NCBI GenBank assembly: GCA_013299115.1
Contig: JAAFKA010000014.1
Location: 64,001 to 128,000, forward strand
Direction of reading: 5' to 3'
Origin: Cytophagales bacterium
GTDB taxonomy: Bacteria; Bacteroidota; Bacteroidia; Cytophagales; Thermoflexibacteraceae
Length of the DNA: 64,000 nt
Part shown: piece after piece, positions 1 to 64,000 of the stretch
Layout of the letters: the number at the start of each line of letters is the position of its first letter
Numbering within the stretch: position 1 is the stretch's first letter
The notes under the pieces: generated by a model
Told to the model about the DNA's origin: nothing
Database searches by the model: none
The model's input: the letters and a program-made list of their open reading frames with translations, nothing else
Program-made: the position numbers and the translations under genes

Positions 1-315
1 GCAGACCAAACCCTGACTGTCAAGGTTTTGGAACAAATGAAACAAATTGGTAATAACTATCTTGGCAAAAATTACGATTTGTATTTTGGCTGGTCTGATG
101 ATAAAATTTATTGTTCTGAATTGGTTTGGAAAATTTATAATCAAACCACAGGCTTGGCAATAGGGACAACTCGCAAATTGACTGATTTTGATTTGAGTAG
201 CCCCGAAGTGCAAAAACTAATGAAAGAAAGATATGGCAATAGTATTCCTGTAAACGAAACAGTCATTGCCCCTTCCGATATATTTGATAGTTCGTTGTTA
301 GTTCAGATATGGTAG
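1..315 (+). CDS. C-terminal part of a YiiX-like permuted papain-fold (DUF830-like) hydrolase; gene starts upstream of the window
   Basis: ORF 28..315 has the CSELVWKIY motif typical of permuted papain-like YiiX enzymes. The frame is open to position 1, so M28 is probably internal. Confidence 0.45.
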   Translation, partial: ADQTLTVKVLEQMKQIGNNYLGKNYDLYFGWSDDKIYCSELVWKIYNQTTGLAIGTTRKLTDFDLSSPEVQKLMKERYGNSIPVNETVIAPSDIFDSSLLVQIW

Positions 316-426
316 TTTTATTTACCTTCAGCGAAAATATCCGAACTATTGAGAGAGAAATTGTAAGAATAATTTTATATTTGCGAATCAAAATTAAAAA
401 ACTACAAAATACGTACAAAAAATAGT

Positions 427-1920
427 ATGAGCAACGAAAAAACAGCTACTAAACCCGCAGTTAGCGAAAGTATATTCCAAAAAGTTATTTCTCACGCCAA
501 AGAATATGGCTTTGTGTTCCAATCTTCCGAAATTTATGACGGATTGGCTTCTGTTTATGACTATGGACAAAACGGCGTAGAACTCAAAAACAACCTCAAA
601 ATGTGTTGGTGGAAAGCAATGACCCAACTTAATGATAATATTGTGGGTATAGATGCTGCCATTCTCATGCACCCCAAAACGTGGGTAGCTTCTGGTCACG
701 TGGCAAGTTTTGCAGACCCTATGCTGGACAACAAAGACTCCAAAAAAAGATACAGAGCAGACCAACTCCTCGAAAAACACGCAGACGAACTGATAGCAAA
801 AGGTGAGGCTGTCAAAGCACAACAAGTGTTGGATATCATGAATGAACACCTGAAAACGAATGATTTGAAAGCCTTGTTGGACTTGATACTTGCCGAAAAA
901 ATAAAATGCCCTCTCTCCAATACTGCCAACTGGACAGAAATTCGCCAGTTTAACCTTATGTTTTCTACGCAATTAGGGGCAATGGCAGAGGAATCAAGTG
1001 AAATTTATCTCCGCCCAGAAACTGCACAAGGTATTTTTGTGAACTACCTCAATGTGCAAAAATCTGGGCGTATGAAATTGCCTTTTGGTATTGCTCAAAT
1101 TGGCAAAGCATTTAGAAATGAAATCGTAGCACGCCAATTTATTTTCCGTATGCGTGAGTTTGAGCAAATGGAAATGCAGTTTTTCATTCAACCGGGTACG
1201 CAAAAAGAATGGTACGAAAAATGGAAAGCAACACGCCTACAATGGCACAAAGCCTTGGGGTTGCCTGCCGACAAGTTGCAATATCACGACCACGTAAAAT
1301 TGGCTCACTATGCTGATGCGGCGGTGGATATTGAGTTTGAGTTTCCGTTTGGGTTCAAAGAAATGGAGGGCATTCACTCCCGCACAGATTTTGATTTGAC
1401 AGAACACGAAAAATTGTCTAAGAAAAAACAGCAATATTACGACAACGACATCAACAAAAACTATGTGCCTTATGTCATAGAAACCTCCGTTGGGGCAGAC
1501 CGTCTGTTTTTGGCTCACCTCTGCAATGCCTACACAGAGGAGCAAGGCACAGACGCAAATGGCGAAGTGAAAGAAAGAATTTATTTGAAATTTCACCCCG
1601 CCATTGCCCCTATCAAGGCTGCTATTTTTCCGCTAACCAAAAAAGATAGTTTGCCCGAAAAAGCTATGCAAATTTTCAATGACTTGAAGTTGGATTTTAA
1701 CCTCAATTATGAGGAAAAAGACTCTATTGGCAAAAGATACACCCGCCAAGATTTATTAGGCACGCCGTTTTGTATCACAGTCGACCACCAAACTTTGGAG
1801 GACAACACCGTTACAATCCGTTACCGAGATACAGCCGAGCAAAAACGTCTGCCGATTGCTGCCTTGCACAAAGAAATTGGCGATGCAGTGTCTATGAAGA
1901 GGATTTTTGAATTGTTGTAA
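427..1920 (+). CDS. glyQS: Glycine--tRNA ligase (class II, dimeric GlyRS)
   Basis: 497 aa. N-terminus SIFQKVISHAKEYGFVFQSSEIYDGLASVYDYGQNG and class II motifs (FRNEI, GADRL) match alpha2-type GlyRS. Confidence 0.9.
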   Translation: MSNEKTATKPAVSESIFQKVISHAKEYGFVFQSSEIYDGLASVYDYGQNGVELKNNLKMCWWKAMTQLNDNIVGIDAAILMHPKTWVASGHVASFADPMLDNKDSKKRYRADQLLEKHADELIAKGEAVKAQQVLDIMNEHLKTNDLKALLDLILAEKIKCPLSNTANWTEIRQFNLMFSTQLGAMAEESSEIYLRPETAQGIFVNYLNVQKSGRMKLPFGIAQIGKAFRNEIVARQFIFRMREFEQMEMQFFIQPGTQKEWYEKWKATRLQWHKALGLPADKLQYHDHVKLAHYADAAVDIEFEFPFGFKEMEGIHSRTDFDLTEHEKLSKKKQQYYDNDINKNYVPYVIETSVGADRLFLAHLCNAYTEEQGTDANGEVKERIYLKFHPAIAPIKAAIFPLTKKDSLPEKAMQIFNDLKLDFNLNYEEKDSIGKRYTRQDLLGTPFCITVDHQTLEDNTVTIRYRDTAEQKRLPIAALHKEIGDAVSMKRIFELL

Positions 1921-1930
1921 GTTTCTGGTT

Positions 1931-1960
1931 TAGCCTGTTTTGTGGCAATTAAACAGGCTA
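1931..1960 (+). terminator. Hairpin tagcctgttt-N10-aaacaggcta downstream of the glyQS stop
   Basis: A perfect 10-bp inverted repeat starts 11 nt after the glyQS stop. Confidence 0.4.
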
Positions 1961-2019
1961 AAGCCCCAATGCTTTGTTTTATAAACACTTATCTTAGTTC
2001 TCTTTTTATAAATTGGTAA

Positions 2020-2027
2020 TATATTTG
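2020..2027 (+). promoter_or_regulatory. Candidate Bacteroidota sigma-A -7 element (TAnnTTTG = tatatttg), about 40 nt upstream of the 2068 start
   Basis: The sequence tatatttg matches the TAnnTTTG consensus and sits in the AT-rich region before the nucleosidase gene. Confidence 0.3.
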
Positions 2028-2067
2028 CAAGTTTGTATTTGCAAATTCTTAACCATTCTGCTCTGAT

Positions 2068-2940
2068 ATGAAAATCGTTGGTTTTCCTAGCCATTTCAAA
2101 CTCTTTCGTTTTGTTATTCTTGTTAGTTGTTTGTGGAGTTGTTACCAATTTTCTGCTTTTGGACAGGAAAACCTACAACGCCCACATACTACAGCTATTA
2201 TTGGAGCTGTGGACAAAGAAGTAGTACTATTGGAAAAACACCTAACCGAAAAAAGTATTCATAAAATACAGGGCTTGACTTTTGTTTTGGGCAAACTCAG
2301 GGGGCGTAATGTGGTGCTCTCGAAAACAGGTGTGGGCAAAGTAAATGCTGCCATGACTGTAACTTTGCTCATTGCCTACTTTAAACCTGAAGAAGTAGTG
2401 TTTACAGGTATTGCAGGTGCTATTAATCCCAAACTGAAATTAGGAGATATAGTCATCGCTAACCAAACAGCACAATACGACTTTGGTACGTTGCTGCCCA
2501 CAGGCATACAAAATTGGGGCATGAACAATCCAATTAATGACAAACCAAACCCTGTATTTTACAAAGCCGACTCGGTGCTGCTCTTGTCGGCAGATGTTGC
2601 CATTGCCCAAATCAAATTGACCAAAATAAAAGTAGGCAAAGTATTAAAATTGCCGACTATTATTCATGGCACTGTGGTAACGGGAGATATGTTTATTGCA
2701 AGCTCTGCAAAAAACAAAGAATTAAGAGAAAAATACAAAGCAGACGCCGTAGAGATGGAAGGAGGAGCAGTAGCTCAAGTATGCTGGCAAAACAATGTGC
2801 CTTGTCTAATTATTCGCAGCCTAAGTGATGCAGCAGACGAAAAAGCCAAAGAGCATTATGACTATTTTATAGACATAGCAGCCCAAAATTCGGCAACCTT
2901 AGTTATGGCTTTGGTCGAGGATTTGGCAAAAAGAAGGTAG
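2068..2940 (+). CDS. Secreted PNP_UDP_1-family nucleosidase (MTA/SAH nucleosidase-like)
   Basis: 290 aa with a signal peptide. The GVGKVNAAMTVTLLI...TGIAGAI and EMEGGAVAQVC motifs resemble the Pfs/MtnN nucleosidase family. Confidence 0.65.
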   Translation: MKIVGFPSHFKLFRFVILVSCLWSCYQFSAFGQENLQRPHTTAIIGAVDKEVVLLEKHLTEKSIHKIQGLTFVLGKLRGRNVVLSKTGVGKVNAAMTVTLLIAYFKPEEVVFTGIAGAINPKLKLGDIVIANQTAQYDFGTLLPTGIQNWGMNNPINDKPNPVFYKADSVLLLSADVAIAQIKLTKIKVGKVLKLPTIIHGTVVTGDMFIASSAKNKELREKYKADAVEMEGGAVAQVCWQNNVPCLIIRSLSDAADEKAKEHYDYFIDIAAQNSATLVMALVEDLAKRR

Positions 2941-3149
2941 AAAGTAATAAATTACCAAGTCTTACTCAACAACTGTCTATTGATTTACACACTTCATTAC
3001 TCCAAATAAAATGGAATATCAACAAGAAACCGAAGACACTTCTGAATTGCCTCCTTTTTTTAAAACTTGGACACAACTCTATTGGTTTGTGCTAATAGAG
3101 TTTGTATGCTGTCTGCTGTTTTTTATTTGGTTGAGTGCCTGAGCAGTTC

Positions 3150-3362
3150 CTATTTTGGGCTAACCTTATCCCAAACCGCCGCCCAAAAACGGAGGGAATA
3201 ACGAGTGTCTGTGCTGTCGTTGGGGTTCATGTATTTTTTCTCGACAAAAACTTTGCCTCTTACGGCATCTACCTGCCCCTGTCTGTATGCCATGATGATG
3301 GCAAGTGCTAAGAGGAATAAAAAAACTCCTCCCCATATTCCGCGTGTGATGTTGATAGTCAT
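3150..3362 (-). CDS. Small membrane protein (hypothetical)
   Basis: 70-aa ORF with one hydrophobic helix (GGVFLFLLALAIIMAY). It overlaps an alternative-frame ORF, so it is uncertain. Confidence 0.25.
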   Translation of the reverse strand: MTINITRGIWGGVFLFLLALAIIMAYRQGQVDAVRGKVFVEKKYMNPNDSTDTRYSLRFWAAVWDKVSPK

Positions 3363-3374
3363 AATTTTTCAAAG

Positions 3375-3842
3375 TTAAACTCTGTGATAATCTCCTTGCC
3401 ACTGTTGAATTTGTCTTTTAATGGCATCAGAAGTTAAGTTATCTGAAATAGTTTTAATAACCAAAGCAGGTAATTCTTTATCAGAGGCAAAACGCAAAGC
3501 AGCAATTTGCCTCATTCTCAATTTTTTTTCCAATTCCTCAAAAGGTTGTTGGGTTAATTGATAATACCTGTACCGCATTTCTAAACGTATAATTCTGTTT
3601 TGCAAGAGCAGCCCATATTGAATACGCTGCAAAAGACTTGCTAAAATAGCCGAAAAGCCAATGAGAGTAAGAGCAACCCAAATTTTTTGTATGTCGCCAT
3701 TTTTGTTAGTAACAGCCTCAAAAGCAAACCAAACTGTCAATAAAATGCTCAGAGGCAACTGCACAAAGTGGTGCAATGGTGTCCATTTTTTGTGATTTTC
3801 GTAATTCTGAACTTGCATAGATTTTTTTATTTTTTTTGCCAC
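3375..3842 (-). CDS. Hypothetical membrane protein (2 TM)
   Basis: 155 aa with two predicted TM helices near the N-terminus. No recognisable family. Confidence 0.45.
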   Translation of the reverse strand: MAKKIKKSMQVQNYENHKKWTPLHHFVQLPLSILLTVWFAFEAVTNKNGDIQKIWVALTLIGFSAILASLLQRIQYGLLLQNRIIRLEMRYRYYQLTQQPFEELEKKLRMRQIAALRFASDKELPALVIKTISDNLTSDAIKRQIQQWQGDYHRV

Positions 3843-4294
3843 CGAAACTCCAAATCGTCAGTGAGTGTGGAATTAGGGTCAGGATTGTGTTGAAAAATGA
3901 GTTCGTTGGTAGTCAATTTCATAATAAAAAATGCTCTTTCTCCCTCTGGGTGTGCCAAGTTGAAAAGCACATTTCTCTCATCTTTAATCACCCAGCTATC
4001 TGTAGCCGAAAAAATTCCTGATGCAGGCTGTGCTGTATAAAGATTGTCTTTCTTGAATTGCAAAGTTTGGTTGGCTACTCCCCAAGAAGGATTAAAACCC
4101 AACAAATTGGTGCCATTCATGTAAATACCTTGCAAAACCCAAGCAGTTGCCATCAAACGAGTCTGTGTATCTTCTTTGGAAGTTAAAGGTGTAATGGCTG
4201 GCTCGCCTGGCTCATCGCGTTTGCAAGCACTTAGAATAGATAAGAAACCAACAGTCAAAACAACGGAAATATAAAAAACAAATATTTTTTTCAT
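3827..4294 (-). CDS. Hypothetical lipoprotein
   Basis: Start re-assigned to the internal MKKIFVFYISVVLTVGFLSILSAC lipobox signal at 4294. The upstream part of the ORF looks non-coding. Confidence 0.5.
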   Translation of the reverse strand: MKKIFVFYISVVLTVGFLSILSACKRDEPGEPAITPLTSKEDTQTRLMATAWVLQGIYMNGTNLLGFNPSWGVANQTLQFKKDNLYTAQPASGIFSATDSWVIKDERNVLFNLAHPEGERAFFIMKLTTNELIFQHNPDPNSTLTDDLEFRWQKK

Positions 4295-4438
4295 ATACAA
4301 AAATAAAAAATATTTTTGATTTCTTTGCAAATTACCAATAAATCTAATTACGAAATTATTATTTTCTATACTTTGTCCTTCCTTTGTCAAAAACTTTTTA
4401 TCTTTACATAATTTGTTGAATTTAATATATAAAAAATC

Positions 4439-4948
4439 ATGGTCGCAATCGTTATGGGTAGTCAATCTGACTTAAATGTCATGTACGAAGCTGCCGTTGT
4501 ATTAGAAGAATTGGGTGTAGAAATAAGTGTAGATATAGTTTCTGCACATCGCACACCACAAAAAATGTTCGATTTTGCACAGCAAGCCCACATCAAAGGC
4601 ATTAAAGTTATCATAGCAGGAGCAGGTGGGGCAGCCCATTTACCAGGTATGGTAGCTTCACTAACTACGCTACCTGTGATTGGCGTACCTGTGAAGTCTT
4701 CTAATTCTATTGATGGTTGGGATTCTATCTTGTCTATCTTGCAGATGCCCGCAGGTGTGCCTGTGGCAACGGTAGCCCTCAATGGGGCAAAAAATGCAGG
4801 AATTTTGGCTGCCCAAATTTTGGCAACAGCAGACGAACAACTTGCCAAAAAATTACAATTTTATAAAGAAAAGTTGGCTCAAAAAGTTATAGAAAGTTCG
4901 GAAAAAATGCAAGCTGATGGTTGGCGTGGGAAAAAAATTGGGTTTTAA
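4439..4948 (+). CDS. purE: N5-carboxyaminoimidazole ribonucleotide mutase
   Basis: 169 aa with the VAIVMGSQSD and AGGAAHLPGMVA PurE signature motifs. Confidence 0.9.
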   Translation: MVAIVMGSQSDLNVMYEAAVVLEELGVEISVDIVSAHRTPQKMFDFAQQAHIKGIKVIIAGAGGAAHLPGMVASLTTLPVIGVPVKSSNSIDGWDSILSILQMPAGVPVATVALNGAKNAGILAAQILATADEQLAKKLQFYKEKLAQKVIESSEKMQADGWRGKKIGF

Positions 4949-4965
4949 ATAAATCCTATAATATA

Positions 4966-5072
4966 AGAGACTGTCCAAAGAGGCAACAAACAAAAAATTA
5001 TAAGCATAACTATTTGCTTATCAAGTAGTTATATTGTATAAAATTCCAAAACTTTAACTTTTTGGACAACCA
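4966..5072. mobile_element. MITE-like element (family E; termini gactgtccaaagagg / cctctttttggacaacc-like; palindromic core ataactatttgcttatcaagtagttat)
   Basis: Inverted termini around a palindromic core. Related copies lie at 38771-38949 (inner part) and 46337-46452. Confidence 0.45.
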
Positions 5073-5088
5073 TCTAATTTTTTTCTTT

Positions 5089-5646
5089 ATGTTTTTATCT
5101 TTCTTGCTTTTATTCCAGAGTTTATTTGCCTATTTCGATGGACAAACTACTTTGGATTTGTTAAAACCAATAACTGCTAAAACGGTAAATGCTGTTGATA
5201 GAGTACACCCCATGCACCTCGCTGTAACGGAGATGAACTATAACCCTACTACGCAAACCTTTGAAATTAGTCATAAAATTTTCTTTGACGACTTAGAAAA
5301 GACTATTTCGGAGGCTACTAAACAAAAATTATTGCTCAATACACCACAAGAAAACCCCAAAACAGACTCCTATATTCAAAAATACTTGCAAATAAATTTT
5401 CAGGTTTTTTGCAATCAAAAACCTCAAAGTATAACTTTTGTGGGCAAAGAATATGAAAATGATGCTGTTTGGGTGTATTGTGAAATAGCTAATGTGCCTG
5501 CCAGTTTGCAATATTTGGAAATAAAAAATACTATTTTGCTTGCTACTTTTGACGACCAAATCAATTTTTTACACTTCAAAAAAGGTACTTTTTCCAAATC
5601 TTGGCGGTTTACAATTGATAATACTGTGCAACAGTGGGAGTTTTAG
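5089..5646 (+). CDS. Hypothetical secreted protein
   Basis: The ORF track starts at a TTG at 5062 inside the MITE. The ATG at 5089 (MFLSFLLLFQSLFA, signal-peptide-like) is more plausible. Confidence 0.4.
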   Translation: MFLSFLLLFQSLFAYFDGQTTLDLLKPITAKTVNAVDRVHPMHLAVTEMNYNPTTQTFEISHKIFFDDLEKTISEATKQKLLLNTPQENPKTDSYIQKYLQINFQVFCNQKPQSITFVGKEYENDAVWVYCEIANVPASLQYLEIKNTILLATFDDQINFLHFKKGTFSKSWRFTIDNTVQQWEF

Positions 5647-5678
5647 AAGTAGTTAATCTCAACGTCAGTTTCAATGCT

Positions 5679-6365
5679 TTAATTGGCATTGTAAAAATCT
5701 ACCAACGTCATGAGGTCTTTGCGTCTGCCTAATTGTACAGAGTTTTTGATAAAATAATTTTCTATTTTGGCTTGTTTATCTTGCATAAGAGCAAATATTT
5801 CGACTTTTTTTTCGTAAAACTTTACCACTTTTTGTTCGGTTTTCACAAGAAAATAATAATTATCCGTCAAGACCGAAATATTGGCAAACGGCATACCTAC
5901 CCCCATGTAGCCGTAAGTAGGTACTTGCTGCACTACTACTGTTTCTCGATTGAGCAGAGCCAACTTACCATCTGTCAAAAGTTCAAAAAAAGTAGGAGTT
6001 TCATACCCCTGCATTTTTTGGTAAGGCAAAGTAAAAAAAGTTCGTTGAATACGAACAATGGCATCTAAAAACTCAAAACTTTCCACTGTTCTTGCTCCAT
6101 AACTTTTTACTACACCGTCACCAAGACGTATCTGCACATTGTCAGTTTCCAAATTATATTTGACTAAACCTGTTAAGGTTTCGCCACTAAATAAGGTAAT
6201 TTCGCCCTCGTGCCACACATCTTTGGGGAAGGTTTGTGCCTTTGTTTGAATAAGACAATGTACAATTAGAAAGAATGTGTAAAATAAAATCTTTGGTAAC
6301 ATATCATGAAATATGAAATAACTAATTTCGCATGGTAAATTGTAAGTAATATTTTCTTTAAACAC
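5679..6365 (-). CDS. Hypothetical secreted protein
   Basis: 228 aa with an N-terminal hydrophobic signal. No recognisable domain. Confidence 0.45.
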   Translation of the reverse strand: MFKENITYNLPCEISYFIFHDMLPKILFYTFFLIVHCLIQTKAQTFPKDVWHEGEITLFSGETLTGLVKYNLETDNVQIRLGDGVVKSYGARTVESFEFLDAIVRIQRTFFTLPYQKMQGYETPTFFELLTDGKLALLNRETVVVQQVPTYGYMGVGMPFANISVLTDNYYFLVKTEQKVVKFYEKKVEIFALMQDKQAKIENYFIKNSVQLGRRKDLMTLVDFYNAN

Positions 6366-6562
6366 TTAATAGAGGTTATTACGATTTGTACCATACCCTT
6401 CAGGCTGCAAGGTCAATTAGCTGAAAATCAACGGGTTAATTTTCTATACAAAAATTATCGTAATAACCTCTAATTATCAAGTATTTTTTAAAATTATAAC
6501 TTAAGTAGTTAGACTTAAATAATCGATAATATTTCAAGTGCTAAGTATCTGATTATCAAAAT

Positions 6563-6590
6563 TATCCGACACCTCAAAGGTGTCGGATAA
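6563..6590 (-). terminator. Family C hairpin (ttatccgacacc-N-ggtgtcggataa) immediately downstream of ribH
   Basis: Perfect 11-bp stem followed by a ttttg tract on the minus strand. The same hairpin recurs at 12813-12843 and inside the CDS at 51141-51171. Confidence 0.45.
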
Positions 6591-6611
6591 TTAGGTTCAA
6601 CTACTTACTAA

Positions 6612-7109
6612 CTATTTTGTTCTGCTCTGTTCTTTTAATCCTAACATTTTTATAGCTGTAATAGCTGCCTCGTCGCCTTTGTTGCCATGTTTGCCACCTG
6701 CCCTGTCCAAGGCTTGCTGCATTGTATCAGGAGTTAAAACACCAAAAATAACAGGCTTGTTGTATTCCAGACTGACCTGTGTAATACCCATAGCAACAGC
6801 TTGACATATAAAATCAAAGTGGCGGGTTTCTCCTTGAATGACACAACCCAAAGCAATAACAGCATCTACTTCCTTTTGCTGGGCAGCAAATTGTGAGCCT
6901 AAACTTAGCTCAAAACTACCTGATACATCATACCGATTAATCAGTTCTGGGTTTGCACCATATTTGAGCAAGGTACTGCAAGCTCCTTCATATAAAGCAT
7001 TAGTAACTTCGCTGTTCCACTCGGCTACTACTAGCACAAATTTTTTTTGACCAATATCAGGCAAGTTATTAGCTGAATAGACACTTAGGTTCTTATTAAT
7101 AGAGGACAT
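6612..7109 (-). CDS. ribH: 6,7-dimethyl-8-ribityllumazine synthase
   Basis: 165 aa. The KFVLVVAEWNSEVT...GANPELINRYDVSGSFEL pattern is typical of RibH. Confidence 0.9.
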   Translation of the reverse strand: MSSINKNLSVYSANNLPDIGQKKFVLVVAEWNSEVTNALYEGACSTLLKYGANPELINRYDVSGSFELSLGSQFAAQQKEVDAVIALGCVIQGETRHFDFICQAVAMGITQVSLEYNKPVIFGVLTPDTMQQALDRAGGKHGNKGDEAAITAIKMLGLKEQSRTK

Positions 7110-7339
7110 TTTCTAATTTTGAGTTTTGTTTTTTTTAGTTTCTTTCGGCAATTAAAAAAATAATTGTAACTATTTAGCAATATTAGTGAAATTGGTAGTA
7201 CCACACAAGTAATGCTGCTTTTTTTATACAATCAACTTAGCAAAATGTTTATTTTAAATTAAACTACTATACAAAAGTTTGTAACTATTTGAAAGTGGGC
7301 AAGTTATCTATTATTTTTGTTTTGCGAACCAAAAAATAG

Positions 7340-7590
7340 TTGTGCCGACAATGGTTATTGTAGAAATTGGATATTTACACGAAAACAACGGACTACTTTG
7401 TCTGTTAATTTTTTGAAAAAATATTTTGAACAATACCTTTCTTTTAGAGAACAGCCTTTGACTTTGGAGGTCGTGAAAAGTGCCTTAGAAATTGTCGATA
7501 TTCCCGAATTACACGACAGACTAATTACAGGAACAGCCAAATTATTAGGGGTAGAATTGATTACAAATGACCCTAAAAATAACAATAGAA
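7340..7590 (+). pseudogene. Remnant of a PIN-domain (VapC-like) toxin gene
   Basis: The C-terminal segment EVVKSALEIVDIPELHDRLITGTAKLLGVELITNDPK matches the PIN-domain C-terminal consensus (D-R-xI-AaTA...L-LvT-D). The upstream frame lacks a PIN N-terminus (MVIVEIGY... in another frame, then a stop), and there is no antitoxin ORF. Confidence 0.4.
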
Positions 7591-7607
7591 ATTTGCATTA
7601 CATTTTT

Positions 7608-8804
7608 TCAGGAGTGTTTTGGAAACTTAAAAATTATTTTTTCTCTTACTTTTTCTATTGCAATATCATTAATAGATAATCTATTTTGGAAAGTATATTT
7701 TTTTGTAATCTCCTCATAATCAATTCCTTGTATTTCAAAAGGAAAAATATAATGAATAGGCAACTGCATAGAATCTGGATAGGGATTAAATCTACCAATA
7801 TGCCACGTATTGTTGCTCAGGCAAATGGTAGGCACTGCCAATGTTGCTGCCAAATGCACGCCACTGCTTTCATTGGCTACCAACAAATCTGCATATTGCA
7901 ATAAGCTCCATAGTTCGAGCAAATTAGTTTTACCCGCCAAATTTTGAATAGGTAAGTTGGGTTGCAAATCGCAAACTTTTTGGGCAATGGGCAGGTCGTT
8001 AGTATCTCCAATTAGATAAATTGCAGCCTTGTACGTATGGTGTAAAAAATTGGCTAAGGCTGCAAAATTTTCGGCTGCCCACCTTTTATGCACCTCCGAG
8101 CCACCAACAAAGAGCAATACTTTGACTTGCTTGGGAGGTAATTGAATAAAAGTGGGCAAGGTGGGCAATTTTGTAATTTCTACCACAGGGCGTTGCAAGA
8201 CAATTTTTTGTTGGAGTAAAGCCTCAAAAAATTCTTTGTTTCTATCAAATTCAAACAAGACAGCAGGCTGTGCAGGCAAAAGTTGAGTATAATAAGTATC
8301 TGCAATTTTTTTCTCTTTGGGTATAATGTTATCTGTGTTTCCCTCATTACCAATACGTTGCGTAGCTTGACTTGCATTTACAATAGCATCATCATAGAGC
8401 AATAACCTCGAAAAAGTTGGGGCAATAGCCACAGCAAAACCAGCCTTGTAAATGGCACGTTGGATACGAAAACGGTAAAAAGGATTGGTAAAAAATTGTT
8501 TGCGATTGAGCCAAAAACTACCTGCAAAATACTCATGGTCTAAGGCATCGAACAAACTTTTCCAAACCATATTACCACAAAAAAATAATTGTTTGCCTTT
8601 ATATTGGGGGCTGTTTGCAAAAACTTCTATGAAGTTTCTAAACAACAAATAATCTCCAATGGCGTCGAGGCGAATGAGCAACACTTTTTCTCCTTCGGGC
8701 TTTGGGCGTGGCAGACTCTTTGCCAATTTGTCTATCAAATGGCACATACGTACACGATAGGCTATTTGCAAACGAGTAAAAATGCTTTGGAGAAGTTCTG
8801 TCAT
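7608..8804 (-). CDS. Glycosyltransferase family 9 (heptosyltransferase-like)
   Basis: 398 aa. The LLFVGGSEVHKRWAAENFAALANFL and IGDTNDLPIAQKV motifs are typical of GT9 LPS heptosyltransferases. Confidence 0.75.
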   Translation of the reverse strand: MTELLQSIFTRLQIAYRVRMCHLIDKLAKSLPRPKPEGEKVLLIRLDAIGDYLLFRNFIEVFANSPQYKGKQLFFCGNMVWKSLFDALDHEYFAGSFWLNRKQFFTNPFYRFRIQRAIYKAGFAVAIAPTFSRLLLYDDAIVNASQATQRIGNEGNTDNIIPKEKKIADTYYTQLLPAQPAVLFEFDRNKEFFEALLQQKIVLQRPVVEITKLPTLPTFIQLPPKQVKVLLFVGGSEVHKRWAAENFAALANFLHHTYKAAIYLIGDTNDLPIAQKVCDLQPNLPIQNLAGKTNLLELWSLLQYADLLVANESSGVHLAATLAVPTICLSNNTWHIGRFNPYPDSMQLPIHYIFPFEIQGIDYEEITKKYTFQNRLSINDIAIEKVREKIIFKFPKHS

Positions 8805-8828
8805 GTAAATAGAGAGTAGAATTATTTT

Positions 8829-9917
8829 TTATAAGTCGAATTTTTTACGTAATCTTTTATGCAAAGGTTGTTCTACTGCATAGAAAAGCAAAACCGACAG
8901 GGCATTGAGTGCCAAAAACGTAAGAAAATAATAATTTTGTAGGCAAGGTAGCAAAAATCTTTCTAATAAACCTTTGTGCAGGAGATAAAATAGATAAGAA
9001 CTTTTGCCCAAAATAACCAATAACTTACTCGACAAAATTGTTTGCACAACTGTTTTTTCGGTTAGTAAACCCCACAAAAAACAGATGATAGCAAAAGGTA
9101 GTAGCCAATTATTGATACAAATTCCTGCGGGGTGCTGCAAGCCCAATGAGTTTTGCTGCTGCAAAAGAGCCAAATTGATTAGGCAAATGGCTATCAAAAT
9201 TAAGCCCAAATAAGTTTTGAAATGGTGCTTATTTGGTAGCAAAGTGGCTTGTTGTTTAAAGAAAAATGCAAACCCTACGCCTACCAAAAACTCTGCACTT
9301 CGCCCAAAAAAAGTGTGCAACCAAAGAAATTGGTAGTTGCTAAAAAAACCATAATAAATGTGTTTGGAAAAAAAAGCCACCAACGCCACGCCTATTGCAG
9401 TAAACAGCAGAAATTGCAACCAAAGTTTGATATTTTTTTGCCTGTAAAAATAAAAAATCAAGGGAGCAAGCAAATAAAAACACTCTTCTGCGGTTAAAGA
9501 CCAACTTTGCGGAATGAAAACCCCACGCAAATCGTCAAAAAAGCCATGCAAAAAGAAAAGACTCAGCAAATAAGTAGCCCAAAGTTCTTGGGTTGTCCAC
9601 GTTGGTAGATAAAAACCACCCGCAAAAGTCAAGGTCAGCAGCAGAAAATAAACAGGATAAATTCTTGCCCATCTGTTTTGTAAATAGCTTTTCCAATTTT
9701 TTGGGTCATTCCAATCCGCAGTGCCGTATTGGTAGGTTATCAAAAATCCACTTAACACAAAAAACAGCGTAACTCCTATGTGCAGTTCCATTGACAATTT
9801 GTGCAATCCTTCATATTTTACAATAAAAGGAGGTGCAAAATGGTGAACAAACACTGCATAAGCAGCTACGGCTCGCAGCCCTGTGAGGGCAGGAAAATAA
9901 GTGGTTTGGGTATTCAA
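8829..9917 (-). CDS. Acyltransferase family 3 membrane protein
   Basis: 362 aa, polytopic. The N-terminus LTGLRAVAAYAVFVHH...FFVLSGFLIT is characteristic of acyltransferase_3. Confidence 0.75.
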   Translation of the reverse strand: MNTQTTYFPALTGLRAVAAYAVFVHHFAPPFIVKYEGLHKLSMELHIGVTLFFVLSGFLITYQYGTADWNDPKNWKSYLQNRWARIYPVYFLLLTLTFAGGFYLPTWTTQELWATYLLSLFFLHGFFDDLRGVFIPQSWSLTAEECFYLLAPLIFYFYRQKNIKLWLQFLLFTAIGVALVAFFSKHIYYGFFSNYQFLWLHTFFGRSAEFLVGVGFAFFFKQQATLLPNKHHFKTYLGLILIAICLINLALLQQQNSLGLQHPAGICINNWLLPFAIICFLWGLLTEKTVVQTILSSKLLVILGKSSYLFYLLHKGLLERFLLPCLQNYYFLTFLALNALSVLLFYAVEQPLHKRLRKKFDL

Positions 9918-10093
9918 AAATAGTTGTAAGTTTTTAATTGTGAGTTTTGCAGTATAAATATATATTCTTTTTTTGTAGTTTTGCGAAAATTTTGCTTCTA
10001 TCTATGAATCTGCAAAACTCTTTGTTACCTTTGCAGCCTTAAAAGTTAGCAGTGTTTGCTGTTTTAAAAAAGTCAACTGTGTGATAAAAAGCT

Positions 10094-10736
10094 ATGGAGT
10101 TTAACGATATTTTGTTGTATAGTACCCCAGAGGGTCAGGTAAAAATAGAAGTGATTTATGAAGGGGAAACCTTTTGGCTCAACCAAAAAAGAATGGCAGA
10201 GCTATTTGGCGTAACATTGCCTACCATAAATGAGCATTTGAAACATATTTATCAATCAAATGAATTGCAAGAATCTGCAACTATTCGGAAAATCCGAATA
10301 GTTCAATTGGAAGGTAAAAGAGAAGTAAGCAGAGAGGTTGATTTTTATAATCTTGATGCTATTATAGCTGTTGGCTACCGAGTGAATAGTAGAGAGGCTA
10401 CGAAATTTAGAATTTGGGCTACTAAAACCTTAAAAGAGTTTATAGTAAAAGGTTTTGTGCTTGATGATGAAAGATTGAAACAAGGTAAAAAATTTGGTGC
10501 TGACTATTTCGAGGAACTACTTGAAAGAATAAGAGAAATTAGGGCAAGTGAAAGACGTTTTTATCAAAAAATTACAGACATTTATTCAGAGTGTAGCATA
10601 GATTATGATAAAAATTCGCAAACAACTTTGCTATTTTTTAAAACTTGCAGAGGAAGTTTACAATCAATTTAGAGTGTTGCAAGACCAGACTTATTTGTCT
10701 GATTTCGACAAAGAAATTGCAAAAATTAAAAAATAA
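10094..10736 (+). pseudogene. RhuM-family virulence-associated protein gene, disrupted by internal deletion and frameshift
   Basis: The N-terminal 192 aa match the RhuM family and stop at 10672. A different frame at 10644-10736 encodes a RhuM-like C-terminus (AEEVYNQFRVLQDQTYLSDFDKEIAKIKK*). About 120 aa of central region are missing. Confidence 0.55.
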
Positions 10737-10805
10737 CCAAAAATGTAGCTGTTTGACTGTTTTAGAACTACCAAACAGTAAAATTATCAAAATCACAATA
10801 AAAAA

Positions 10806-12719
10806 ATGGAAACATTACTCACTTCAAAACAAGTATCCAATCTGTTGCCTACCAAGCCCGACAACTTTAACAAATGGTGGCTGATAGGTTTGCTGGGCGT
10901 GGCTGCTCTTTTGTTTGTGCCTGTTTTCTCCTTATATTTTATCACTGCCGATGAGGAGTTGAGCAAAATGGGCTATTTGTTTCAAGATTTTTCTTGGGCA
11001 AAATTGCAAAAGGTCTATTCAGCCAATAACAACCAATACAATGTATTGAGTTTTGCCTTTTCGCACCTTCTTTTCAAGTGGTTTGCCTTGCAGCCAAAGG
11101 GTTATCACGTAGTCAGTTGGTTGTTGCATTTGGCAAATACAGGGCTGGTTTTTTACTTCGTTTGGTTGCTTACCCGCAGAAATATTGTAGCTGTGGCAAG
11201 TGCTTTGCTCTTTGCTTTGCACCCCACTCACGTAGAGTCGGTGGCGTGGATTTTGGGACAGGGAGAATTGCTGGCAACGGCTTTTAGTTTATGCAGTTTA
11301 ATTGCTTACGTAAATTATGTGCAGAATCACCAAACCAAATGGTTGTATAGTAGCCTATTGGCATTTATTTTGGCTGTTTCTTTCAAATTTACAGCTTTGA
11401 TTTTGCCTTTCCTCTTTTTGCTCATAGACAGAGCCACCAACCGCCACACCCAAAAAGGCTGGACAGAAAAAATACCTTTTTTGGTCATTTCCTTAGCAAC
11501 TTTTGGATTGTGGGCTATGCTCCAACTCAAAACCAACGAAAAAACTTTTTTTGGTGTGCCAGATTACAATTTTATAGATAGAATTGTATTAGTTTTTTAC
11601 ACTTTGTCGCATTATCTCCAAAAAATTTTCTTGCCCATTGGCTTGTCGGCTTTTTATCCTTATCCCGCCAAAACAGGACTATTTTTGCCTTGGTTTTGCT
11701 ATGTTTTTGCCCTCCTACCTTTGGTTTTGTTGTTTGGCTTGGCTAAGTTGCGTCAGCATACGTGGGTGTATTGGGGAGGCTTGTTTTTCTTGATAAGTTT
11801 GTTGTTAGTTTCCAATTTGTTGCCTTTGGGTGGCAGAGCATTTGCCAATGATAGACAACTTTATTTTGCCTCCATTGGTTTGTTTGTAGCTTTTGGTTAT
11901 GGTGTAGATTATTGGTTTGCCAATCAATCCAACTATTTCAAACCTATTTTGTATGCGTTGTTGGCGGTGGTTGTGGTTTTTGCAGGTTTGACTTACTTCC
12001 AAATGCAAATGTGGCAAAACGGCATTACGTATTGGAACAACATAGTAGCCCAAAATCCTGAACACTATCACGGACACCACAAACGCGGAGATATACACGC
12101 CACTACCGAAGAAACCTATCGCCAATCTATGATAGACCTCAACAATGCAACCCGAATCATGCCCGAAGACCCCGATGTTTGGAACTCACGTGCCTATATT
12201 CACCTCCGCATTGGCGACTACATACACGCAGAGGAGGATTTGAAAAAAGCCCTAAGCCTCAATCCTCGTTTTGCTATGGCTTATTTTCATTTGGCTCATG
12301 TCCACAAAGGTTATTCACGTTTTGACGAAGCATTGAAAAATTACGATTTGTCCATAGAACACAACCCCAATTTTGCCCCTGCGTATGTGAACAGAGGAGG
12401 AATTTTGTACGGCAAGAAAAATTATAGGGCAGCTTTGGGAGATTATAGCAAAGCCATAGCCCTCGATGCGAATAATGTGGAGGCTTATCAAAACCGAGGC
12501 AATACTTATTACGTATTAGGAGATGCTAATAATGCCCTCAAAGACTACGACAAAGCCCTTGCCCTCTATCCGAGCAATGCCGATGTGTTGTTTAACAGGG
12601 GAATGTTGAAAATTGCAATGGGCAAGGGCATCGATGCTTGCATAGATTTTGAAATTGCTAAAAATCTGGGCAACCAACAGGCAGGGGAGATGCTGAAAAA
12701 ATCTTGTCAAAAAAAATAA
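10806..12719 (+). CDS. Polytopic membrane protein with C-terminal TPR repeats (PMT/GT39-like N-domain plus TPR)
   Basis: 637 aa. There are about 10 TM helices, then multiple 34-aa TPR units (AYxNRG..Y....A..DY.KAL). Confidence 0.7.
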   Translation: METLLTSKQVSNLLPTKPDNFNKWWLIGLLGVAALLFVPVFSLYFITADEELSKMGYLFQDFSWAKLQKVYSANNNQYNVLSFAFSHLLFKWFALQPKGYHVVSWLLHLANTGLVFYFVWLLTRRNIVAVASALLFALHPTHVESVAWILGQGELLATAFSLCSLIAYVNYVQNHQTKWLYSSLLAFILAVSFKFTALILPFLFLLIDRATNRHTQKGWTEKIPFLVISLATFGLWAMLQLKTNEKTFFGVPDYNFIDRIVLVFYTLSHYLQKIFLPIGLSAFYPYPAKTGLFLPWFCYVFALLPLVLLFGLAKLRQHTWVYWGGLFFLISLLLVSNLLPLGGRAFANDRQLYFASIGLFVAFGYGVDYWFANQSNYFKPILYALLAVVVVFAGLTYFQMQMWQNGITYWNNIVAQNPEHYHGHHKRGDIHATTEETYRQSMIDLNNATRIMPEDPDVWNSRAYIHLRIGDYIHAEEDLKKALSLNPRFAMAYFHLAHVHKGYSRFDEALKNYDLSIEHNPNFAPAYVNRGGILYGKKNYRAALGDYSKAIALDANNVEAYQNRGNTYYVLGDANNALKDYDKALALYPSNADVLFNRGMLKIAMGKGIDACIDFEIAKNLGNQQAGEMLKKSCQKK

Positions 12720-12733
12720 GTTTTTAGGTTAGA

Positions 12734-12914
12734 TACGTTGGCAATGGCTTAGGCAGCCCCGTCCAAACCTTGACAATCGTACCTAACCCAAATAGTTACA
12801 CTAAAAAATCATTTATCGGACACTTTGAAAGTGTCCGATAAATTAAATTTTCCAAATTCATTTAGGTACGATTGTCAAGGTCTGGACGGGGCTGCCTAAG
12901 TCATTGCCAACGTA
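12734..12914. repeat. Family A palindromic element: 53-bp inverted arms (tacgttggcaatgg...ccttgacaatcgtacctaa) enclosing a family C hairpin
   Basis: A near-perfect inverted repeat is seen directly. Related copies are at 17821-18040, 22768-22860, 52581-52615 (half) and 55149-55238. Confidence 0.8.
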
Positions 12915-12942
12915 CCTGAAAACTCACAACTAAATACCGAAA

Positions 12943-13515
12943 TTGAACACAGGTAAAGTCATCATCTTTTCTGCACCTTCGGGGGCAGGCAAAACCACCA
13001 TAGTCAAGCACTTGTTGGCTACCTTACCCGAATTAACTTTTTCGGTGTCTGCCACCACGCGCAGCCAACGCCCTAATGAGGTGCATGGCAAAGACTATTA
13101 TTTTTTGACCGTAGAGGAGTTTAAGGCAAAATTAGCAGCAGGCGAATTTTTGGAACACCAACAAGTGTATGACAATATTTTTTACGGCACACTTCGCAGC
13201 GAAGTGCAACGGATACACGCCATAGGCAAACACGCCATTTTTGATGTAGATGTGCAGGGAGGTATCAACCTCAAACGCCAATTTGGTGCTGATGCCCTGT
13301 CTATTTTTGTGAAAGTATCCTCCGTAGCGGTGCTTGCCCAGAGATTAGAAACTCGCAATACGGAAACTCCTGAAAAAAAGGCGGAAAGAATAGCAAAAGC
13401 TACCTCCGAACTGCAATATGAAGGTGCTTTTGATAAAATACTTATCAATGAAGTTTTGAATACAACTTTGGAGGAGGCTGAGGGAATGGTGAAGGAGTTT
13501 ATTGGAGTTTTGTAA
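12943..13515 (+). CDS. gmk: Guanylate kinase
   Basis: 190 aa with the P-loop FSAPSGAGKTT and the SATTR motif. Confidence 0.9.
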   Translation: MNTGKVIIFSAPSGAGKTTIVKHLLATLPELTFSVSATTRSQRPNEVHGKDYYFLTVEEFKAKLAAGEFLEHQQVYDNIFYGTLRSEVQRIHAIGKHAIFDVDVQGGINLKRQFGADALSIFVKVSSVAVLAQRLETRNTETPEKKAERIAKATSELQYEGAFDKILINEVLNTTLEEAEGMVKEFIGVL

Positions 13516-13524
13516 AATACAATA

Positions 13525-13548
13525 CTTCGGGTTTTGAGAAACCCGAAG
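13525..13548 (+). terminator. Family B hairpin (cttcgggttttgagaaacccgaag) after gmk
   Basis: Stem-loop with the conserved loop ttttgagaaa. The same motif follows yajC at 47737-47770 and recurs at 17995-18014, 22453-22472 and 23014-23037. Confidence 0.5.
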
Positions 13549-13624
13549 CACCTTGTAAATTTTCAAAAAATAACAGAAACACATGGACAAGTAAGGCAAA
13601 TAAGTGGAAAATCAAGATTGGCTT

Positions 13625-14137
13625 TTAATCCACCCCGTCTTTATTCTGCAAATAAGGTTTCCAATTATCGTCATTTGCACCTGCAAACTCACGCAAAAAT
13701 ACTACAAATGAAGGTTTAAAAGGCTTGTAAGGGAGTTTTAATCCCACAGCTTCAGGTGTAAAATCTCCTTTTCTGGCATTACATTTTTTGCAGGCTGTTA
13801 CTAGATTTGTCCACGAAGTTTTCCCACCCTTAGAACGAGGGATTACATGGTCGAGGGTTAAGTCGTGTTTTGCCCCACAATACACACATTTGTTGCCGTC
13901 ACGTTTAAAGATATTTTGCCTACTCAACATCACCCCTTTGTAGGGAATATTGACATAGCTCAACAAACGGATAACTGAAGGCATCACTAAAACTTGGCTT
14001 ACCGACCTCAAAAACTGATTCTCTACTTTGGTAAGCACCTCAGCTTTGTTTGTATAAACCAATAGAAAGGCTTTTGGCACGTTGCAAACGGTCAATGCCC
14101 GATAATCTGAATTGAGTACAAGTACTTTCCGTCCCAT
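13625..14137 (-). CDS. HNH endonuclease family protein
   Basis: 170 aa with the CVYCGAKHDLTLDHVIPRSKGG...CKKCNARKG HNH/zinc-finger motif. Confidence 0.8.
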   Translation of the reverse strand: MGRKVLVLNSDYRALTVCNVPKAFLLVYTNKAEVLTKVENQFLRSVSQVLVMPSVIRLLSYVNIPYKGVMLSRQNIFKRDGNKCVYCGAKHDLTLDHVIPRSKGGKTSWTNLVTACKKCNARKGDFTPEAVGLKLPYKPFKPSFVVFLREFAGANDDNWKPYLQNKDGVD

Positions 14138-14473
14138 AAAACTTACACAGTTTAGTTGTAAAACAATTTCAAGTCATTGGATTTAACTCTGTTAGCGTAA
14201 AAAAACGAAAAAAGTTGCACAAACCTGAAAAAACATTGATTTTCAGGCTCATACAACTTTTCCTATCGTTAGTTTGCGTCTTGAAGGCTACACTTTCTTA
14301 AAAGATTTGTAATTGCTTAAAGTTAGGCAATTAGTTTCAAAAAAGCAAATAATTGGTTGTTTTTTTAGTAGAAGTAATCAACATAACTTTGGGGAAATAA
14401 ATCAGGACGAATATTTAAGTTTTCTCAAATTGATTAACTTTGTTGTGTAAAAAAATAAATACCAACTAAATAT

Positions 14474-14896
14474 ATGTTGAGGCAAAACATTACAACCATA
14501 CAAAACGAAATTATAGAAGAATTTGCTGTTTTTGACAACAAAAACGACATTTACGACTACATCATAGAATTAGGCAGAGAATTACCTGCTTTTCCAGAGC
14601 AACACCGCAAAGACGAAAACCTGATAAAAGGTTGTCAATCAAGGGTTTGGATTTATCCAACAGTGCAACAAGACCATTTAGTTTTGTATGGCGACAGTGA
14701 TTCTACCTTAGTCAAAGGATTGGTAGCCTTGATTTTGCGTGTTTTTTCTGAACAAAAACCTGCAGATATTGCACAAGTCGAGTTGTTTTTTATGGACAAA
14801 ATAGGTTTGCAGGCTTTGCTCTCCATGAACAGGGCAAACGGATTGGCAGCAATGATAAAACAAATTAAATTGTATGCAAGTGTGCTGAGTCATTAG
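14474..14896 (+). CDS. sufE: SufE-like cysteine desulfuration protein
   Basis: 140 aa with the GCQSRVW active-site Cys motif and SufE-like length. Confidence 0.8.
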   Translation: MLRQNITTIQNEIIEEFAVFDNKNDIYDYIIELGRELPAFPEQHRKDENLIKGCQSRVWIYPTVQQDHLVLYGDSDSTLVKGLVALILRVFSEQKPADIAQVELFFMDKIGLQALLSMNRANGLAAMIKQIKLYASVLSH

Positions 14897-14926
14897 GTAA
14901 TTCATTCGCCTAAAGGTGAATATACA

Positions 14927-16318
14927 TTACAACTGCCCCCATGCTTTTTCGTGGTCTATCTTTGCAAGTAGCACTTCGTAAAGGGCGGTGTAGTAGTTGC
15001 CTTGCGATTCGGTGTAGGCATTTTCGGCATGAACCACCTCCAAATTGGTGGCTATGCCTTCTTTGTATTTCACTTGCGTAATTTGCAACACTTCTTTTGC
15101 CAAGTCCAAGTTTTTTTGTTGAATTTGCAAAGTTGCCAAGCCGTTTTTTAGTAGCAAATTGGTCTGTTGTTGCTGCCAAGTAATAAGACGTTGTAGTTGC
15201 AAGAGGTTGTTATCTGTTTTGGTAGCTGCCAGCTTTTTTTGCTGAATTTGATAAGACTTTTGGAAACCATCAAATAGAGGAATTTCTACACGCAAACCAT
15301 AATTGAAAAAACCATAAAAACCTGTATTCCACAAACTGCCAAAAGACAAACTGCCATTGTTCACACCGCCATTGGCAACCAAATAAACCGAAGGATAATA
15401 TTGGGCTTTGATAGTTTGAATTTCTAAACTATTGATTTTTTTCTGTGTTTGCAAAGTTGCAAAATCATTGCGGTTGGCATGGTCAAACGAAGTAGTATTG
15501 AGATTTAAAGTATTGATTTCCAATAATTTACTTTCTATTTTTTCACTCAACGTAATGTCGTCTTCGGGATTTAAGCCCATCTGAAATTTTAGCAATGCCT
15601 TGCTCAAAACCAACAAATTTGCTAATTTTTCTCTTTCAGTTTGCAAATTATTGAGGCTTACCTCCAAACGACTAAGGTCTAATTTTTCTATTGTTCCATT
15701 TTGAAACATAGCCCTGCTTTGCAGCACCAATTCATTGAGATGAGCCAAATGCTCATCGAGCAAACGCAACCTTTCTGTATTGACCAGCACTGCATAATAG
15801 GCTCTGGACACCTGATAAGCTGTTTCGGTTTCCACTTGCTTTACATTTTTTTGTGCCAATTCGGTATAAACCTTTGCCACTTTTAAGCCTTGCAAATAAG
15901 CCCCACTAAACAATAACTGCGAAAACGCAGCGTGGGCAGTAACACCATATTGCAGTTGGAGGGCAGCAGCCTGTTGTTGATTGGCAGGGGCAGCATTGTC
16001 TATGATATTTCGGCGAAAAAAACTTTGTTGCAACGATAAATTGTCCGTAAAATTGAGTTGGGCATTGAGTTGGGGCAAAGCTATGGCTTTGGTTTCTTGC
16101 ACTTTGGCGTGGGCTATTTGCTCATCTATCTTGGCATTGGCAAGGGCAGGTGCTTGGGTAAGGGCATGGGCTATACACTGTTGGCGAGTATAGTTTTGCA
16201 AGACAAGTGGCTGATTTTGAGTAGTTTGTCCTTTGCAAACCATACCAAATGAAGTACACAAAGTTGCAACAAGCAACCAACGAAACCTGAAAAGAGGAGA
16301 AAAAAGAAAATATTTCAT
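14927..16318 (-). CDS. TolC-family outer membrane efflux protein
   Basis: 463 aa with a signal peptide and two repeated coiled-coil/beta-barrel halves typical of OEP/TolC. Confidence 0.8.
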   Translation of the reverse strand: MKYFLFSPLFRFRWLLVATLCTSFGMVCKGQTTQNQPLVLQNYTRQQCIAHALTQAPALANAKIDEQIAHAKVQETKAIALPQLNAQLNFTDNLSLQQSFFRRNIIDNAAPANQQQAAALQLQYGVTAHAAFSQLLFSGAYLQGLKVAKVYTELAQKNVKQVETETAYQVSRAYYAVLVNTERLRLLDEHLAHLNELVLQSRAMFQNGTIEKLDLSRLEVSLNNLQTEREKLANLLVLSKALLKFQMGLNPEDDITLSEKIESKLLEINTLNLNTTSFDHANRNDFATLQTQKKINSLEIQTIKAQYYPSVYLVANGGVNNGSLSFGSLWNTGFYGFFNYGLRVEIPLFDGFQKSYQIQQKKLAATKTDNNLLQLQRLITWQQQQTNLLLKNGLATLQIQQKNLDLAKEVLQITQVKYKEGIATNLEVVHAENAYTESQGNYYTALYEVLLAKIDHEKAWGQL

Positions 16319-16482
16319 AAGCCCTATAAATAAAAAAGTGCCTTTTCATTGCTAAAAAAGCACTTTGCAGAGAGAGGGATTCGAAAAACTCCGCCCACAT
16401 TCTCCAAAAAGCCGTTTTTGTTTACAGCAAACAAATAGCTAACAAAAAAACAACTTTCAAAATTTAAGCTACTTTTTATTTT

Positions 16483-17106
16483 TTAGTACATATTAAATTT
16501 TTCGGCAGTCTTCACACAATCGGCAAAGATAAAATCCAATACGCCCAGCAGTTTGTTGGCATTGTCTAAACCAAGTCCCAGCGGATGCCTATAAATAATA
16601 TTTCCGTCTAATTTGCCAAATTCCCATCCTTTGCCAATACTCACTACTGCATAAATTGGAATATCGGGGTTTTTGTTTAGCAATCTTGCCACAATAAGCT
16701 GCTTGTAAGCATCTACCCAGCCCAAATCATAATCGTCATGTTTTGCCTCTACCGTAACGAGCAAAGGTTTTTGAAACACATCTTCGCCTGTTCTATTTTT
16801 GGGGGCAACCACATAATCTGGCACCAAAATCAAGTCTTCATATTTTATTTGGGGGTGGCTATACAGTTTTGCTCTGGGGTTTCGTTTCCACGCCTCTTTC
16901 AAAATCGGAAAAATTAATGCTTCGCAAGCATAAGCCTCCCTATCGGTATTTCCTCTATTGGCAAGAAAAAAAATAATATCCTCTCTCAAATGGGCTGGTA
17001 AGACTATTTCGGGAGTAGCCTGAAAATTCATAAACTCTTGCTTTTCAACTGTGAGGTCAAAATATTTTAACAGTTTATCTATGGTTTCAAATTCGCTAAA
17101 TTTCAT
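16483..17106 (-). CDS. Hypothetical protein with a PD-(D/E)xK nuclease-like motif
   Basis: 207 aa. The VPDYVV ... VTVEAK spacing resembles the PD-(D/E)xK catalytic core. Confidence 0.4.
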   Translation of the reverse strand: MKFSEFETIDKLLKYFDLTVEKQEFMNFQATPEIVLPAHLREDIIFFLANRGNTDREAYACEALIFPILKEAWKRNPRAKLYSHPQIKYEDLILVPDYVVAPKNRTGEDVFQKPLLVTVEAKHDDYDLGWVDAYKQLIVARLLNKNPDIPIYAVVSIGKGWEFGKLDGNIIYRHPLGLGLDNANKLLGVLDFIFADCVKTAEKFNMY

Positions 17107-17379
17107 TCGTTGTTCAATTTACTGCAAGATACGAAAAATTTGAAAAAAAAGATGTAGGAAATAGAAATTTAGTAGCTGATAAATCAAAAATCCCACCAAA
17201 ATCCCAAAAAGCACACCATTTCGGTCAAGAATCCTATCAAAATCCTAAGTTCTCCCTATCAATCCTGACTAATTAGGGCAAACTTTGTAAAGAAAAAGGA
17301 ACAAAAAGCCCCTTTATAGTCAAGTTAAGGGATTTTTGGTATAGTTCCTTGCTTTACATTTGCCTAAAATACAAAAATT

Positions 17380-17661
17380 ATGTTAGCAAACCTGACCCCT
17401 GTGGAGTATGAAATTTTTATGCTATTGGTGCAGGAGCCTATGCTCACCAACAAGCAAATAGCCCTGATGAGAGAAAAGAACAAGCCAAGTGGGGTGAACA
17501 AACACCAAACCACTATTTCTGAACATACGGTTGCCTCCCATGTGCGAAATATTTTGGAGGAATTAGACATCACCAGCAGGTATTTGCTCCAGCAATACGC
17601 CATTCAGCAAGGGCTATATTGCCCAAAAAAAGGCTGTGCTTGTGTGCAAAAAAAGTTGTAA
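17380..17661 (+). CDS. Small LuxR/GerE-type HTH protein
   Basis: 93 aa. LTPVEYEIFMLLVQE...SEHTVASHVRNILEEL resembles the LuxR C-terminal HTH. It is followed by a 19-bp perfect inverted repeat at 17675-17742. Confidence 0.45.
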   Translation: MLANLTPVEYEIFMLLVQEPMLTNKQIALMREKNKPSGVNKHQTTISEHTVASHVRNILEELDITSRYLLQQYAIQQGLYCPKKGCACVQKKL

Positions 17662-17820
17662 AAAACAAAACTTTGGCAGTGGTCGATAGACCCTGCCAAT
17701 AGTTGCGTTTTTTTTAACCATCGGGGTCTATCGACCACTGCCGAGGTTAAAAAAAACAGGGCTGTATAGTCAATAGCTGTGATTTGTTGCACTTGTTTAT
17801 TGCAGACCTTTGTAAAAGTG

Positions 17821-18040
17821 TGTGCCTATACGTTGGCAATGGCTTTGTGTGCCTATTACGTTGGCAATGGTCGCAGACCTTGACAATCGTATAGGCACAC
17901 GTGTAGGGTACGATTGGCAAGGTGCAAAAGCACCATTGCCAACGTACTAACACAACAAATGTGCTTTCGGTTGCTCACAACCGAAAGTGTATTTGCGGGT
18001 TTGAGAACCCGCAAGCACGTGCTACCATTGCCAACGTACT
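17821..18040. repeat. Composite family A palindromic element (two left arms, internal hairpins, family B hairpin)
   Basis: The motifs tacgttggcaatgg (x2), ccttgacaatcgta, tacgattggcaagg, ccattgccaacgta (x2) and tgcgggtttgagaacccgca are all present. Confidence 0.7.
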
Positions 18041-18069
18041 AATACAAAAAAATTTAAACACTTAAAATT

Positions 18070-21000
18070 ATGAAAAAACATTGCTCAAAAATTACAAAAA
18101 TACTGCTCTTGCTGGCAATGCTGGCAATGACGCACACAAAGGGGTATGCACAGGCATTCATCACCCGATGGATAACCACCACAGGCACAATCACCATACC
18201 CACCACAGGCGGAGGTTATAACTATAACCTAAGTTGGACAAACCTTACCAATGCAGGCGTAGGTGATGGTAGCATAACTGCCCGAACAGGTAGCCACACC
18301 ATTATGAGTTTAGAAAACGGAAGCACCTACCAAATTGCAATAACGGGGGCTTTTCCGAAAATCTTTTTCAATTTTGGGTCAGAACGAAGTAAGATACGCA
18401 CTATTGAACAATGGGGAAGTATTGCTTGGACTTCTATGCAAAATGCTTTCAATGGTTGTGATAACCTGACCTATAATGCAGTAGATAACCCCGATTTGAG
18501 TGCTGTTACGGATATGTCGGGTATGTTTAGCAATACTTCAATTTTCAATGGCAATATCAATTCTTGGAATGTGAGTAATGTTACCAATATGGCGGGTATG
18601 TTTGGCGGGGCTTATGTTTTCAATCAACCTCTCAATAATTGGAACACAGGTAATGTAACAGATATGAGTGGTATGTTCATTAATTGTACTGCTTTTAATG
18701 GAAATATAAGCACTTGGGACGTAAGCAAAGTTACGAATATGACTTCTATGTTTGAAAAAGCAAGAAGTTTCAATCAAGATATTAGTGCTTGGAATGTTGG
18801 CAATGTTACCACTATGTTATCTATGTTTTGGCAAGCAGATGTATTTAATCAGCCTTTAAATAGTTGGAATGTTAGCAAAGTTACGACAATGAAACTAATG
18901 TTTTTCCTTGCACCAGCTTTTAATCAACCATTAAATAATTGGAGTACAAGTGCAGTTACTAATACAAGTGGTATGTTTAGTGGTGCATCTGCTTTCAATC
19001 AGCCATTAAATAATTGGAATGTAACCAATGTTACAGATATGAATGGTATGTTTAGTGGTGCCAATGCTTTTAATCAACCACTTAATAATTGGAATGTTGG
19101 CAACGTAACAGACATGAGTTTTATGTTTTCTAATGCAAGAAACTTTAATTCAGACATCACCACTTGGAATACAAGCAAAGTTACAAGTTTATTGAGTACA
19201 TTCTTTGGGGCAATAGAATTTAATCAAAACATTAATAATTGGGATACAAGCAATGTAACCACTATGGCTTCAACTTTTTGGAAAGCTGAAAAATTTAATC
19301 AGCCTCTCAATAATTGGAATACAAGCAAAGTTACAACTATGCATGGAATGTTTGCCTTTGCTACCATTTTTAATCAACCCTTAAATAATTGGAATGTTGC
19401 GAATGTAACAACCTTGCGGGAAATGTTTGTAAGTGCGGAAGCATTTAACCAAAATTTGAATAATTGGAATACGGTCAGTGTTACGAATATGGGTTCTACT
19501 TTCTGGAATGCAAAAAGTTTCAATGGTGATGTTACTACTTGGAATACAAGTAATGTTACCACTATGGGTTTTATGTTTTCAGGTGCTACGCCTTTTAATC
19601 AAGACTTAGTGAACTGGGACACAGGAAAAGTTACAGATATGACCAATTTGTTTGCAGGTACTGCTTTTAATTATAATATCAATAATTGGAATGTAAGTAA
19701 TGTAACAAGCATAGCTGCTATTTTTAATGGTGCAAAGTTCTTTAACCAACCACTTAATAATTGGAATACAAGCAATGTAACTGCAATGCGATGGGCATTT
19801 TGGGGTGCAACAGCCTTTAATCAGCCATTGAATAATTGGAATGTGAGTAAGGTAGCTAACATGGAAGCCGTATTTTATGATGCCTTAGCTTTTAACCAAT
19901 CTCTTGCAAGTTGGGATATGGGCAATGTAACAAATGCAGGATTTATGCTATTGAATAGTGGGCTTTCTGTGGCAAATTATGATGCAACACTTATTAGCTG
20001 GGCAGCACAAACCTTGCAACCAAATACAGGTTTAGGGTCGCAAGGGTTAAAATATTGTGCAGTAGCAGCACGAAATACTTTATTAGCTGCACCCAAAAAT
20101 TGGACTATTGCAGGTGATGCCCTAAGCCCTACTTGTGTACCTGTTTGTAACAATATCTACGTAAATGCAAGCACAGGCAACGATGCCAATGACGGACTTT
20201 CCAATGCCACTGCCAAACAAACTTTACAAGCAGCCTTTTCCACCGTAGCCGATGGCTGCACCGTAGTTCTCAATGCAGGAACTTACAACGAAAACGCAAC
20301 CCTCACAGGCAAATCTATTGCTTTGCTCGGCGTGGGCAACCCCACTGTTAGGCGAATAAACATGAACGGAGCAGGAAAAACCATGACCTTGACAGGGGCA
20401 GTGCAAATTTCGGAGTTGCTCAACTTGCAAGACGGCAATGTGGTGTCTAACGGAAATCTTACTTTGCTTTCCTCCGCAGCAGGGCAGGCATACATAGTCA
20501 ATAACTTGACTGCGGTAGTGATTGGAGATGTAAAAGTGCAGAGATTTGTGCCAAGTTATGCAGCAAGAACTACTACACAAGGCTACAATTATTTTTCTTC
20601 GCCTGTTTCGGGCAAAACCATTGCCGAGTTTAACGACAATGTACCTTTGGTACTCAATCCTAATTACGATTTTGTGAACACCTACGCAGGTGCTTTTCCA
20701 AATTTCTACCGATACAACGAAAACAGGGTAGTGAGTTCTCCCGCAGCCTCCAATGTTTTTGAAAAAGGTTGGGAGTCACCCGCCAGCACAGCCGAAAATA
20801 TGGAAGTAGGCAGAGGCTATATTCTCAACCTCAATTCAGGCTTAACACTTGATTTTATTGGCAACTTAAATAATGGCAATATAACCACCAATATTACACG
20901 TGGAAACGCAAGCAATTCGGGCTGGAATTTGGTAGGCAATCCCTATCCTTCGGCTCTTGATTTCAATGCTGTTTATACCCTCAATAGTCCGCAAATAGAT

Positions 21001-21942
21001 GGCTATAATTACCGCAGAATTGCCACAGGCTTGTATTCAGGCACGTGGGCATATTATGTGCAAGGCTTGCCCACAGGCACCAATGGCAGCACCAGTGATA
21101 TTGCCTTAGGGCAGGGTTTCTTTGTTCGCAAAAGTAATGTTGGCATTGCCAATTTGCAATTTAACAACACGATGCGGACTATTGCCAATCCGCAATTTTT
21201 TAGAACAGAAGACGCACAAAATACTGTTAATCAAGACATTAAAGGTTTATTGAAACTCAAAATATCGGCACAGGCAGGCAAAAAACAGGCAGATGAAACC
21301 CTTGTTTATTTCCACACGCAAGCAACCGAACACACCGATAAGGCATACGACGCACCCAAAGTGCAGTGGAATACAGGTGGTTCGCCAAATCTTTATACCC
21401 GAACCAAACAGCAAAATTTTGCTATCAATGCCTTGCCAAATCTGGAAAAAGAAACCACTATTCCGCTATGTTTTATTGTGGGCGAAAAGGGAACTTACAC
21501 CATAGAAACGATGGAAATGGGCAATTTTATTGGCTCGCCAAGCCTTGTGCTGGAAGACAAACAAACAGCTACTTTCCACCAAATTGCTACTAAACCTTAC
21601 ACCTTTGAAACTACTATAACAAATGATACCAGTCGTTTCGTCTTGCGTTTGGTGCCAGACTTTGCAGCCTTGCAGCAGCAGAAAAGGCAGACAAACGAAT
21701 TGGCTCTTTACCCAAATCCTACACAAGAGGTGCTGACTCTTGCCTTAGAAAATTCGGTAAACAGCGAGGTAACAGTCCGCATCACCGACCTCACAGGCAG
21801 GGAAGTGTTCAGCCAAAATGCAGCCAAAACAACGGACAAAGTGAGCCTAAAACTGAATGTAGCCAACCTTCCGCAGGGGTTGTATATTGTAGAAGTGGCA
21901 GGGGCGGAGTATGTGATGAGCAAAAGGTTTGTGAAGGAGTAA
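18070..21942 (+). CDS. Giant secreted protein with about 20 DUF285-type ~26-aa repeats and a T9SS C-terminal sorting domain
   Basis: 1290 aa with a signal peptide. The unit FNQPLNNWNVSNVTDMSGMF is repeated many times. The C-terminus (LYPNPTQEVLTLAL...GLYIVEV) matches the Por/T9SS CTD. Confidence 0.8.
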   Translation: MKKHCSKITKILLLLAMLAMTHTKGYAQAFITRWITTTGTITIPTTGGGYNYNLSWTNLTNAGVGDGSITARTGSHTIMSLENGSTYQIAITGAFPKIFFNFGSERSKIRTIEQWGSIAWTSMQNAFNGCDNLTYNAVDNPDLSAVTDMSGMFSNTSIFNGNINSWNVSNVTNMAGMFGGAYVFNQPLNNWNTGNVTDMSGMFINCTAFNGNISTWDVSKVTNMTSMFEKARSFNQDISAWNVGNVTTMLSMFWQADVFNQPLNSWNVSKVTTMKLMFFLAPAFNQPLNNWSTSAVTNTSGMFSGASAFNQPLNNWNVTNVTDMNGMFSGANAFNQPLNNWNVGNVTDMSFMFSNARNFNSDITTWNTSKVTSLLSTFFGAIEFNQNINNWDTSNVTTMASTFWKAEKFNQPLNNWNTSKVTTMHGMFAFATIFNQPLNNWNVANVTTLREMFVSAEAFNQNLNNWNTVSVTNMGSTFWNAKSFNGDVTTWNTSNVTTMGFMFSGATPFNQDLVNWDTGKVTDMTNLFAGTAFNYNINNWNVSNVTSIAAIFNGAKFFNQPLNNWNTSNVTAMRWAFWGATAFNQPLNNWNVSKVANMEAVFYDALAFNQSLASWDMGNVTNAGFMLLNSGLSVANYDATLISWAAQTLQPNTGLGSQGLKYCAVAARNTLLAAPKNWTIAGDALSPTCVPVCNNIYVNASTGNDANDGLSNATAKQTLQAAFSTVADGCTVVLNAGTYNENATLTGKSIALLGVGNPTVRRINMNGAGKTMTLTGAVQISELLNLQDGNVVSNGNLTLLSSAAGQAYIVNNLTAVVIGDVKVQRFVPSYAARTTTQGYNYFSSPVSGKTIAEFNDNVPLVLNPNYDFVNTYAGAFPNFYRYNENRVVSSPAASNVFEKGWESPASTAENMEVGRGYILNLNSGLTLDFIGNLNNGNITTNITRGNASNSGWNLVGNPYPSALDFNAVYTLNSPQIDGYNYRRIATGLYSGTWAYYVQGLPTGTNGSTSDIALGQGFFVRKSNVGIANLQFNNTMRTIANPQFFRTEDAQNTVNQDIKGLLKLKISAQAGKKQADETLVYFHTQATEHTDKAYDAPKVQWNTGGSPNLYTRTKQQNFAINALPNLEKETTIPLCFIVGEKGTYTIETMEMGNFIGSPSLVLEDKQTATFHQIATKPYTFETTITNDTSRFVLRLVPDFAALQQQKRQTNELALYPNPTQEVLTLALENSVNSEVTVRITDLTGREVFSQNAAKTTDKVSLKLNVANLPQGLYIVEVAGAEYVMSKRFVKE

Positions 21943-22107
21943 CTGTAGCTGCGGGCTTTAGCCCGCAGGATATTGTAGCATGGGCTTTAGCCTGTGCCAA
22001 AAAAATTGCAATGCTACCAATATAAAGTCCCTATCGGGACAAAAAAATATGGTGTGCTTTATTGCTACCAATATAAAGTCCCTATCGGGACAAAAAATGT
22101 AAAGTTC

Positions 22108-22450
22108 TTGTGCCGTTAGGCACTACATATTGGTAGAAAATAAGGAACACACCAAAATTATGTGCCGTTAGGCACTACATATTGGTAGAAAATAAGGAAT
22201 ACACCAAAATTATGTGCCGTTAGGCACTTCATATTGGTAGAAAATAAGGAATACACCAAAATTATGTGCCGTTAGGCACTTCATATTGGTAGAAAATAAG
22301 GAATACACCAAAATTATGTGCCGTTAGGCACTTCATATTGGTAGAAAATAAGGAACACACCAAGATAATGTGCCGTTAGGCACTGCATATTGGTAGAAAA
22401 TAAGGAATACACCAAAATTATGTGCCGTTAGGCACTACATATTGGTAGTA
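22108..22450. repeat. Tandem array of about 7 copies of a 52-bp unit (gtgccgttaggcactacatattggtagaaaataaggaaYacaccaaaattat)
   Basis: The period of 52 was measured from successive tgccgttagg occurrences at 22111, 22163, 22215, 22267, 22319, 22371 and 22423. Each unit contains the hairpin gtgcc-gtta-ggcac. Confidence 0.85.
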
Positions 22451-22571
22451 TTTTCGGTTTTAAGAAACCGAAATCACATAAAAAATTGCGGGCTAAAGTC
22501 CCGCAGCTACAGTAATTGAAAGCATTAAAAAACTGCGGGCTAAAGTCCCGCACTACAGAAAAGATAAAACT

Positions 22572-22760
22572 ATGAAAAAATATTTGGTAATCATCGCCTT
22601 GCTCCTCCTTGTGTGGGAGGTGCAGGCACAAGGGTTAGACCCTGTTCCGCCACCCGAACCTGTAAATGGTGTGCCTGTTGATGGCGGAATTAGTGGGCTA
22701 ATAGCAGCAGGACTGGCTTATGGTGCAAAAAAACTGCACGATAGACGGAAAAGAATGTAA
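22572..22760 (+). CDS. Small ORF: signal peptide plus Pro-rich segment plus TM helix plus basic tail (sorting-signal-like mini-protein)
   Basis: 62 aa, MKKYLVIIALLLLVWEVQA / PVPPPEPVNGVPVDGG / ISGLIAAGLAYGA / KKLHDRRKRM. It sits in a repeat-rich intergenic region and is flanked by a D hairpin upstream and a family A palindrome downstream. Confidence 0.3.
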   Translation: MKKYLVIIALLLLVWEVQAQGLDPVPPPEPVNGVPVDGGISGLIAAGLAYGAKKLHDRRKRM

Positions 22761-22767
22761 GTTTTTT

Positions 22768-22860
22768 TACGTTGGCAATGGTGCATTTTCGCACCTTGAC
22801 AATCGTAAAAAAAAATTTTCTACGATTGTCAAGGTGCGAAAATGCACCATTGCCAACGTA
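22768..22860. repeat. Family A element: perfect 40-bp inverted repeat with an A/T loop
   Basis: tacgttggcaatggtgcattttcgcaccttgacaatcgta ... tacgattgtcaaggtgcgaaaatgcaccattgccaacgta. Confidence 0.85.
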
Positions 22861-23181
22861 GAAAACGGAGCTACCAATATAAAGTCCCTATCGGGACAAA
22901 GTTAAAGTTGTAACATTTGTGCCTTTAGGCACTACATATTGGTAGAAAACGGAAACGTATCACGTGATTTTGTGCCGTAGGTCAATTCCATTGCGGACTA
23001 TCTATTGGTAGCACTTTCGGTTTTGAGAAACCGAAAGCACAAAAAAACTAAGTACAGAAGTAAACAAAAACCGTAGGCTAAAGCCTACGATACATTCTAA
23101 CGAAAAAATAAGTGCAAGAGTAAAAAACTGCGGACTGAAGTCCGCAGCTACAGTATTTTCACATTTAAACTATATACTAAA

Positions 23182-24798
23182 ATGAAAGCATTAAAATTGA
23201 TTTATCTTGTGCTATTTGTAGCACTTTTTGCGGGAGGGTGTTCTTCAACAACAAAAGAGCCAACTCCTACACCAGCAACAGGCAGTGTAGCAGTTGCTGA
23301 CTTTTCGTTCAATCCTACAACAGGCACTGCACCTTTGCAAGTGAGCTTTACAAATGCTTCAAAGCAAGCAGAAAGTTACAAATGGACTTTTGAAGGAGGC
23401 AGTCCTGCAAGTTCGATAGACAAAGACCCTGTTGTAACTTATGCGAAAGATGGGACTTATAAAGTTACATTGATAGCAATAGACAAAGATAAGAAGGAAA
23501 GTCAGCCTGCTGAGAAATCAATAACAGTGAGTGCTGCACCTATTACACCTGCCCCTGTAGCCAATTTCACGTTTACGCCAACCACAGGCACTGCCCCTTT
23601 GTTGGTAACATTTGCCAATACCTCGACCAATGCTACTTCGTTTGCGTGGGATTTTGGCAACGGACAAACCTCAACCGCAGCCAGCCCTACTACTACATAC
23701 GCCACCGCAGGTACGTATAACATCAGGCTGACTGCCACAGGTGCAAACGGACAAACCAACGTGAGGACTGCAAACATTACGGTTACTGCACCAGTGGTGC
23801 AAGCCTACACCATTAACGACAAGTGGATTACAGCTTTTAATGACGAACCAAAATCTTATCGCAATCACCACTATACTTTTGACTTAAACGAAGAAACCAA
23901 AGTAGATTTTAGTATTACCTCTTCGGTAGCTTGTGGTTTTATTGTCTATAATAGTTTGGATATTATAGAAATTAATGAAGTAAACTTTATTAATTCTCGC
24001 ACAAGGACAGGTTCGAAAGTACTGAAAGCAGGTAAATATAGAGTAGTTGCCATAGGCATTGAAGGTGCAGATGCCAATTATGTTTTGACAGTAACAGGTA
24101 AATTGGCTGCAAGACCTGCAAAAATAGAAACACAATACCAGAGAATGGTGGGTAGTTGGACTTGGTCAAACAATGACCGCCAACAAGCTATGTCTGCCCG
24201 CAATCGTCATTATGATATTGAGGTAACACAAGATACGCAAATTGATTTGATACTTACTTCTTCTCTAAATGTAAGGCTTTATATGATTAATGCTTTGGAG
24301 TTTAGAGTAATAGACGCAGATAATACCTTTAGTAAAACCATAAGGAAGTCTGTAACTGTTCGGAAAGGTAAATACAGAATAATTGCGAGTACCTACTCAG
24401 ACGGACAAGAAGCTAATTTTACCCTTGATATTTTTGGGCATTTTGCTAATGTAACAGAAATAAAATCTCTTGAGCCATTTTTCAATGGTTCGTGGACAGC
24501 TTCGGCAAATTCTCTGACTTCGCCCAATAATCCTCGCTATAATTTGGAAGTTACGCAAGAAAGTATGGTAGATATTTGGGTAAGTTCGCCAACTATAGAC
24601 ATTCGCTATGCCTTGCTTAACGAAAGAGGTGATGTGATAGTAGATTCAGGCACACGCAGCAGCAAAACTTGGACTGATAACGGTGTACTTCCCAAAGGTG
24701 TTTATACTATTGTCGTTGCCACCCGATTAGACAACCAACGAGGTAATTTTACTTTGGAGGTTTACGGTCATTTTATCAGCAATTTTAGGTTGAAGTAA
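23182..24798 (+). CDS. Lipoprotein with two PKD domains and three C-terminal ~100-aa repeats
   Basis: 538 aa with a lipobox (FAGGCSS). FSFNPTTGTAPLQVSFTNAS and FTFTPTTGTAPLLVTFANTS are PKD motifs. The C-terminal triplicated units end in NFTL(D/E)xxGHF. Confidence 0.7.
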   Translation: MKALKLIYLVLFVALFAGGCSSTTKEPTPTPATGSVAVADFSFNPTTGTAPLQVSFTNASKQAESYKWTFEGGSPASSIDKDPVVTYAKDGTYKVTLIAIDKDKKESQPAEKSITVSAAPITPAPVANFTFTPTTGTAPLLVTFANTSTNATSFAWDFGNGQTSTAASPTTTYATAGTYNIRLTATGANGQTNVRTANITVTAPVVQAYTINDKWITAFNDEPKSYRNHHYTFDLNEETKVDFSITSSVACGFIVYNSLDIIEINEVNFINSRTRTGSKVLKAGKYRVVAIGIEGADANYVLTVTGKLAARPAKIETQYQRMVGSWTWSNNDRQQAMSARNRHYDIEVTQDTQIDLILTSSLNVRLYMINALEFRVIDADNTFSKTIRKSVTVRKGKYRIIASTYSDGQEANFTLDIFGHFANVTEIKSLEPFFNGSWTASANSLTSPNNPRYNLEVTQESMVDIWVSSPTIDIRYALLNERGDVIVDSGTRSSKTWTDNGVLPKGVYTIVVATRLDNQRGNFTLEVYGHFISNFRLK

Positions 24799-25228
24799 AA
24801 AAACAAAATTTCGGCAGTTTTTTGAACTATTGGCAGGGCTGAAAAAGCCATTGCCAAAGTTCAAAAAAGCCAATGCCGAGGTTGCAGTTTTGTAACCATC
24901 AGCAGTGGTAAAACTAACGTAGGGACGAAATAGTGCAAGCTATTTTGTTCCTACGTTAGTTTTACACCAGCCTACTTAGAGAGGTTTTGCTATAAATATT
25001 TCGTGCCTAAAGGCACTAAAAGATATGATTTATAGCTATAGTAAGTCTAATACTTATTTTGTAAAGCTATTTTTTTGCGTAAATCCTGACTCTATTATTG
25101 TTTAATCTTTAAACAAAAACAGAAAAAACACTTCAAAAATTGTTTAATAAAAAAATATTTTATAACTTGCCAAGTTGCTATTGCAAACAAGCTACCACAA
25201 ATATTTAACCCAACATTCGGCATTTTTT

Positions 25229-26602
25229 ATGGATATTACCCAAAAATTTTGGTCTTTTTGCCACAAATTAAGGCATGATGGCATTGATTCGTCTGATTAC
25301 ATAGAACAACTTACTTATTTGTTGTTTCTGAAAATGGCAGACGAAAAGCAGTTGCCTGTGCCTGCGGACTATAATTGGCAGCAACTTATCAAAAAAACGA
25401 ATGGGGAACTTATCACACAATTAGATGCAACCTTGCAGGTCTTGAAAAACGAAAAAGGGATTTTAGGGCAGATTTTTGCCGAGCCAGTTTCTCGTATCAA
25501 AAATGCGGTGTTGCTCAAAGATTTGTTGAAAGAAATAGATGCTATTCAGTGGACGAAATTAGATAGTGATGTGGTGGGGCTGGCGTTTGAGGAGTTGATA
25601 GGCAGAGTAGCCAATGAAGGCAAAAAAGGGGCAGGACAATATTTTACGCCTCGCCCACTGATTAAGGCTATGATAAATGTGATGCACCCCAACCCATTTG
25701 CAGCAAAGGACTACAAAATCGGTGACGCTGCATGTGGCACGGCGGGTTTTCTCACTCTTGCCTGTGAATGGATACACCAACACTACCCCAAAGAATCTGC
25801 CGAACAAGCCGAAAAATTAGCTTATCATACATTCTGGGGACAAGAAATAGTACAAAGACCAAGACGTTTGGCACTGATGAATATGTTTTTGCATGGCGTA
25901 GATGCCAGCGAAACCATTAAGTTTGGCGATACGATAGAAAACGACCAGCTACCAAATGACTTTGATTTGATTTTGGCTAATCCGCCTTTTGGCAACAAAG
26001 GAGCTGCCCCGCTGCACCGCAAGTTTCCTGTCAAAACAAGTGATAAACAGCTTAATTTTGTGCAGTTGATAATAGAAAAACTGAAAAAAGGGGGCAAGGC
26101 TGCGGTGGTGTTGCCCGATAGTTGTTTGACAGATGACAAAGCAAAAGAAATGTGGAAATATTATTTGGAACAAGAGGAGATTATCAACTTGCATACAATT
26201 TTGAAATTACCAAGAGGCACATTTGCTGCCTATGCAAATGGTATTAAGGCTTGTGTTTTATTTTTTGAAAAGGGAAGTAAGACCGAAAATGTATGGGTGT
26301 ATGATTATAGGACTAATGTTCCTAACATGACAAAAAAGACAAGACAACTTTCAATAGAAATGTTTGAGGAGTTTGAAAAATGTTTTGTAGAAAGAAAAGA
26401 AATAGAAAGATTTAAATTATTTTCATTTAGGCAAATTCAGGAAAATTACTTTGCTTTGGATTTTAGATGGTTACAAGATGATGTTTTGTTAGATTCAGAT
26501 GAATTGCAACCACCAAAAGACCTTATCAACTATGCTCTTGATAATTTGCAAGAAGCAATGACTAATTTGAGTGAAATTTTAGAATTATTGGACAAAAAAT
26601 GA
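25229..26602 (+). CDS. hsdM: Type I restriction-modification system methyltransferase subunit
   Basis: The conserved HsdM N-terminus starts at the internal Met (MDITQKFWSFCHKLRHDGIDSSDYIEQLTYLLFLK). The NPPFG N6-adenine MTase motif is present. The ORF track begins 54 nt earlier at 25175. Confidence 0.9.
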   Translation: MDITQKFWSFCHKLRHDGIDSSDYIEQLTYLLFLKMADEKQLPVPADYNWQQLIKKTNGELITQLDATLQVLKNEKGILGQIFAEPVSRIKNAVLLKDLLKEIDAIQWTKLDSDVVGLAFEELIGRVANEGKKGAGQYFTPRPLIKAMINVMHPNPFAAKDYKIGDAACGTAGFLTLACEWIHQHYPKESAEQAEKLAYHTFWGQEIVQRPRRLALMNMFLHGVDASETIKFGDTIENDQLPNDFDLILANPPFGNKGAAPLHRKFPVKTSDKQLNFVQLIIEKLKKGGKAAVVLPDSCLTDDKAKEMWKYYLEQEEIINLHTILKLPRGTFAAYANGIKACVLFFEKGSKTENVWVYDYRTNVPNMTKKTRQLSIEMFEEFEKCFVERKEIERFKLFSFRQIQENYFALDFRWLQDDVLLDSDELQPPKDLINYALDNLQEAMTNLSEILELLDKK

Positions 26603-28176
26603 AGATACCAAAACATTGGCAATATATTTCTTTTACAGAAATCCTTGATATAATAGGAGGTTCTCAACCTGCTAAAGAGGAATTTATTGCCAATTTTCAG
26701 GAAGGATATATAAGGCTTTTGCAAATTCGTGATTTTGGAGATAAGCCTGTTCCTACTTTTGTAAGATTGACGAATAAACTCAGGTTTTGCGATAAAGACG
26801 ATATTCTTATTGCTCGTTATGGTGTTTCTATTGGACGAATTTTAACAGGTATGTCAGGAACTTACAATGTCGCAATAGTAAAAGTTATTATTCCAAAACC
26901 TTTGAATAAAAAATTTATATTTTATTTTCTTAAATCAAATGATTTTCAACAATATATAACTGCAAATGAAAGGGCTGCAATCAATGGTTTTAATAAAGAA
27001 GACTTAAATAATTTTCAAATTCCTATTGCACCATTAATAGAACAAACAGAAATCGTATCTATTTTAGATGAAATCTTTGAGAAATTTGAAACAGCAAAAA
27101 AATCTTTGGCAAAAATTCCTCGCCTATTGGCTCGTTACCGCCAATCTGTTTTAGAAAAAGCTATTTCTGGCGAATTAACTGAGGATTGGAGAGAGGAGAA
27201 TAATGTGGAGTTTGAGTGGGAGAATAAAAAATTAGGAGCTATAACTTCATTAATTACAAGTGGTTCAAGAGATTGGGCAAAATTTTATTCAAATAAAGGT
27301 GCTTTATTTATTCGCATTGGGAATTTGCAAAAGAACTCTATAAAAATAGATTTATCTCCTAATAATTTAAAATTTGTAAATCCTGATAGTGAGGAAGGAA
27401 AAAGAACATTATTAAAGCAAAATGATATTTTAATATCAATAACAGGTGATTTGGGGATTATTGGATTAGTTCAGCAGGATATTGGGGAAGCATATATCAA
27501 TCAACATATAGCATTGGTAAGAGTTAAGCCTAATGATTTCAATACTACTTATATAGCCTATTATCTTTTGACTGATTATGTTAAAATCCAAATCAACAGT
27601 TTAAAATCTGGTAATGTAAAGGCAGGTTTAACACTTAAAGATGTTTTTAATATATCAATAAATCTTCCTTCTCTACCAGAACAAACCGAAATCGTCAATC
27701 GGGTAGAAAAATTATTGAAAAAAGCAGATGAAGCCGAAGCAAAATATAACCAAGCAATGCAGATGATTGATAAATTGCAGGCATCGGTTTTGGCAAAGGC
27801 TTTTAGTGGCGAACTTTCTGAACCGCAACCAAATGACGAGTCTGTTGCTGTACTTTTAGAAAAAATAAAAACCGAAAAGGCACGTTTGGAACAGGAAAGG
27901 AAGGAATTGCAAAAGGCACAAACTACTATCAAGAAAACTATGGCACAACAGGAAAAAGTAGTAAAATCTGTTTTAGATTTTCTACGTGAATCTCCAACTA
28001 AAAGTATGACAGTAGAGGAAGCTTGGCAAGTTTCCGAATACAGAAAAAACAAAGAGGTTGAACTGTTTTTAGATGTGTTGGTTCTTTTAGAAAAAGAAGG
28101 CAAAATTAAAAGAGAGTTTGCTGATGAGGCAACAAAAATTGTTACCAAAATAACCCTAATTGAAAATGCAAATTAA
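26599..28176 (+). CDS. hsdS: Type I RM specificity subunit (two target-recognition domains plus coiled-coil spacers)
   Basis: 525 aa. ATGA start/stop overlap with hsdM. Duplicated TRD architecture with conserved central and C-terminal helical repeats (LPEQTEIV x2). Confidence 0.85.
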   Translation: MKIPKHWQYISFTEILDIIGGSQPAKEEFIANFQEGYIRLLQIRDFGDKPVPTFVRLTNKLRFCDKDDILIARYGVSIGRILTGMSGTYNVAIVKVIIPKPLNKKFIFYFLKSNDFQQYITANERAAINGFNKEDLNNFQIPIAPLIEQTEIVSILDEIFEKFETAKKSLAKIPRLLARYRQSVLEKAISGELTEDWREENNVEFEWENKKLGAITSLITSGSRDWAKFYSNKGALFIRIGNLQKNSIKIDLSPNNLKFVNPDSEEGKRTLLKQNDILISITGDLGIIGLVQQDIGEAYINQHIALVRVKPNDFNTTYIAYYLLTDYVKIQINSLKSGNVKAGLTLKDVFNISINLPSLPEQTEIVNRVEKLLKKADEAEAKYNQAMQMIDKLQASVLAKAFSGELSEPQPNDESVAVLLEKIKTEKARLEQERKELQKAQTTIKKTMAQQEKVVKSVLDFLRESPTKSMTVEEAWQVSEYRKNKEVELFLDVLVLLEKEGKIKREFADEATKIVTKITLIENAN

Positions 28177-29806
28177 ATCGGTATCTATCAAAGAATTTCG
28201 CAATCTGAAAGATTTTAAGATTGATTTTTCTCAATCTAAAACAGTTTTGATTGGACAAAATGCGTCAGGAAAATCTAATTTCTTGGAGGCTATTGTATTG
28301 ATTTTCAAGCAGCTTGATTTTTTTGATAACGAAATTAAAAAAGAACATTGGTTTGAATATGAAATTATTTATAAAATCCGAGAACATACAATTAAAATTT
28401 CAAGAAAATTAGAAAATGGAAAAGAAAAAAATGAATATAAATTTTGCAAAAGTAAAGATTTATTAGGAAACGATGTTTGGAAAGACATCCCAAAGTTCAA
28501 TGAAAAAAAAGATGAATATTTACCTAAATATGTTTTTGCCTATTATTCAGGCTTAGGTAATGGCAACCGTTTGGAGGAATATTTTGAAGAATATCAACGA
28601 AAATTTGCCGAAGATGCTATGAAAATAAAAGATGGTCGTGTGCCAAAACCACCAAGACTATTTTATGCTGAGTTAATACATAGCCAACTTTCTTTATTTT
28701 CATTTTTCATTGATAATCAGCCACTTATATTAAAATTGTTGAAAGACAACTTAAGCATTGAAGATTTGCAAACTGTGTTTTTAACCATTCAAGAACCAAA
28801 CTGGTCAACTCTAGAAAAAAAGAAAAAAGACCCTAAATTTTTTGGTAGTCAAGGGGTTGTAAAAGATTTGCTTGAATACCTGCATGATAATGTAGCTTTT
28901 GCACCTTTTAGAGATAAAATAGAAAATAAAAGCAGGCTTTGGGAGAAAAAAGGAAAGAAAACCTTAGATGTTGTCTATTTATATTTTAATGATTTCGAAA
29001 AAATTAGAAAGTTTATTCGTGATAAAACATGGACTTCTTTTGATTTTTTCCACATCTTAAATACTGCAAATGTTTCTAAACTCATTACCAAAGAAGGTAT
29101 TAAAATTCGTGTCAAGAAAAAGTATGCAGACCGTATTCTGTTTAAAGACCTTAGCGAAGGAGAGCAGCAATTATTGACTGTTTTGGGTTTAATGCGTTTT
29201 ACTTATACAGAGGAGGCTTTATTTCTACTTGACGAACCCGACACACATCTCAATGCTCTTTGGCAGTGGCAATACATGAAGTTTATTGAAATTGTATTGC
29301 AAGATAAAGACAAGGACAAAGATAAATCAAATGTGCAAGTTATTTTGGCTTCACACTCTCCGCTGACTATGGGTAGTTTGGAGAAAGAAAATGTAAGAAG
29401 GTTTATGCAGTTAAATGATAAACTTATAGCTGTTGAGCCAGATGTAAGCCCAAGAGGAATGGGTATCATAGGTATTCTGACCGAAATATTTGGTATTCCT
29501 ACTACTTTGGATATACCAACTCAACAAGATTTAGATGCCCGTAGAGAGTTGGAAAGTAGAGTATATTTTGGCGAAACACTTAATCAAGAGGATGAACAAA
29601 GCTTGCTAAAATTAAATTTAAAACTTGATAATTTAGGCTATCGTCTGATTTATCCTGACCCCTTGTATCAAAAATTTGAAATGACTTTTGCCAAAAGGAA
29701 AAAAGAAAAAGGCTTAGGGCTACCAAGCACACCAGAGGAAGTAGCAGAACTTAATAAACTCGCAGAAGATTTACTAAAAGAATTGTTTGATAACGAAAAT
29801 ATTTAA
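28160..29806 (+). CDS. AAA_15/AAA_21 (ABC/SMC-like) ATPase, Septu PtuA-like
   Basis: 548 aa. N-terminal Walker A LIGQNASGKSNFLEAI. C-terminal Walker B/D-loop FLLDEPDTHLN and ASHSPL. Overlaps the hsdS stop by 17 nt. Confidence 0.6.
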   Translation: MKMQIKSVSIKEFRNLKDFKIDFSQSKTVLIGQNASGKSNFLEAIVLIFKQLDFFDNEIKKEHWFEYEIIYKIREHTIKISRKLENGKEKNEYKFCKSKDLLGNDVWKDIPKFNEKKDEYLPKYVFAYYSGLGNGNRLEEYFEEYQRKFAEDAMKIKDGRVPKPPRLFYAELIHSQLSLFSFFIDNQPLILKLLKDNLSIEDLQTVFLTIQEPNWSTLEKKKKDPKFFGSQGVVKDLLEYLHDNVAFAPFRDKIENKSRLWEKKGKKTLDVVYLYFNDFEKIRKFIRDKTWTSFDFFHILNTANVSKLITKEGIKIRVKKKYADRILFKDLSEGEQQLLTVLGLMRFTYTEEALFLLDEPDTHLNALWQWQYMKFIEIVLQDKDKDKDKSNVQVILASHSPLTMGSLEKENVRRFMQLNDKLIAVEPDVSPRGMGIIGILTEIFGIPTTLDIPTQQDLDARRELESRVYFGETLNQEDEQSLLKLNLKLDNLGYRLIYPDPLYQKFEMTFAKRKKEKGLGLPSTPEEVAELNKLAEDLLKELFDNENI

Positions 29807-30734
29807 GCCTTTTCTGTCCATGAGATACATTGATATTTCAAAACTCACACTTCCTGCTGGTTGGTTGGTAACTGCCAATACTGCCTTAGCTACTTTGCTT
29901 ACAAAGAGCAAAAGAGAAAGAAATGACTTTATAAATTCTAAACAGTCCACTACTTGGAAAGACAAAAAATTGGTTAGTGCTTTAACCGAATTAGTTAATC
30001 CTGCAATGGAAAAATGTTGGTATTCTGAAACCAAAATTAGTGATGATTTAGATATAGACCATTTTCGCCCCAAAGGACACAATGAAAGACTATCATTTAG
30101 AACTCAATTTGAGGAGCATTTAGAAAAAAGACATTTTGAGGAGATTGATACAGAGGTTAATATGGGTTGGTGGTTTTTGGCTTTTGAACCTACTAATTTT
30201 AGAGTAGCTTCGCCCCACAGGAATCAATTACGCAGAAATAATACAAATGAAAGAGCAAAAGGAAAGTCTGATTTTTTTCCTTTGAAAAAAGGTAGCCCCG
30301 TTGCCACTAATCACTATGGGGTAGCAGACGAAATAAATTGCCTTTTAGACCCTTGTAATCCTCATGATGTAGAACTTTTAATTTTTGATAGCAATGGGGA
30401 CATTTTTAAAAATCATACAGATACATGGATAGAATGTAGAATTAATATTTCTATTGTGGTCTATCATTTAGACGAAGCAAAATTGAAAAATGGTCGCCAA
30501 CAAGTTTGGACAAATACAGAAAAATATATCATACAGCCATTAGTTGAGTTAGTAAAAGATACTTCTTTTTCTAATGAAAAGAAGTTACAAGAGGTTAATA
30601 AATTGCAAAATCATTTTTATACTGATTTTGCAGATACAAAAAGGGAGTTTTCTGCTGTTGCCATAGACTGTCTTCGCCATCATCAAAAAAAACATCCTTG
30701 GTTGGATAGATTTCTCCCCAACTTGACAAAATAA
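29787..30734 (+). CDS. HNH nuclease of the TIGR02646 / PtuB-like type
   Basis: 315 aa. CWYSETKISDDLDIDHFRPKGH resembles the retron/Septu-associated HNH family. Overlaps the ATPase stop. An alternative start is at 29820. Confidence 0.55.
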   Translation: MITKIFKPFLSMRYIDISKLTLPAGWLVTANTALATLLTKSKRERNDFINSKQSTTWKDKKLVSALTELVNPAMEKCWYSETKISDDLDIDHFRPKGHNERLSFRTQFEEHLEKRHFEEIDTEVNMGWWFLAFEPTNFRVASPHRNQLRRNNTNERAKGKSDFFPLKKGSPVATNHYGVADEINCLLDPCNPHDVELLIFDSNGDIFKNHTDTWIECRINISIVVYHLDEAKLKNGRQQVWTNTEKYIIQPLVELVKDTSFSNEKKLQEVNKLQNHFYTDFADTKREFSAVAIDCLRHHQKKHPWLDRFLPNLTK

Positions 30735-30736
30735 AA

Positions 30737-30778
30737 ACCCTCCCCCACAAGTTCCACACCTGCAAAGAAGGGTTTTAT
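30737..30778. terminator. Bidirectional hairpin between convergent HNH and sprA genes (aaaccctcccccacaag...agggttt)
   Basis: Inverted repeat in the 56-bp convergent intergenic gap. Confidence 0.35.
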
Positions 30779-30790
30779 TTACTCACTTTG

Positions 30791-33700
30791 TTACTGCAAA
30801 TTAAATCTCAACTGAATCCCAAACGAAGTATTAGTCCGTCTGAAAGAATTGGAAACATAAGGGGCATTGATAGCGTGGTCGAAATAGAACTGCAAACTTG
30901 CCCGTTGGTTAATCACGTAGTTAATCGTCGGGCGAATTTGGAGGTTGTAGTTGCCTTGTGTTACCGTACTTTCTTGAATTTCCTCGCCGCTTGCCAACGT
31001 CTTAATGCTGCGTTGGGCAGTTTTGGTATCTCTGATGGTGAAGGCACAGGCAAAAGTCAAGTCGTTTTTCAGAGTTCGATAGTTGCCCCTAATTTTAAAC
31101 GGAATTTTGAAGTTTGATTTTACAAAACCAATATTCATCACAATTTCGTTGTTTCGCAATTCGGTAACTTGGGCATTCATCATGTTCATCGCAAGTCCAC
31201 GATTCATATTATACCGCACATCTATCGAGATATTTTTGGCTGTTTTTATCCGCACACCCACCAAAGGTGCAAAACCTTCGGTGATTGTAACTTGATTCAT
31301 CACAAAAACAGGAGTCAAACGGTTGGTATTGGCATCGAGTTTGGCGAGGGGCAAGTTCTGCAAATCTATGTTTAGTCGCAACAGCGAGGGGTCTGTAAAC
31401 GCCAACGAAGATTGGTAGCCTCCTGTGCTGTACTCCGAAGTATAGGCGTGTTCTATCTGAATAGAACGGAAATAAGGTTTCAAAAACGGCAAATTCGACA
31501 AGCCGTTGTAGGTCAATTTCCAGTTTGGCAACGGAATGGCGGGAAAAGCCGACAAACTTTGGTTGCTCACACTGCTGCCACTATACGCCGCCAAAAACGA
31601 AGGAATTAACACGTCTTGGGCATTTCTGTCGTAAGTGCCTTCGGTGTTTCGACTGTCCAAACTCTGTTTTACTGTTTGGCGGTTGCGAATAAACTCATCG
31701 AACAAGGGCGAATTGTTGGCTGCATTATCTCCTGTAAACATGGTGGCTAACGAAAAATAGGTAATAGCATATTGCCCACTTCGCTGCGGTGTTTGCGTTA
31801 CAAAAGCATCGGCAGTTCGGTTATAGGTAAACAATTCTTGGTAAGTTGCCATGTTGGTTCTTCGGGCATTGACCATGAGTTGCATATCTTTCACAGGCTC
31901 AATCACAGCTTCTATCCGCAAAGTTTGGTTAGTTCCTTGCCCAAACGTATTATTTTGCAAGGCACTTTTGCCCAACCATTCTCTTTTGGCTGCGGTTTCT
32001 TTTATGGTAGGGTCTTGGCTACCAAACACAAAGCCCCAACCAGGGGAGTTGAAAGCTGAACTCATACCAAAAGCCCCCGTAGGTGTGGTTAGCACCCCTG
32101 GCAAGGCTGTATTGTTGGTTTCGGTGTAAGAGAAGTTAATTTTTTGCACCATCATCATGCCTTTGAGCAAAGTACGCATAGGGCTGCTCACTGGTTTGGT
32201 AGAGTTTTGGTCAAGTCTTTCTTTGTCTGCCACTTCTGCCAATTTCTTTTCAATTTTCTCTAATCTTTTGTCAAATTTTTCGTTTTTCTTTGCAAATTTT
32301 TCACGCACTTTTTCAGACAACAGGCTGCTGTCGGCTTGGGCTTCTGCTTTCAGGCTGTCCATTTTGGCTGCCAATCTGTCTTTGCGTCCTTCTATTCGTT
32401 TTTTGCGAGCCTCCAAACGCAATTTTTTTCCTGCATATTTCGATGGCAAAGGTTCTTTTGCCTTGCGAGGGTCGGCAACAGCTGCCAAGACTCTACTTTT
32501 TTCGTAGAGTTTTTTCATGTCGAGTTGTCCGTTGATAGCCACGTTTTGGTTGTTCAGCATATTGTTGCCCAAACTATCTGCCAAACCTACTGCACCTGCC
32601 TGCCAAGTGTAACCTGCGGTGTATTTCACATCAGAGGCAACCCAATTTACAACAGGAAACTTGTCAAATGGCAATTTGTAGGTTACGCTGGTGGTCTGCA
32701 CAAAGTTTTTGATACGACCCAAATTGAGCAAATTGTTTAATACCGAGTCTCTTTTGGTTCTGTTGCTAAAACGGTTGGCTTGTGTGCCGTCTATTTCTCC
32801 TGCGGGTTCGTCTATAATTGCCTGTGCCTGTGCCGTATAGTCTAAACGCAAACTTTTGGTAATAGACCAAGCTAATTGGTAACTTCTATTAAAAGTAAAG
32901 GCTTTTTCGTACAGGGGCAATACGCCCAAGGTGCTTAATTGCCCATCTCTCAGTTGAGTTTTCACAAATCTCCTTTCAAAATCTCCGCGTACTGTTACAG
33001 TATTTGGCAAAGGTGCAAAGTTAAAATCTTTGATAAATTTCAAATATTTGCCTTCCAAATTTTGGTTTTTCTTAAAGGGTTCTATCGCAGGCACTTGACT
33101 ATTAAATTGGTATTGCAAACCCAGTCGGGTGTTTTCTTGCTTGTATTCGGCTGTCCGCACATTGCTACTTACCCTTTCCATATAAGCAAAATTCAATGCC
33201 CAATTTTCCACACTCCAAGGCTTAGGTTTCTTTTGCCCTACTGCATTTTTGCCCACATTCTGGAAGGCAATAGTACGCATATTCATATCTTCCCGCACCA
33301 AATCGAGGTATTCTTGCCTGTTGTCTTTTGCATCGAGGGCTTGCGTGAGGGGCATATCGGGGTCAAGGGGATTGAAGTACGGAGTCAAGAGTCGTCTTTC
33401 CATGCCCAAATACATAGGAAGTCGCCAGCCCCATTTGTTGAGTCCAAATTTTTCTAATTGGATTTGCATATTGAGGTCATATTCTAAGGTGTGGTTTCGA
33501 GTTCTTTGCGAAATTTTGTCTTGAATACCTCCAAAAAATGGCGAAACATAGCGGAAACTTGCGTTTATCCTTGCCAAATCTGCCAACTGCACCTGCAAAC
33601 TTGTACGGCTTGCCCAGCCTGCTTCGGTGTTAAATTCGGCTACACGCAATTCGTTTGCCCAGATACAAACAGATTTTGGTTGCAAGTCTGCTGATTCGGG

Positions 33701-36700
33701 GTTTCTCACGCCAATCATTGCCGTTTGCACACTACTCAAATCGGGATTGCCAATGACTGTAATTTTAAATCTGCCTACAATCTCCGAATAAGGCACACGA
33801 ACAGAAAGGCGTTGGTTGTTTCTCCTCGATTTTACATCTATTAAATCTGCCGTTGCCACGTCTATTTCGTTTTCTTGAGGCCACACCACGTTCACGTCTG
33901 TACTGCCAAAAGGTGTCATTTTCAAAGGTACTTCTATTTCATAGTAGTTTTCTTTAAAGTCTGTTCCCAAACGCAAAAATGCAACCATTTCGCCATCTTT
34001 GGCATCTCTACTTTCTGCGTGCAAAAACATTTTGACCCTTTTGTAATTGACCATATCTAAAATCAAATTTTTATAGACTGCCTTTGCATCTTTTTCGGGC
34101 AAGGCATCTACGCACATACGCAAAGACTGTTCATTCAACCTTGCTTGGGTGGCTGCACCTACCAAATTCAAATCACGAGTAAAACCCGGCGGCAACATAT
34201 AAGGTGTAATAGTTCCATCGGCTTTTGGTGTGCCGTTATTGACAATATTGATAGAAGAAACACGCAAATTATTGGTTGTGGCAGGTTCAGGAGGCAAGTT
34301 TAGCCCTGGTGTTTGCAAACTTTCGGTAAAAGGTCGCCAAGGTGTGCCTACAAATTGGAAACGAGCCATACGCAAGACTACGGGCTGTTGCCAATCTGTC
34401 ATATACATACGGATATAACGTATGGATTTGAAACCATCAATAGCACCAACTTTATTCGTAAAATCACGCACAGGAATACGGAACTGATACCATGTAACTC
34501 TGTCGGGATTGGTAGCCGTAGGGTCTGTTACCACCTTGTCCACCACATAAGGGCTGTTTTCTACTTGATTGGGGCGAAGGTCTATTTTGTATTCGTAATA
34601 GCCGTCGAGGTCATTCAAGGAATTATCACGATTAAGGTCTTCGTTGTCGGGCAAAGTAGAGTAAGAGGCAGTCCCTGCATTTTCAGGCGAATTGTTTTCC
34701 ATACCATTAAAAAATTTATAACGGTCGAGGATTTTATAGTCTAATTGGTCTGCTTTGTTGCCCAAATAATAGCTGAAATTGTCGTTAGAAGGGTCATTTT
34801 GTATCTCACGATAGACATCAGGCGTAACTCTGCCTTGCACTGCTTGCAAATAATCTGTAAATTTTTGTCTTTCTACTTCGTCATTGATACCGTCCATGCC
34901 CACGTCTTGCAATGCCCTGGTGCCTGTGCCACCCGAAAAAGCATTGGTTAAAAACTGCTGTTCGGTTACTCTGCCCCATGCCGTTTCTTTTATCCTGTCT
35001 AAATTGTTGGCTTCGGTAGGCAAACCATTTTCGAAACCATGACGACTATCAGGAATTACATCTTCCGATACATTGCCCAAGTTAAAATACAATTCGCCAC
35101 CTGTCGTGTTGTTTTCGGCTTGCACCTGTCCGTTTACCAATTTGGAAATTACCCTACCATTTGTACCTCTAATAAAAGGGTCGAGCAACCAAAATTCTAC
35201 GTATTGAATGTTGATGTTATCAAAATCTACATCAGAAGTAATGCCTTTGGTAATAGCCCCAAAATTGCTGCGAGGATTTGGCAACGTACCATCAGGATTG
35301 AGCAAAGGATTGTAATTGTATTGCCCTCTTTCGTTAGGGTAGTAGGCAATGTTCATTACCTGTTCGGGCAGGTTTATCTGCATGGCATCAGGTTTTACAA
35401 TTTCGTTGAACGGAATTAACCGAACATAGTGGTTTTCTTTGTCCTCTGGCGTAATATTGGGCGGCGGACTTCCACCTGAAACAGTCTGGAAAAAAGAAGT
35501 AAAATCTATGGTGTACCAAGAAGTTTTGGCACGTCTGTAACCATATTCCAAAGGTCTGTTCGGATTAAAGATGGGTCTGAATTGGTTGGGCGTAGAGCCT
35601 AAAATCCACGTGGTGGGTTGCCTTCCTAAGTCATAAGGAATTTCGGCAGCCTCGAAATCGTCTATGAACGAAGTACCGCCATCTTTGCCTATGAGTTGGT
35701 TGGTGCTGGGCAGCAAGGCAGCCACCTCCGAAGAAAAGGTATAACTCGACTTTTCTTTGGTGCTGTATAAGGGCAATTTGTCCACCAAACGAGTGAGCAA
35801 ACGAGCATCATCTTTGCGGTGCTGCACCCCCAAACCGACCAAACTATTGCGTGTAGGCTCACTACCAATGTTCACCCTTGTTATCAAAGGTCTTTCGTTG
35901 AGGTGCATAGCCGTTGCGGTAAATCTTGTATTTTTCGACAAGAAATATTGGGCATCTAAACCAAAGAAATTGCGAGTTTGGAAACTAAACAAGTCGGCTC
36001 TTTCGTATTGTATCCTTATTTCTTTGCCCGAAGCCAACAACTCAGGTCTTAGGATATTGACAACTCCCGATTGGTAATCTGCACTAAAATCTGTACCTTC
36101 TCTCAACAACGTGCCACCTGCCGTTATCTGAATAGAACGAGGGGCAATGTTAATTCCTGGTAGGCGAATAGACGTGCCACTGGTGGAGGCTTGGAAACTT
36201 CCTTTGATAAAAAATTTGCTTTTACTTGTCAAAAGTTGTGCGTCCATTTGCGTTTTGCGATACAACTCATTGAACACATATTTTTGGCGAAATTGCAATT
36301 CTTCTTCGGGCAAAAACTTTTCGTCTAAGGTACGCCCAAAAGGTTCGAGAACAGGGAAAATGATACGCCCAAATTCGGGATATATGGTTACGGGTGCAGC
36401 CACGCCTGATGTACCCGCCAAGTTGCTTTGGTTAGCCGCCGCACCTGTGTTGCCTACCTGCGTAGTGGGGAAAGGATTGGTATTTGCCCCGCCTGTGGTG
36501 CTGGGTATGTTGTTGAAACTCGAAGGCGTAAAACTATTGGCTACACTTTGCGAACTTACCCCTGCAATAAAGTCAAAATTGCCATCGGGCTGCGGGTCGT
36601 TGTTTTGGTTGAGCCTGTCCACACCAAAAACTTGCACCAACGGCACATTTTTGAGGTTTCTGCCCTCTTGCAAGTTCGGATTGTCTATGCCTGTGAGGTC

Positions 36701-38452
36701 ATCACGATAAATAATGCGTAATTGGAAATTATCTCTACTAACTTGATTGGTATTTAAGCTATAAATATTTTTCATCATCAAATCCCAAGTCGGCAAATCT
36801 AAACGAATGGTCGAGGGTTTGAGCATTTTCATCATAATCACGTCAGTAGCACCCAAACTTTGGTATTTTTCGGTCAATTCGCCTACCGTATAGCGTTGTC
36901 CTTTGTAGGTATATTCGTAAGAAACCGCCACAATTTCGTCATTGCGGACAGGAGTTTGCAAACTGATATAGCCCAGCGTAGGGTGAAACGTAAATTCATT
37001 GGGTGCTAAACGGCGTGCTGCCCGCAATACTTCGTAATCTGTACCTTTTTCGAGGGTAAATTGTCCGTTTAAGATATTGCTAATGTCGTCTATTCCTCTG
37101 ATGCCTGTGGTCTGGTCTAATCTTTTATAAAGCAAATTGGCATCATTGGAAGCAGCCTCAAAAGTGGGGTTGCCCTGCCCTATGTTGGGGTTGTTGCGGT
37201 TAAAAGGTTTGTGATTGCCCAAATCTAAGAAAGCAGCCACATTTCGCAAACTTTGCGTATTGGCAACTCTGTTGGTAACATACACCTCCACCCGCGTAAC
37301 CTGTACGCCACTTGTAATCATAGGAATAGTCCGCAAAGAAGCCTCGTAGTTATTGCGGAAAAAATCGGCAAGGAAAAAGTGTCTGTTAAAATCGTATTGG
37401 TCTGCACGCAACTCAAATTCACGTTGTTGTCCGCCGCCACGCAATACCATGACCTCCTGCGTACCTCTTTGGTTGGCAGCAGCCATATTCACTATCAATT
37501 TGCCAAATTGCAACTTGGTTTGAATACCCAACAAATTTTGGGCACCTGTTATCAAACTATTGCTGGATTGCATATTGACGTTGCCCACGTTTAGCTCTTT
37601 TATAATGCCTGCTTCGCCACTGGTAAGGTCTGGCACGCCACTATTCAACCCTGGTACGGTGGGCAAACTGTAACTAATCCGAAAGACGTTATCGAATTGG
37701 AAAGTGCTGCGGGTGTCCCAGTTGATGTTTACACGCAACCTTTCGCCAATAGACCCCGCCAAACTCAACCGAATTTGTTGGTCGAAAAACAAACCGCCAT
37801 TGGTCTGTTGCTGCACAGGAATTTGCGGATTTTCTATGCTCTGCCACCTTCCTCCAACGTCTAACAACACCTGCCCCATGGGTTTGATGTCTATGTTGTC
37901 GCCACCAAACAATTTAGCTGCCAAAGGTGGCAATTTGTAGATAGGGACTAACCTGTTTTTGTCTTTTCCACTCAAATTGGTAGCCCCTGTAATCACATCT
38001 TTGTTTGCCCAATAACGGCGGCGTGCCGAATCGTATTTATAGCGTTGGTACTCTTGAAAAGACAGAGAACTTGGTGTTTTGTAGGGCAAAGTAGCAATTT
38101 TTTCGTTTACTTGGTAGCCTTTGCCTGTGGAGTCTAAGGTTACAGTTGTTTTTTGGGAAGGAAACGGCAAATTGAGCAAAGGCGACGACCTGCGGCGGGC
38201 AGGTGTACTAAAACCCGAATACGGAGAACCTTGTCTATCTTGCTGATAAACAGGCAACTGATTAGAAGTAGGAGGATTTTGGGGAAGGGGCAAGATAGGT
38301 GGGGGCGGAGAATCAAGAGCCACCATAGCCAGCCTTCGGTTAATTCTCTCTGGTTCAAAAGGTTTTTTTTCTACCCATTTTGCATAAGAAATACCATACA
38401 CACACACGCCACAGCAGGCAAAGAGGGCAAACCACAATTTTTTATTGAGCAT
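30791..38452 (-). CDS. sprA: T9SS outer-membrane translocon / gliding motility protein SprA (Sov)
   Basis: 2553 aa with a signal peptide. Size, composition and the N-terminal region are typical of Bacteroidota SprA. Confidence 0.85.
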   Translation of the reverse strand: MLNKKLWFALFACCGVCVYGISYAKWVEKKPFEPERINRRLAMVALDSPPPPILPLPQNPPTSNQLPVYQQDRQGSPYSGFSTPARRRSSPLLNLPFPSQKTTVTLDSTGKGYQVNEKIATLPYKTPSSLSFQEYQRYKYDSARRRYWANKDVITGATNLSGKDKNRLVPIYKLPPLAAKLFGGDNIDIKPMGQVLLDVGGRWQSIENPQIPVQQQTNGGLFFDQQIRLSLAGSIGERLRVNINWDTRSTFQFDNVFRISYSLPTVPGLNSGVPDLTSGEAGIIKELNVGNVNMQSSNSLITGAQNLLGIQTKLQFGKLIVNMAAANQRGTQEVMVLRGGGQQREFELRADQYDFNRHFFLADFFRNNYEASLRTIPMITSGVQVTRVEVYVTNRVANTQSLRNVAAFLDLGNHKPFNRNNPNIGQGNPTFEAASNDANLLYKRLDQTTGIRGIDDISNILNGQFTLEKGTDYEVLRAARRLAPNEFTFHPTLGYISLQTPVRNDEIVAVSYEYTYKGQRYTVGELTEKYQSLGATDVIMMKMLKPSTIRLDLPTWDLMMKNIYSLNTNQVSRDNFQLRIIYRDDLTGIDNPNLQEGRNLKNVPLVQVFGVDRLNQNNDPQPDGNFDFIAGVSSQSVANSFTPSSFNNIPSTTGGANTNPFPTTQVGNTGAAANQSNLAGTSGVAAPVTIYPEFGRIIFPVLEPFGRTLDEKFLPEEELQFRQKYVFNELYRKTQMDAQLLTSKSKFFIKGSFQASTSGTSIRLPGINIAPRSIQITAGGTLLREGTDFSADYQSGVVNILRPELLASGKEIRIQYERADLFSFQTRNFFGLDAQYFLSKNTRFTATAMHLNERPLITRVNIGSEPTRNSLVGLGVQHRKDDARLLTRLVDKLPLYSTKEKSSYTFSSEVAALLPSTNQLIGKDGGTSFIDDFEAAEIPYDLGRQPTTWILGSTPNQFRPIFNPNRPLEYGYRRAKTSWYTIDFTSFFQTVSGGSPPPNITPEDKENHYVRLIPFNEIVKPDAMQINLPEQVMNIAYYPNERGQYNYNPLLNPDGTLPNPRSNFGAITKGITSDVDFDNINIQYVEFWLLDPFIRGTNGRVISKLVNGQVQAENNTTGGELYFNLGNVSEDVIPDSRHGFENGLPTEANNLDRIKETAWGRVTEQQFLTNAFSGGTGTRALQDVGMDGINDEVERQKFTDYLQAVQGRVTPDVYREIQNDPSNDNFSYYLGNKADQLDYKILDRYKFFNGMENNSPENAGTASYSTLPDNEDLNRDNSLNDLDGYYEYKIDLRPNQVENSPYVVDKVVTDPTATNPDRVTWYQFRIPVRDFTNKVGAIDGFKSIRYIRMYMTDWQQPVVLRMARFQFVGTPWRPFTESLQTPGLNLPPEPATTNNLRVSSINIVNNGTPKADGTITPYMLPPGFTRDLNLVGAATQARLNEQSLRMCVDALPEKDAKAVYKNLILDMVNYKRVKMFLHAESRDAKDGEMVAFLRLGTDFKENYYEIEVPLKMTPFGSTDVNVVWPQENEIDVATADLIDVKSRRNNQRLSVRVPYSEIVGRFKITVIGNPDLSSVQTAMIGVRNPESADLQPKSVCIWANELRVAEFNTEAGWASRTSLQVQLADLARINASFRYVSPFFGGIQDKISQRTRNHTLEYDLNMQIQLEKFGLNKWGWRLPMYLGMERRLLTPYFNPLDPDMPLTQALDAKDNRQEYLDLVREDMNMRTIAFQNVGKNAVGQKKPKPWSVENWALNFAYMERVSSNVRTAEYKQENTRLGLQYQFNSQVPAIEPFKKNQNLEGKYLKFIKDFNFAPLPNTVTVRGDFERRFVKTQLRDGQLSTLGVLPLYEKAFTFNRSYQLAWSITKSLRLDYTAQAQAIIDEPAGEIDGTQANRFSNRTKRDSVLNNLLNLGRIKNFVQTTSVTYKLPFDKFPVVNWVASDVKYTAGYTWQAGAVGLADSLGNNMLNNQNVAINGQLDMKKLYEKSRVLAAVADPRKAKEPLPSKYAGKKLRLEARKKRIEGRKDRLAAKMDSLKAEAQADSSLLSEKVREKFAKKNEKFDKRLEKIEKKLAEVADKERLDQNSTKPVSSPMRTLLKGMMMVQKINFSYTETNNTALPGVLTTPTGAFGMSSAFNSPGWGFVFGSQDPTIKETAAKREWLGKSALQNNTFGQGTNQTLRIEAVIEPVKDMQLMVNARRTNMATYQELFTYNRTADAFVTQTPQRSGQYAITYFSLATMFTGDNAANNSPLFDEFIRNRQTVKQSLDSRNTEGTYDRNAQDVLIPSFLAAYSGSSVSNQSLSAFPAIPLPNWKLTYNGLSNLPFLKPYFRSIQIEHAYTSEYSTGGYQSSLAFTDPSLLRLNIDLQNLPLAKLDANTNRLTPVFVMNQVTITEGFAPLVGVRIKTAKNISIDVRYNMNRGLAMNMMNAQVTELRNNEIVMNIGFVKSNFKIPFKIRGNYRTLKNDLTFACAFTIRDTKTAQRSIKTLASGEEIQESTVTQGNYNLQIRPTINYVINQRASLQFYFDHAINAPYVSNSFRRTNTSFGIQLRFNLQ

Positions 38453-38770
38453 ACGACACGAAAAATAGAAAGTTAGGAAGTCTGTTTTCTAAGCCACAAA
38501 TGTACGAAAAAAATTATGGTAAAATGCAAAACATTTTACCAAAGTGCTTTTTTGCGTGCTTTTAACAGTTTTGCAACTTGTTTTGACCTAAAAACAACTT
38601 AGTAACGTAAAATTTCTATCATTCAACTGGTTCGTATGAAAATGTGCAAAAAATAGGAAAGCTGCATTTTACGCAACCTTCCTATCCAAAATGAAAAACC
38701 TTTGCAAAGATGAATAATAAAAACAAAACAAACAAATAGAAGAGTATTTTTTTTGGAGAGAAAGTACAAT

Positions 38771-38949
38771 AGAGTTTATGAATAATTTTCGAGAGATGAG
38801 GCTGTCCGAAAAGGCAAAAAAATGAAAAAATTTAAAATATAACTACTTGATTATCAATTAGTTATATTTTGTAATATTCCAAAATTTTGCCTTTTCGGAC
38901 AGCCTCATCTTTTTTCAAACCTCATAACAAAAATTTATTCATAAACTCT
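38771..38949. mobile_element. Nested MITE: outer family F (TIR agagtttatgaataa) carrying an inner family E element (gatgaggctgtccgaaaagg ... ccttttcggacagcctcatc)
   Basis: Perfect 15-bp terminal inverted repeats. The inner element has its own 20-bp inverted termini and a palindromic core aatataactacttgattatcaattagttatatt. It abuts the glpD stop. Confidence 0.75.
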
Positions 38950-38959
38950 AATGAGTTGT

Positions 38960-40618
38960 TTACTCAAACCTTACGGCAGCCTCATATTCTTGTTGAAACA
39001 GGGCTATTTGGTTTAGACGACTTTCCTCTGTCCAATGAAAATATTTTTGCAACTCTTTTGAAATAGGGTCTATCAATTTTTCTATGGTTTTGCGGCGAAA
39101 ATAAAGTCGTCCTGTGCGGCGTGTAAAAAAGTCGGACAAAGTAGAGCAAAGCTCATGCTGCACACAATACCAGAGTTCTCCTTTGACTATTGCTACTTCT
39201 TTGTCATTTTCGAGTTGCATAATTTCCACTATTTTGTCCATAATCATAGGCGTATTGGTGCCATAGTTATAAACCAAATATTCCAACACTTTTTTGTTTA
39301 GCCCTTTGTTGTAAGCATCTTCTATCCTTTCGTAAATGTAATCTTTCACGCCATCGGGCTTGTCGAATCTGCCACCTGTGAGGGCTATTTCTTCGGTGAT
39401 GCACTCTTTCAATGGATAGTCATATTTTTTGTTAAGACTTCGCAATACTTTGTCCACAATCCGTTGAGCCATTTTTCGGTAGCCTGTGAGTTTGCCCCCT
39501 GCTATGGAAATTAAACCCGACTCAGACACAAAAATCTCGTCTTTGCGTGATAATTCTGAAGGAGATTTGCCTTCCTCGTGTATCAAAGGGCGGAGTCCTG
39601 CCCAGCTTGAGGTAATGTCTTGTGCGGTAAGTTGCAAAGAAGGAAACATAAAATTGATAGATTGCAAGATATAACTCACATCTGTAGCTGCGGTTTGCGG
39701 GTTGTTTATGTCCTCGTGGTAGTTGGTGTCCGTTGTGCCTATGTAGGTGCTTGTGCCACGCGGAATGGCAAATAACATTCTGCCACCAGGCACATCGAAG
39801 TAAACCGACTGTTTGAGTGGGGCTTTTTCATAAGGCACGACTATATGCACACCTTTGGTGAGGTGCAATCTTTTGTTTTCTCTGGGCTTGCCTTTGTCTA
39901 TTTTTCGCACCTCGTCCACCCAAGGTCCTGTGGCATTGACTATTCTTTTTGCCCTGACCTCAAAAGTTTGATTAGTCAAAGTATCTAAGGCAACGATGCC
40001 ACAAACTTTTTGCTTGGGAGTGTAAAGAAAATCTGTAACTTGGCTGTAATTCAGGCAAATAGCCCCGTATTCGTAAGCTGTTTTCATTACCTCTATGGTC
40101 AGCCTTGCGTCATCAGTCCTGTATTCTATGTAGAGTCCGCCACCTTCTAAAATATCTGTGCGGAGGAGTGGCTCTTGCATAGCTGTCGACTCGGCATCTA
40201 ACATGATTCGTTGTTCGGCTTCTTTTACCCCTGCCAATTTATCGTAAACCCACAAGCCCACCGAAGTAGCCAACGACCCATAAGTGCCATCTTTGACCAA
40301 AGGCAACAGCATTTTTTCGGGAATTACCAAATGTGGGCAATTTTTATAGACTATTTCTCTTTCTCTGCCTACTTCCATCACCAATTTCACCTCCAACTGT
40401 TTGAGGTAACGCAGCCCACCGTGAATGAGCTTAGTAGAACGGCTGCTGGTGCCTGCTGCAAAGTCTTGTTTGTCTAACAAAGCCGTTTTTAGCCCACGCG
40501 AGGCTGCATCGAGGGCTATGCCTACGCCTGTAATGCCCCCGCCAATGACTAATACATCATATTCTTGGGTGGTCAGTTTTTCTTTAATGGCAATTCTTTC
40601 TGTATTGGTGGCTAACAT
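38960..40618 (-). CDS. FAD-dependent glycerol-3-phosphate dehydrogenase (GlpD/GlpA family)
   Basis: 552 aa with an N-terminal FAD fold VLVIGGGITGVGIALDAASRG and LIHGGLRYL. Confidence 0.9.
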   Translation of the reverse strand: MLATNTERIAIKEKLTTQEYDVLVIGGGITGVGIALDAASRGLKTALLDKQDFAAGTSSRSTKLIHGGLRYLKQLEVKLVMEVGREREIVYKNCPHLVIPEKMLLPLVKDGTYGSLATSVGLWVYDKLAGVKEAEQRIMLDAESTAMQEPLLRTDILEGGGLYIEYRTDDARLTIEVMKTAYEYGAICLNYSQVTDFLYTPKQKVCGIVALDTLTNQTFEVRAKRIVNATGPWVDEVRKIDKGKPRENKRLHLTKGVHIVVPYEKAPLKQSVYFDVPGGRMLFAIPRGTSTYIGTTDTNYHEDINNPQTAATDVSYILQSINFMFPSLQLTAQDITSSWAGLRPLIHEEGKSPSELSRKDEIFVSESGLISIAGGKLTGYRKMAQRIVDKVLRSLNKKYDYPLKECITEEIALTGGRFDKPDGVKDYIYERIEDAYNKGLNKKVLEYLVYNYGTNTPMIMDKIVEIMQLENDKEVAIVKGELWYCVQHELCSTLSDFFTRRTGRLYFRRKTIEKLIDPISKELQKYFHWTEESRLNQIALFQQEYEAAVRFE

Positions 40619-40646
40619 GAAGGAAAATTTTTGGAGTTAAGGTATT

Positions 40647-40737
40647 AGAGTTTATGAATAATTTTCGAAAGATGTCATTTTTCAAAAAAATGACATCTTT
40701 TTTCAAACCTCATAACAAAAATTTATTCATAAACTCT
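40647..40737. mobile_element. Family F MITE copy (same TIRs, different palindromic interior aaagatgtcattttt...aaaaatgacatcttt)
   Basis: The 15-bp TIRs are identical to the 38771 copy and in the same orientation. It lies directly upstream of the glpD start. Confidence 0.75.
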
Positions 40738-40851
40738 ATTTTTTGTTAAAAATTTAATGCAAATATAAAACCTCTGCACCTTATTCGTTACTAACCCTAT
40801 GATTAGTTAGTATTTTTTTTATGAAAATAGGCATCAAATTTGATTTTCTCC

Positions 40852-42927
40852 CTACCTATTCTGAAAAGCCCTTGTATATTCCAAAATCAAACATTGGAGG
40901 GCGGTGCGAATAGCTGTTTTTTCCGAAAAATCGGCAGGCAGGGCTTTGCTCACCACTTGCAGGGCAGGATATCCATGACCTTTATCTACGGCAGCCGCCA
41001 TGTTTCCACCTACGGCAAGGGCTGTAACTGTGTGTTCGTGTTTTTTGTAAAGCACCCGCAAAAAGTCGGTTTCCTTTGCCACCCAATTATATTTTTGGTA
41101 AGACGCAAAATAAACCTGTACAGTATATTCTCCTTTGTGATGCTCAAAAACTCGCAAATACGATTGGTAAGCCATAGAAGATTTTTCGCTGGCAATAGCT
41201 TGAATGGTAACTTCATACTTATCTGTACCCGATTGTTTGACTACGGTGTAGGCAAAAGTGGTGCTGTTGCGTTGAATTTTGCCTGTAAACCAATTTTTGC
41301 TGTCCGAAGTATATTGAAACCACTTTTGCCTTCCTTCGGGCTGCAACCACGTTTCGTTTTCCACTGTTTTTTGCAAGGTTAAGATTTGCTCTTTGCTGGG
41401 TGCTTCGCCAATTACATCTTGTATTACTTTTTCTTTGATATAACTTGCAATTTTTGCCCTATAAAAAGGGTCTGCAATGCGAGTTTGGAGGTTATACAAA
41501 TAGTTTTTGCCCTCTTGCAAGGTCTTAAACTTGGTTTCGTCTGCTACCAATAGTTCATAATAAAAGTTGATATTGCTGTCGTTTATCTCAAAATCTTGCA
41601 AACGGCAGTTCACTAAGGTATCAAATTCGTTTTTGAAATAAGAAAGCCACACTTCGTTGTCGTAGTTGCGTTTAAACTCTATCATTTCTTTGCTGGTGTC
41701 TATCTTATCAAAAACAGGACGTACTTGGCGGTTGAGTTCTGCCATATAATTGGCAAAGTTCTTTTCGCCCACCAAAGCCAACACTTCGGGTTTTTGTATG
41801 TCTTTGTAGAGTTTGACTAAGGGCTTAACCGAGCCACCAAAATTTTGGAGATATGCCTGCTCATCGAGGTCAAACACTTTAATATCAGGACTTTCTTGCA
41901 TTTCCTCTGCTAAGTCTTGTATGGTAGCCAAACTGCTATCAAAAGCTACAAACTCTTGCAAAGCTGCCTTGCCAAAAGTAAGCGTAGTAGAATCAACTTT
42001 GTGTGCAAGGGCAAGCAAGTGTCGCAAAGTTACGTATCGAGGCACACCTTTTTGGTATTTTTGCAAAATAACCTGCATTTTAAACTGCATTTCGGGGTCT
42101 TTTTCGGTGTAGGTATGCAATAATTTTTGCATTTCTTCGGGTTTCAGGGCAAAACGACTGCCTTGTGTGGCTTTGGTAGCCAAATATGCCCATTCAGACC
42201 TTGCCAAGTTGCTGCCCATCAGCACGTGCTTTTCTATGAGGTTGTAGTAAGTTTCATCAGAAAGTTGCATACTGCCTGTGTTGTAATAGGCTTTGGCTTC
42301 GGTCTGCCATTTCTCATCGAGATACAAGGCATCAGGCACATCTGCCAAATGTGCTACGGAGTCTAAGGCTGCTGCGGGATTTAAACCAAACTCCCAATAA
42401 AAACGTGCTAATTTTAGTCGCAACAGTTTGTTGCCTGTTGTTCTTGCCGAGTCGTAAGTAGTAAAAAACTCACGCAAATCGAGGTGTTTTTTGTCGTGAT
42501 AAATCTTAACCAAAGAAGAAACTACGGCTTGTTTCGATAATTTTTGGTGAAGTTGGCGGGCTTGCCCAAAATCTTTGTTTACGCCATAACCTCCTGTGAG
42601 GTAAATTTCGAGCAACCCACGCAAGGCTTCGCCTGTGGTGTCGGCAGGATTGGCAAGGGCTTTTTGATACCATTCTACGGCTTTTTGGTAGTCTTTTACC
42701 AAACCCGACTCCAACGGATTTGCCTTGCAAACTTGGGCTATGAACAAAGCAGCTTTTTTGTCGCCGTCTTTTGCCTTTTTCAAGGTTTCCTTGTGAGGTT
42801 TCAAATTAGGTTCTCCTCTTTTGCTTTGGGCTGCGAGAGAAAAAGTTATCAAAAGTTGCAACAAGCAACAAAATAGAAAGCAATAACGAAACATAAAAGT
42901 TGTTTGTGGATTTTTCTGTAAGTTCAA
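40852..42927 (-). CDS. Secreted protein with an N-terminal Sel1-like repeat and a large uncharacterised domain
   Basis: 691 aa with a signal peptide. The N-terminal KDYQKAVEWYQKALANPADTTGEALRGLLEIYLTGGYGVNKDFGQARQLHQKL is Sel1/TPR-like. Confidence 0.55.
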   Translation of the reverse strand: MNLQKNPQTTFMFRYCFLFCCLLQLLITFSLAAQSKRGEPNLKPHKETLKKAKDGDKKAALFIAQVCKANPLESGLVKDYQKAVEWYQKALANPADTTGEALRGLLEIYLTGGYGVNKDFGQARQLHQKLSKQAVVSSLVKIYHDKKHLDLREFFTTYDSARTTGNKLLRLKLARFYWEFGLNPAAALDSVAHLADVPDALYLDEKWQTEAKAYYNTGSMQLSDETYYNLIEKHVLMGSNLARSEWAYLATKATQGSRFALKPEEMQKLLHTYTEKDPEMQFKMQVILQKYQKGVPRYVTLRHLLALAHKVDSTTLTFGKAALQEFVAFDSSLATIQDLAEEMQESPDIKVFDLDEQAYLQNFGGSVKPLVKLYKDIQKPEVLALVGEKNFANYMAELNRQVRPVFDKIDTSKEMIEFKRNYDNEVWLSYFKNEFDTLVNCRLQDFEINDSNINFYYELLVADETKFKTLQEGKNYLYNLQTRIADPFYRAKIASYIKEKVIQDVIGEAPSKEQILTLQKTVENETWLQPEGRQKWFQYTSDSKNWFTGKIQRNSTTFAYTVVKQSGTDKYEVTIQAIASEKSSMAYQSYLRVFEHHKGEYTVQVYFASYQKYNWVAKETDFLRVLYKKHEHTVTALAVGGNMAAAVDKGHGYPALQVVSKALPADFSEKTAIRTALQCLILEYTRAFQNR

Positions 42928-43662
42928 AGATAGAAATTTTCTTTTGGTTACTGAATATTTTTTATAAATTCGTGCCTATCTTTCTTATCATTTTTGTAAT
43001 TATGACAAATAAACACCTATGGATAGTTAGCATTTTACTTTTTGCTTTCTTATCCCACTTTTGGCAACCAAGCTAAAATATTAGCTAACCATAGTTTTGA
43101 AGTTTTTTATTTGGGTGATATTGCTACCAACAAATTGCAAAAAAAATTAAAAATGCCACTTACTGTTTTGCGAGATAGTATTAAATCCCAAAATCCTGAA
43201 TCCCAAACAAAGAAAAAGTTAGAAACTAATTCACTATTGTCTGCTATTTTTGGCTTCTATACCCTGTACGCTAAGTTTTTGGTAAAATACGAAGCACTAA
43301 CTCTGCCTGATTATACAGATTACGAGTTAGAGTACAAGGTGTGTTGCTTGCTTGCAACTCAAAAGACCTAAACTCTAATTTTCTTTTCGGACAGTTTCTT
43401 TTTGCTTTTGCTTGTGAGGAAAGTCTTGTCATACAATTCCCTGATAATCAATACTTAAAAAAACAAAAAAGAGTTAATTAATTGATTTTCAATTAATTAA
43501 CTCTTTTTTGTTTTGCAAAAAGCTAAGTGATTGATTGAATGAAAGTTAAATAAAAATTGTAAAGTATTTAAAAATAAATTTTAAATTGATTTGTTTATTC
43601 AATAATTATTTAACTATATTTGTATCACAAAGTTACTCACAACCCCAAATAAGCCGTAAGCC

Positions 43663-45063
43663 ATGAACCGTTTTTATTTTCAACTCAAAGAAAATCTCGG
43701 ACTCAGTTTGATACTATTTATCGGACTTGGAGTAGAGTTTAGCAACTTTCAAGCCATGTTCTTTCGGTTTATGTCTATGTATAGACCAGATTGGGGGGCA
43801 TTTAATCACTTACCAGCTATTTTTCTAAGTGCTTTTTTGTTGCTGTGTATCGTCATTTTTGGCATTCGCCGCCAGACTACTTTGTCTTGGTTTTTGGCAT
43901 TGCTTACTTGTGTCATTTCGTTTTCGGTTTACAGTCGCATGAAACTGTCGTGGGAGTGGGAAAATATGCACGAAATTCATTTTGTAGTCATTATTTTGAG
44001 TGGAATGTTGCCCTTATTGGTTGCCTATACCACACACCAGTTGGCACGCAGCGAAGAAACGGAATATTATGCTTCGGAGGAGCAAGAAAAATTGGAAGGT
44101 TTTATCAGGGAGATTAGGCAGTTGCAAATGCAAAAACAATACAAACAACCTACACCCAAACCTCACTACGAACAGCATTTTGCTACGCCGCCTCATGCAC
44201 ACGCACATACGCACCCGCATACACAGGCTACGCACCACGCTGCTCATCAGGAAACAGCCCAACATGGGCATACAGGTCATACGGTCAATTTTTCTAACGA
44301 AGAGGTTTATGGCAAACGCAAGGTAAATTACGAGGTCAATCAAATGATTAAACCTGAAAAAATGGGTGCAGACCAAGAAGAATCGCAAGTTTGCGAGGAG
44401 TGCCAAACTTCTTTGGAAGGCAAAAGAAAAGGAGCAAAATATTGTTCGAAAGAATGTAGTTCGGTTGCTCAAAAACGCCGCAAAAACATAGCAGCCCAAC
44501 AAGCAATGCCTCCCAAACAGACCGAAAAACCTGTGATAATACGCCCAATGGCAAAAGAAGTAGCAAATGAAATGAGCAATATACCTTTTGTTCCTTCGCA
44601 CTTGCAAACAACGACTACTCAAAAAACTGCAACGCAGTATGGCAGAGTACCAGAATGGAAAGGAATTTTTGAGAGTGAAAAGCACTTGCAAAATACAGCC
44701 AATTCGCCTATTTCATCAGCTAATTTGGAAGCAAATTTAGAAACCGAATGGGTCATTGCAAACAAACAAACAACGACAAAAAATGCTGAAAAACAGATAA
44801 CTAAACCAACAAACCAAACTACAAACCAAACCAAAGAGAGGTTGAATGAAAATGTGCAACCTCTTGGCAATGACTTTTCTTTTTCTTGCGACTACTGCGG
44901 AAAAGAAACCCCAAAAACCAACACCCATAGCCGTTATTGCTCAGAGGTGTGTAGAATTGGGGCTTTAAAAACCAAACAAAGGTCGGATTTTTATGTCCAA
45001 CAAGATGAATTTGAAACGGCAGGCTTTATAGAGTGGAAAAATCCTGCCCGTATCGCCGTTTAG
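43663..45063 (+). CDS. Membrane protein with a His-rich segment and two C-x2-C...C-x3-C zinc-ribbon-like motifs
   Basis: 466 aa. About 4 N-terminal TM helices, then HAHAHTHPHTQATHHAAHQETAQHGHTGH, then CEECQ...CSKECS and CDYCG...CSEVC. Confidence 0.5.
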   Translation: MNRFYFQLKENLGLSLILFIGLGVEFSNFQAMFFRFMSMYRPDWGAFNHLPAIFLSAFLLLCIVIFGIRRQTTLSWFLALLTCVISFSVYSRMKLSWEWENMHEIHFVVIILSGMLPLLVAYTTHQLARSEETEYYASEEQEKLEGFIREIRQLQMQKQYKQPTPKPHYEQHFATPPHAHAHTHPHTQATHHAAHQETAQHGHTGHTVNFSNEEVYGKRKVNYEVNQMIKPEKMGADQEESQVCEECQTSLEGKRKGAKYCSKECSSVAQKRRKNIAAQQAMPPKQTEKPVIIRPMAKEVANEMSNIPFVPSHLQTTTTQKTATQYGRVPEWKGIFESEKHLQNTANSPISSANLEANLETEWVIANKQTTTKNAEKQITKPTNQTTNQTKERLNENVQPLGNDFSFSCDYCGKETPKTNTHSRYCSEVCRIGALKTKQRSDFYVQQDEFETAGFIEWKNPARIAV

Positions 45064-45312
45064 CTTACTGATTTGACAGACTTAGCCCTACCAATTTTTG
45101 GTAGGGCTATTTTATTTCTCGGCAATTTAAATCTGTGTACTAAGTCGGCTGATTGAAGGCAACTAAACAAGTCCATCTATTGCTTGCTAACATTGGTTAA
45201 AATTTATTTTAAATTTTTATTTACTTCTTACATAGTTTATGGTCTGCTTTATTAATTTTGGTATATTAAAGTAAATAAAAAACTACTTTTCATTCTAAAA
45301 ACAGCAACCATT

Positions 45313-46278
45313 ATGATTCTCCAAAAAGAAGAGGTTTTTAAATCATTTCATGCACTCTTGGCTGAATATGAACGAAACAAATTGCGTGTAGCCACCAAAG
45401 ACGAATTGGCAGCCAAAGCCAAAAGCAAACAACTTGTGCAAACTGTGGCAAACTATACAGCAGACAATATCCTGAAAGGATTGACCGACTTGCAAATTAA
45501 TTTCTCCGATACCATAGGCAAATGGGCAAATACTTTGCAAAGCGAAGCCCAAAAACAGGAGGAATTGCAAAAAGCTATTGAGATAGAAAAACAACGCCTA
45601 AAAGATTTCCAATCGGTGCGAACAGCAGCAGGAGCTTTGTATCTACTCAAACAAGAACACGAGGCAAAAACCGAAGCCCTTACCAAACTACACGCCGACA
45701 GACTTGCCAATTTTGAGGAGTTTACAACCAAAGAAAGGGCAAACCGCCAAACTGAACAAGCTACTTTTGAGCAAAATGTGCTTGAATTTGCTAAAAAATT
45801 GGCAAAAGAAAGGCAAAATGAAAAAGAGGAATTTCTTTATAATGCAGACAAGCAACAACAAGTGGAGAAAGACCAATATGAGGAAGCTAAAAAAATGACT
45901 AATCGAGGATTAGTAGAGGAAGAAGAACGGAAAAACCGCAACTGGACAGAAAGAGAACAATTAATAGACAAAAACAAAGCTGAACATGAACAGAATCGAA
46001 AAAAATTGGACGAATTTCCCGCTAAATTGGAGGAAGAGGTCAAGAAAGAACGTGAAGAAGCTGCCAAAGAAGCTGCGAGAGAAACCAGAGTACAAGCTGA
46101 ACTCACCGAAAAAGAAGAAACTGCCAACAAGCAAGTTGCGGAGCAAAGAATCGAGGCTCTTGAAAGAATGGTGGTTCACAATGACCTCGAAATCTCCAAA
46201 TTGACCGAACAACTCAACGAGGCTCACCGAAAAGTGCAAGACTTGTCGTTAAAGGCTTTGGAAAATAACCAAAAGTAG
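45313..46278 (+). CDS. Highly charged coiled-coil protein (hypothetical)
   Basis: 321 aa, E/K/Q-rich heptad-like sequence with no TM. Confidence 0.5.
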   Translation: MILQKEEVFKSFHALLAEYERNKLRVATKDELAAKAKSKQLVQTVANYTADNILKGLTDLQINFSDTIGKWANTLQSEAQKQEELQKAIEIEKQRLKDFQSVRTAAGALYLLKQEHEAKTEALTKLHADRLANFEEFTTKERANRQTEQATFEQNVLEFAKKLAKERQNEKEEFLYNADKQQQVEKDQYEEAKKMTNRGLVEEEERKNRNWTEREQLIDKNKAEHEQNRKKLDEFPAKLEEEVKKEREEAAKEAARETRVQAELTEKEETANKQVAEQRIEALERMVVHNDLEISKLTEQLNEAHRKVQDLSLKALENNQK

Positions 46279-46336
46279 TTAGAAAAGAAGTAATGTAAGT
46301 TTTTGGATAGTGCCATACAAGTGATGCTATCTCCTT

Positions 46337-46452
46337 AGAAGAGAGTGTCCGAAGGTCAAAAATTTGGAATTTTATAAAATATAACTTATTGAAAATCAAT
46401 TATTTATATTTTTTATTTTTTCATTTTTTTAAATTTTCGGACAGTTTCTTCT
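46337..46452. mobile_element. Family E MITE copy (termini agaagagagtgtccgaa / ttcggacagtttcttct)
   Basis: Inverted termini plus an AT-rich palindromic core (ataacttattgaaaatcaattatttatatt). Confidence 0.6.
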
Positions 46453-46674
46453 GAGCATTATAGCGGTGGTACTACCAGCTTTTGTATATGAAAAAGCCTA
46501 AATTTGTAATTATTCACACTCTAATATTTTGCTTTTTTGAGAGATTTTACCAATAAAGAATTGTATTGAAATATAGTATTGCAGAATAAAAAAAATGTAT
46601 AATTTTACAACAAATAAAATCACACACTAAGGTGGATTCTACAAAAAGTTGTAACTCATAATTTATAATTAAAA

Positions 46675-47238
46675 ATGTCTGTATCACTCAAAAAAGGGGC
46701 TTCGGTCAATTTATCTAAAAAAGAACCCAGCCTGAAAAAAATCTTAATTGGCTTAGGTTGGGAAATCAAAGCAGGCAATCAATTAGACCTCGATGCCTCT
46801 GTTTTCATGGTCAATGCACAGAGCAAAACTCCGCAAGAAGACTATTTTGTTTTTTATAACAACCTCAAATCTCCTGACGGGTCGGTACAACACACAGGTG
46901 ACAATCGCAGTGGGGCAGGTGATGATGATGACGAAATGATTTTAGCAAACTTGCCTATTATAGACGAGCAAGTTACCGATGTCATTGTTACAGTCAGTAT
47001 CCATGAGGCAACAGTGCGCAGGCACCATTTTGGGTTACTCTCAGAGGCTTATATTCGGATTGTAGATGTAGAAAAAAATAGAGAAATCTTGCGTTATGAC
47101 CTCGACGCCGAATTTGGAGGTTACGCAGATGTGGAGTTTGGCAGACTGCAACGCATAGCAGGCGAATGGCACTTCAAAGCTACAGGGATAGGAGCAAAAG
47201 AAGGCTTGCAAGGCTATGTGGACAAATATGTGATGTAA
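46675..47238 (+). CDS. TerD-domain protein (tellurite-resistance TerD family, Ca-binding)
   Basis: 187 aa. LDLDASVFMV and GDNRSGAGDDDDE are canonical TerD Ca-binding motifs. Confidence 0.85.
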   Translation: MSVSLKKGASVNLSKKEPSLKKILIGLGWEIKAGNQLDLDASVFMVNAQSKTPQEDYFVFYNNLKSPDGSVQHTGDNRSGAGDDDDEMILANLPIIDEQVTDVIVTVSIHEATVRRHHFGLLSEAYIRIVDVEKNREILRYDLDAEFGGYADVEFGRLQRIAGEWHFKATGIGAKEGLQGYVDKYVM

Positions 47239-47387
47239 TGGGCTGTTTTTTTAACCTATTAAGGTTTTTTAGAATCTTAGTAGGTTTTATTACAAAATAG
47301 TTTTTACCTTTGCCAGCAAAGTTTGCTATATGGCAAATATACAGTTTAAAAACTATTCGCCTGAAAACGAATGTACAATCAAACAAA

Positions 47388-47696
47388 ATTATGGTATTAT
47401 TACAAACAAGTGGTATTAATCCACAAATTATTAATCTGCTGTTCATTGGCGGTATGGTCATCGTGTTTTATTTTTTTATGATTCGCCCCCAGCAAAAAAA
47501 ACAAAAAGACCAAAAAGCATTTGCAGATAACCTACAGCAGGGTGATACGGTCATCACAATTGGTGGCATTCATGGCAAAATAGTGGCAACTGAAGGCACT
47601 ACAGTAGTTTTAGAGGTGGACAGAGGCGTAAAAATGAAAATAGAAAAGTCCGCTATTTCTTACGATTTGAGCAAAGAAGTACAGAAAAAAGCATAG
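47388..47696 (+). CDS. yajC: Preprotein translocase subunit YajC
   Basis: MVLLQTSG...INLLFIGGMVIVFYFFMIRPQQKKQK matches the YajC consensus. The ORF track extends upstream to 47310, but the conserved start is at 47388. Confidence 0.75.
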   Translation: MMVLLQTSGINPQIINLLFIGGMVIVFYFFMIRPQQKKQKDQKAFADNLQQGDTVITIGGIHGKIVATEGTTVVLEVDRGVKMKIEKSAISYDLSKEVQKKA

Positions 47697-47954
47697 CTTA
47701 TATAACCTCTGTAAAGATTTCAAGGTAGGTCAAGGTATGTGCTTTTGGTTTTGAGAAACCGAAAGCACATAGTTCCTAAACAATTAGGTAATTTTTTTAG
47801 ATAATTTTTATTTTTTCATTCTTTTATATTTTTTGATAATTTCTTTATACTAAATTGTAGTTGTTTGGTTGCCAATTTGCTAATCTCCACATTAAACTTC
47901 TTAGTGGCTTTTGCTATTCCCCTCCCTTAACTAAAAAAGCTTACAACTAAAATT

Positions 47955-50003
47955 ATGTTTCGTTTGGTCTTTTTGTTGGTACTTTCAACTTGTTTTGCAA
48001 ACAGCCTACATTCGCAAGAGGTGAAAAGTATGCAACCCAATTGGGCAATCAAACTGCCCTTAGATACGTTGCAAGCAAGATTTGATTTTTACCAAGCTCA
48101 ACATCGTGATTCTGCTTCGTTGTATGCTTTTGCCTTCCTCAAAGTGGCACAGACCCAAAAAAACGAGTTGCTTATGATACAGGCTTATCAGAACTTAGCT
48201 ACTTTTATGGAGATTACGGGCAAAAATGAGGAGGCAATTTTGTATAGCCAAAAAGGATTAGAAAAATTGGCAAATTTAAAAGGACAAGAGAAAAAAATAA
48301 TTGCTTTTTATTGCTTGTTGAGTATTGCTTATACCAAACAAGTATTGCCCAAACAAGCCATAAAATATGCTTATGAGGGTCATAATTTAGCAAAAAAAAT
48401 AAAAGACCCTGCAAGCATAGCCGAAACAGCCGAAATTATTGGCAATATTTATTATTTTACCTTAAAAGACTATGACAAAGCCATAGCTTTTTATACTATC
48501 ACAGCCGACTATCTTCTGAACTATGACTTCAAAAAAGCCGCAGGTGTTTCGAGCAACATAGGCAATAATTATTACCAAAAAAAAGATTACGACCAAGCCC
48601 TGAAATACTATCGCCAAAGTTTTAGAATAGCCAAAATGACCAATGATGCACAGGGTATGGGCTATTCGTCTGACAATATGGGGCTGGCTTATCGGCGGAA
48701 AAAGGATTTTCAAAAGGCTTATTACTACTTTTACGAGGGCTACCAATATCGCAAGGTGAATAACAATATTTACGAAGTAATCAATAGCCTCAACCATTTG
48801 GCACTGATAGAGGCACAGCTAAACAATTATGCCAAAGCGGAGGACTATGCAAAAGAAAATTTGCAGTTGAGCCAGACTACCAAAAACTACGACCTCATAG
48901 CCGAAGCCTTAGAAACCCTGAGCAAAATAACCGAACAGCAGAGCAAATGGGCAGTAGCTTTGAAGTGGCAGAAACAACTGTTGGCAGCCAAAGATTGTTT
49001 GGCTATTCAACAAAACACAGTGCAGTTGCACCAGTTAGCAGCCAATCACGATTTTATGCAGCAAATTAAAGAAAATGAATTGCTTAAAAAAGACAACAAA
49101 CTCCAAGAAGAAATTGTAAATGCCCAAAAACGGACTATTTGGGTCATTACACTTACAGGGTTTGCTATTTCGTTTTTGCTCTTGTTTATGTGGTATGCCA
49201 AGCAACGTGAAACACAAGCCAAACAAAATTTATTGCGTAAAAACTTAGAAATTGAGCAAAAAAACGGGCAAATAGAAAAAACAACGCAACTTTTATCTGA
49301 ACAAAATCAAGAGTTGGCACAGCTAACCGAAGTGCAAAACAAATTGTTCAACATCATTGGACACGACCTAAAAAATCCAATAGATAACTTGTCGGGGCTA
49401 TTGGATTTGACAGTGAGCAAAGATATTTCGCAAGAGGATTTTTGGATTTTAGCTGCTGATTTGAAAAAAAGCACCAGTAATGTAAAAAAATTATTAGACA
49501 ATTTATTGCTTTGGTCGCAAGCCCAAAAGAAAGGCAATGTGCTTGATATCAAAGAGTTAAACTTATATGAAATGGTAGAGGAAAAACAACAATTATTCAG
49601 TTTGCAACTTTCCCAAAAACAAATCACTTTGCTCAATCAAGTGCCACCAAAGCTGAAAGTATGGGCAGACGCAAATCATTTGCGTTTTATTTTGCGAAAC
49701 CTCCTTGCCAATGCCATTAAATTTACACACCCGCAAGGCACTGTAACCATAAAAGCCAAAAACCTTGCAAACGAAGTCGAAATTACTATTACAGACACAG
49801 GCGTGGGCATGAGTGCAAAACAGATTGAAAATATTTTGTACTTTTCTAAAAATATTTCGACCAAAGGCACGCAAGGCGAAAAAGGTACAGGTTTGGGGCT
49901 GTTGTTTTGCAAAGATTTTATAGAACTCAACGGAGGAAAATTAGCCATAACAAGTGAACTTAACAAAGGCACTACATTTTTGATAACTTTGCCAAGTATT
50001 TAG
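47955..50003 (+). CDS. Sensor histidine kinase with N-terminal TPR repeats
   Basis: 682 aa. Signal peptide, TPR units, one TM, H-box IIGHDLKNP, N-box LRNLLANAIKFT, G-boxes DTGVGM / GTGLGL. Confidence 0.8.
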   Translation: MFRLVFLLVLSTCFANSLHSQEVKSMQPNWAIKLPLDTLQARFDFYQAQHRDSASLYAFAFLKVAQTQKNELLMIQAYQNLATFMEITGKNEEAILYSQKGLEKLANLKGQEKKIIAFYCLLSIAYTKQVLPKQAIKYAYEGHNLAKKIKDPASIAETAEIIGNIYYFTLKDYDKAIAFYTITADYLLNYDFKKAAGVSSNIGNNYYQKKDYDQALKYYRQSFRIAKMTNDAQGMGYSSDNMGLAYRRKKDFQKAYYYFYEGYQYRKVNNNIYEVINSLNHLALIEAQLNNYAKAEDYAKENLQLSQTTKNYDLIAEALETLSKITEQQSKWAVALKWQKQLLAAKDCLAIQQNTVQLHQLAANHDFMQQIKENELLKKDNKLQEEIVNAQKRTIWVITLTGFAISFLLLFMWYAKQRETQAKQNLLRKNLEIEQKNGQIEKTTQLLSEQNQELAQLTEVQNKLFNIIGHDLKNPIDNLSGLLDLTVSKDISQEDFWILAADLKKSTSNVKKLLDNLLLWSQAQKKGNVLDIKELNLYEMVEEKQQLFSLQLSQKQITLLNQVPPKLKVWADANHLRFILRNLLANAIKFTHPQGTVTIKAKNLANEVEITITDTGVGMSAKQIENILYFSKNISTKGTQGEKGTGLGLLFCKDFIELNGGKLAITSELNKGTTFLITLPSI

Positions 50004-50076
50004 CATAAAGAATTTGTTTGATTACTCAGAATAACAAATTTAAAAGGTTTGTATCTAATTAGAACTACATCACAAG

Positions 50077-52077
50077 ATGCCCATTTTTCTTTATTGTTCC
50101 CTTGCCCTGCCCTTGCTTTGCTTTGCAGGTTTGTTGGTAGGCGAAAAATATTTGCAAACTCCTGTTATTCAGCGTATTGTGGTGGTGGCAAGTCTGCTTA
50201 CCCTATGCTGTTGGTTGCCTGTGGCGGGCGAGGTTTTGCTAACAAAACAAGTGTGGCAACAACCTTTTGTTTGGTTTTCAGTAGGAGATTTTGCGGTGCA
50301 TGGCTTTTGGTTTATAGACCAATTCAATGCGTGGCTTTTGTTGATAACAGCTTTGGTTTTTACTTTGGTGTGTTTCTATGCAGCCTATACAATGCAAACC
50401 GAAAAGCACCTCAACCGTTTTTTTGCGTTTTTATTTCTTTTTGTGAGTGCCATGTACGGGCTGTTGCTTACCGATAATTTGCTGGTCATTTATGTTTGTT
50501 GGGAGTTGGTAGGCTTGTGTTCCTATTTGCTCATTGGTTTTTGGTACGAAAAACCTTTGGCTGTGCAAGCTGCAAAAAAAGCATTTTTGCTCAACAGAAT
50601 AGGAGATTTGGGCTTTTTGGCTGCTCTATCGGGCGTATGGGCTGCGTGCCACACGTGGAGTTTGCAAACCATAGCCCAGCACTTTCCCAACGCAGTTGCC
50701 CTGCCTTATTGGGAATTTATTTGTTTTGGGTTGGTGGTGGCTGCCTGTGCAAAATCTGCCCAATTTCCTTTTTCTACGTGGTTGCCCGATGCCATGCAAG
50801 CCCCTACGCCTGTGTCTGCCTTGTTGCACGCAGCTACTATGGTGGTGGCAGGGGCGTATTTGCTCATCAGAATTGAATTTCTATTACCCATTTCTTTGCA
50901 TCATTTGGTTTTAGGCATAGGTGCAATTTCGGCTCTTTGGGCTACTTGGTGTGCTTGTCACCAAACCGAAATGAAACGGATTTTGGCTTTCTCTACCATT
51001 TCGCAAATAGGTTTGGTCTTTGTAGCCTTAGGTTTGGGTGCAGTGCAGGCGGCTTGGTTTCATTTGCTTACTCACGCATTTTTTAAGGCAAACTTATTTT
51101 TAATAGTGGGTTGGTTGGTTACAAATACCAAACAAAATAATTTATCCGACTTCTCAAGGGTGTCGGATAAATATTTTTTTGTTCCTTATTGCTTATCGGC
51201 AGCAGCTTTAATTGGTGTGCCTCTTACTTCGGGTTTCTTGTCAAAAGAGCAAATTTTATTGGCATTGTTCGCAAAACTTGCTACTACACCTACATTTTAT
51301 TTGGGTTTCATAGCTTTTTTGGTGGTTTGTACCCTTGTTCTCACCACTTTTTACACCTTGCGACAATTTTTTTTGCTATTTGGTCAGGAAGTTTACCCCC
51401 ACAAGGCAGGCTCGATTGTTTCTTACCCCACCCCCCACTCCTCCTCTTCTGGGAGGGGAGAAAATCTACCCCTTTGGGGTAAAAATGACCTCGAAGAGGT
51501 CAAAAATTCCCCTCCCAGAAGGGGTGGGGCAGGGGGTGGGGTTGTTTTGGTAATCAATAGTTTAGCTATAGGCACGTTGTTTTTGCCTTTTTCTCTCAAT
51601 CCTTTGGCTGCTCCTTATTTTGTAACTACACCAATAATCACTACCACCTTGCAATTATTTACGTTGTTCATTTCACTTTTTTGCATTGGTTTAGGTTCTT
51701 GGCTTGCCTACCAAAATAGGAAACCTTCCAATCTAAAAAAGAAACTTTTGCTTTGGACAGTGCAGTGGACAAACTTCGACAACAAGTATATAGAAAAAAC
51801 AGCTACTCAACTACTTTTTTCTCCTCGTCTTGCCTTGTTCGAGCAGCAAATAGTCCACCGCTTAACAGATTCCGTAGCCATTGCGGGTATTGTGCAAGCC
51901 CATGTGTTGGCGTGGGCAGACCGTCAGTTGTTAGACGGCGTGGTGCGTGGCGTGGTCTTGTTGTTAGGCAAAATAGCAACCAGCATAAGAAGTTTGCAAA
52001 ACGGCAACCTCCAACAGTCCATTGCTTGGGCTTTAGTGGGATTAATTTTATTAGGGACTGGGTTATTTTTTTTATAA
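50077..52077 (+). CDS. NuoL/ND5/MrpA-family proton-pumping subunit homologue, standalone, with two in-frame palindromic-element insertions
   Basis: 666 aa. The N-terminal 300 aa match NuoL (MYGLLLTDNLLVIYVCWELVGLCSYLLIGFWY, HAFFKANLFL). The conserved HHEQDIRKMGGL region is replaced by sequence encoded by a family C hairpin (51141-51171). A G/C-rich ~120-bp palindrome (51425-51545) adds about 40 codons. Confidence 0.65.
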   Translation: MPIFLYCSLALPLLCFAGLLVGEKYLQTPVIQRIVVVASLLTLCCWLPVAGEVLLTKQVWQQPFVWFSVGDFAVHGFWFIDQFNAWLLLITALVFTLVCFYAAYTMQTEKHLNRFFAFLFLFVSAMYGLLLTDNLLVIYVCWELVGLCSYLLIGFWYEKPLAVQAAKKAFLLNRIGDLGFLAALSGVWAACHTWSLQTIAQHFPNAVALPYWEFICFGLVVAACAKSAQFPFSTWLPDAMQAPTPVSALLHAATMVVAGAYLLIRIEFLLPISLHHLVLGIGAISALWATWCACHQTEMKRILAFSTISQIGLVFVALGLGAVQAAWFHLLTHAFFKANLFLIVGWLVTNTKQNNLSDFSRVSDKYFFVPYCLSAAALIGVPLTSGFLSKEQILLALFAKLATTPTFYLGFIAFLVVCTLVLTTFYTLRQFFLLFGQEVYPHKAGSIVSYPTPHSSSSGRGENLPLWGKNDLEEVKNSPPRRGGAGGGVVLVINSLAIGTLFLPFSLNPLAAPYFVTTPIITTTLQLFTLFISLFCIGLGSWLAYQNRKPSNLKKKLLLWTVQWTNFDNKYIEKTATQLLFSPRLALFEQQIVHRLTDSVAIAGIVQAHVLAWADRQLLDGVVRGVVLLLGKIATSIRSLQNGNLQQSIAWALVGLILLGTGLFFL

Positions 52078-52101
52078 TTGCAAACAGAGTAAGAGACTTA
52101 T

Positions 52102-52551
52102 TTATTTCTTCCTTTTCATTTCTTGCAACACCTCGCCTATTAATTGACTTTCGTAGCCTTTACTTAGCAAAAATTGGTAAATTTTCTGGCTATTGGTTTC
52201 CGTTTCGGCTTTTTTGGATGCTAACTGCATCAAGGTTTCATAATACAATTCATCGTTTATTTCAGCTAAGGCTTTGCGGATACAAGTTTCTGGAACTTCT
52301 TTTTGCTGCAATTCATAGCGAATTTTCAACTTGCCCCACTGTTTTACCCTAAATTTTCCTCCCGCAAAGGCAATGGCAAATCGTTGTTCGTTCAAAAAAT
52401 TTTCCTCTATCAATTTGGCTATGACCTCCTCTCTTTCATCTGCGGTCAGCTCGAAGGTTTGCAATTTTTCCCTTACTTCTGCATGGCATCTTTCTTGATA
52501 AGCACAAAAAGAAGCTAATTTTACGTAGGCTTGTTGAATAGTGTAAATCAT
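52102..52551 (-). CDS. recX: Regulatory protein RecX
   Basis: YQERCHAEVREKL ... three-helix repeat pattern of RecX. The start is set at MIYTIQQ because the upstream part of the ORF is encoded by a family A repeat half (52581-52615). Confidence 0.7.
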   Translation of the reverse strand: MIYTIQQAYVKLASFCAYQERCHAEVREKLQTFELTADEREEVIAKLIEENFLNEQRFAIAFAGGKFRVKQWGKLKIRYELQQKEVPETCIRKALAEINDELYYETLMQLASKKAETETNSQKIYQFLLSKGYESQLIGEVLQEMKRKK

Positions 52552-52861
52552 TGGTAAGCTGTTTAGGTGGCTTATTTTTATACGATTGTCAAGGTCTGCG
52601 ACCATTGCCAACGTATAAAAATAATCAATAAAAATAAATGTAAGATTTTTAGGAAATTTTTATTTTTTTTTATTCCTTGCAACAGAAATTTTTGAGGTTT
52701 TACCACAATTATTTCTTTTCATAGCTGGTTGAAAGAACTTGGGGACGTAGTTTTGTCCCCAAGTATGCTATGGCTGTTTTTGTATGTTGGCAAGGGTTTG
52801 GGCAACCTTAGCTTATATTTTTTGTCATTCTTCGCTACACTCAGAATGACAAAATACACTT

Positions 52862-53998
52862 TTATTTTGTGGCATCACTTACCATTTTCCACCTCGATAA
52901 GACCTTTCCTTTTTCGTCTATAAATTCTAAGATTGCCTCGCTGTTTTCGTAAAATCTCAATACGGCAAAACCTTTGCAGTTGGCTACAAACAAGGCTTTG
53001 TGCCGTTTGGGTACTGCCCTTAATTTGCTACCAGCCCCCGAAACTACAAAATATTGCTTATTTTTCTTGTGCAGTTGGAGGTTGTGGTCGTGTCCTGCCA
53101 CGTAGAGCAAAGGCACATTGCCAAAAGCACTTAACAAACCTTTGTGCAAGTTTTTGGCGTTGCGGTGCATGAGGTCGTGGCGACTTAGCCCCAATTTTCG
53201 GTAGCCCACATACAAAGAACCCAACACAGGCAAGGGCAACCACCAACGAGGATTGAAGTCGGTAAGGGGAAACAAGTGAGATTTCCACGTAAAATATTTG
53301 CTGTTGCTAATAATGGGGTGGTGGGCAGCCACCAAAATCCTTTTGTTTTGGTGTTGGGCAAGTTGGCATTGCAAATTGCTGAAAAACTCCGCTTTATTTT
53401 TGCTTGGGCAAGGACTTTGGTTGCCTTGTGGTTTTTCGTGTTCGTGAAACCACCATTCGGTGTCTAAGGGAACAACCACCAAACTGTCGTGCAGCAAAAG
53501 AGGTGCAGCATCAGGACAAGCCGAGTCGGGCAAAAAAGTGTTTCCTCTGCCGAGATATTTCTCTACATACTGCTCTTGTCGTTTGACTGCTGCCTGTCCA
53601 CCTTGCCGACTCATGTTCCAATCGTGGTTGCCCGCAATGAAAAGCACAGTGCCTTCATAGTTTTTCACTGTTTGCAGTTGCCTATTCAGGTAAGTTACAG
53701 CCTCTTGATAACTTGGGTGCAAGCTATCGGGCAAACCCGCAGGATAAATATTGTCGCCCAAAAACAACACTGCACTCTGTTTGCCACTGTTTTGCAATTC
53801 TTTTTGCAAGGTCTGCAAAGTAGGTTCATTGGCACTTGCTTTGCCTGCATCGCCTATCAAAAATACGCTGTAAACAGGTTTTTGGGTGGGTACAGACAAG
53901 GAAATGTTGCTTTTGCTGCGATACAATTTGCTCTGTTGGCAACTTGCTAACAGAAAGAAACTTGCAATGACAAGTAAAGAAGAAGAAAAATGAGGCAT
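52862..53998 (-). CDS. Calcineurin-like metallophosphoesterase lipoprotein
   Basis: GDAGK, GDNIY, AGNHDW and GHDHNLQ motifs. Lipobox start MPHFSSSLLVIASFFLLASC at 53998. Confidence 0.8.
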   Translation of the reverse strand: MPHFSSSLLVIASFFLLASCQQSKLYRSKSNISLSVPTQKPVYSVFLIGDAGKASANEPTLQTLQKELQNSGKQSAVLFLGDNIYPAGLPDSLHPSYQEAVTYLNRQLQTVKNYEGTVLFIAGNHDWNMSRQGGQAAVKRQEQYVEKYLGRGNTFLPDSACPDAAPLLLHDSLVVVPLDTEWWFHEHEKPQGNQSPCPSKNKAEFFSNLQCQLAQHQNKRILVAAHHPIISNSKYFTWKSHLFPLTDFNPRWWLPLPVLGSLYVGYRKLGLSRHDLMHRNAKNLHKGLLSAFGNVPLLYVAGHDHNLQLHKKNKQYFVVSGAGSKLRAVPKRHKALFVANCKGFAVLRFYENSEAILEFIDEKGKVLSRWKMVSDATK

Positions 53999-54179
53999 GG
54001 TTTCTGTATATCCGCCTTTAGGCAAATAGTTAGTTGTCAAAAATTATTTTAACCGCAAAGTACGCTAAGTTTTACGCAGTGTACACAAAGAAAAATGAGC
54101 TTTGGCGTGTTTTTATGCACAAAAAAGTCGTTAGCTTTTGCAGCCAACGACTTTTTGTTATCAGTGTAAACTTTACAGC

Positions 54180-54908
54180 TTATTTGCCACCAATAGGGAA
54201 ACCTAAACCAACTTGGAAACTAAATTGTGAGGTTGATAAACGTGGAGCATATTGCATTAATCTACCACCAGCATCTGCAAAACCACTACTACCTTGAAGT
54301 ACACCTGAGTTTTGCTGAATGTCATTCAAACCATGACGGTAACGAGCATCAAGAGTTAAGACTGCAAAACGCAAGTTGAAATCAACACCTACACCAGCTA
54401 ACAAGCCTAAATCTAAACTACTTGCAAGGTCGTTATTTATTTCTGAAAAACGACCTTTAAATTGTTGTTCGTGTGCATTGATATTGAATGAAGGACCTAC
54501 AAAAGCATAAGGCTCATAAACAGACAATACAGGCAATTTGAAATGCAACAATGGATTGATTTGGATGTTGTTCATAGTCCAGTCCATAGTGGTAGAGCCA
54601 GCAGAAAGATAACTTACTCTACTTGCACCACTTTGAGAGAAAGCAGCCTCCAAAGATACAGCTACCCAATCGTTAAAGCTGTATTTGGCAAACAAACCAG
54701 CTTGTAAACCTGGCGTAAAATCATTGGCTGCCCCGTTGTTTACTCTGATTCGGCTTACGTTCAGACCTGTACGTACACCTATCATAAATTTGCTTTTGCC
54801 TGTGCTGTCGGCTTTTGCTGCATCTTGTGCTTGAGCTGTGTTTACTCCCAAAAAGAATAGAGCAGCCAAAGCCACCATTAGACTAAATGTTTTAAGAATT
54901 TTTTTCAT
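54180..54908 (-). CDS. Outer-membrane beta-barrel protein (porin/OmpA-like barrel family)
   Basis: 242 aa with a signal peptide, alternating amphipathic beta-strands and a C-terminal aromatic residue. Confidence 0.65.
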   Translation of the reverse strand: MKKILKTFSLMVALAALFFLGVNTAQAQDAAKADSTGKSKFMIGVRTGLNVSRIRVNNGAANDFTPGLQAGLFAKYSFNDWVAVSLEAAFSQSGASRVSYLSAGSTTMDWTMNNIQINPLLHFKLPVLSVYEPYAFVGPSFNINAHEQQFKGRFSEINNDLASSLDLGLLAGVGVDFNLRFAVLTLDARYRHGLNDIQQNSGVLQGSSGFADAGGRLMQYAPRLSTSQFSFQVGLGFPIGGK

Positions 54909-55148
54909 GGATTGTAAGAGTTTTTCTTAGGTTTATTAATTCTAAATGCAAAATTAAGTATTAAAACGAGAATTTAAAAAAAAAAGGCAACAAAATAACT
55001 CCAAGAGTCATTTTGTATGTTACTTTCTTTGGTTTGCCGTAAAATTACAACTTTTTTTTAATTACAAAACCTCAAAAACAAAAATTTACAAAGTTTTTTT
55101 ATTTTGTTGGTCTAAAAGTCCAATTTAATAGGATTTGTAATCATTTAG

Positions 55149-55238
55149 GTACGTTGGCAATGGCTTAGGTAGCCCCGTCAAGACCTTGACAATCGTACCA
55201 CTATACGATTGTCAAGGTCTGCGACCATTGCCAACGTA
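55149..55238. repeat. Family A palindromic element
   Basis: tacgttggcaatggcttaggtagccccgtcaagaccttgacaatcgta ... tacgattgtcaaggtctgcgaccattgccaacgta. The right arm is identical to the 52581-52615 copy. Confidence 0.8.
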
Positions 55239-55284
55239 TAAACTTCAGCCGTTGTTTGTGTCCCCACAAACAAAATAATTTAAT

Positions 55285-55950
55285 TTACTTCTCCTCTGCC
55301 ACCAAACTCACATTGACCTTTACCAATTTGCCTTTTTTGTCTTTTTCTACTTTGTCTATTTTATATTTATACAAAGAAGTTTCGGAAACCTCTACGCTGA
55401 TGTCTTTGTTTTTAGACTCTTCGGGCAATGTTTTTTTCACATTGCTATAATCAGCATAAAAAATCACGTTGGTATTTGCCCCTGTGATTTGGAAAGTACA
55501 AGGCTTGTTGTCTTGAATACCCATAAACTCTATGGCTACGTGGTCTTCTACTACGCCTCTGAACACAAAAGTAACCTTGTTGTTGTTCTTTTCCAAATCT
55601 GTTACGTTAAAACGGTTTTCGTGCATATTGGTACAGTTGGTTACAGTAACCTCAAAATAGTCTGCATTGGGATAAATCGGAATGGTTTTGGTAATGCTGC
55701 CTGTGGTAAATCGAGGAGTTTTGGATATGTCCACCTTAAATTCTTGGCTGGTGTTGAGCAAAATATCGCCATTTTTGTCGTAATAGCGGATAAATGCCAC
55801 ATGGTATTGCCTATCACTGTTGAGAATGGCAATGGTAACAGTGGCTACTCTGTCGGTTTCTTGGGGTTTTTCGTCTTGGGCGTTGGCTTGCGTGCTTACG
55901 CCAACCCAAAGGCAGAGGGCAACCCAAAGTGAAGTGAATAAATTTTTCAT
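55285..55950 (-). CDS. Hypothetical secreted protein
   Basis: 221 aa with a signal peptide. No recognisable domain. Confidence 0.5.
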   Translation of the reverse strand: MKNLFTSLWVALCLWVGVSTQANAQDEKPQETDRVATVTIAILNSDRQYHVAFIRYYDKNGDILLNTSQEFKVDISKTPRFTTGSITKTIPIYPNADYFEVTVTNCTNMHENRFNVTDLEKNNNKVTFVFRGVVEDHVAIEFMGIQDNKPCTFQITGANTNVIFYADYSNVKKTLPEESKNKDISVEVSETSLYKYKIDKVEKDKKGKLVKVNVSLVAEEK

Positions 55951-56107
55951 GATTGCTTGAACAGTTATTAGTTAGCAGTTAGCAGTGGACAGTGAACAGT
56001 TACTTTTTTCACTGATAACTGATGACTGTTCACTGATAACTGTTTTTTTTATTTGCTATTATTGTGCCAATTTGTATATTTACTACCAACAACATAAACC
56101 AAACTAA

Positions 56108-57265
56108 ATGACTCCTCAAATTCAATCGAAACTACCCAAAGTAGGCACTACTATTTTTACTGTGATGTCGGGGTTAGCTGCTCATTATCAAGCAGTTAAT
56201 CTATCGCAAGGTTTTCCAGACTTTGCTTGTTCGCCTGAATTATTGGAGTTGGTAGCCCAAGCCCTACGCAATGGACAAAACCAATATGCTCCCATGATAG
56301 GCGTAGGTGTGTTGCGTGAGCAAATTGCTATCAAAACACAAAAACTTTACCACAAAACAGTCAATCCTGATACAGAAATTACGGTTACTTCGGGGGCTAC
56401 GGAGGCTTTGTTTGCTGCCATAGCTGCTGTGGTTCGCCAAGATGACGAGGTTATTATCTTCGAACCTGCTTACGATAGTTATTTACCTGCCATAGAACTC
56501 AACGGTGGCAAAGCTGTTCCTATTTCTTTGAAGGCAGAGGATTATAGCATAGATTGGCAGGCTGTTAAGAAAAGAGTGAACCATAGAACGAAGCTAATTA
56601 TTATCAATTCGCCACACAATCCGACGGGTAGTATTTTGCAAGCCACTGATATAGACGAATTGACAAGGTTGGTGCGTGATACCAATATTTTGCTCATTGG
56701 CGATGAAGTATATGAACACATTATCTTTGACAACCAAACTCACCAAAGTTTGTTGCTATACGAAGAATTGGCTACACGCAGTTTTGTGATTTCGTCTTTT
56801 GGCAAAACTTTTCACGTAACAGGCTGGAAAATAGGCTATTGCATAGCCCCGCCTACACTGACTACGGAGTTTCGCAAGGTACATCAGTACCTTACGTTTA
56901 GTTCGGCTACACCTTTGCAATATGCCATAGCTGCTTATCTCCAAAATCCTGAACATTATGTCAATTTGTCTGCTTTTTATGAGAAAAAACGCAACCAATT
57001 TGTAGAGTTAATCAAAGAAACAAGGTTTAAGATTTTGCCAACGGCAGGCACATATTTTCAACTACTTGATTATGAAAGCATTACACAAGAAGATGATACA
57101 GATTTTGCTATTAGACTAACCAAAGAATTTGGTGTAGCTGCTATTCCTATTTCGGTTTTTTATAGCCAAGATGACGAGGCAAAACACCGCAAAGTTCTCC
57201 GTTTTTGCTTTGCCAAAACAGATGAAACCTTAGCTTTGGCTGCCGAAAGACTGCAAAAAGTCTAA
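56108..57265 (+). CDS. PLP-dependent aminotransferase class I/II (methionine aminotransferase-like)
   Basis: 385 aa. NLSQGFPDF, SPHNPTG and SFGKTFHVTGWKIGY (PLP-Lys) motifs. Confidence 0.85.
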   Translation: MTPQIQSKLPKVGTTIFTVMSGLAAHYQAVNLSQGFPDFACSPELLELVAQALRNGQNQYAPMIGVGVLREQIAIKTQKLYHKTVNPDTEITVTSGATEALFAAIAAVVRQDDEVIIFEPAYDSYLPAIELNGGKAVPISLKAEDYSIDWQAVKKRVNHRTKLIIINSPHNPTGSILQATDIDELTRLVRDTNILLIGDEVYEHIIFDNQTHQSLLLYEELATRSFVISSFGKTFHVTGWKIGYCIAPPTLTTEFRKVHQYLTFSSATPLQYAIAAYLQNPEHYVNLSAFYEKKRNQFVELIKETRFKILPTAGTYFQLLDYESITQEDDTDFAIRLTKEFGVAAIPISVFYSQDDEAKHRKVLRFCFAKTDETLALAAERLQKV

Positions 57266-57304
57266 TAGTAAGTTGCTCTAAAATTTCATAAAAATTATAC
57301 ACAA

Positions 57305-57943
57305 ATGACACAAACCTTCAAAGAGGAAATAGCCAATGCAGTTACACATGGCATTCCTGCTCTGCTAAGTATCTGGGGAACTATTCTATTGGTGCAATAT
57401 GCCCAATTTCTTGGAAACACAAAACTTTTAATAGGTTTCCTAATTTATGGGGTTGGCATTTTTTTCTTGTTTACTGCTTCCACTTTGTATCATAGTGTGC
57501 AGGAAATAAACCTCAAAACCAAACTACGTGTATTCGACCATATTGGGATTTACCTCATGATAGCTGGCACTTATACGCCTTTGACTTTGGTTACTATTCA
57601 GAATATTTGGGGGACTGTATTATTAGTTGCTGTTTGGAGTATTGCTATTTTTGGCGTTGTCTTCAAGATATTTTTTACAGGCAAATATCCAAAACTTTCC
57701 TTAGCAAGTTATTTGGCTATGGGCTGGTTGGTGGTGTTAGGAGCAAAGCCCATGTTTGAGTTTGTAGAAACTAACGGTTTGTGGTTAATTTTGGCAGGAG
57801 GTATCAGTTTTACTATAGGCACTATCTTTTATAGGTGGCACAAACTGCCCTACCAGCACGCCATTTGGCACGTATTTGTGTTTATTGGTGGACTTTTTCA
57901 TTATTTTGCCATTCTGTATTATACCGTACCAATGAAAAAATAA
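57305..57943 (+). CDS. Hemolysin III / PAQR family membrane protein
   Basis: 212 aa with 7 TM helices. EEIANAVTHG and HYFAILYY are HlyIII signatures. Confidence 0.8.
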   Translation: MTQTFKEEIANAVTHGIPALLSIWGTILLVQYAQFLGNTKLLIGFLIYGVGIFFLFTASTLYHSVQEINLKTKLRVFDHIGIYLMIAGTYTPLTLVTIQNIWGTVLLVAVWSIAIFGVVFKIFFTGKYPKLSLASYLAMGWLVVLGAKPMFEFVETNGLWLILAGGISFTIGTIFYRWHKLPYQHAIWHVFVFIGGLFHYFAILYYTVPMKK

Positions 57944-58086
57944 AATGTGAATTGCAATAGTTTCATTTGATAAGGTTGTTTGCAATACTCCATAACTAAT
58001 TTAAAAACACCATTGTTAGTCTATATTTTGTAGTTTGTTACATTCTACTTATTTTGCAATAAATTACCAACTTTCAATCCCAGTCG

Positions 58087-61000
58087 ATGCCCGATATTTT
58101 TATTTCTTACGGAAGAAAAGAGAGCAAAACCTTTGCCACCCGTCTGCACGACAGGCTGCTGGCAATGGGTTATGATGTATGGTTCGACCAAAACGACATT
58201 CCCTTAGCCGTAGATTTTCAGGAACAGATAGACGAGGGCATCCGCACCACGCCCAATTTTGTTTATATCATTTCGCCACACGCCATTATTTCGCCTTATT
58301 GTGCCAAAGAGTTGCAACTTGCCTACAAATATAGCAAAAGGATTATTCCTGTGATGCACGTGGACTCGGAGTACGACAGAATACCTGTGGTTATTCAAAA
58401 ACTGAATTGGATTTTGGCAAGGGAAAAAGCCGATTTTGCCCTACCACAAGCCGAATGGGAGGCAATAGACGACTTCGAAAAAGCCTTGCTGGGCTTGGTG
58501 GCTACGGTGGAAAGCCAAAAAGAATATGTTACCAAGCATACAGTTTTGTTGCAAAAAGCCTTAGAATGGGAGAAAAATAGAAAGCAAACAGCCTATTTGT
58601 TGGTGGGCGAAGAACGAAAAGATGCCGAAAAGTGGCTACTCACCAAAGATTTTTTCGATTATGTGCAAGACGATTTAGACAAGACCAAAACCAAAGAAGT
58701 GCGGGTTTTGCCACCTTGTCGTCCTTCGGATTTGCACGCTGAATTTGTGTGCGAAAGTCGCAAAAATGCCGAAAATTTGCTTTGCGATGTCTTTATTTCT
58801 CATGCTCAAACCGAAAAAGAATTACGCAATCAGATTGTGCGAACTTTGTCGCAATACAACATTACTTGTTGGAGTCCGCAAACCGACATCAAAACAGGGC
58901 AAGATTGGGACAAAAGTGTGGAGGAAAGCATAGAGCAAGCCGACAATTTTGTGTTTTTTATTACGCCTTACACTGTCAAAAACCAATTCTTTTTGCGGTG
59001 TTTGGCTCACGCCACTTTTTACCAAAAAAGAGTTATTCCTTTGTTGGTTTTGCCCACGCCTTTTGCCGATTTTCCAACAGAAATTAGCAAATTGACCTAC
59101 ATAGACATCACAGACAACCAAAGTACAGACGACTTGCGTGATGATTTGGATAGTTTATTGACCGAAGTAAACAAAGATTCTGTTTATTATTACCAACACA
59201 AGGTTTTGTTGGTGCAAGCCCTGAAATGGAAACGCCAAAACCAAAACCCAAGTATTTTGTTGCGAGGCTATAACTTGCAAACTGCCGAAGATTGGTTGAA
59301 ATTGGGCAACAAAAGAAACCAACACCGCCCACATGGTTTGCACGAGGAATATATCAATGAAAGCATAGCCAAAAGAGGGCAATTAGCCACCGAAGTTTTT
59401 ATTTCTTACTCACGCAACGATGGCGACCTTGCCCGCAAACTGAACAATGAATTGCAACTTTACGGCAAAACCACGTGGTTTGACCAAGAAAGTATAGTAG
59501 AAGGTGTAGATTTTGGCGATGAAATACGCAAAGGCATAGACAGTGCCGACAATTTTTTGTTTATCATTTCGCCCAAATCCATTGCCTCGCCTTATTGTGA
59601 TACGGAGGTGAGTCATGCAGTCAGGTCGGGCAAACGAATTATTACCGTATTGGCAGAGCCTTTGCCTGTTGCGGTGGCAGACGATTCTAACAAATTTCCT
59701 ATTTTGCACCCCGCTTTGGCAAGGGTGCAGTGGATTGACTTCAAAAAAAGTTTTTCTACGGGCATGGGGCAGCTGCTCCGCACCTTAGAAACCGACAGAG
59801 AATATGTGCAGCAGCATACCAAATGGGGCAAATCTGCAAACGAATGGTATGAAAAAGAAAAAAGTGCAGACTTGCTTTTGCGGGGCAACGAATATGCCTT
59901 AGCCGAAGCTTGGTTGAGCAAGGTGGCAGAGGCAGAGGAAAAAGGGCAAAAAAAACAACCTCACGTTACAGATTTACAGAAAGAGTACATAGCCGAAAGT
60001 CGCAAATTGATAGCAGCCGAAAGATTGGCAAAATTGCAAACCATTACCCGTTTGCGGTTCTTGTTAGGTATGGCAGCTTTGGGTTTATTGGTGGCGGTGG
60101 CAAGCACCATTTATGCTTTCAGGCAACGAAACGAAGCCCACAACAAAGCCGTTATTGCCGAAATCAATCAATTAGTTTCGTTGGCAAGACAAGTGCAAAA
60201 CGACAATCCTGCCTTAGCCTTGCGAATAGCCGAAAGAGCCTATAAAAAAGACTCTACGGCAAGTGTGCGGGGTGTGATACGTGATATTTTGAGTGATAAC
60301 ATTTTTTACCTCAACCTCGAAGGGCATGAAGGCAGTATTTTAAGCATTGCAGGTTCTCCCGATAGCAAACTCATAGCCACAGGTGGGCAAGACAATACGT
60401 TGCGACTTTGGAATCAATACGGCAAGGCTTTGCACACCCTCCAACTACACGAAAAACCTGTTACCAGCATAGAATTTGCCCACAATGGCAACTTTTTAGT
60501 TAGTGGTAGCGAAGATGGAACAGTGAAGTTTTGGGATACCGATGGCGTATTGTTTGGCAATATAGATTTGGGAGATGAGCAAAGAATATCCAATATCGAT
60601 GTTTCGCCCAACGATACGCAAATTTTGATTTGCACGCCTTTTGTGCAGGTGCAACCAGATACCATTAGGCTTTATAGTAGCAAAGGAGAATTGGTAAAAA
60701 ACATTGGCGGACACATCGGCGGCACGTGGAAAGCTATTTTTTCGCCTTCGGGCAAATATATTTTGACTTGTGGCTTGGCAGACAGCACCGCAAAGTTGCT
60801 CGACCACGAAGGCAATTTGTTGCGAACTATCAAAGGACACACAGGCATTGTGTTGGATATTGCTTTTTCGCCTGATGAAAATTATTTGGTTACAGCAGGG
60901 CAAGATTTTTTTGCAAAAGTATGGGACAGACGAAGTGGCAAAGAAATAAGCACCTTGCGAGGACACGCAGGCACTATTTTTTCGGTGGCTTTCTCTCCCG

Positions 61001-63054
61001 ATAACAAAAACATAGCCACGGCAAGTGCAGACAAAACTGCAAAAATCTGGAACTTAAAGGGAGAAGTCATCGAATCTTTTATGATTCACTCCAAAGTTGT
61101 TACTAGCCTTACTTTCTCCGCAAACGGCTACTACCTCTTTACAGCCAGCGAAGACGGCAAAGCTGCTTTGATAGATTTGAGAGGAAATGGCAAACAAACT
61201 TTCAAAGAAAATGGCGTAAACATAGAAGGAGCTTTGTTTTACCCAACGGCAAACGAAAGCTCTACCAAAGATTCTATTGGAAATTCTACTAAAAATATTG
61301 CCAATCAATCTACTTTTTTGGTTTCTTATTCGCCACTTTCAGGCTTGCATTGGTGGGATTCTACGGGCAAAGTTCACCAAAATCTCAATAACTTCGAAAC
61401 AGTTTCTTTGCTCAAATTGTCGCCTGATAAAAAAATGTTGCTCCTTTCCGATTTGCACAACCTTATCAAAATCACCGATTTGGAGGGGAAAATTATACAA
61501 AATTTGGAAATACCAGCCCAAGAAGCAAGTGCTATTAGTTCGGTAGTTTTTTCGCCTGATAGCAAATACGTGGCGGCGGCTAACTCCGAAAAAACCATAA
61601 GAATTTGGCAAACCAACGGCAAAGGGCTAAAATTCATACGTTTACAGGAAGACGATATGCTTTCTTGCATAGAATTTATGCCCGATGGCAAACATTTATT
61701 GATTGGAGGCTTAGACAATGTAATTCGGCTGATAGACCTCGATGGCAAGATAATTAAGCAATGGAAAGGACACGACGAAAGAATTTTATCTTTGGCAGTT
61801 TCGCCCAATGGTCGTTATTTTTTGAGTGGCAGCAGAGATGCTACGGTCAGGTTGTGGGCAGTCAATGGCGGTTTGGTCGAGTTGCTCAAAGGACACAGCA
61901 GCCCCATTACTTCGGTTGCTTTTTCCTCAAACGGCAAAAAAATATTGACAGCCTCAACGGACAACACCGCCCGAATTTGGGAGTTCAACGGACAGCAAAC
62001 TCAAGTTTTTAAGCATGATGACGTGGTAAATTCGGCTGTTTTTTCTCCCGATGACAAAACTGTTTTGACAGTGGCAAACAACGAGGCAAAACTTTGGTAT
62101 GCAGATTGGCGTGAGTTTTTGTCTGCCGACAGGGTAGCCAATTTTTCTTTGGCAGAATTAGCAAAAGCTGGGGTAGTGGTTGATTTTGAGGAGTTTAACG
62201 ACCAAGAAAATGCAAAAGATTTGGTGGACGCAGCCGAATATTACACAGGAGATTATGAAAGTAACGAAAAATTAGACGAAAAAATAAAGTCTAAACACGC
62301 CAAAACTTTGTTTCAAGAAGGATTGCGAATTTTGCTCGACACTGCCCAAACTAAAATAGAAGACCAAAATACGCAACTATTGAGCAGAGCCAAAATAGGT
62401 TTTGCAGAAGCCCAAGCCAAATTGGGTGAGCCTGTAAGTATGCAGCACTTCTTGAAGGCAAAAAATGCCGAAGAGGTTACGGCTTACATCAACTTTTTTG
62501 CCGTAAAACTCGAAAAAGCTACTTCCAAGCAAGACTCCGCCTTGCAAACCAACAACTTGAATGCAATGTATGAGGTGCTAATTAAAAAAACTGAAACCTC
62601 CGAAGACCTTTACAAATTTGCCCAGCAGTTTGAAAGACAGAGTGATGATGCCAACAACGCCGAAGCAGTGATGCGAAACGGAGAAATTGCGATTAAACTC
62701 TACGAAAAACTGTATGAAATGGACAAAGACGACAACACCCGACTCTCCGTAGCCAAACTCTGTACTTCGGTGGCGGGCTACAAACTCTTAGACAAAAACT
62801 TTATAGCAGCCCAGCAGTTTGCAGAAAGGGCTTTGACTTACGACAAAAGCAGGTTATTGGCTTACACTTATTTGGCTACTTCGTCCCTGTATTTGGGTCA
62901 ATTTGCAAGGGCAAAACAAATTTATTTGCAATACAAAGATACAACTTACAACGGTGCCTTGCTCAAAGAGGTTTTTCTAAACAGCATAGAGGCAATGACT
63001 GCCAAAGGTGTGGTTTTTTCAGATATAGAAAAGGCAAGGGAGTTGTTGAGGTAA
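58087..63054 (+). CDS. Multidomain protein: three tandem TIR domains, one TM helix, WD40 beta-propeller region (about 14 blades), C-terminal helical/TPR-like domain
   Basis: 1655 aa. TIR1 (DIFISYGRKES...SPYCAKEL). TIR2 (DVFISHAQTEKE...TPYTVKNQ). TIR3 (EVFISYSRNDGD...SPYCDTEV). TM LRFLLGMAALGLLVAVASTIYAF at about 60049-60120. Repeated GH/WD-like blades (LRLWN, VKFWD, AKVWD, AKIWN, IRIWQ, VRLWA, ARIWE). Confidence 0.8.
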   Translation: MPDIFISYGRKESKTFATRLHDRLLAMGYDVWFDQNDIPLAVDFQEQIDEGIRTTPNFVYIISPHAIISPYCAKELQLAYKYSKRIIPVMHVDSEYDRIPVVIQKLNWILAREKADFALPQAEWEAIDDFEKALLGLVATVESQKEYVTKHTVLLQKALEWEKNRKQTAYLLVGEERKDAEKWLLTKDFFDYVQDDLDKTKTKEVRVLPPCRPSDLHAEFVCESRKNAENLLCDVFISHAQTEKELRNQIVRTLSQYNITCWSPQTDIKTGQDWDKSVEESIEQADNFVFFITPYTVKNQFFLRCLAHATFYQKRVIPLLVLPTPFADFPTEISKLTYIDITDNQSTDDLRDDLDSLLTEVNKDSVYYYQHKVLLVQALKWKRQNQNPSILLRGYNLQTAEDWLKLGNKRNQHRPHGLHEEYINESIAKRGQLATEVFISYSRNDGDLARKLNNELQLYGKTTWFDQESIVEGVDFGDEIRKGIDSADNFLFIISPKSIASPYCDTEVSHAVRSGKRIITVLAEPLPVAVADDSNKFPILHPALARVQWIDFKKSFSTGMGQLLRTLETDREYVQQHTKWGKSANEWYEKEKSADLLLRGNEYALAEAWLSKVAEAEEKGQKKQPHVTDLQKEYIAESRKLIAAERLAKLQTITRLRFLLGMAALGLLVAVASTIYAFRQRNEAHNKAVIAEINQLVSLARQVQNDNPALALRIAERAYKKDSTASVRGVIRDILSDNIFYLNLEGHEGSILSIAGSPDSKLIATGGQDNTLRLWNQYGKALHTLQLHEKPVTSIEFAHNGNFLVSGSEDGTVKFWDTDGVLFGNIDLGDEQRISNIDVSPNDTQILICTPFVQVQPDTIRLYSSKGELVKNIGGHIGGTWKAIFSPSGKYILTCGLADSTAKLLDHEGNLLRTIKGHTGIVLDIAFSPDENYLVTAGQDFFAKVWDRRSGKEISTLRGHAGTIFSVAFSPDNKNIATASADKTAKIWNLKGEVIESFMIHSKVVTSLTFSANGYYLFTASEDGKAALIDLRGNGKQTFKENGVNIEGALFYPTANESSTKDSIGNSTKNIANQSTFLVSYSPLSGLHWWDSTGKVHQNLNNFETVSLLKLSPDKKMLLLSDLHNLIKITDLEGKIIQNLEIPAQEASAISSVVFSPDSKYVAAANSEKTIRIWQTNGKGLKFIRLQEDDMLSCIEFMPDGKHLLIGGLDNVIRLIDLDGKIIKQWKGHDERILSLAVSPNGRYFLSGSRDATVRLWAVNGGLVELLKGHSSPITSVAFSSNGKKILTASTDNTARIWEFNGQQTQVFKHDDVVNSAVFSPDDKTVLTVANNEAKLWYADWREFLSADRVANFSLAELAKAGVVVDFEEFNDQENAKDLVDAAEYYTGDYESNEKLDEKIKSKHAKTLFQEGLRILLDTAQTKIEDQNTQLLSRAKIGFAEAQAKLGEPVSMQHFLKAKNAEEVTAYINFFAVKLEKATSKQDSALQTNNLNAMYEVLIKKTETSEDLYKFAQQFERQSDDANNAEAVMRNGEIAIKLYEKLYEMDKDDNTRLSVAKLCTSVAGYKLLDKNFIAAQQFAERALTYDKSRLLAYTYLATSSLYLGQFARAKQIYLQYKDTTYNGALLKEVFLNSIEAMTAKGVVFSDIEKARELLR

Positions 63055-63125
63055 ATAGGTTATTAAACTGTTCGAGATTGTATATTAAATACAAGTATTT
63101 AAAATTAAACATTCAAAATTATCAC

Positions 63126-64000
63126 GTGCTTTTTTCAGAAATCTTAGGCTTAGACGACCTCAAAACTACGCTGGTGCAGGCGGTGCAAAACAACCACGTA
63201 GCCCACGCCCAACTTTTTTTGGGTAGAGAGGGCACTGGCAATTTGTCCCTTGCCTTAGCTTATGCCACATATCTGAATTGCCAAAATCCTACGGAAACAG
63301 ACTCTTGTGGAAAATGTCCCTCGTGTAGCCGAATAAAAAAGCAGATAGACCCCGATTTGCATTTTGTGTTCCCGACTGCCAACGTGAAACCTCCCAGCCA
63401 AAAAGGGAAAGGAAAAGGCAAAACAGAAGACGAGGAAGAGGAAAGTAGCAATAAAAGGTATTTGAGTGATGATTTTCTCCCTGAATGGCGTAGTTTTTTG
63501 GCTACCAACCCCTATGGCAACCTCAATGATTGGGGCAAATCTTTTGGTTTGGCAGAAAATAAACAGTCTATTATTCCCGTAGATGAAGGGCGTAAAATTA
63601 TTTCCAAACTCATGCTAAGTTCGTTTAGCGGCGGTTATAAAGTGTTGATTTTATGGTTGCCCGAACTGATGAACAGCAGTGCTGCCAATGCCATTTTGAA
63701 AATATTGGAAGAACCACCTGCAAAAACTATTTTTTTGTTGGTTTCAAACAATATCAACCTCATGTTGCCCACTATTTTATCTCGTACCCAAATTGTAGCC
63801 ATTCGGCAATTTACAGACCAAGAAATTGAAACTTATCTCAAACAAAAATATCCTGCCCTTACCCAACAGGTACTACTCGAAACTTCTCTCATTGCCGATG
63901 GCAATTTGGCGGAAGCACTTCGAAAAATAGAGCAAGGACAAGGCACACAGCAAGCATTTTTGGAAAAATGGTTGCGTGCCAGCTATACCATTTACAAAGA
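63126..64000 (+). CDS. holB: DNA polymerase III delta-prime subunit (partial, continues beyond the window)
   Basis: Not in the ORF track because it has no stop. The frame from GTG 63126 reads VLFSEILGLDDLKTTLVQAVQNNHVAHAQLFLGREGTGNLSLALAYATYLNCQNP...CGKCPSCSRI...ILEEPP, typical of HolB. Confidence 0.7.
   Translation, partial: MLFSEILGLDDLKTTLVQAVQNNHVAHAQLFLGREGTGNLSLALAYATYLNCQNPTETDSCGKCPSCSRIKKQIDPDLHFVFPTANVKPPSQKGKGKGKTEDEEEESSNKRYLSDDFLPEWRSFLATNPYGNLNDWGKSFGLAENKQSIIPVDEGRKIISKLMLSSFSGGYKVLILWLPELMNSSAANAILKILEEPPAKTIFLLVSNNINLMLPTILSRTQIVAIRQFTDQEIETYLKQKYPALTQQVLLETSLIADGNLAEALRKIEQGQGTQQAFLEKWLRASYTIYK

Follow-up and report, generated by a model that had tools for sequence, protein, structure and literature searches.

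Two palindromic elements read in frame within a lone, divergent nuoL-like gene of a Bernardetiaceae-like Bacteroidota lineage

Rickettsia palindromic elements (RPEs) were reportedly described by Ogata et al. in 2000. RPEs are palindromic repeats of ~100–150 nt that lie in frame in unrelated housekeeping genes, and the peptides they encode are free of stops and occupy fold-compatible places, with some genes hit twice (PMC10969869, PMC3733652). Intragenic REPs, which add 7–80 residues to their host proteins, can strike one gene twice, as in uvrA and uvrB (Di Nocera et al. 2013, PMC3733652), and are biased to repair and helicase genes, a bias that is unexplained; among the proteins affected is the antiporter-like MnhD of Rickettsia conorii, with a REP dimer at residues 350–378 (PMC3733652). 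Of the bacterial MITEs (Correia, ERIC, Nezha, QMITE), several are known with in-frame host-ORF fusions (PMC10969869). In-frame translated palindromes are already known, then, from Rickettsia and other bacteria, and the locus described here is a new case in Bernardetiaceae-like Bacteroidota, in which one gene has been struck by two unrelated repeat families. It extends selfish DNA within protein-coding genes to this lineage and to a membrane protein central to bioenergetics, and leaves the present understanding of complex I and of mobile elements unaltered. The gene and its elements lie in a window of 64 kb (the whole stretch of DNA analysed), with the following features.

50077–52077, + strand: intact NuoL-like ORF of 666 aa (ORF listing, Pfam, NCBIfam, AlphaFold model)
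51141–51171, no strand assigned: element 1, a family C hairpin (core 51144–51168, extended palindrome about 51131–51183)
6562–6590, no strand assigned: intergenic family C hairpin copy, 22 nt past (downstream of) the stop of lumazine synthase
12813–12843, no strand assigned: intergenic family C hairpin copy, centred in a 187-nt palindrome (12731–12917)
51424–51543, no strand assigned: element 2, a G/C-rich palindrome of 120 nt (family-consensus unit, exactly 40 codons, stop-free)
51467–51502, no strand assigned: inner hairpins of element 2, tacccctttggggta (51467–51481) and tgacctcgaagaggtca (51486–51502)
51521–51541, + (sense) strand: right-arm motif of element 2, GGGGTGGGGCAGGGGGTGGGG, of the G-quadruplex type (G3+ N1-7)x4

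Like RPEs, the two elements are palindromic, in frame, stop-free and fold-compatible, a likeness of description; they differ from RPEs in that the host is a Bacteroidota lineage of free-living type, not Rickettsia, that element 2 is G/C-rich and carries a G-quadruplex motif inside an AT-rich genome, and that a single gene of the 64-kb window is affected. Homology with RPEs is not expected because the host is Cytophagales-like by its GlyRS and NuoL neighbours. The arms of element 2 are each a short palindrome (CCCCTCCC-N5-GGGAGGGG) and are mutually inverted, an arrangement shared with REP dimers and REPINs, whereas its fixed 47-nt centre with two additional hairpins sets it apart from REPINs, and the window copies are without the GTAG or CGTC tag of the REPs so marked. 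Element 1 resembles REPs in being a single 29–33-nt hairpin whose family is found downstream of genes. Unlike in REP/RAYT systems, no RAYT gene was found among the 38 scanned ORFs of the 64-kb window. With MITEs element 2 shares its size (120 nt), terminal inverted repeats of ~36 nt, its non-autonomous nature and non-coding family copies, but it has no identified parent insertion sequence and no clear target-site duplication (a possible TTGTTT repeat lies at 51416–51421 and 51542–51547, and the flanks of other family copies hold no common duplication); element 1 is too short for a MITE.

The host gene and its NuoL clade

The ORF listing agrees with the initial annotation on a continuous 666-aa frame at 50077–52077 on the + strand, all 2001 nt of which are open with zero frameshifts. 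The protein passes the Pfam gathering scores of Proton_antipo_N (PF00662, 26.9 bits vs a cut-off of 24.5) and Proton_antipo_M (PF00361, 216.2 bits vs 21.5). It had been called NuoL-like over its N-terminal half, of which the family assignment stands and the restriction to one half does not: the NCBIfam equivalog NF005141 spans residues 5–661 and the NCBIfam subfamily TIGR01974 residues 9–659, both under cut-off (410.3 bits vs 556 and 395.8 bits vs 407.5, respectively). Sixteen transmembrane helices are predicted, and in a Foldseek search the AlphaFold model aligns over its full length with NuoL/ND5 chains of complex I at a target TM-score of 0.77–0.79. The model has a helix at 582–641 followed by one at 645–665, which on this prediction form the lateral helix (HL) and, as TM16, the C-terminal anchor. 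Residues E143, K226, H251, H329, H333, K337 and K390 are invariant across 17 aligned sequences; they correspond to the proton-path residues E144, K229, H254, H334, H338, K342 and K399 of E. coli NuoL, with the register taken from an alignment and the E. coli numbering that of the 3RKO literature. The product of 50077–52077 is a complete NuoL-type antiporter-like subunit and a member of a divergent clade. Set against canonical NuoL/ND5 (E. coli NuoL, PDB 3RKO chain L), its fold is alike along the full length and it keeps the proton-path residues, the TM2–3 beta-hairpin, the lateral helix and TM16, whereas it is without the TM11–12 loop motif H..HEQD.R.MGGL, falls under the curated cut-offs, has a TM13–14 loop that is 40 residues longer and is encoded outside a nuo operon.

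The gene adjoins a TPR histidine kinase gene and recX, as had been noted, and no other nuo gene, its usual neighbours nuoK and nuoM included, lies within the 64-kb window. This position had also been brought forward with decay as one of two readings; nuoL is, however, likewise a lone gene in all four relatives with readable surroundings, so that the lone position is no evidence of decay. Synteny around nuoL was not found between the window and its relatives. Nor did the hairpin replace the conserved motif, as the initial annotation had proposed. The segment H-x3-H-[EQ]-Q-[DN]-[IM]-x2-M-G-G-L is missing from the TM11–12 loop of the window NuoL and of 15 further clade members, a set of 16 proteins marked by FFKANLFL in which the window protein alone has the hairpin. 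Because these 15 nearest homologues are without both motif and hairpin, loss of HHEQD..MGGL is a trait of the clade; the other homologues with an extractable loop have the motif, a few of them missing the strict search pattern by single substitutions only.

Within the clade, dN/dS is 0.087 (P0005/P0006), 0.29 (P0002/P0003) and 0.19 (P0006/P0010), values by which the clade is judged to be under purifying selection and which argue that the gene family is not decaying; the strongly conserved HEQD..MGGL loop can, then, vanish from a whole clade under such selection. The window NuoL is 41–50% identical to any other protein, as compared with 93% between its GlyRS and that of relatives. GlyRS was the only gene shared with a related MAG among the compared loci and served to calibrate divergence: the amino-acid divergence of NuoL is ~13 times that of GlyRS (dN 0.57 vs 0.042, apparently for the same relative), which is compatible with relaxed constraint. 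As the protein collection searched contains no orthologue more than 50% identical to the window NuoL, neither insert has an empty-site allele. A comparison of orthologues, proposed in the initial annotation, found neither insert in any homologue.

The two elements within the gene

Palindromes of the window avoid genes: 35 of its 45 strong hairpins lie in non-coding DNA, which makes up 17% of the window. Ten lie inside ORFs, two of these in the nuoL-like gene, and the nuoL pair are the only within-gene strong hairpins assigned to recognised repeat families. No transposase family was matched by any of 38 window ORFs (the long ORF 30791–38452 stood outside the scan). A structured-RNA family was rejected for the elements, Rfam giving only sub-threshold miRNA-hairpin matches, as were an intein, an intron and translational bypass, the frame being open through both elements without signatures of these.

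Element 1 (tttatccgacttctcaagggtgtcggataaa, 31 nt) reads as NLSDFSRVSDK, residues 355–365 in the TM11–TM12 loop, and pairs by alignment with ...HHEQNIFKMGGLRKS... of E. coli NuoL; the REP dimer of R. conorii MnhD would lie at a roughly equal position. The AlphaFold model is non-helical at 354–362, with pLDDT below 50 at 356–359. Its hairpin had been reported at 51141–51171 and in two intergenic places, and register and folds bear this out: all three copies share ATCSGAC-N11-GTCSGAT, the stem of the third differing by a compensatory CG>GC swap, and fold with z-scores of −4.8, −6.5 and −8.0, and none of 100 shuffles reproduced the two-copy pattern. The copy at 6562–6590 lies by the lumazine synthase gene (6612–7109, minus strand) and that at 12813–12843 between a TPR gene and gmk. 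Over 6559–6593 the former is identical to element 1 at 30 of 35 positions, with stem, spacing and A/T flanks alike. TM11–12 loops of the clade run from 38 to 51 residues with a mode of 38, and that of the window, at 46, exceeds this mode by 8. Compared with E. coli NuoL, on the other hand, the hairpin-bearing segment is short by 3 residues, so there is no net insertion relative to canonical NuoL, and the case for insertion of element 1 consists of its family membership and the 8 residues gained over short-loop clade members. The RPE-like, in-frame insertion of the initial annotation thus stands for element 2, which is absent from homologues and has copies elsewhere, and for element 1 holds as to family membership and not as to net insertion.

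The G/C-rich palindrome with inner hairpins that had been placed at about 51425–51545, adding some 40 stop-free codons, is likewise present, at 51424–51543, with a folding energy of −87.3 kcal/mol (z = −7.7), and by family consensus it adds exactly 40. Its arms (51425–51459 and 51508–51542) close a predicted three-way junction made up of a 37-nt arm, a 47-nt centre with two small hairpins and a 36-nt arm. It translates to YPTPHSSSSGRGENLPLWGKNDLEEVKNSPPRRGGAGGGV, residues 450–489 in the TM13–TM14 loop, and pLDDT is below 50 at residues 438–483 of the model; by this model both inserts lie in low-confidence, non-helical loops, TM11–12 and TM13–14. Deletion of 51424–51543 in silico leaves an open frame of 626 aa with a TM13–14 loop of 12 residues, near the ~15 residues of the E. 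coli loop. Across both strands of the 64-kb window GGGGTGGGGCAGGGGGTGGGG is the sole (G3+ N1-7)x4 motif, its four G-tracts are conserved through the element family alignment, and it may form a quadruplex.

Element 2 occurs once in the 64-kb window. A profile of the element-encoded peptides gave no candidates among 5.8 billion proteins, and a search of 1.84 billion representatives with the 40-aa peptide returned itself and two NUMOD3-like repeat proteins (E ~1e-4). Kinship with the latter was rejected as chance, the GENxPxWGK..EE similarity being lost in the MAG copies described below.

Relatives of element 2

On sequence comparison, element 2 is clearly a member of a repeat family. A Bernardetiaceae MAG holds three copies outside genes with the layout 37 + 47 + 36 = 120 nt, two of them confirmed as intergenic and the third at the end of a contig, where the sequence is AT-rich. 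Their arms are identical to those of the window element at 32 of 37 and 35 of 36 positions, and the 47-nt slot again holds two hairpins, here of different sequence. The 120-nt unit of this MAG is embedded in a repeat of ~300 nt, and in its copies, of sequence GAACTACCAACCCC...GGGGTTGGTAGTTC, CTAC/GTAG stands four bases out from the arms. The termini common to the family are AACCCCACCCCC-NN-CCCCTCCCC-NN-CTGGGAGGGGAG and their reverse complement; a literature search on these G-rich termini found nothing relevant.

The same MAG carries a short variant in frame within a UvrD-like helicase, and in other metagenomes relatives of element 2 lie in frame and between domains in UvrA, in an SNF2 helicase and in a DUF559-helicase whose gene has three such copies. 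In-frame copies add 35–45 codons, and the units in the window and the MAG are exactly 120 nt, which would suggest that the family is built to be translatable. As with intragenic REPs, there is a bias towards UvrA, UvrD-like, SNF2 and other helicases, so that these copies echo the earlier unexplained repair-gene bias; the family may survive preferentially in helicase and repair genes and, in the window, in a respiratory membrane subunit. We put forward tentatively, and as a joint proposal that we hold doubtful, that these are undescribed G-quadruplex-bearing palindromic mobile elements spread over several lineages, and that the host belongs to an undescribed, fast-evolving NuoL clade, encoded by a lone gene, that works without the near-universal TM11–12 motif.

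Origin of the inserts

The explanation we consider probable is that two in-frame REP/MITE-like insertions have been tolerated in loops of a complete, fast-evolving NuoL encoded by a lone gene. The NuoL clade of these Bernardetiaceae-like Cytophagales would long ago have lost its TM11–12 loop motif, its nuoL standing alone, and two unrelated palindromic repeats would later have landed in the coding sequence of the window lineage and been kept, both of them whole-codon, free of stops in the frame used and inside loops. Element 1, a hairpin of ~30 nt, would have extended an already variable TM11–12 loop by about 8 residues, and the REPIN/MITE-like element 2 would have put exactly 40 G/P/S-rich residues into the TM13–14 loop; only loop inserts are observed, presumably because frame- or helix-breaking inserts would be purged. 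The direction of the event would be insertion, by a hairpin-dependent transposition like that of REP/RAYT systems or MITEs. If so, the TM11–12 and TM13–14 loops of NuoL, both probably on the cytoplasmic side, tolerate 8–40 added residues, which would be useful for engineering and tagging.

The initial annotation had left open whether the gene is a decaying paralogue or a tolerated insertion variant, and the latter fits much better. A non-functional paralogue that tolerates palindromes while a canonical nuoL elsewhere does the work would account for the unreached NCBIfam cut-offs, the missing TM11–12 motif, the lone position, the low identity of NuoL beside that of GlyRS, the two of ten within-ORF strong hairpins in nuoL alone, and a dN/dS against P0002 and P0010 of ~0.3, unreliable because dS is saturated, which lies above the 0.04 of GlyRS. 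We find it unlikely, however, given a gene open throughout without frameshift that retains all of the proton-path residues, the lateral helix and TM16, and given that motif loss and lone position are clade-wide in a clade which, by its substitution ratios, is clearly under purifying selection. Whole-codon, stop-free inserts confined to loops are, moreover, what selection would be expected to leave behind; of the six reading frames of element 2, three contain stops.

For element 1 on its own one may suppose a native, fast-drifting loop, or a local duplication or gene conversion, with the likeness to intergenic hairpins secondary. Its segment is not longer than that of canonical NuoL, and the TM11–12 loop of the clade is a hot spot of indels and short tandem duplications: P0002 has EKQVEKQVEK, the loop of P0005 is 4 residues longer than in members of its own 90% cluster, and an unrelated palindrome, rich in A/T, occupies the corresponding place of the P0010 gene. 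The three known family copies are, besides, all in the window, with none in 36 related loci. The agreement with the 6559–6593 copy in stem, spacing and flanks, at a level seen in 0 of 100 shuffles, nevertheless makes this quite improbable; a coding origin is unlikely because the remaining copies are intergenic, and the 8 residues gained over the modal loop match the size of the 24–25-nt core. A repeat-induced chimera or fold-back that put one or both palindromes into nuoL during assembly is barely credible: both elements are repeats, at which short-read assemblers can join contigs, and the source, with a contig of 135,664 nt, is likely a draft, but the flanks of each are colinear with NuoL (TM11 to TM12, TM13 to TM14), the frame is exactly maintained, and independent assemblies also show in-frame copies of the element 2 family.

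On the preferred explanation of tolerated insertions, the window copy of NuoL presumably remains expressed and becomes part of complex I. The structure of −87 kcal/mol, the G-quadruplex motif and the hairpin with its T7 run, all inside the mRNA, could reduce nuoL expression. As a separate observation, the T7 run follows the stem of element 1, but the consensus scan for intrinsic terminators did not flag the element.

The nuoL-like gene and its product

The reading frame that carries both palindromes is surrounded as follows:

Upstream: TerD, YajC, TPR histidine kinase
50077..52077 (+): nuoL-like ORF, 666 open codons
Downstream: RecX, metallophosphoesterase, outer-membrane beta-barrel protein

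No match to other nuo genes or to transposases was obtained in a scan of 38 ORFs of the 64-kb window, a set that leaves out a 2553-aa ORF at 30791-38452. The initial annotation had described the product as NuoL-like over its N-terminal half; the NuoL likeness holds, and the restriction to that half does not, the match to NuoL models being full length. Thus, NCBIfam NF005141 aligns with residues 5-661 (score 410, below the curated cut-off of 556) and TIGR01974 with residues 9-659 (396, below the curated cut-off of 407.5), and the protein passes both Pfam Proton_antipo_N and Proton_antipo_M. Residues E143, K226, H251, H329, H333, K337 and K390, whose E. coli counterparts we take to be E144, K229, H254, H334, H338, K342 and K399, are invariant throughout the alignment. 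An AlphaFold model, built from an input of 17 sequences (mean pLDDT 75), features the TM2-3 beta-hairpin and broken helices; its 60-residue helix at 582-641 and final transmembrane helix at 645-665 are the predicted lateral helix and TM16 anchor that distinguish NuoL from NuoM and NuoN. Foldseek matches the model over its full length to NuoL/ND5/NdhF chains from E. coli and others (TM-scores on the target 0.77-0.79). The loops holding elements 1 and 2 should both face the cytoplasm, judging by analogy with the E. coli structure and by the parity of the helices counted against the beta-hairpin and the lateral helix.

Element 1 and the TM11-12 loop

Element 1, a 31-nt hairpin of family C, was found exactly where the initial annotation had placed it, and the observation of two in-frame palindromes in this gene is accurate. 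The family C copies in the window are:

51141-51171: element 1, in nuoL, translated as NLSDFSRVSDK (residues 355-365)
6562-6590: intergenic, 22 nt beyond the ribH stop
12813-12843: intergenic, centre of a 187-nt nested palindrome; compensatory CG>GC swap within the stem

All three share the register ATCSGAC-N11-GTCSGAT with A/T flanks, a pattern never regenerated by shuffling, and fold with z of -4.8 to -8.0 against shuffled controls. In nuoL the encoded peptide aligns with ...HHEQNIFKMGGLRKS... of E. coli NuoL and forms a short non-helical dip at 354-362 of the AlphaFold model. At 51161-51181 the stem is followed by TATTTTTTTG, a terminator-like arrangement in mid-gene; a terminator consensus scan did not flag element 1, because its inner stem is interrupted.

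The hairpin had been thought to replace the conserved HHEQD motif. This is wrong: the near-universal TM11-12 motif H..HEQD..MGGL is missing from a whole NuoL-like clade of 16, and the 15 other members lack the motif without having this hairpin, or another of comparable stability, at the TM11-12 site. Among the best 120 homologues and their cluster members, 16 proteins combine absence of H..[EQ]QD..MGGL with presence of FFKANLFL (motif-less homologues P0001-P0011, P0021, P0044 and P0122-P0125), and the remaining homologues with an extractable loop have the motif. The TM11-12 segment measures 38 residues in six clade members and 51 at most; 4-residue indels separate members of a single 90% cluster, and homologue P0002 carries a tandem EKQVEKQVEK, which makes this loop a hot spot for indels. 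With 46 residues the window protein stands 8 above the clade mode, about the size of the 24-25-nt core of the hairpin, and shows no net gain over the 48 residues of canonical NuoL. These lengths are consistent with, and do not prove, insertion of element 1 into an already short, motif-less loop. At the same position the P0010 gene (locus L029, about 1640-1680) contains an unrelated A/T-rich palindrome, GTTTTTTATC...GATAAAAAAC, which may be due to chance in A/T-rich sequence.

Element 2 and its relatives

The arms of element 2 lie at 51425-51459 and 51508-51542 and are 86% complementary; its predicted fold, at -87.3 kcal/mol (z = -7.7), is a three-way junction that includes two inner hairpins. 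In the register of its relatives in the Bernardetiaceae metagenome-derived genome JBIKRY01, the unit spans 51424-51543, exactly 40 codons (residues 450-489), and three of its six reading frames are open. When it is excised in silico, the frame stays intact at 626 aa and the TM13-14 loop shrinks to 12 residues, near the E. coli length of ~15; none of the aligned NuoL homologues contains a similar insert. In the AlphaFold model element 2 corresponds to segment 438-483 (pLDDT <50), flanked by helices 407-439 and 485-498. With both strands of the 64-kb window considered, the stretch 51521-51541, GGGGTGGGGCAGGGGGTGGGG, is the sole predicted canonical G-quadruplex motif; its four G-tracts are kept in every aligned family member. 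The centre (51457-51516, residues 461-480) is translated as GENLPLWGKNDLEEVK, weakly similar to the NUMOD3 repeats of two homing-endonuclease-like proteins, P0246 and P0247, where four repeats together give E about 1e-4. The Bernardetiaceae copies do not preserve this likeness, which is probably fortuitous.

A scan of the genome collection with the inner arms as query located three sites in JBIKRY01, two between ORFs and the third at the end of a contig, within AT-rich sequence. The composite unit there (37+47+36 = 120 nt) is identical in length to the window copy, with 32/37 and 35/36 identities in the arms; its 47-nt centre also forms two small hairpins, of different sequence. This unit is nested inside a ~300-nt repeat (L005 344-634; L007 2172-2450) that is 88% identical across two contigs and has inverted ends of its own, CTATCGATTACCCACAA, and a CTACCAA/TTGGTAG tag flanks the copies. 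Nearly identical termini, CAACCCCACCCCC-NN-CCCCTCCCC-NN-CTGGGAGGGGAG..., were found by metagenome scan in contigs of about 52% G+C. Reading frames in which relatives are translated are:

L007 2535-4859 (-): UvrD-like helicase of JBIKRY01; 66-nt short variant at 3975-4045, in frame, encoding NPTPSPSGRGVKNPLPEGEEG and folding at -52 kcal/mol
L019 1806-5924 (-): ORF on a contig of about 52% G+C, in frame
L027 403-3501 (-): ORF on a contig of about 52% G+C, in frame
L010 6716-10102 (-): ORF on a contig of about 52% G+C, in frame

One DUF559-helicase ORF holds three in-frame relatives (aa 139-181, 704-749 and 899-941), a UvrA one between the UvrA_inter and UvrA_DNA-bind domains, and an SNF2 helicase one upstream of the helicase core. 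From AACCCC to GGGGTT, copies of this subfamily (L010, L012, L014, L015, L019, L025, L027) measure 104, 116 or 128 nt, in steps of 12, with a few deviant termini and one L019 copy of about 137 nt; those in frame add 35, 43 or 45 codons, a hint that the centre may be modular and the length class compatible with translation. In-gene palindromes are known classically from RPEs (PMC10969869), and intragenic REPs from several phyla, with two in certain genes, with UvrABCD and helicase genes over-represented and with a REP dimer at residues 350-378 of the antiporter-like MnhD of Rickettsia conorii (PMC3733652). The in-frame hosts found here (UvrA, UvrD-like, SNF2, DUF559-helicase) agree with this published pattern. 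In-frame insertion of palindromes is an already known phenomenon, to which the window nuoL adds a further member.

Tolerance, decay or artefact

Genes of the window are markedly depleted of strong hairpins, 35 of 45 lying in the non-coding 17%, and the two in nuoL are the sole repeat-family members among those within genes; neither element matches Rfam at the gathering threshold. An assembly chimera could have placed palindromes in nuoL, and the colinearity with NuoL on either side of both elements counts against it. That the gene is decaying had been argued from its lone position, a weak argument, as it is solitary in all relatives with readable context and its clade is under purifying selection (dN/dS of 0.087, 0.19 and 0.29 for within-clade pairs). 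In one relative a solitary NuoE-like gene lies at a distance of 6 kb, suggesting a dispersed set of nuo genes in this group. A search of the protein collection found no protein >50% identical to window NuoL. The best NuoL-like protein from sample 3300044640, P0010, is 42% identical (dN 0.57), while GlyRS from that sample is 92.6% identical to the window GlyRS (86.6% at nucleotide level; dN 0.042, dS 0.96), the NuoL-like protein having diverged ~13 times as much in amino acids; the shared sample, deposition of both at NCBI and common repeats make it likely, without proving it, that the GlyRS and NuoL contigs belong together. Purifying dN/dS combined with high divergence therefore marks the clade as fast-evolving but constrained. 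We infer that the window copy is still functional, since its frame is intact, its conserved residues are retained, and both inserts consist of whole codons, lack stops and are confined to loops. The best explanation would be two REP/MITE-like palindromes that entered, in frame, loops of a divergent NuoL and are tolerated there.

A second palindromic family, with arms ACGTTGGCAATGG...CCTTGACAATCGT, occurs at 12731-12917, 22763-22865, 17821-18041, 52572-52624 and 55145-55221, one member enclosing a family C hairpin at its centre as nested palindromes. Other features of the window are:

18070-21942: 1290-aa DUF285-repeat protein with a T9SS sorting tail
25175-30734: type I restriction-modification system (HsdM, HsdS), then an AAA_15/AbiEii-like ATPase
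58087-63054: 1655-aa protein with TIR and WD40 domains

At 22012-22524 and 22869-22949, 52-nt units are repeated in tandem, made up of small hairpins (GTGCCGTTAGGCAC, GTCCCGATAGGGAC) and then ATATTGGTAG; the units are GTAG-ended and REP-like, and the CTACCAA/TTGGTAG tag beside the Bernardetiaceae copies of element 2 is similar.

Follow-up and report, generated by a model that had tools for sequence, protein, structure and literature searches.

A candidate membrane receptor with three TIR domains and a WD40/TPR sensor region in a Cytophagales bacterium

A single gene of a Cytophagales bacterium raises the question of whether a bacterial protein can sense on one side of the inner membrane and respond with TIR domains on the other. 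To our knowledge, the bacterial TIR systems characterised to date (Thoeris, CBASS/Pycsar effectors, SPARTA, and TIR-NLR-like proteins) recognise their trigger within the cell. The gene lies in the window, the 64,000-nucleotide stretch of contig JAAFKA010000014.1 that was analysed. Its open reading frame (58087..63054, + strand) encodes 1655 amino acids. The original prediction had described three TIR domains, one transmembrane helix, a WD40 region, and a C-terminal helical domain, and this order was confirmed through Pfam, hydropathy, and blade detection (Table 1).

Table 1. Features of the gene and its predicted protein, with positions in the window.
Feature	Position	Strand	Residues	Description
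TIR1	58087..58506	+	1-140	Pfam TIR_2, E 8e-24; TIR fold in model and fold match
Linker 1	58507..58782	+	141-232	Helices and beta-hairpin; recurring motif Y..H..L...A..W......LL.G
TIR2	58783..59172	+	233-362	Pfam TIR_2, E 3e-18
Linker 2	59173..59382	+	363-432	Three helices (model; paralogy)
TIR3	59383..59790	+	433-568	Pfam TIR_2, E 6e-26
Linker 3	59791..60057	+	569-657	Final helix passes directly into membrane helix (model)
Predicted transmembrane helix	60058..60120	+	658-678	FLLGMAALGLLVAVASTIYAF; basic flank RLR in front
Conserved juxtamembrane helical segment	60121..60321	+	679-745	Between membrane helix and propeller 1
WD40 propeller 1	60322..61206	+	746-1040	Seven blades
WD40 propeller 2	61207..62121	+	1041-1345	Six clear blades and one degenerate; insertion at 1041-1103
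C-terminal TPR-fold helical domain and stop codon	62122..63054	+	1346-1655	

The three repeats are genuine TIR domains and not merely flavodoxin-like folds. TIR1, TIR2, and TIR3 score 84.9, 66.9, and 91.7 bits against TIR_2 (PF13676), which has a cut-off of 28 bits, and Foldseek matched the domains to the TIRs of SARM1, SPARTA, AbTir, and TLRs with probability 1.00. The closest structural matches are NAD+-depleting enzymes. The linkers that follow the TIR domains are paralogous to one another (BLASTP E 1e-7 to 9e-10), and a segment scan of linker 1 found no Pfam family. A model of residues 1-740 places a continuous helix at 629-704, which joins the end of linker 3, the membrane helix, and the start of the juxtamembrane segment. 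Two further helices (708-721 and 725-737) follow in the juxtamembrane region. The WD40 repeats were identified in the whole protein by Pfam PF00400 (E 1.7e-98). Blade-by-blade detection found 13 blades and one degenerate stretch, that is, 13-14 blades in two propellers, and by their sequence the repeats suffice for closed propellers. The C-terminal domain has the helix-turn-helix repeats of a TPR-like solenoid, which form a TPR superhelix.

A gene fusion or frameshift artefact was ruled out, as full-length collinear orthologues exist with 55-78% identity. An NCBIfam match to Por_Secre_tail (residues 840-895, in WD40 blade 3) was judged spurious since it is internal and not C-terminal. Scans of the locus for sigma-70 promoters and terminators gave counts at chance level; Bacteroidota promoters lie outside the models of that scan.

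The protein belongs to a large family. When one unit of TIR, linker, and helix was used as the query, 702 cluster representatives were found at E<=1e-30. The ordered array TIR1-TIR2-TIR3 was present in 178 of 261 relatives, chiefly from Cytophagales, Beggiatoa-like bacteria, and filamentous cyanobacteria. The architecture had been put forward as unusual, a view that the size of the family and its fixed order of TIR domains do not sustain. Its members can be described as [TIR+linker]n, a transmembrane helix directly behind the last linker, and a C-terminal sensor that varies, and the protein studied here fits this unnamed pattern. The signalling half is better conserved than the sensor half. 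The N-terminal module (residues 1-740) is conserved across phyla and shares 44-50% identity with cyanobacterial members. In relatives that lack WD40 repeats, the slot behind the helix is filled by dCache_1 (7), CHASE2 (6), Cache_3-Cache_2 (1), or WG repeats, and in paralogous members the three Cache and CHASE2 types take the place of WD40. FGE-sulfatase, TPR, and pentapeptide domains are also found in this slot and do not indicate a compartment. A literature search found no paper on the family. This is a real and uncharacterised bacterial membrane protein, and its family is large and undescribed.

What could such a protein do? We consider it about an even call that it is a stand-alone, single-pass receptor of the inner membrane (N-in/C-out) in which a sensor activates an array of TIR NADases. 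The two seven-bladed WD40 propellers and the TPR-fold domain would form the ligand-binding sensor on the far side of the membrane. A periplasmic or envelope ligand could bind or cluster this sensor, and the change could then travel along the continuous helix, so that TIR arrays are rearranged or brought together into an active assembly. This assembly would hydrolyse NAD+, with either depletion (growth arrest or cell death) or an ADP-ribose-derived signal as the outcome. The NADase activity itself, its triggering by clustering, the kind of ligand, and any part in defence or conflict are points that we only infer. A broader proposal is put forward more tentatively, at rather less than even confidence. 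The family may be a large class of bacterial transmembrane receptors for patterns or signals, whose exchangeable extracytoplasmic sensors each connect by a single helix to an ordered hetero-array of TIR domains that is already assembled. The exchangeable sensors named for such a class are WD40 propellers, Cache, CHASE2, FGE-sulfatase-like domains, and WG repeats.

The genes around the receptor bear on whether it acts in immunity. Its own neighbours are housekeeping genes (HlyIII and a holB-type gene) with no defence island, and across six loci in different genomic contexts there was neither synteny nor a conserved partner gene, the latter in line with the original prediction. Defence-type genes do occur within 10 kb at some relatives' loci, namely GmrSD with a methylase, a caspase, a KAP NTPase, a small TIR protein, and a patatin. 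Matches to defence models were confined to the TIR part of the protein, and the NCBIfam ones fell under their curated cut-offs. The PADLOC match Aga_TIR-PNTD1-PNTD2 was traced by PDB matches to plain TIR similarity to SPARTA TIR-APAZ, and a literature search for PNTD1 gave nothing relevant.

It is possible, if unlikely, that the protein is a non-immune receptor for environmental or cell-cell signals in filamentous or gliding bacteria. The family would then add one class to the bacterial transmembrane signal transducers such as histidine kinases, chemoreceptors, cyclases, and Ser/Thr kinases, and its TIR array would produce an NAD-derived messenger or tune NAD+ without any part in phage defence or cell death. 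The ordinary receptor sensors found after the helix (dCache_1, CHASE2, and Cache_3-Cache_2) are consistent with such a role. So are the housekeeping contexts, the lack of a demonstrated link to defence islands, and the strong conservation of the N-terminal module across phyla. However, none of the six loci holds a linked candidate for a messenger receptor or effector, and the nearest TIR structures are those of enzymes that deplete NAD+. Paralogues occur in several genomes, and the sensor parts vary, both of which are more typical of conflict systems; the defence-type genes near some relatives point the same way. Nor does the family have the wide, conserved distribution of a housekeeping gene, which the original prediction had named as evidence against its reading. 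The spread is wide but patchy, with paralogues, no synteny, and a variable sensor.

The receptor proposed above requires that the two halves of the protein lie on opposite sides of the membrane. The helix is predicted from Kyte-Doolittle hydropathy, and with a value of 2.1 it is the sole segment of this kind in the protein. A hydrophobic helix occupies the equivalent position in 105/120 and 131/141 relatives, and the median uncharged span is 23 residues (n=238). Lysine and arginine residues are more frequent on the N-terminal (TIR) side, with a mean of 5.3 vs 3.0 on the C-terminal side, and this holds for 210 of the 238 relatives. In the protein itself the bias is weak (4 vs 3). dCache_1, CHASE2, and Cache_3-Cache_2 are classic extracytoplasmic sensors. 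The counts of transmembrane helices in the Cache and CHASE2 relatives also fit a sensor outside; P0025, for example, reads helix, dCache, helix, basic tail. Given the charge bias across the family and the sensor domains (Cache and CHASE2) that follow the helix in relatives, the sequences strongly suggest that the TIR domains are cytoplasmic and that the sensor is across the membrane. The original prediction, which had placed the WD40 and helical parts there, gains independent comparative support from the same two lines and from the matching helix counts.

Export of the sensor would nevertheless be demanding, with about 980 residues to be translocated behind a cytoplasmic domain of 650 residues, and the classical place of WD40 repeats like these is the cytoplasm. 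The protein could instead be tethered to the membrane with its sensor wholly in the cytoplasm. The helix would then serve as an anchor or oligomerisation element, or would insert without export of the C-terminus, and the WD40 and TPR parts would sense a cytoplasmic trigger, much as in TIR-NLR-like proteins minus the NTPase. The usual place of such WD40 sequences in cytoplasmic STAND proteins, the small charge bias of this one protein, and the pentapeptide, TPR, and FGE-sulfatase domains of some relatives are in keeping with this arrangement. Still, we find it decidedly unlikely. The helix is conserved as an uncharged stretch of 21-25 residues with basic flanks, in which hydrophobicity but not sequence is kept, and one spanning helix necessarily separates the two halves. 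Cache and CHASE2 domains with the right number of further transmembrane helices likewise argue for export.

The output of the proposed receptor would depend on the TIR domains themselves. A catalytic TIR of the NADase type carries a conserved Glu in the W/Y-x-x-x-E motif of its alpha-C helix, and this residue is present in TIR1 and TIR3 and absent in TIR2. In TIR1 it is E75 (codon 58309-58311, motif SPYCAKEL), whose aligned counterpart in PdTIR 3h16 and SPARTA TIR-APAZ 8qlo is the Glu of the KEL/KEI motif. In TIR3, which matches SARM1 and SPARTA TIRs in the PDB by sequence, it is E507 (codon 59605-59607, motif SPYCDTEV). Each is invariant in 71/71 aligned relatives. TIR1 and TIR3 may well be NAD+-cleaving enzymes, and the presence of the Glu alone is no proof of NADase activity. 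TIR2 has Cys305 (codon 58999-59001) in place of the Glu, and is therefore predicted to be catalytically inactive though retained. This column is Glu in 64 of the 71 relatives and Cys only in a clade of six members (P0001-P0006). Within the clade, TIR2 is the most conserved domain (72-90% identity), and the juxtamembrane segment ranks next (71-92%). Since TIR2 has lost the Glu yet is the best-conserved domain, it is probably a structural or activating partner within the array. The TIR NADases SARM1, AbTir, and SPARTA are activated through TIR-TIR assembly. It is very improbable that the TIR domains are non-enzymatic scaffolds, as in animal TLR/MyD88, that recruit unlinked TIR or other adaptors after receptor clustering: the highly conserved TIR2 without its Glu and the separate small TIR_2 gene directly upstream in the Flexithrix relative would suit such a role, but the invariance of E75 and E507 over 71 diverse relatives is hard to explain without catalysis, and no conserved adaptor gene is linked.

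If the sensor is outside and the TIR enzyme inside, bacteria would be able to couple recognition at the envelope directly to NAD+ chemistry. An attack or signal could be detected there before it enters the cytoplasm and be answered by NAD+ cleavage. The protein would also serve as a simple, single-gene system in which to see how a signal across a membrane turns TIR assemblies on. A further question is why the array consists of three different TIR domains in a set order, one of which can lose its catalytic residue and still remain under strong selection. In addition, a large family concentrated in filamentous or gliding bacteria bears on the idea of an expanded cell-death and conflict machinery in multicellular-type prokaryotes. 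If the broader class is real, TIR would join the known output domains of transmembrane signalling in bacteria, and prokaryotes would have a functional equivalent of Toll-like receptors.

Membership in several known systems was considered. Thoeris requires a ThsB-type TIR that passes the curated cut-off, with a ThsA gene (SIR2 or Macro/SLOG) next to it. The NCBIfam ThcB4 model reached 76.7 bits against a cut-off of 220 bits, and there was no ThsA-like gene in six loci. The TIR domains do resemble ThsB through weak profile similarity (PADLOC ThsB models and NCBIfam ThcB4), but the protein here is multidomain and predicted to be membrane-bound. SPARTA is defined by a TIR with an APAZ domain behind it and by a neighbouring Argonaute gene. 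The PADLOC TIR-APAZ model was covered only at positions 5-173 of 430, its TIR part, and no Ago gene was nearby. Taken one by one, the TIR domains nevertheless match SARM1 and SPARTA TIR-APAZ best in sequence and structure and have the catalytic Glu motif in common with them; consumption of NAD+ is the likely output. Unlike SARM1 and SPARTA TIR-APAZ, the protein has no ARM/SAM, no APAZ, and no Argonaute partner. A CBASS or Pycsar effector was also rejected. The PADLOC SAVED-TIR model matched residues 430-513 only, again the TIR part, and neither SAVED, STING, or cNMP-binding domains in Pfam scans nor a neighbouring cyclase were found.

STAND or NLR-like TIR proteins (Avs, bNACHT, and TIR-NB-ARC-WD40) were likewise set aside. 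No NACHT, NB-ARC, or nSTAND domain was found in whole-protein or segment Pfam scans, and the model of residues 1-740 contains TIR folds and helical linkers only, in agreement with the claim that the protein lacks an NTPase/STAND module. It does share with TIR-NTPase-repeat proteins (TIR-NB-ARC/NACHT-WD40/TPR and Avs/bNACHT-like proteins of bacteria, plants, and fungi) a single polypeptide that starts with a TIR effector and ends with a WD40/TPR sensor, and both are stand-alone and often present as several paralogues per genome. Those proteins are cytoplasmic, whereas here a membrane helix takes the position of the P-loop NTPase, the TIR is triplicated, and the sensor is predicted to lie outside the cytoplasm.

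Cache/CHASE2 transmembrane receptors are similar to the proposed receptor in having a cytoplasmic output, one transmembrane helix, and an exchangeable outer sensor, and members of the present family contain dCache_1 and CHASE2. They differ in output, as a TIR array is not among the outputs given in the literature found. Bacterial receptor kinases with an extracytoplasmic beta-propeller have a comparable layout of cytoplasmic output and one transmembrane helix. EACC2-caspase proteins, which occur in multicellular-type bacteria, also combine a constant N-terminal effector module with a highly variable C-terminus that may be extracellular, with transmembrane helices (CHASE2), or intracellular (Kaur et al. 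2021, PMC8195603). The plan resembles that of the tri-TIR family, but the effector is a caspase and the constant module is another one, and the tri-TIR family does not appear in that paper.

The animal Toll-like receptors are analogues of this protein, which is not a member of their family: it has no LRRs, its TIR domains are N-terminal, and there is no evidence for common descent of the whole architecture. Like them, the proposed receptor would have an outside sensor built of repeats, a single membrane helix, and cytoplasmic TIR, and its activation is presumed to occur through ligand-induced TIR association. The orientation is reversed here, with the TIR domains at the N-terminus of a predicted type II protein. 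The sensor consists of WD40 and TPR rather than LRRs, and three differentiated TIR domains are present vs one. The TIR domains of Toll-like receptors are scaffolds, whereas those described here bear the catalytic Glu of NADases.

A genuine ORF lies at 58087..63054 (+). Its 1655 codons open at the first start codon past a stop, and its N-terminal start, MPDIFISYGR, is shared with its orthologues in the alignment. Three Pfam TIR_2 matches were found (see the table), all far exceeding the cut-off of 28 bits. The AlphaFold2 model of residues 1-740, built from 71 aligned sequences (mean pLDDT 87.3, pTM 0.74), contains three TIR folds with a small helical linker after each. Foldseek matched these to the TIR structures of SARM1, SPARTA TIR-APAZ, AbTir and TLRs. 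After these, the model has a single unbroken helix (residues 629-704), which holds the hydrophobic segment, residues 658-676, which is the sole strongly hydrophobic stretch in a Kyte-Doolittle scan (score 2.1; runner-up 1.08). A repeat-profile search resolved 13 WD40 blades within residues 746-1345, with the degenerate residues 1041-1103 as a possible fourteenth that would complete two seven-bladed propellers. No NTPase family was detected by Pfam scans of the whole protein and its segments. Thus, the domain description in the original prediction, with three tandem TIR domains, one TM helix, a long WD40 region and no NTPase/STAND module, is confirmed in all its elements by the agreement of the Pfam, hydropathy, WD40 and model results. 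The NCBIfam T9SS sorting-domain model TIGR04183 also scored 29.2 bits (cut-off 23) at window positions 60604-60771 (residues 840-895, WD40 blade 3). This match is internal and not C-terminal, and is probably a chance beta-strand similarity.

The architecture was first thought to be unusual, and this did not hold. A search with the full-length protein gave 1414 matches at E<=1e-10. When the TIR, linker and helix unit (residues 433-740, without WD40) was searched against 1.84 billion cluster representatives, 702 proteins matched at E<=1e-30 and 6104 at E<=1e-10, and 121 of 141 newly found representatives have exactly three TIRs. The protein belongs, as an ordinary member, to a large and unnamed family of tri-TIR membrane proteins, which databases list only as 'TIR domain-containing protein' or 'WD40 repeat protein'. 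Among the best 120 of the 1414 relatives, the majority come from cyanobacteria, are about 1350 aa long and have TIRs that begin near residues 4, 234 and 436. Identity to cyanobacterial members over residues 1-740 is 44-50%. Named sources include the filamentous cyanobacteria Coleofasciculus, Symploca, Microcoleus, Moorea and Leptolyngbya, as well as Beggiatoa-like gammaproteobacteria and Flexithrix/Flammeovirgaceae/Cytophagales, and several genomes carry more than one paralogue. Cyanobacterial members end in a conserved two-cysteine motif (AC.WV.DYLK.N.....SD..LCD.I in the alignment), and a disulfide between these cysteines, if formed, would fit an exported C-terminus. The Bacteroidota protein lacks this motif and has a TPR-fold domain in its place.

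The TIR copies are not interchangeable; TIR1, TIR2 and TIR3 each keep their own signature across phyla. Profile mapping of the best 120 of the 1414 matches found the TIR-linker unit repeated 3, 5, 6, 7 or 9 times. Of 261 proteins, 178 show the order 1-2-3. Longer arrays, for example in the relatives P0020, P0019 and P0007, read 1-2-1-2-3 (14 proteins) or 1-(2-3)n (1232323, 123232323). These arrays arise through duplication of unit pairs, so complete arrays tend to odd TIR counts (3, 5, 7, 9), and their last unit ahead of the membrane helix is always of the TIR3 type.

All 71 of 71 aligned relatives keep E75 (TIR1) and E507 (TIR3), which lie in the motif SPYCxxE(L/V). In the solved TIRs 3h16 (PdTIR) and 8qlo (SPARTA TIR-APAZ), the residue aligned with E75 is the Glu of the KEL/KEI motif. 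The equivalent TIR2 column is Glu in 64/71 and Cys in exactly six proteins. These form the clade of the present protein (P0001 to P0006), the same clade that has the full C-terminal TPR-fold domain. Within it, conservation ranks TIR2 first (72-90% identity), the juxtamembrane helix second (71-92%) and the propellers and TPR part last (44-78%). By sequence comparison, this is the pattern of a putative conserved signalling module with a faster-evolving sensor. That TIR2 stays the most conserved region despite its Cys argues for a structural or regulatory role of this Glu-less domain, not decay.

Topology was predicted, for this protein and its relatives, from hydropathy and family comparison. 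Placement of the TIRs inside and of a sensor outside is supported by three lines of evidence, each independent of the others. First, a hydrophobic helix occupies a constant slot right after the last linker in 105/120 relatives and 131/141 new representatives. It is conserved as hydrophobicity and not as sequence. Second, among 238 members, the median length of the uncharged span is 23 residues (IQR 21-25), and K/R in the 15-residue flanks averages 5.3 on the TIR side vs 3.0 on the other, being higher on the TIR side in 210 members, equal in 20 and lower in 8. Third, where WD40 is missing (38 members), the slot behind the helix is taken by dCache_1 (7), CHASE2 (6), Cache_3-Cache_2 (1) or FGE-sulfatase (6), as well as WG, TPR or pentapeptide repeats. 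Cache and CHASE2 are the domains that bacterial transmembrane receptors use as standard for extracytoplasmic sensing; WD40 repeats of the type seen here are usually cytoplasmic. Cache-type members have one further TM about 350 residues on, and CHASE2-type members a cluster of two or three further hydrophobic segments, placed as such topologies need. In one relative, P0025, the second TM is followed by a basic C-terminal tail. In some tri-TIR relatives (P0157, P0179 and P0200), the first helix is followed after about 400 residues by a block of 7-11 hydrophobic segments, a polytopic membrane module fused to the TIR array. The original placement of the TIRs in the cytoplasm and of the WD40 and helical part across the membrane thus appears largely right, favoured by the family charge bias and the Cache/CHASE2 domains, but the protein's own flanks show only a small bias (4 K/R on the TIR side vs 3).

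Coordinates of domains and neighbouring genes
Feature	Sequence	Position	Strand	Remark
TIR_2, first	protein	aa 4-114		Pfam, E 8e-24
TIR_2, second	protein	aa 235-349		Pfam, E 3e-18
TIR_2, third	protein	aa 437-564		Pfam, E 6e-26
Six-DUF285-repeat protein, Por_Secre_tail sorting domain	window	18070-21942	+	1290 aa
Type I restriction-modification locus	window	25175-30734	+	
HsdM-type N6_Mtase	window	25175-26602	+	type I locus
HsdS-type Methylase_S	window	26599-28176	+	type I locus
Two more ORFs	window	28160-29806 and 29787-30734	+	type I locus
SprA	window	30791-38452	-	2553 aa; T9SS/gliding
Aminotransferase-like, porin-like, recX-like, nuoL-like ORFs	window			farther upstream of tri-TIR gene; read from translations
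HlyIII family	window	57305..57943		upstream of tri-TIR gene
DNA polymerase III delta'-type	window			downstream of tri-TIR gene; extends beyond window end
DNA methylase and GmrSD_N	L002	23122-24977		within 10 kb of family member
Peptidase_C14 (caspase)	L005	1-1354		within 10 kb of family member
KAP NTPase	L006	13652-15565		within 10 kb of family member
TIR_2 protein	L008, Flexithrix dorotheae	4911-5720		269 aa; directly upstream of tri-TIR/WD40 paralogue P0070

The presence of both SprA and a Por_Secre_tail protein marks the host as a gliding Bacteroidota with a T9SS; among named genomes, a Cytophagales MAG comes closest to it (69% identity). The type I locus lies about 28 kb from the tri-TIR gene and is not adjacent to it. 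The markedly low GC of its segment (0.32 vs about 0.39-0.43 around) suggests an island gained horizontally. Across six loci that carry an orthologue or family member (some with L-numbers in the table), neither synteny nor a recurrent neighbour was found. In all of them the gene stands alone, in line with the lack of a nearby partner gene noted at first. Defence-type genes lie within 10 kb in some of the six, an anecdotal observation on few loci. Two of these genes are in L008: the small TIR_2 protein, a pairing seen in none of the other five loci, and a patatin-like gene, which follows P0070 at a distance of about 6 kb on the downstream side.

The protein may be a one-protein transmembrane sensor-effector. 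Its WD40/TPR part would bind, or be clustered by, an extracytoplasmic ligand, and the signal would pass along the continuous helix and conserved juxtamembrane segment. The ordered TIR array could then be rearranged, or paired with a neighbour's array, into an active assembly with predicted NAD+-cleaving activity. SARM1, AbTir and SPARTA are known to become active when their TIRs assemble, and we infer the same for the tri-TIR protein. Since no effector gene is linked, the more likely output seems to be NAD+ depletion, with a messenger as the less likely alternative. Candidate biological roles are phage defence, another form of conflict and ordinary signalling. It is the tri-TIR family, rather than the single gene, that merits experimental attention.

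On its sequence, the protein belongs to the TIR superfamily as well as to the tri-TIR family, and not to the known TIR systems considered. For Thoeris, its score is under the cut-off and ThsA is absent; for SPARTA, it has no APAZ domain and Argonaute is absent; for CBASS/Pycsar effectors, it has no nucleotide-sensing domain and a cyclase is absent. It is not a STAND/NLR-type protein, as it has no NTPase. No description of the family was found in the full-text literature searched, a scope outside which subscription journals fall, and the family is a transmembrane version of TIR-based sensor-effectors, apparently new as such. The closest in working is the Toll-like receptor, of which the tri-TIR protein would be a version turned around. 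Bacterial receptors of the Cache/CHASE2 type are otherwise alike but have a kinase or cyclase as output, in place of TIR. The nearest organisation found in the literature searched is that reported for the EACC2-caspase proteins, an analogous layout in which a constant effector module is joined to a variable extracellular or intracellular C-terminus (PMC8195603).
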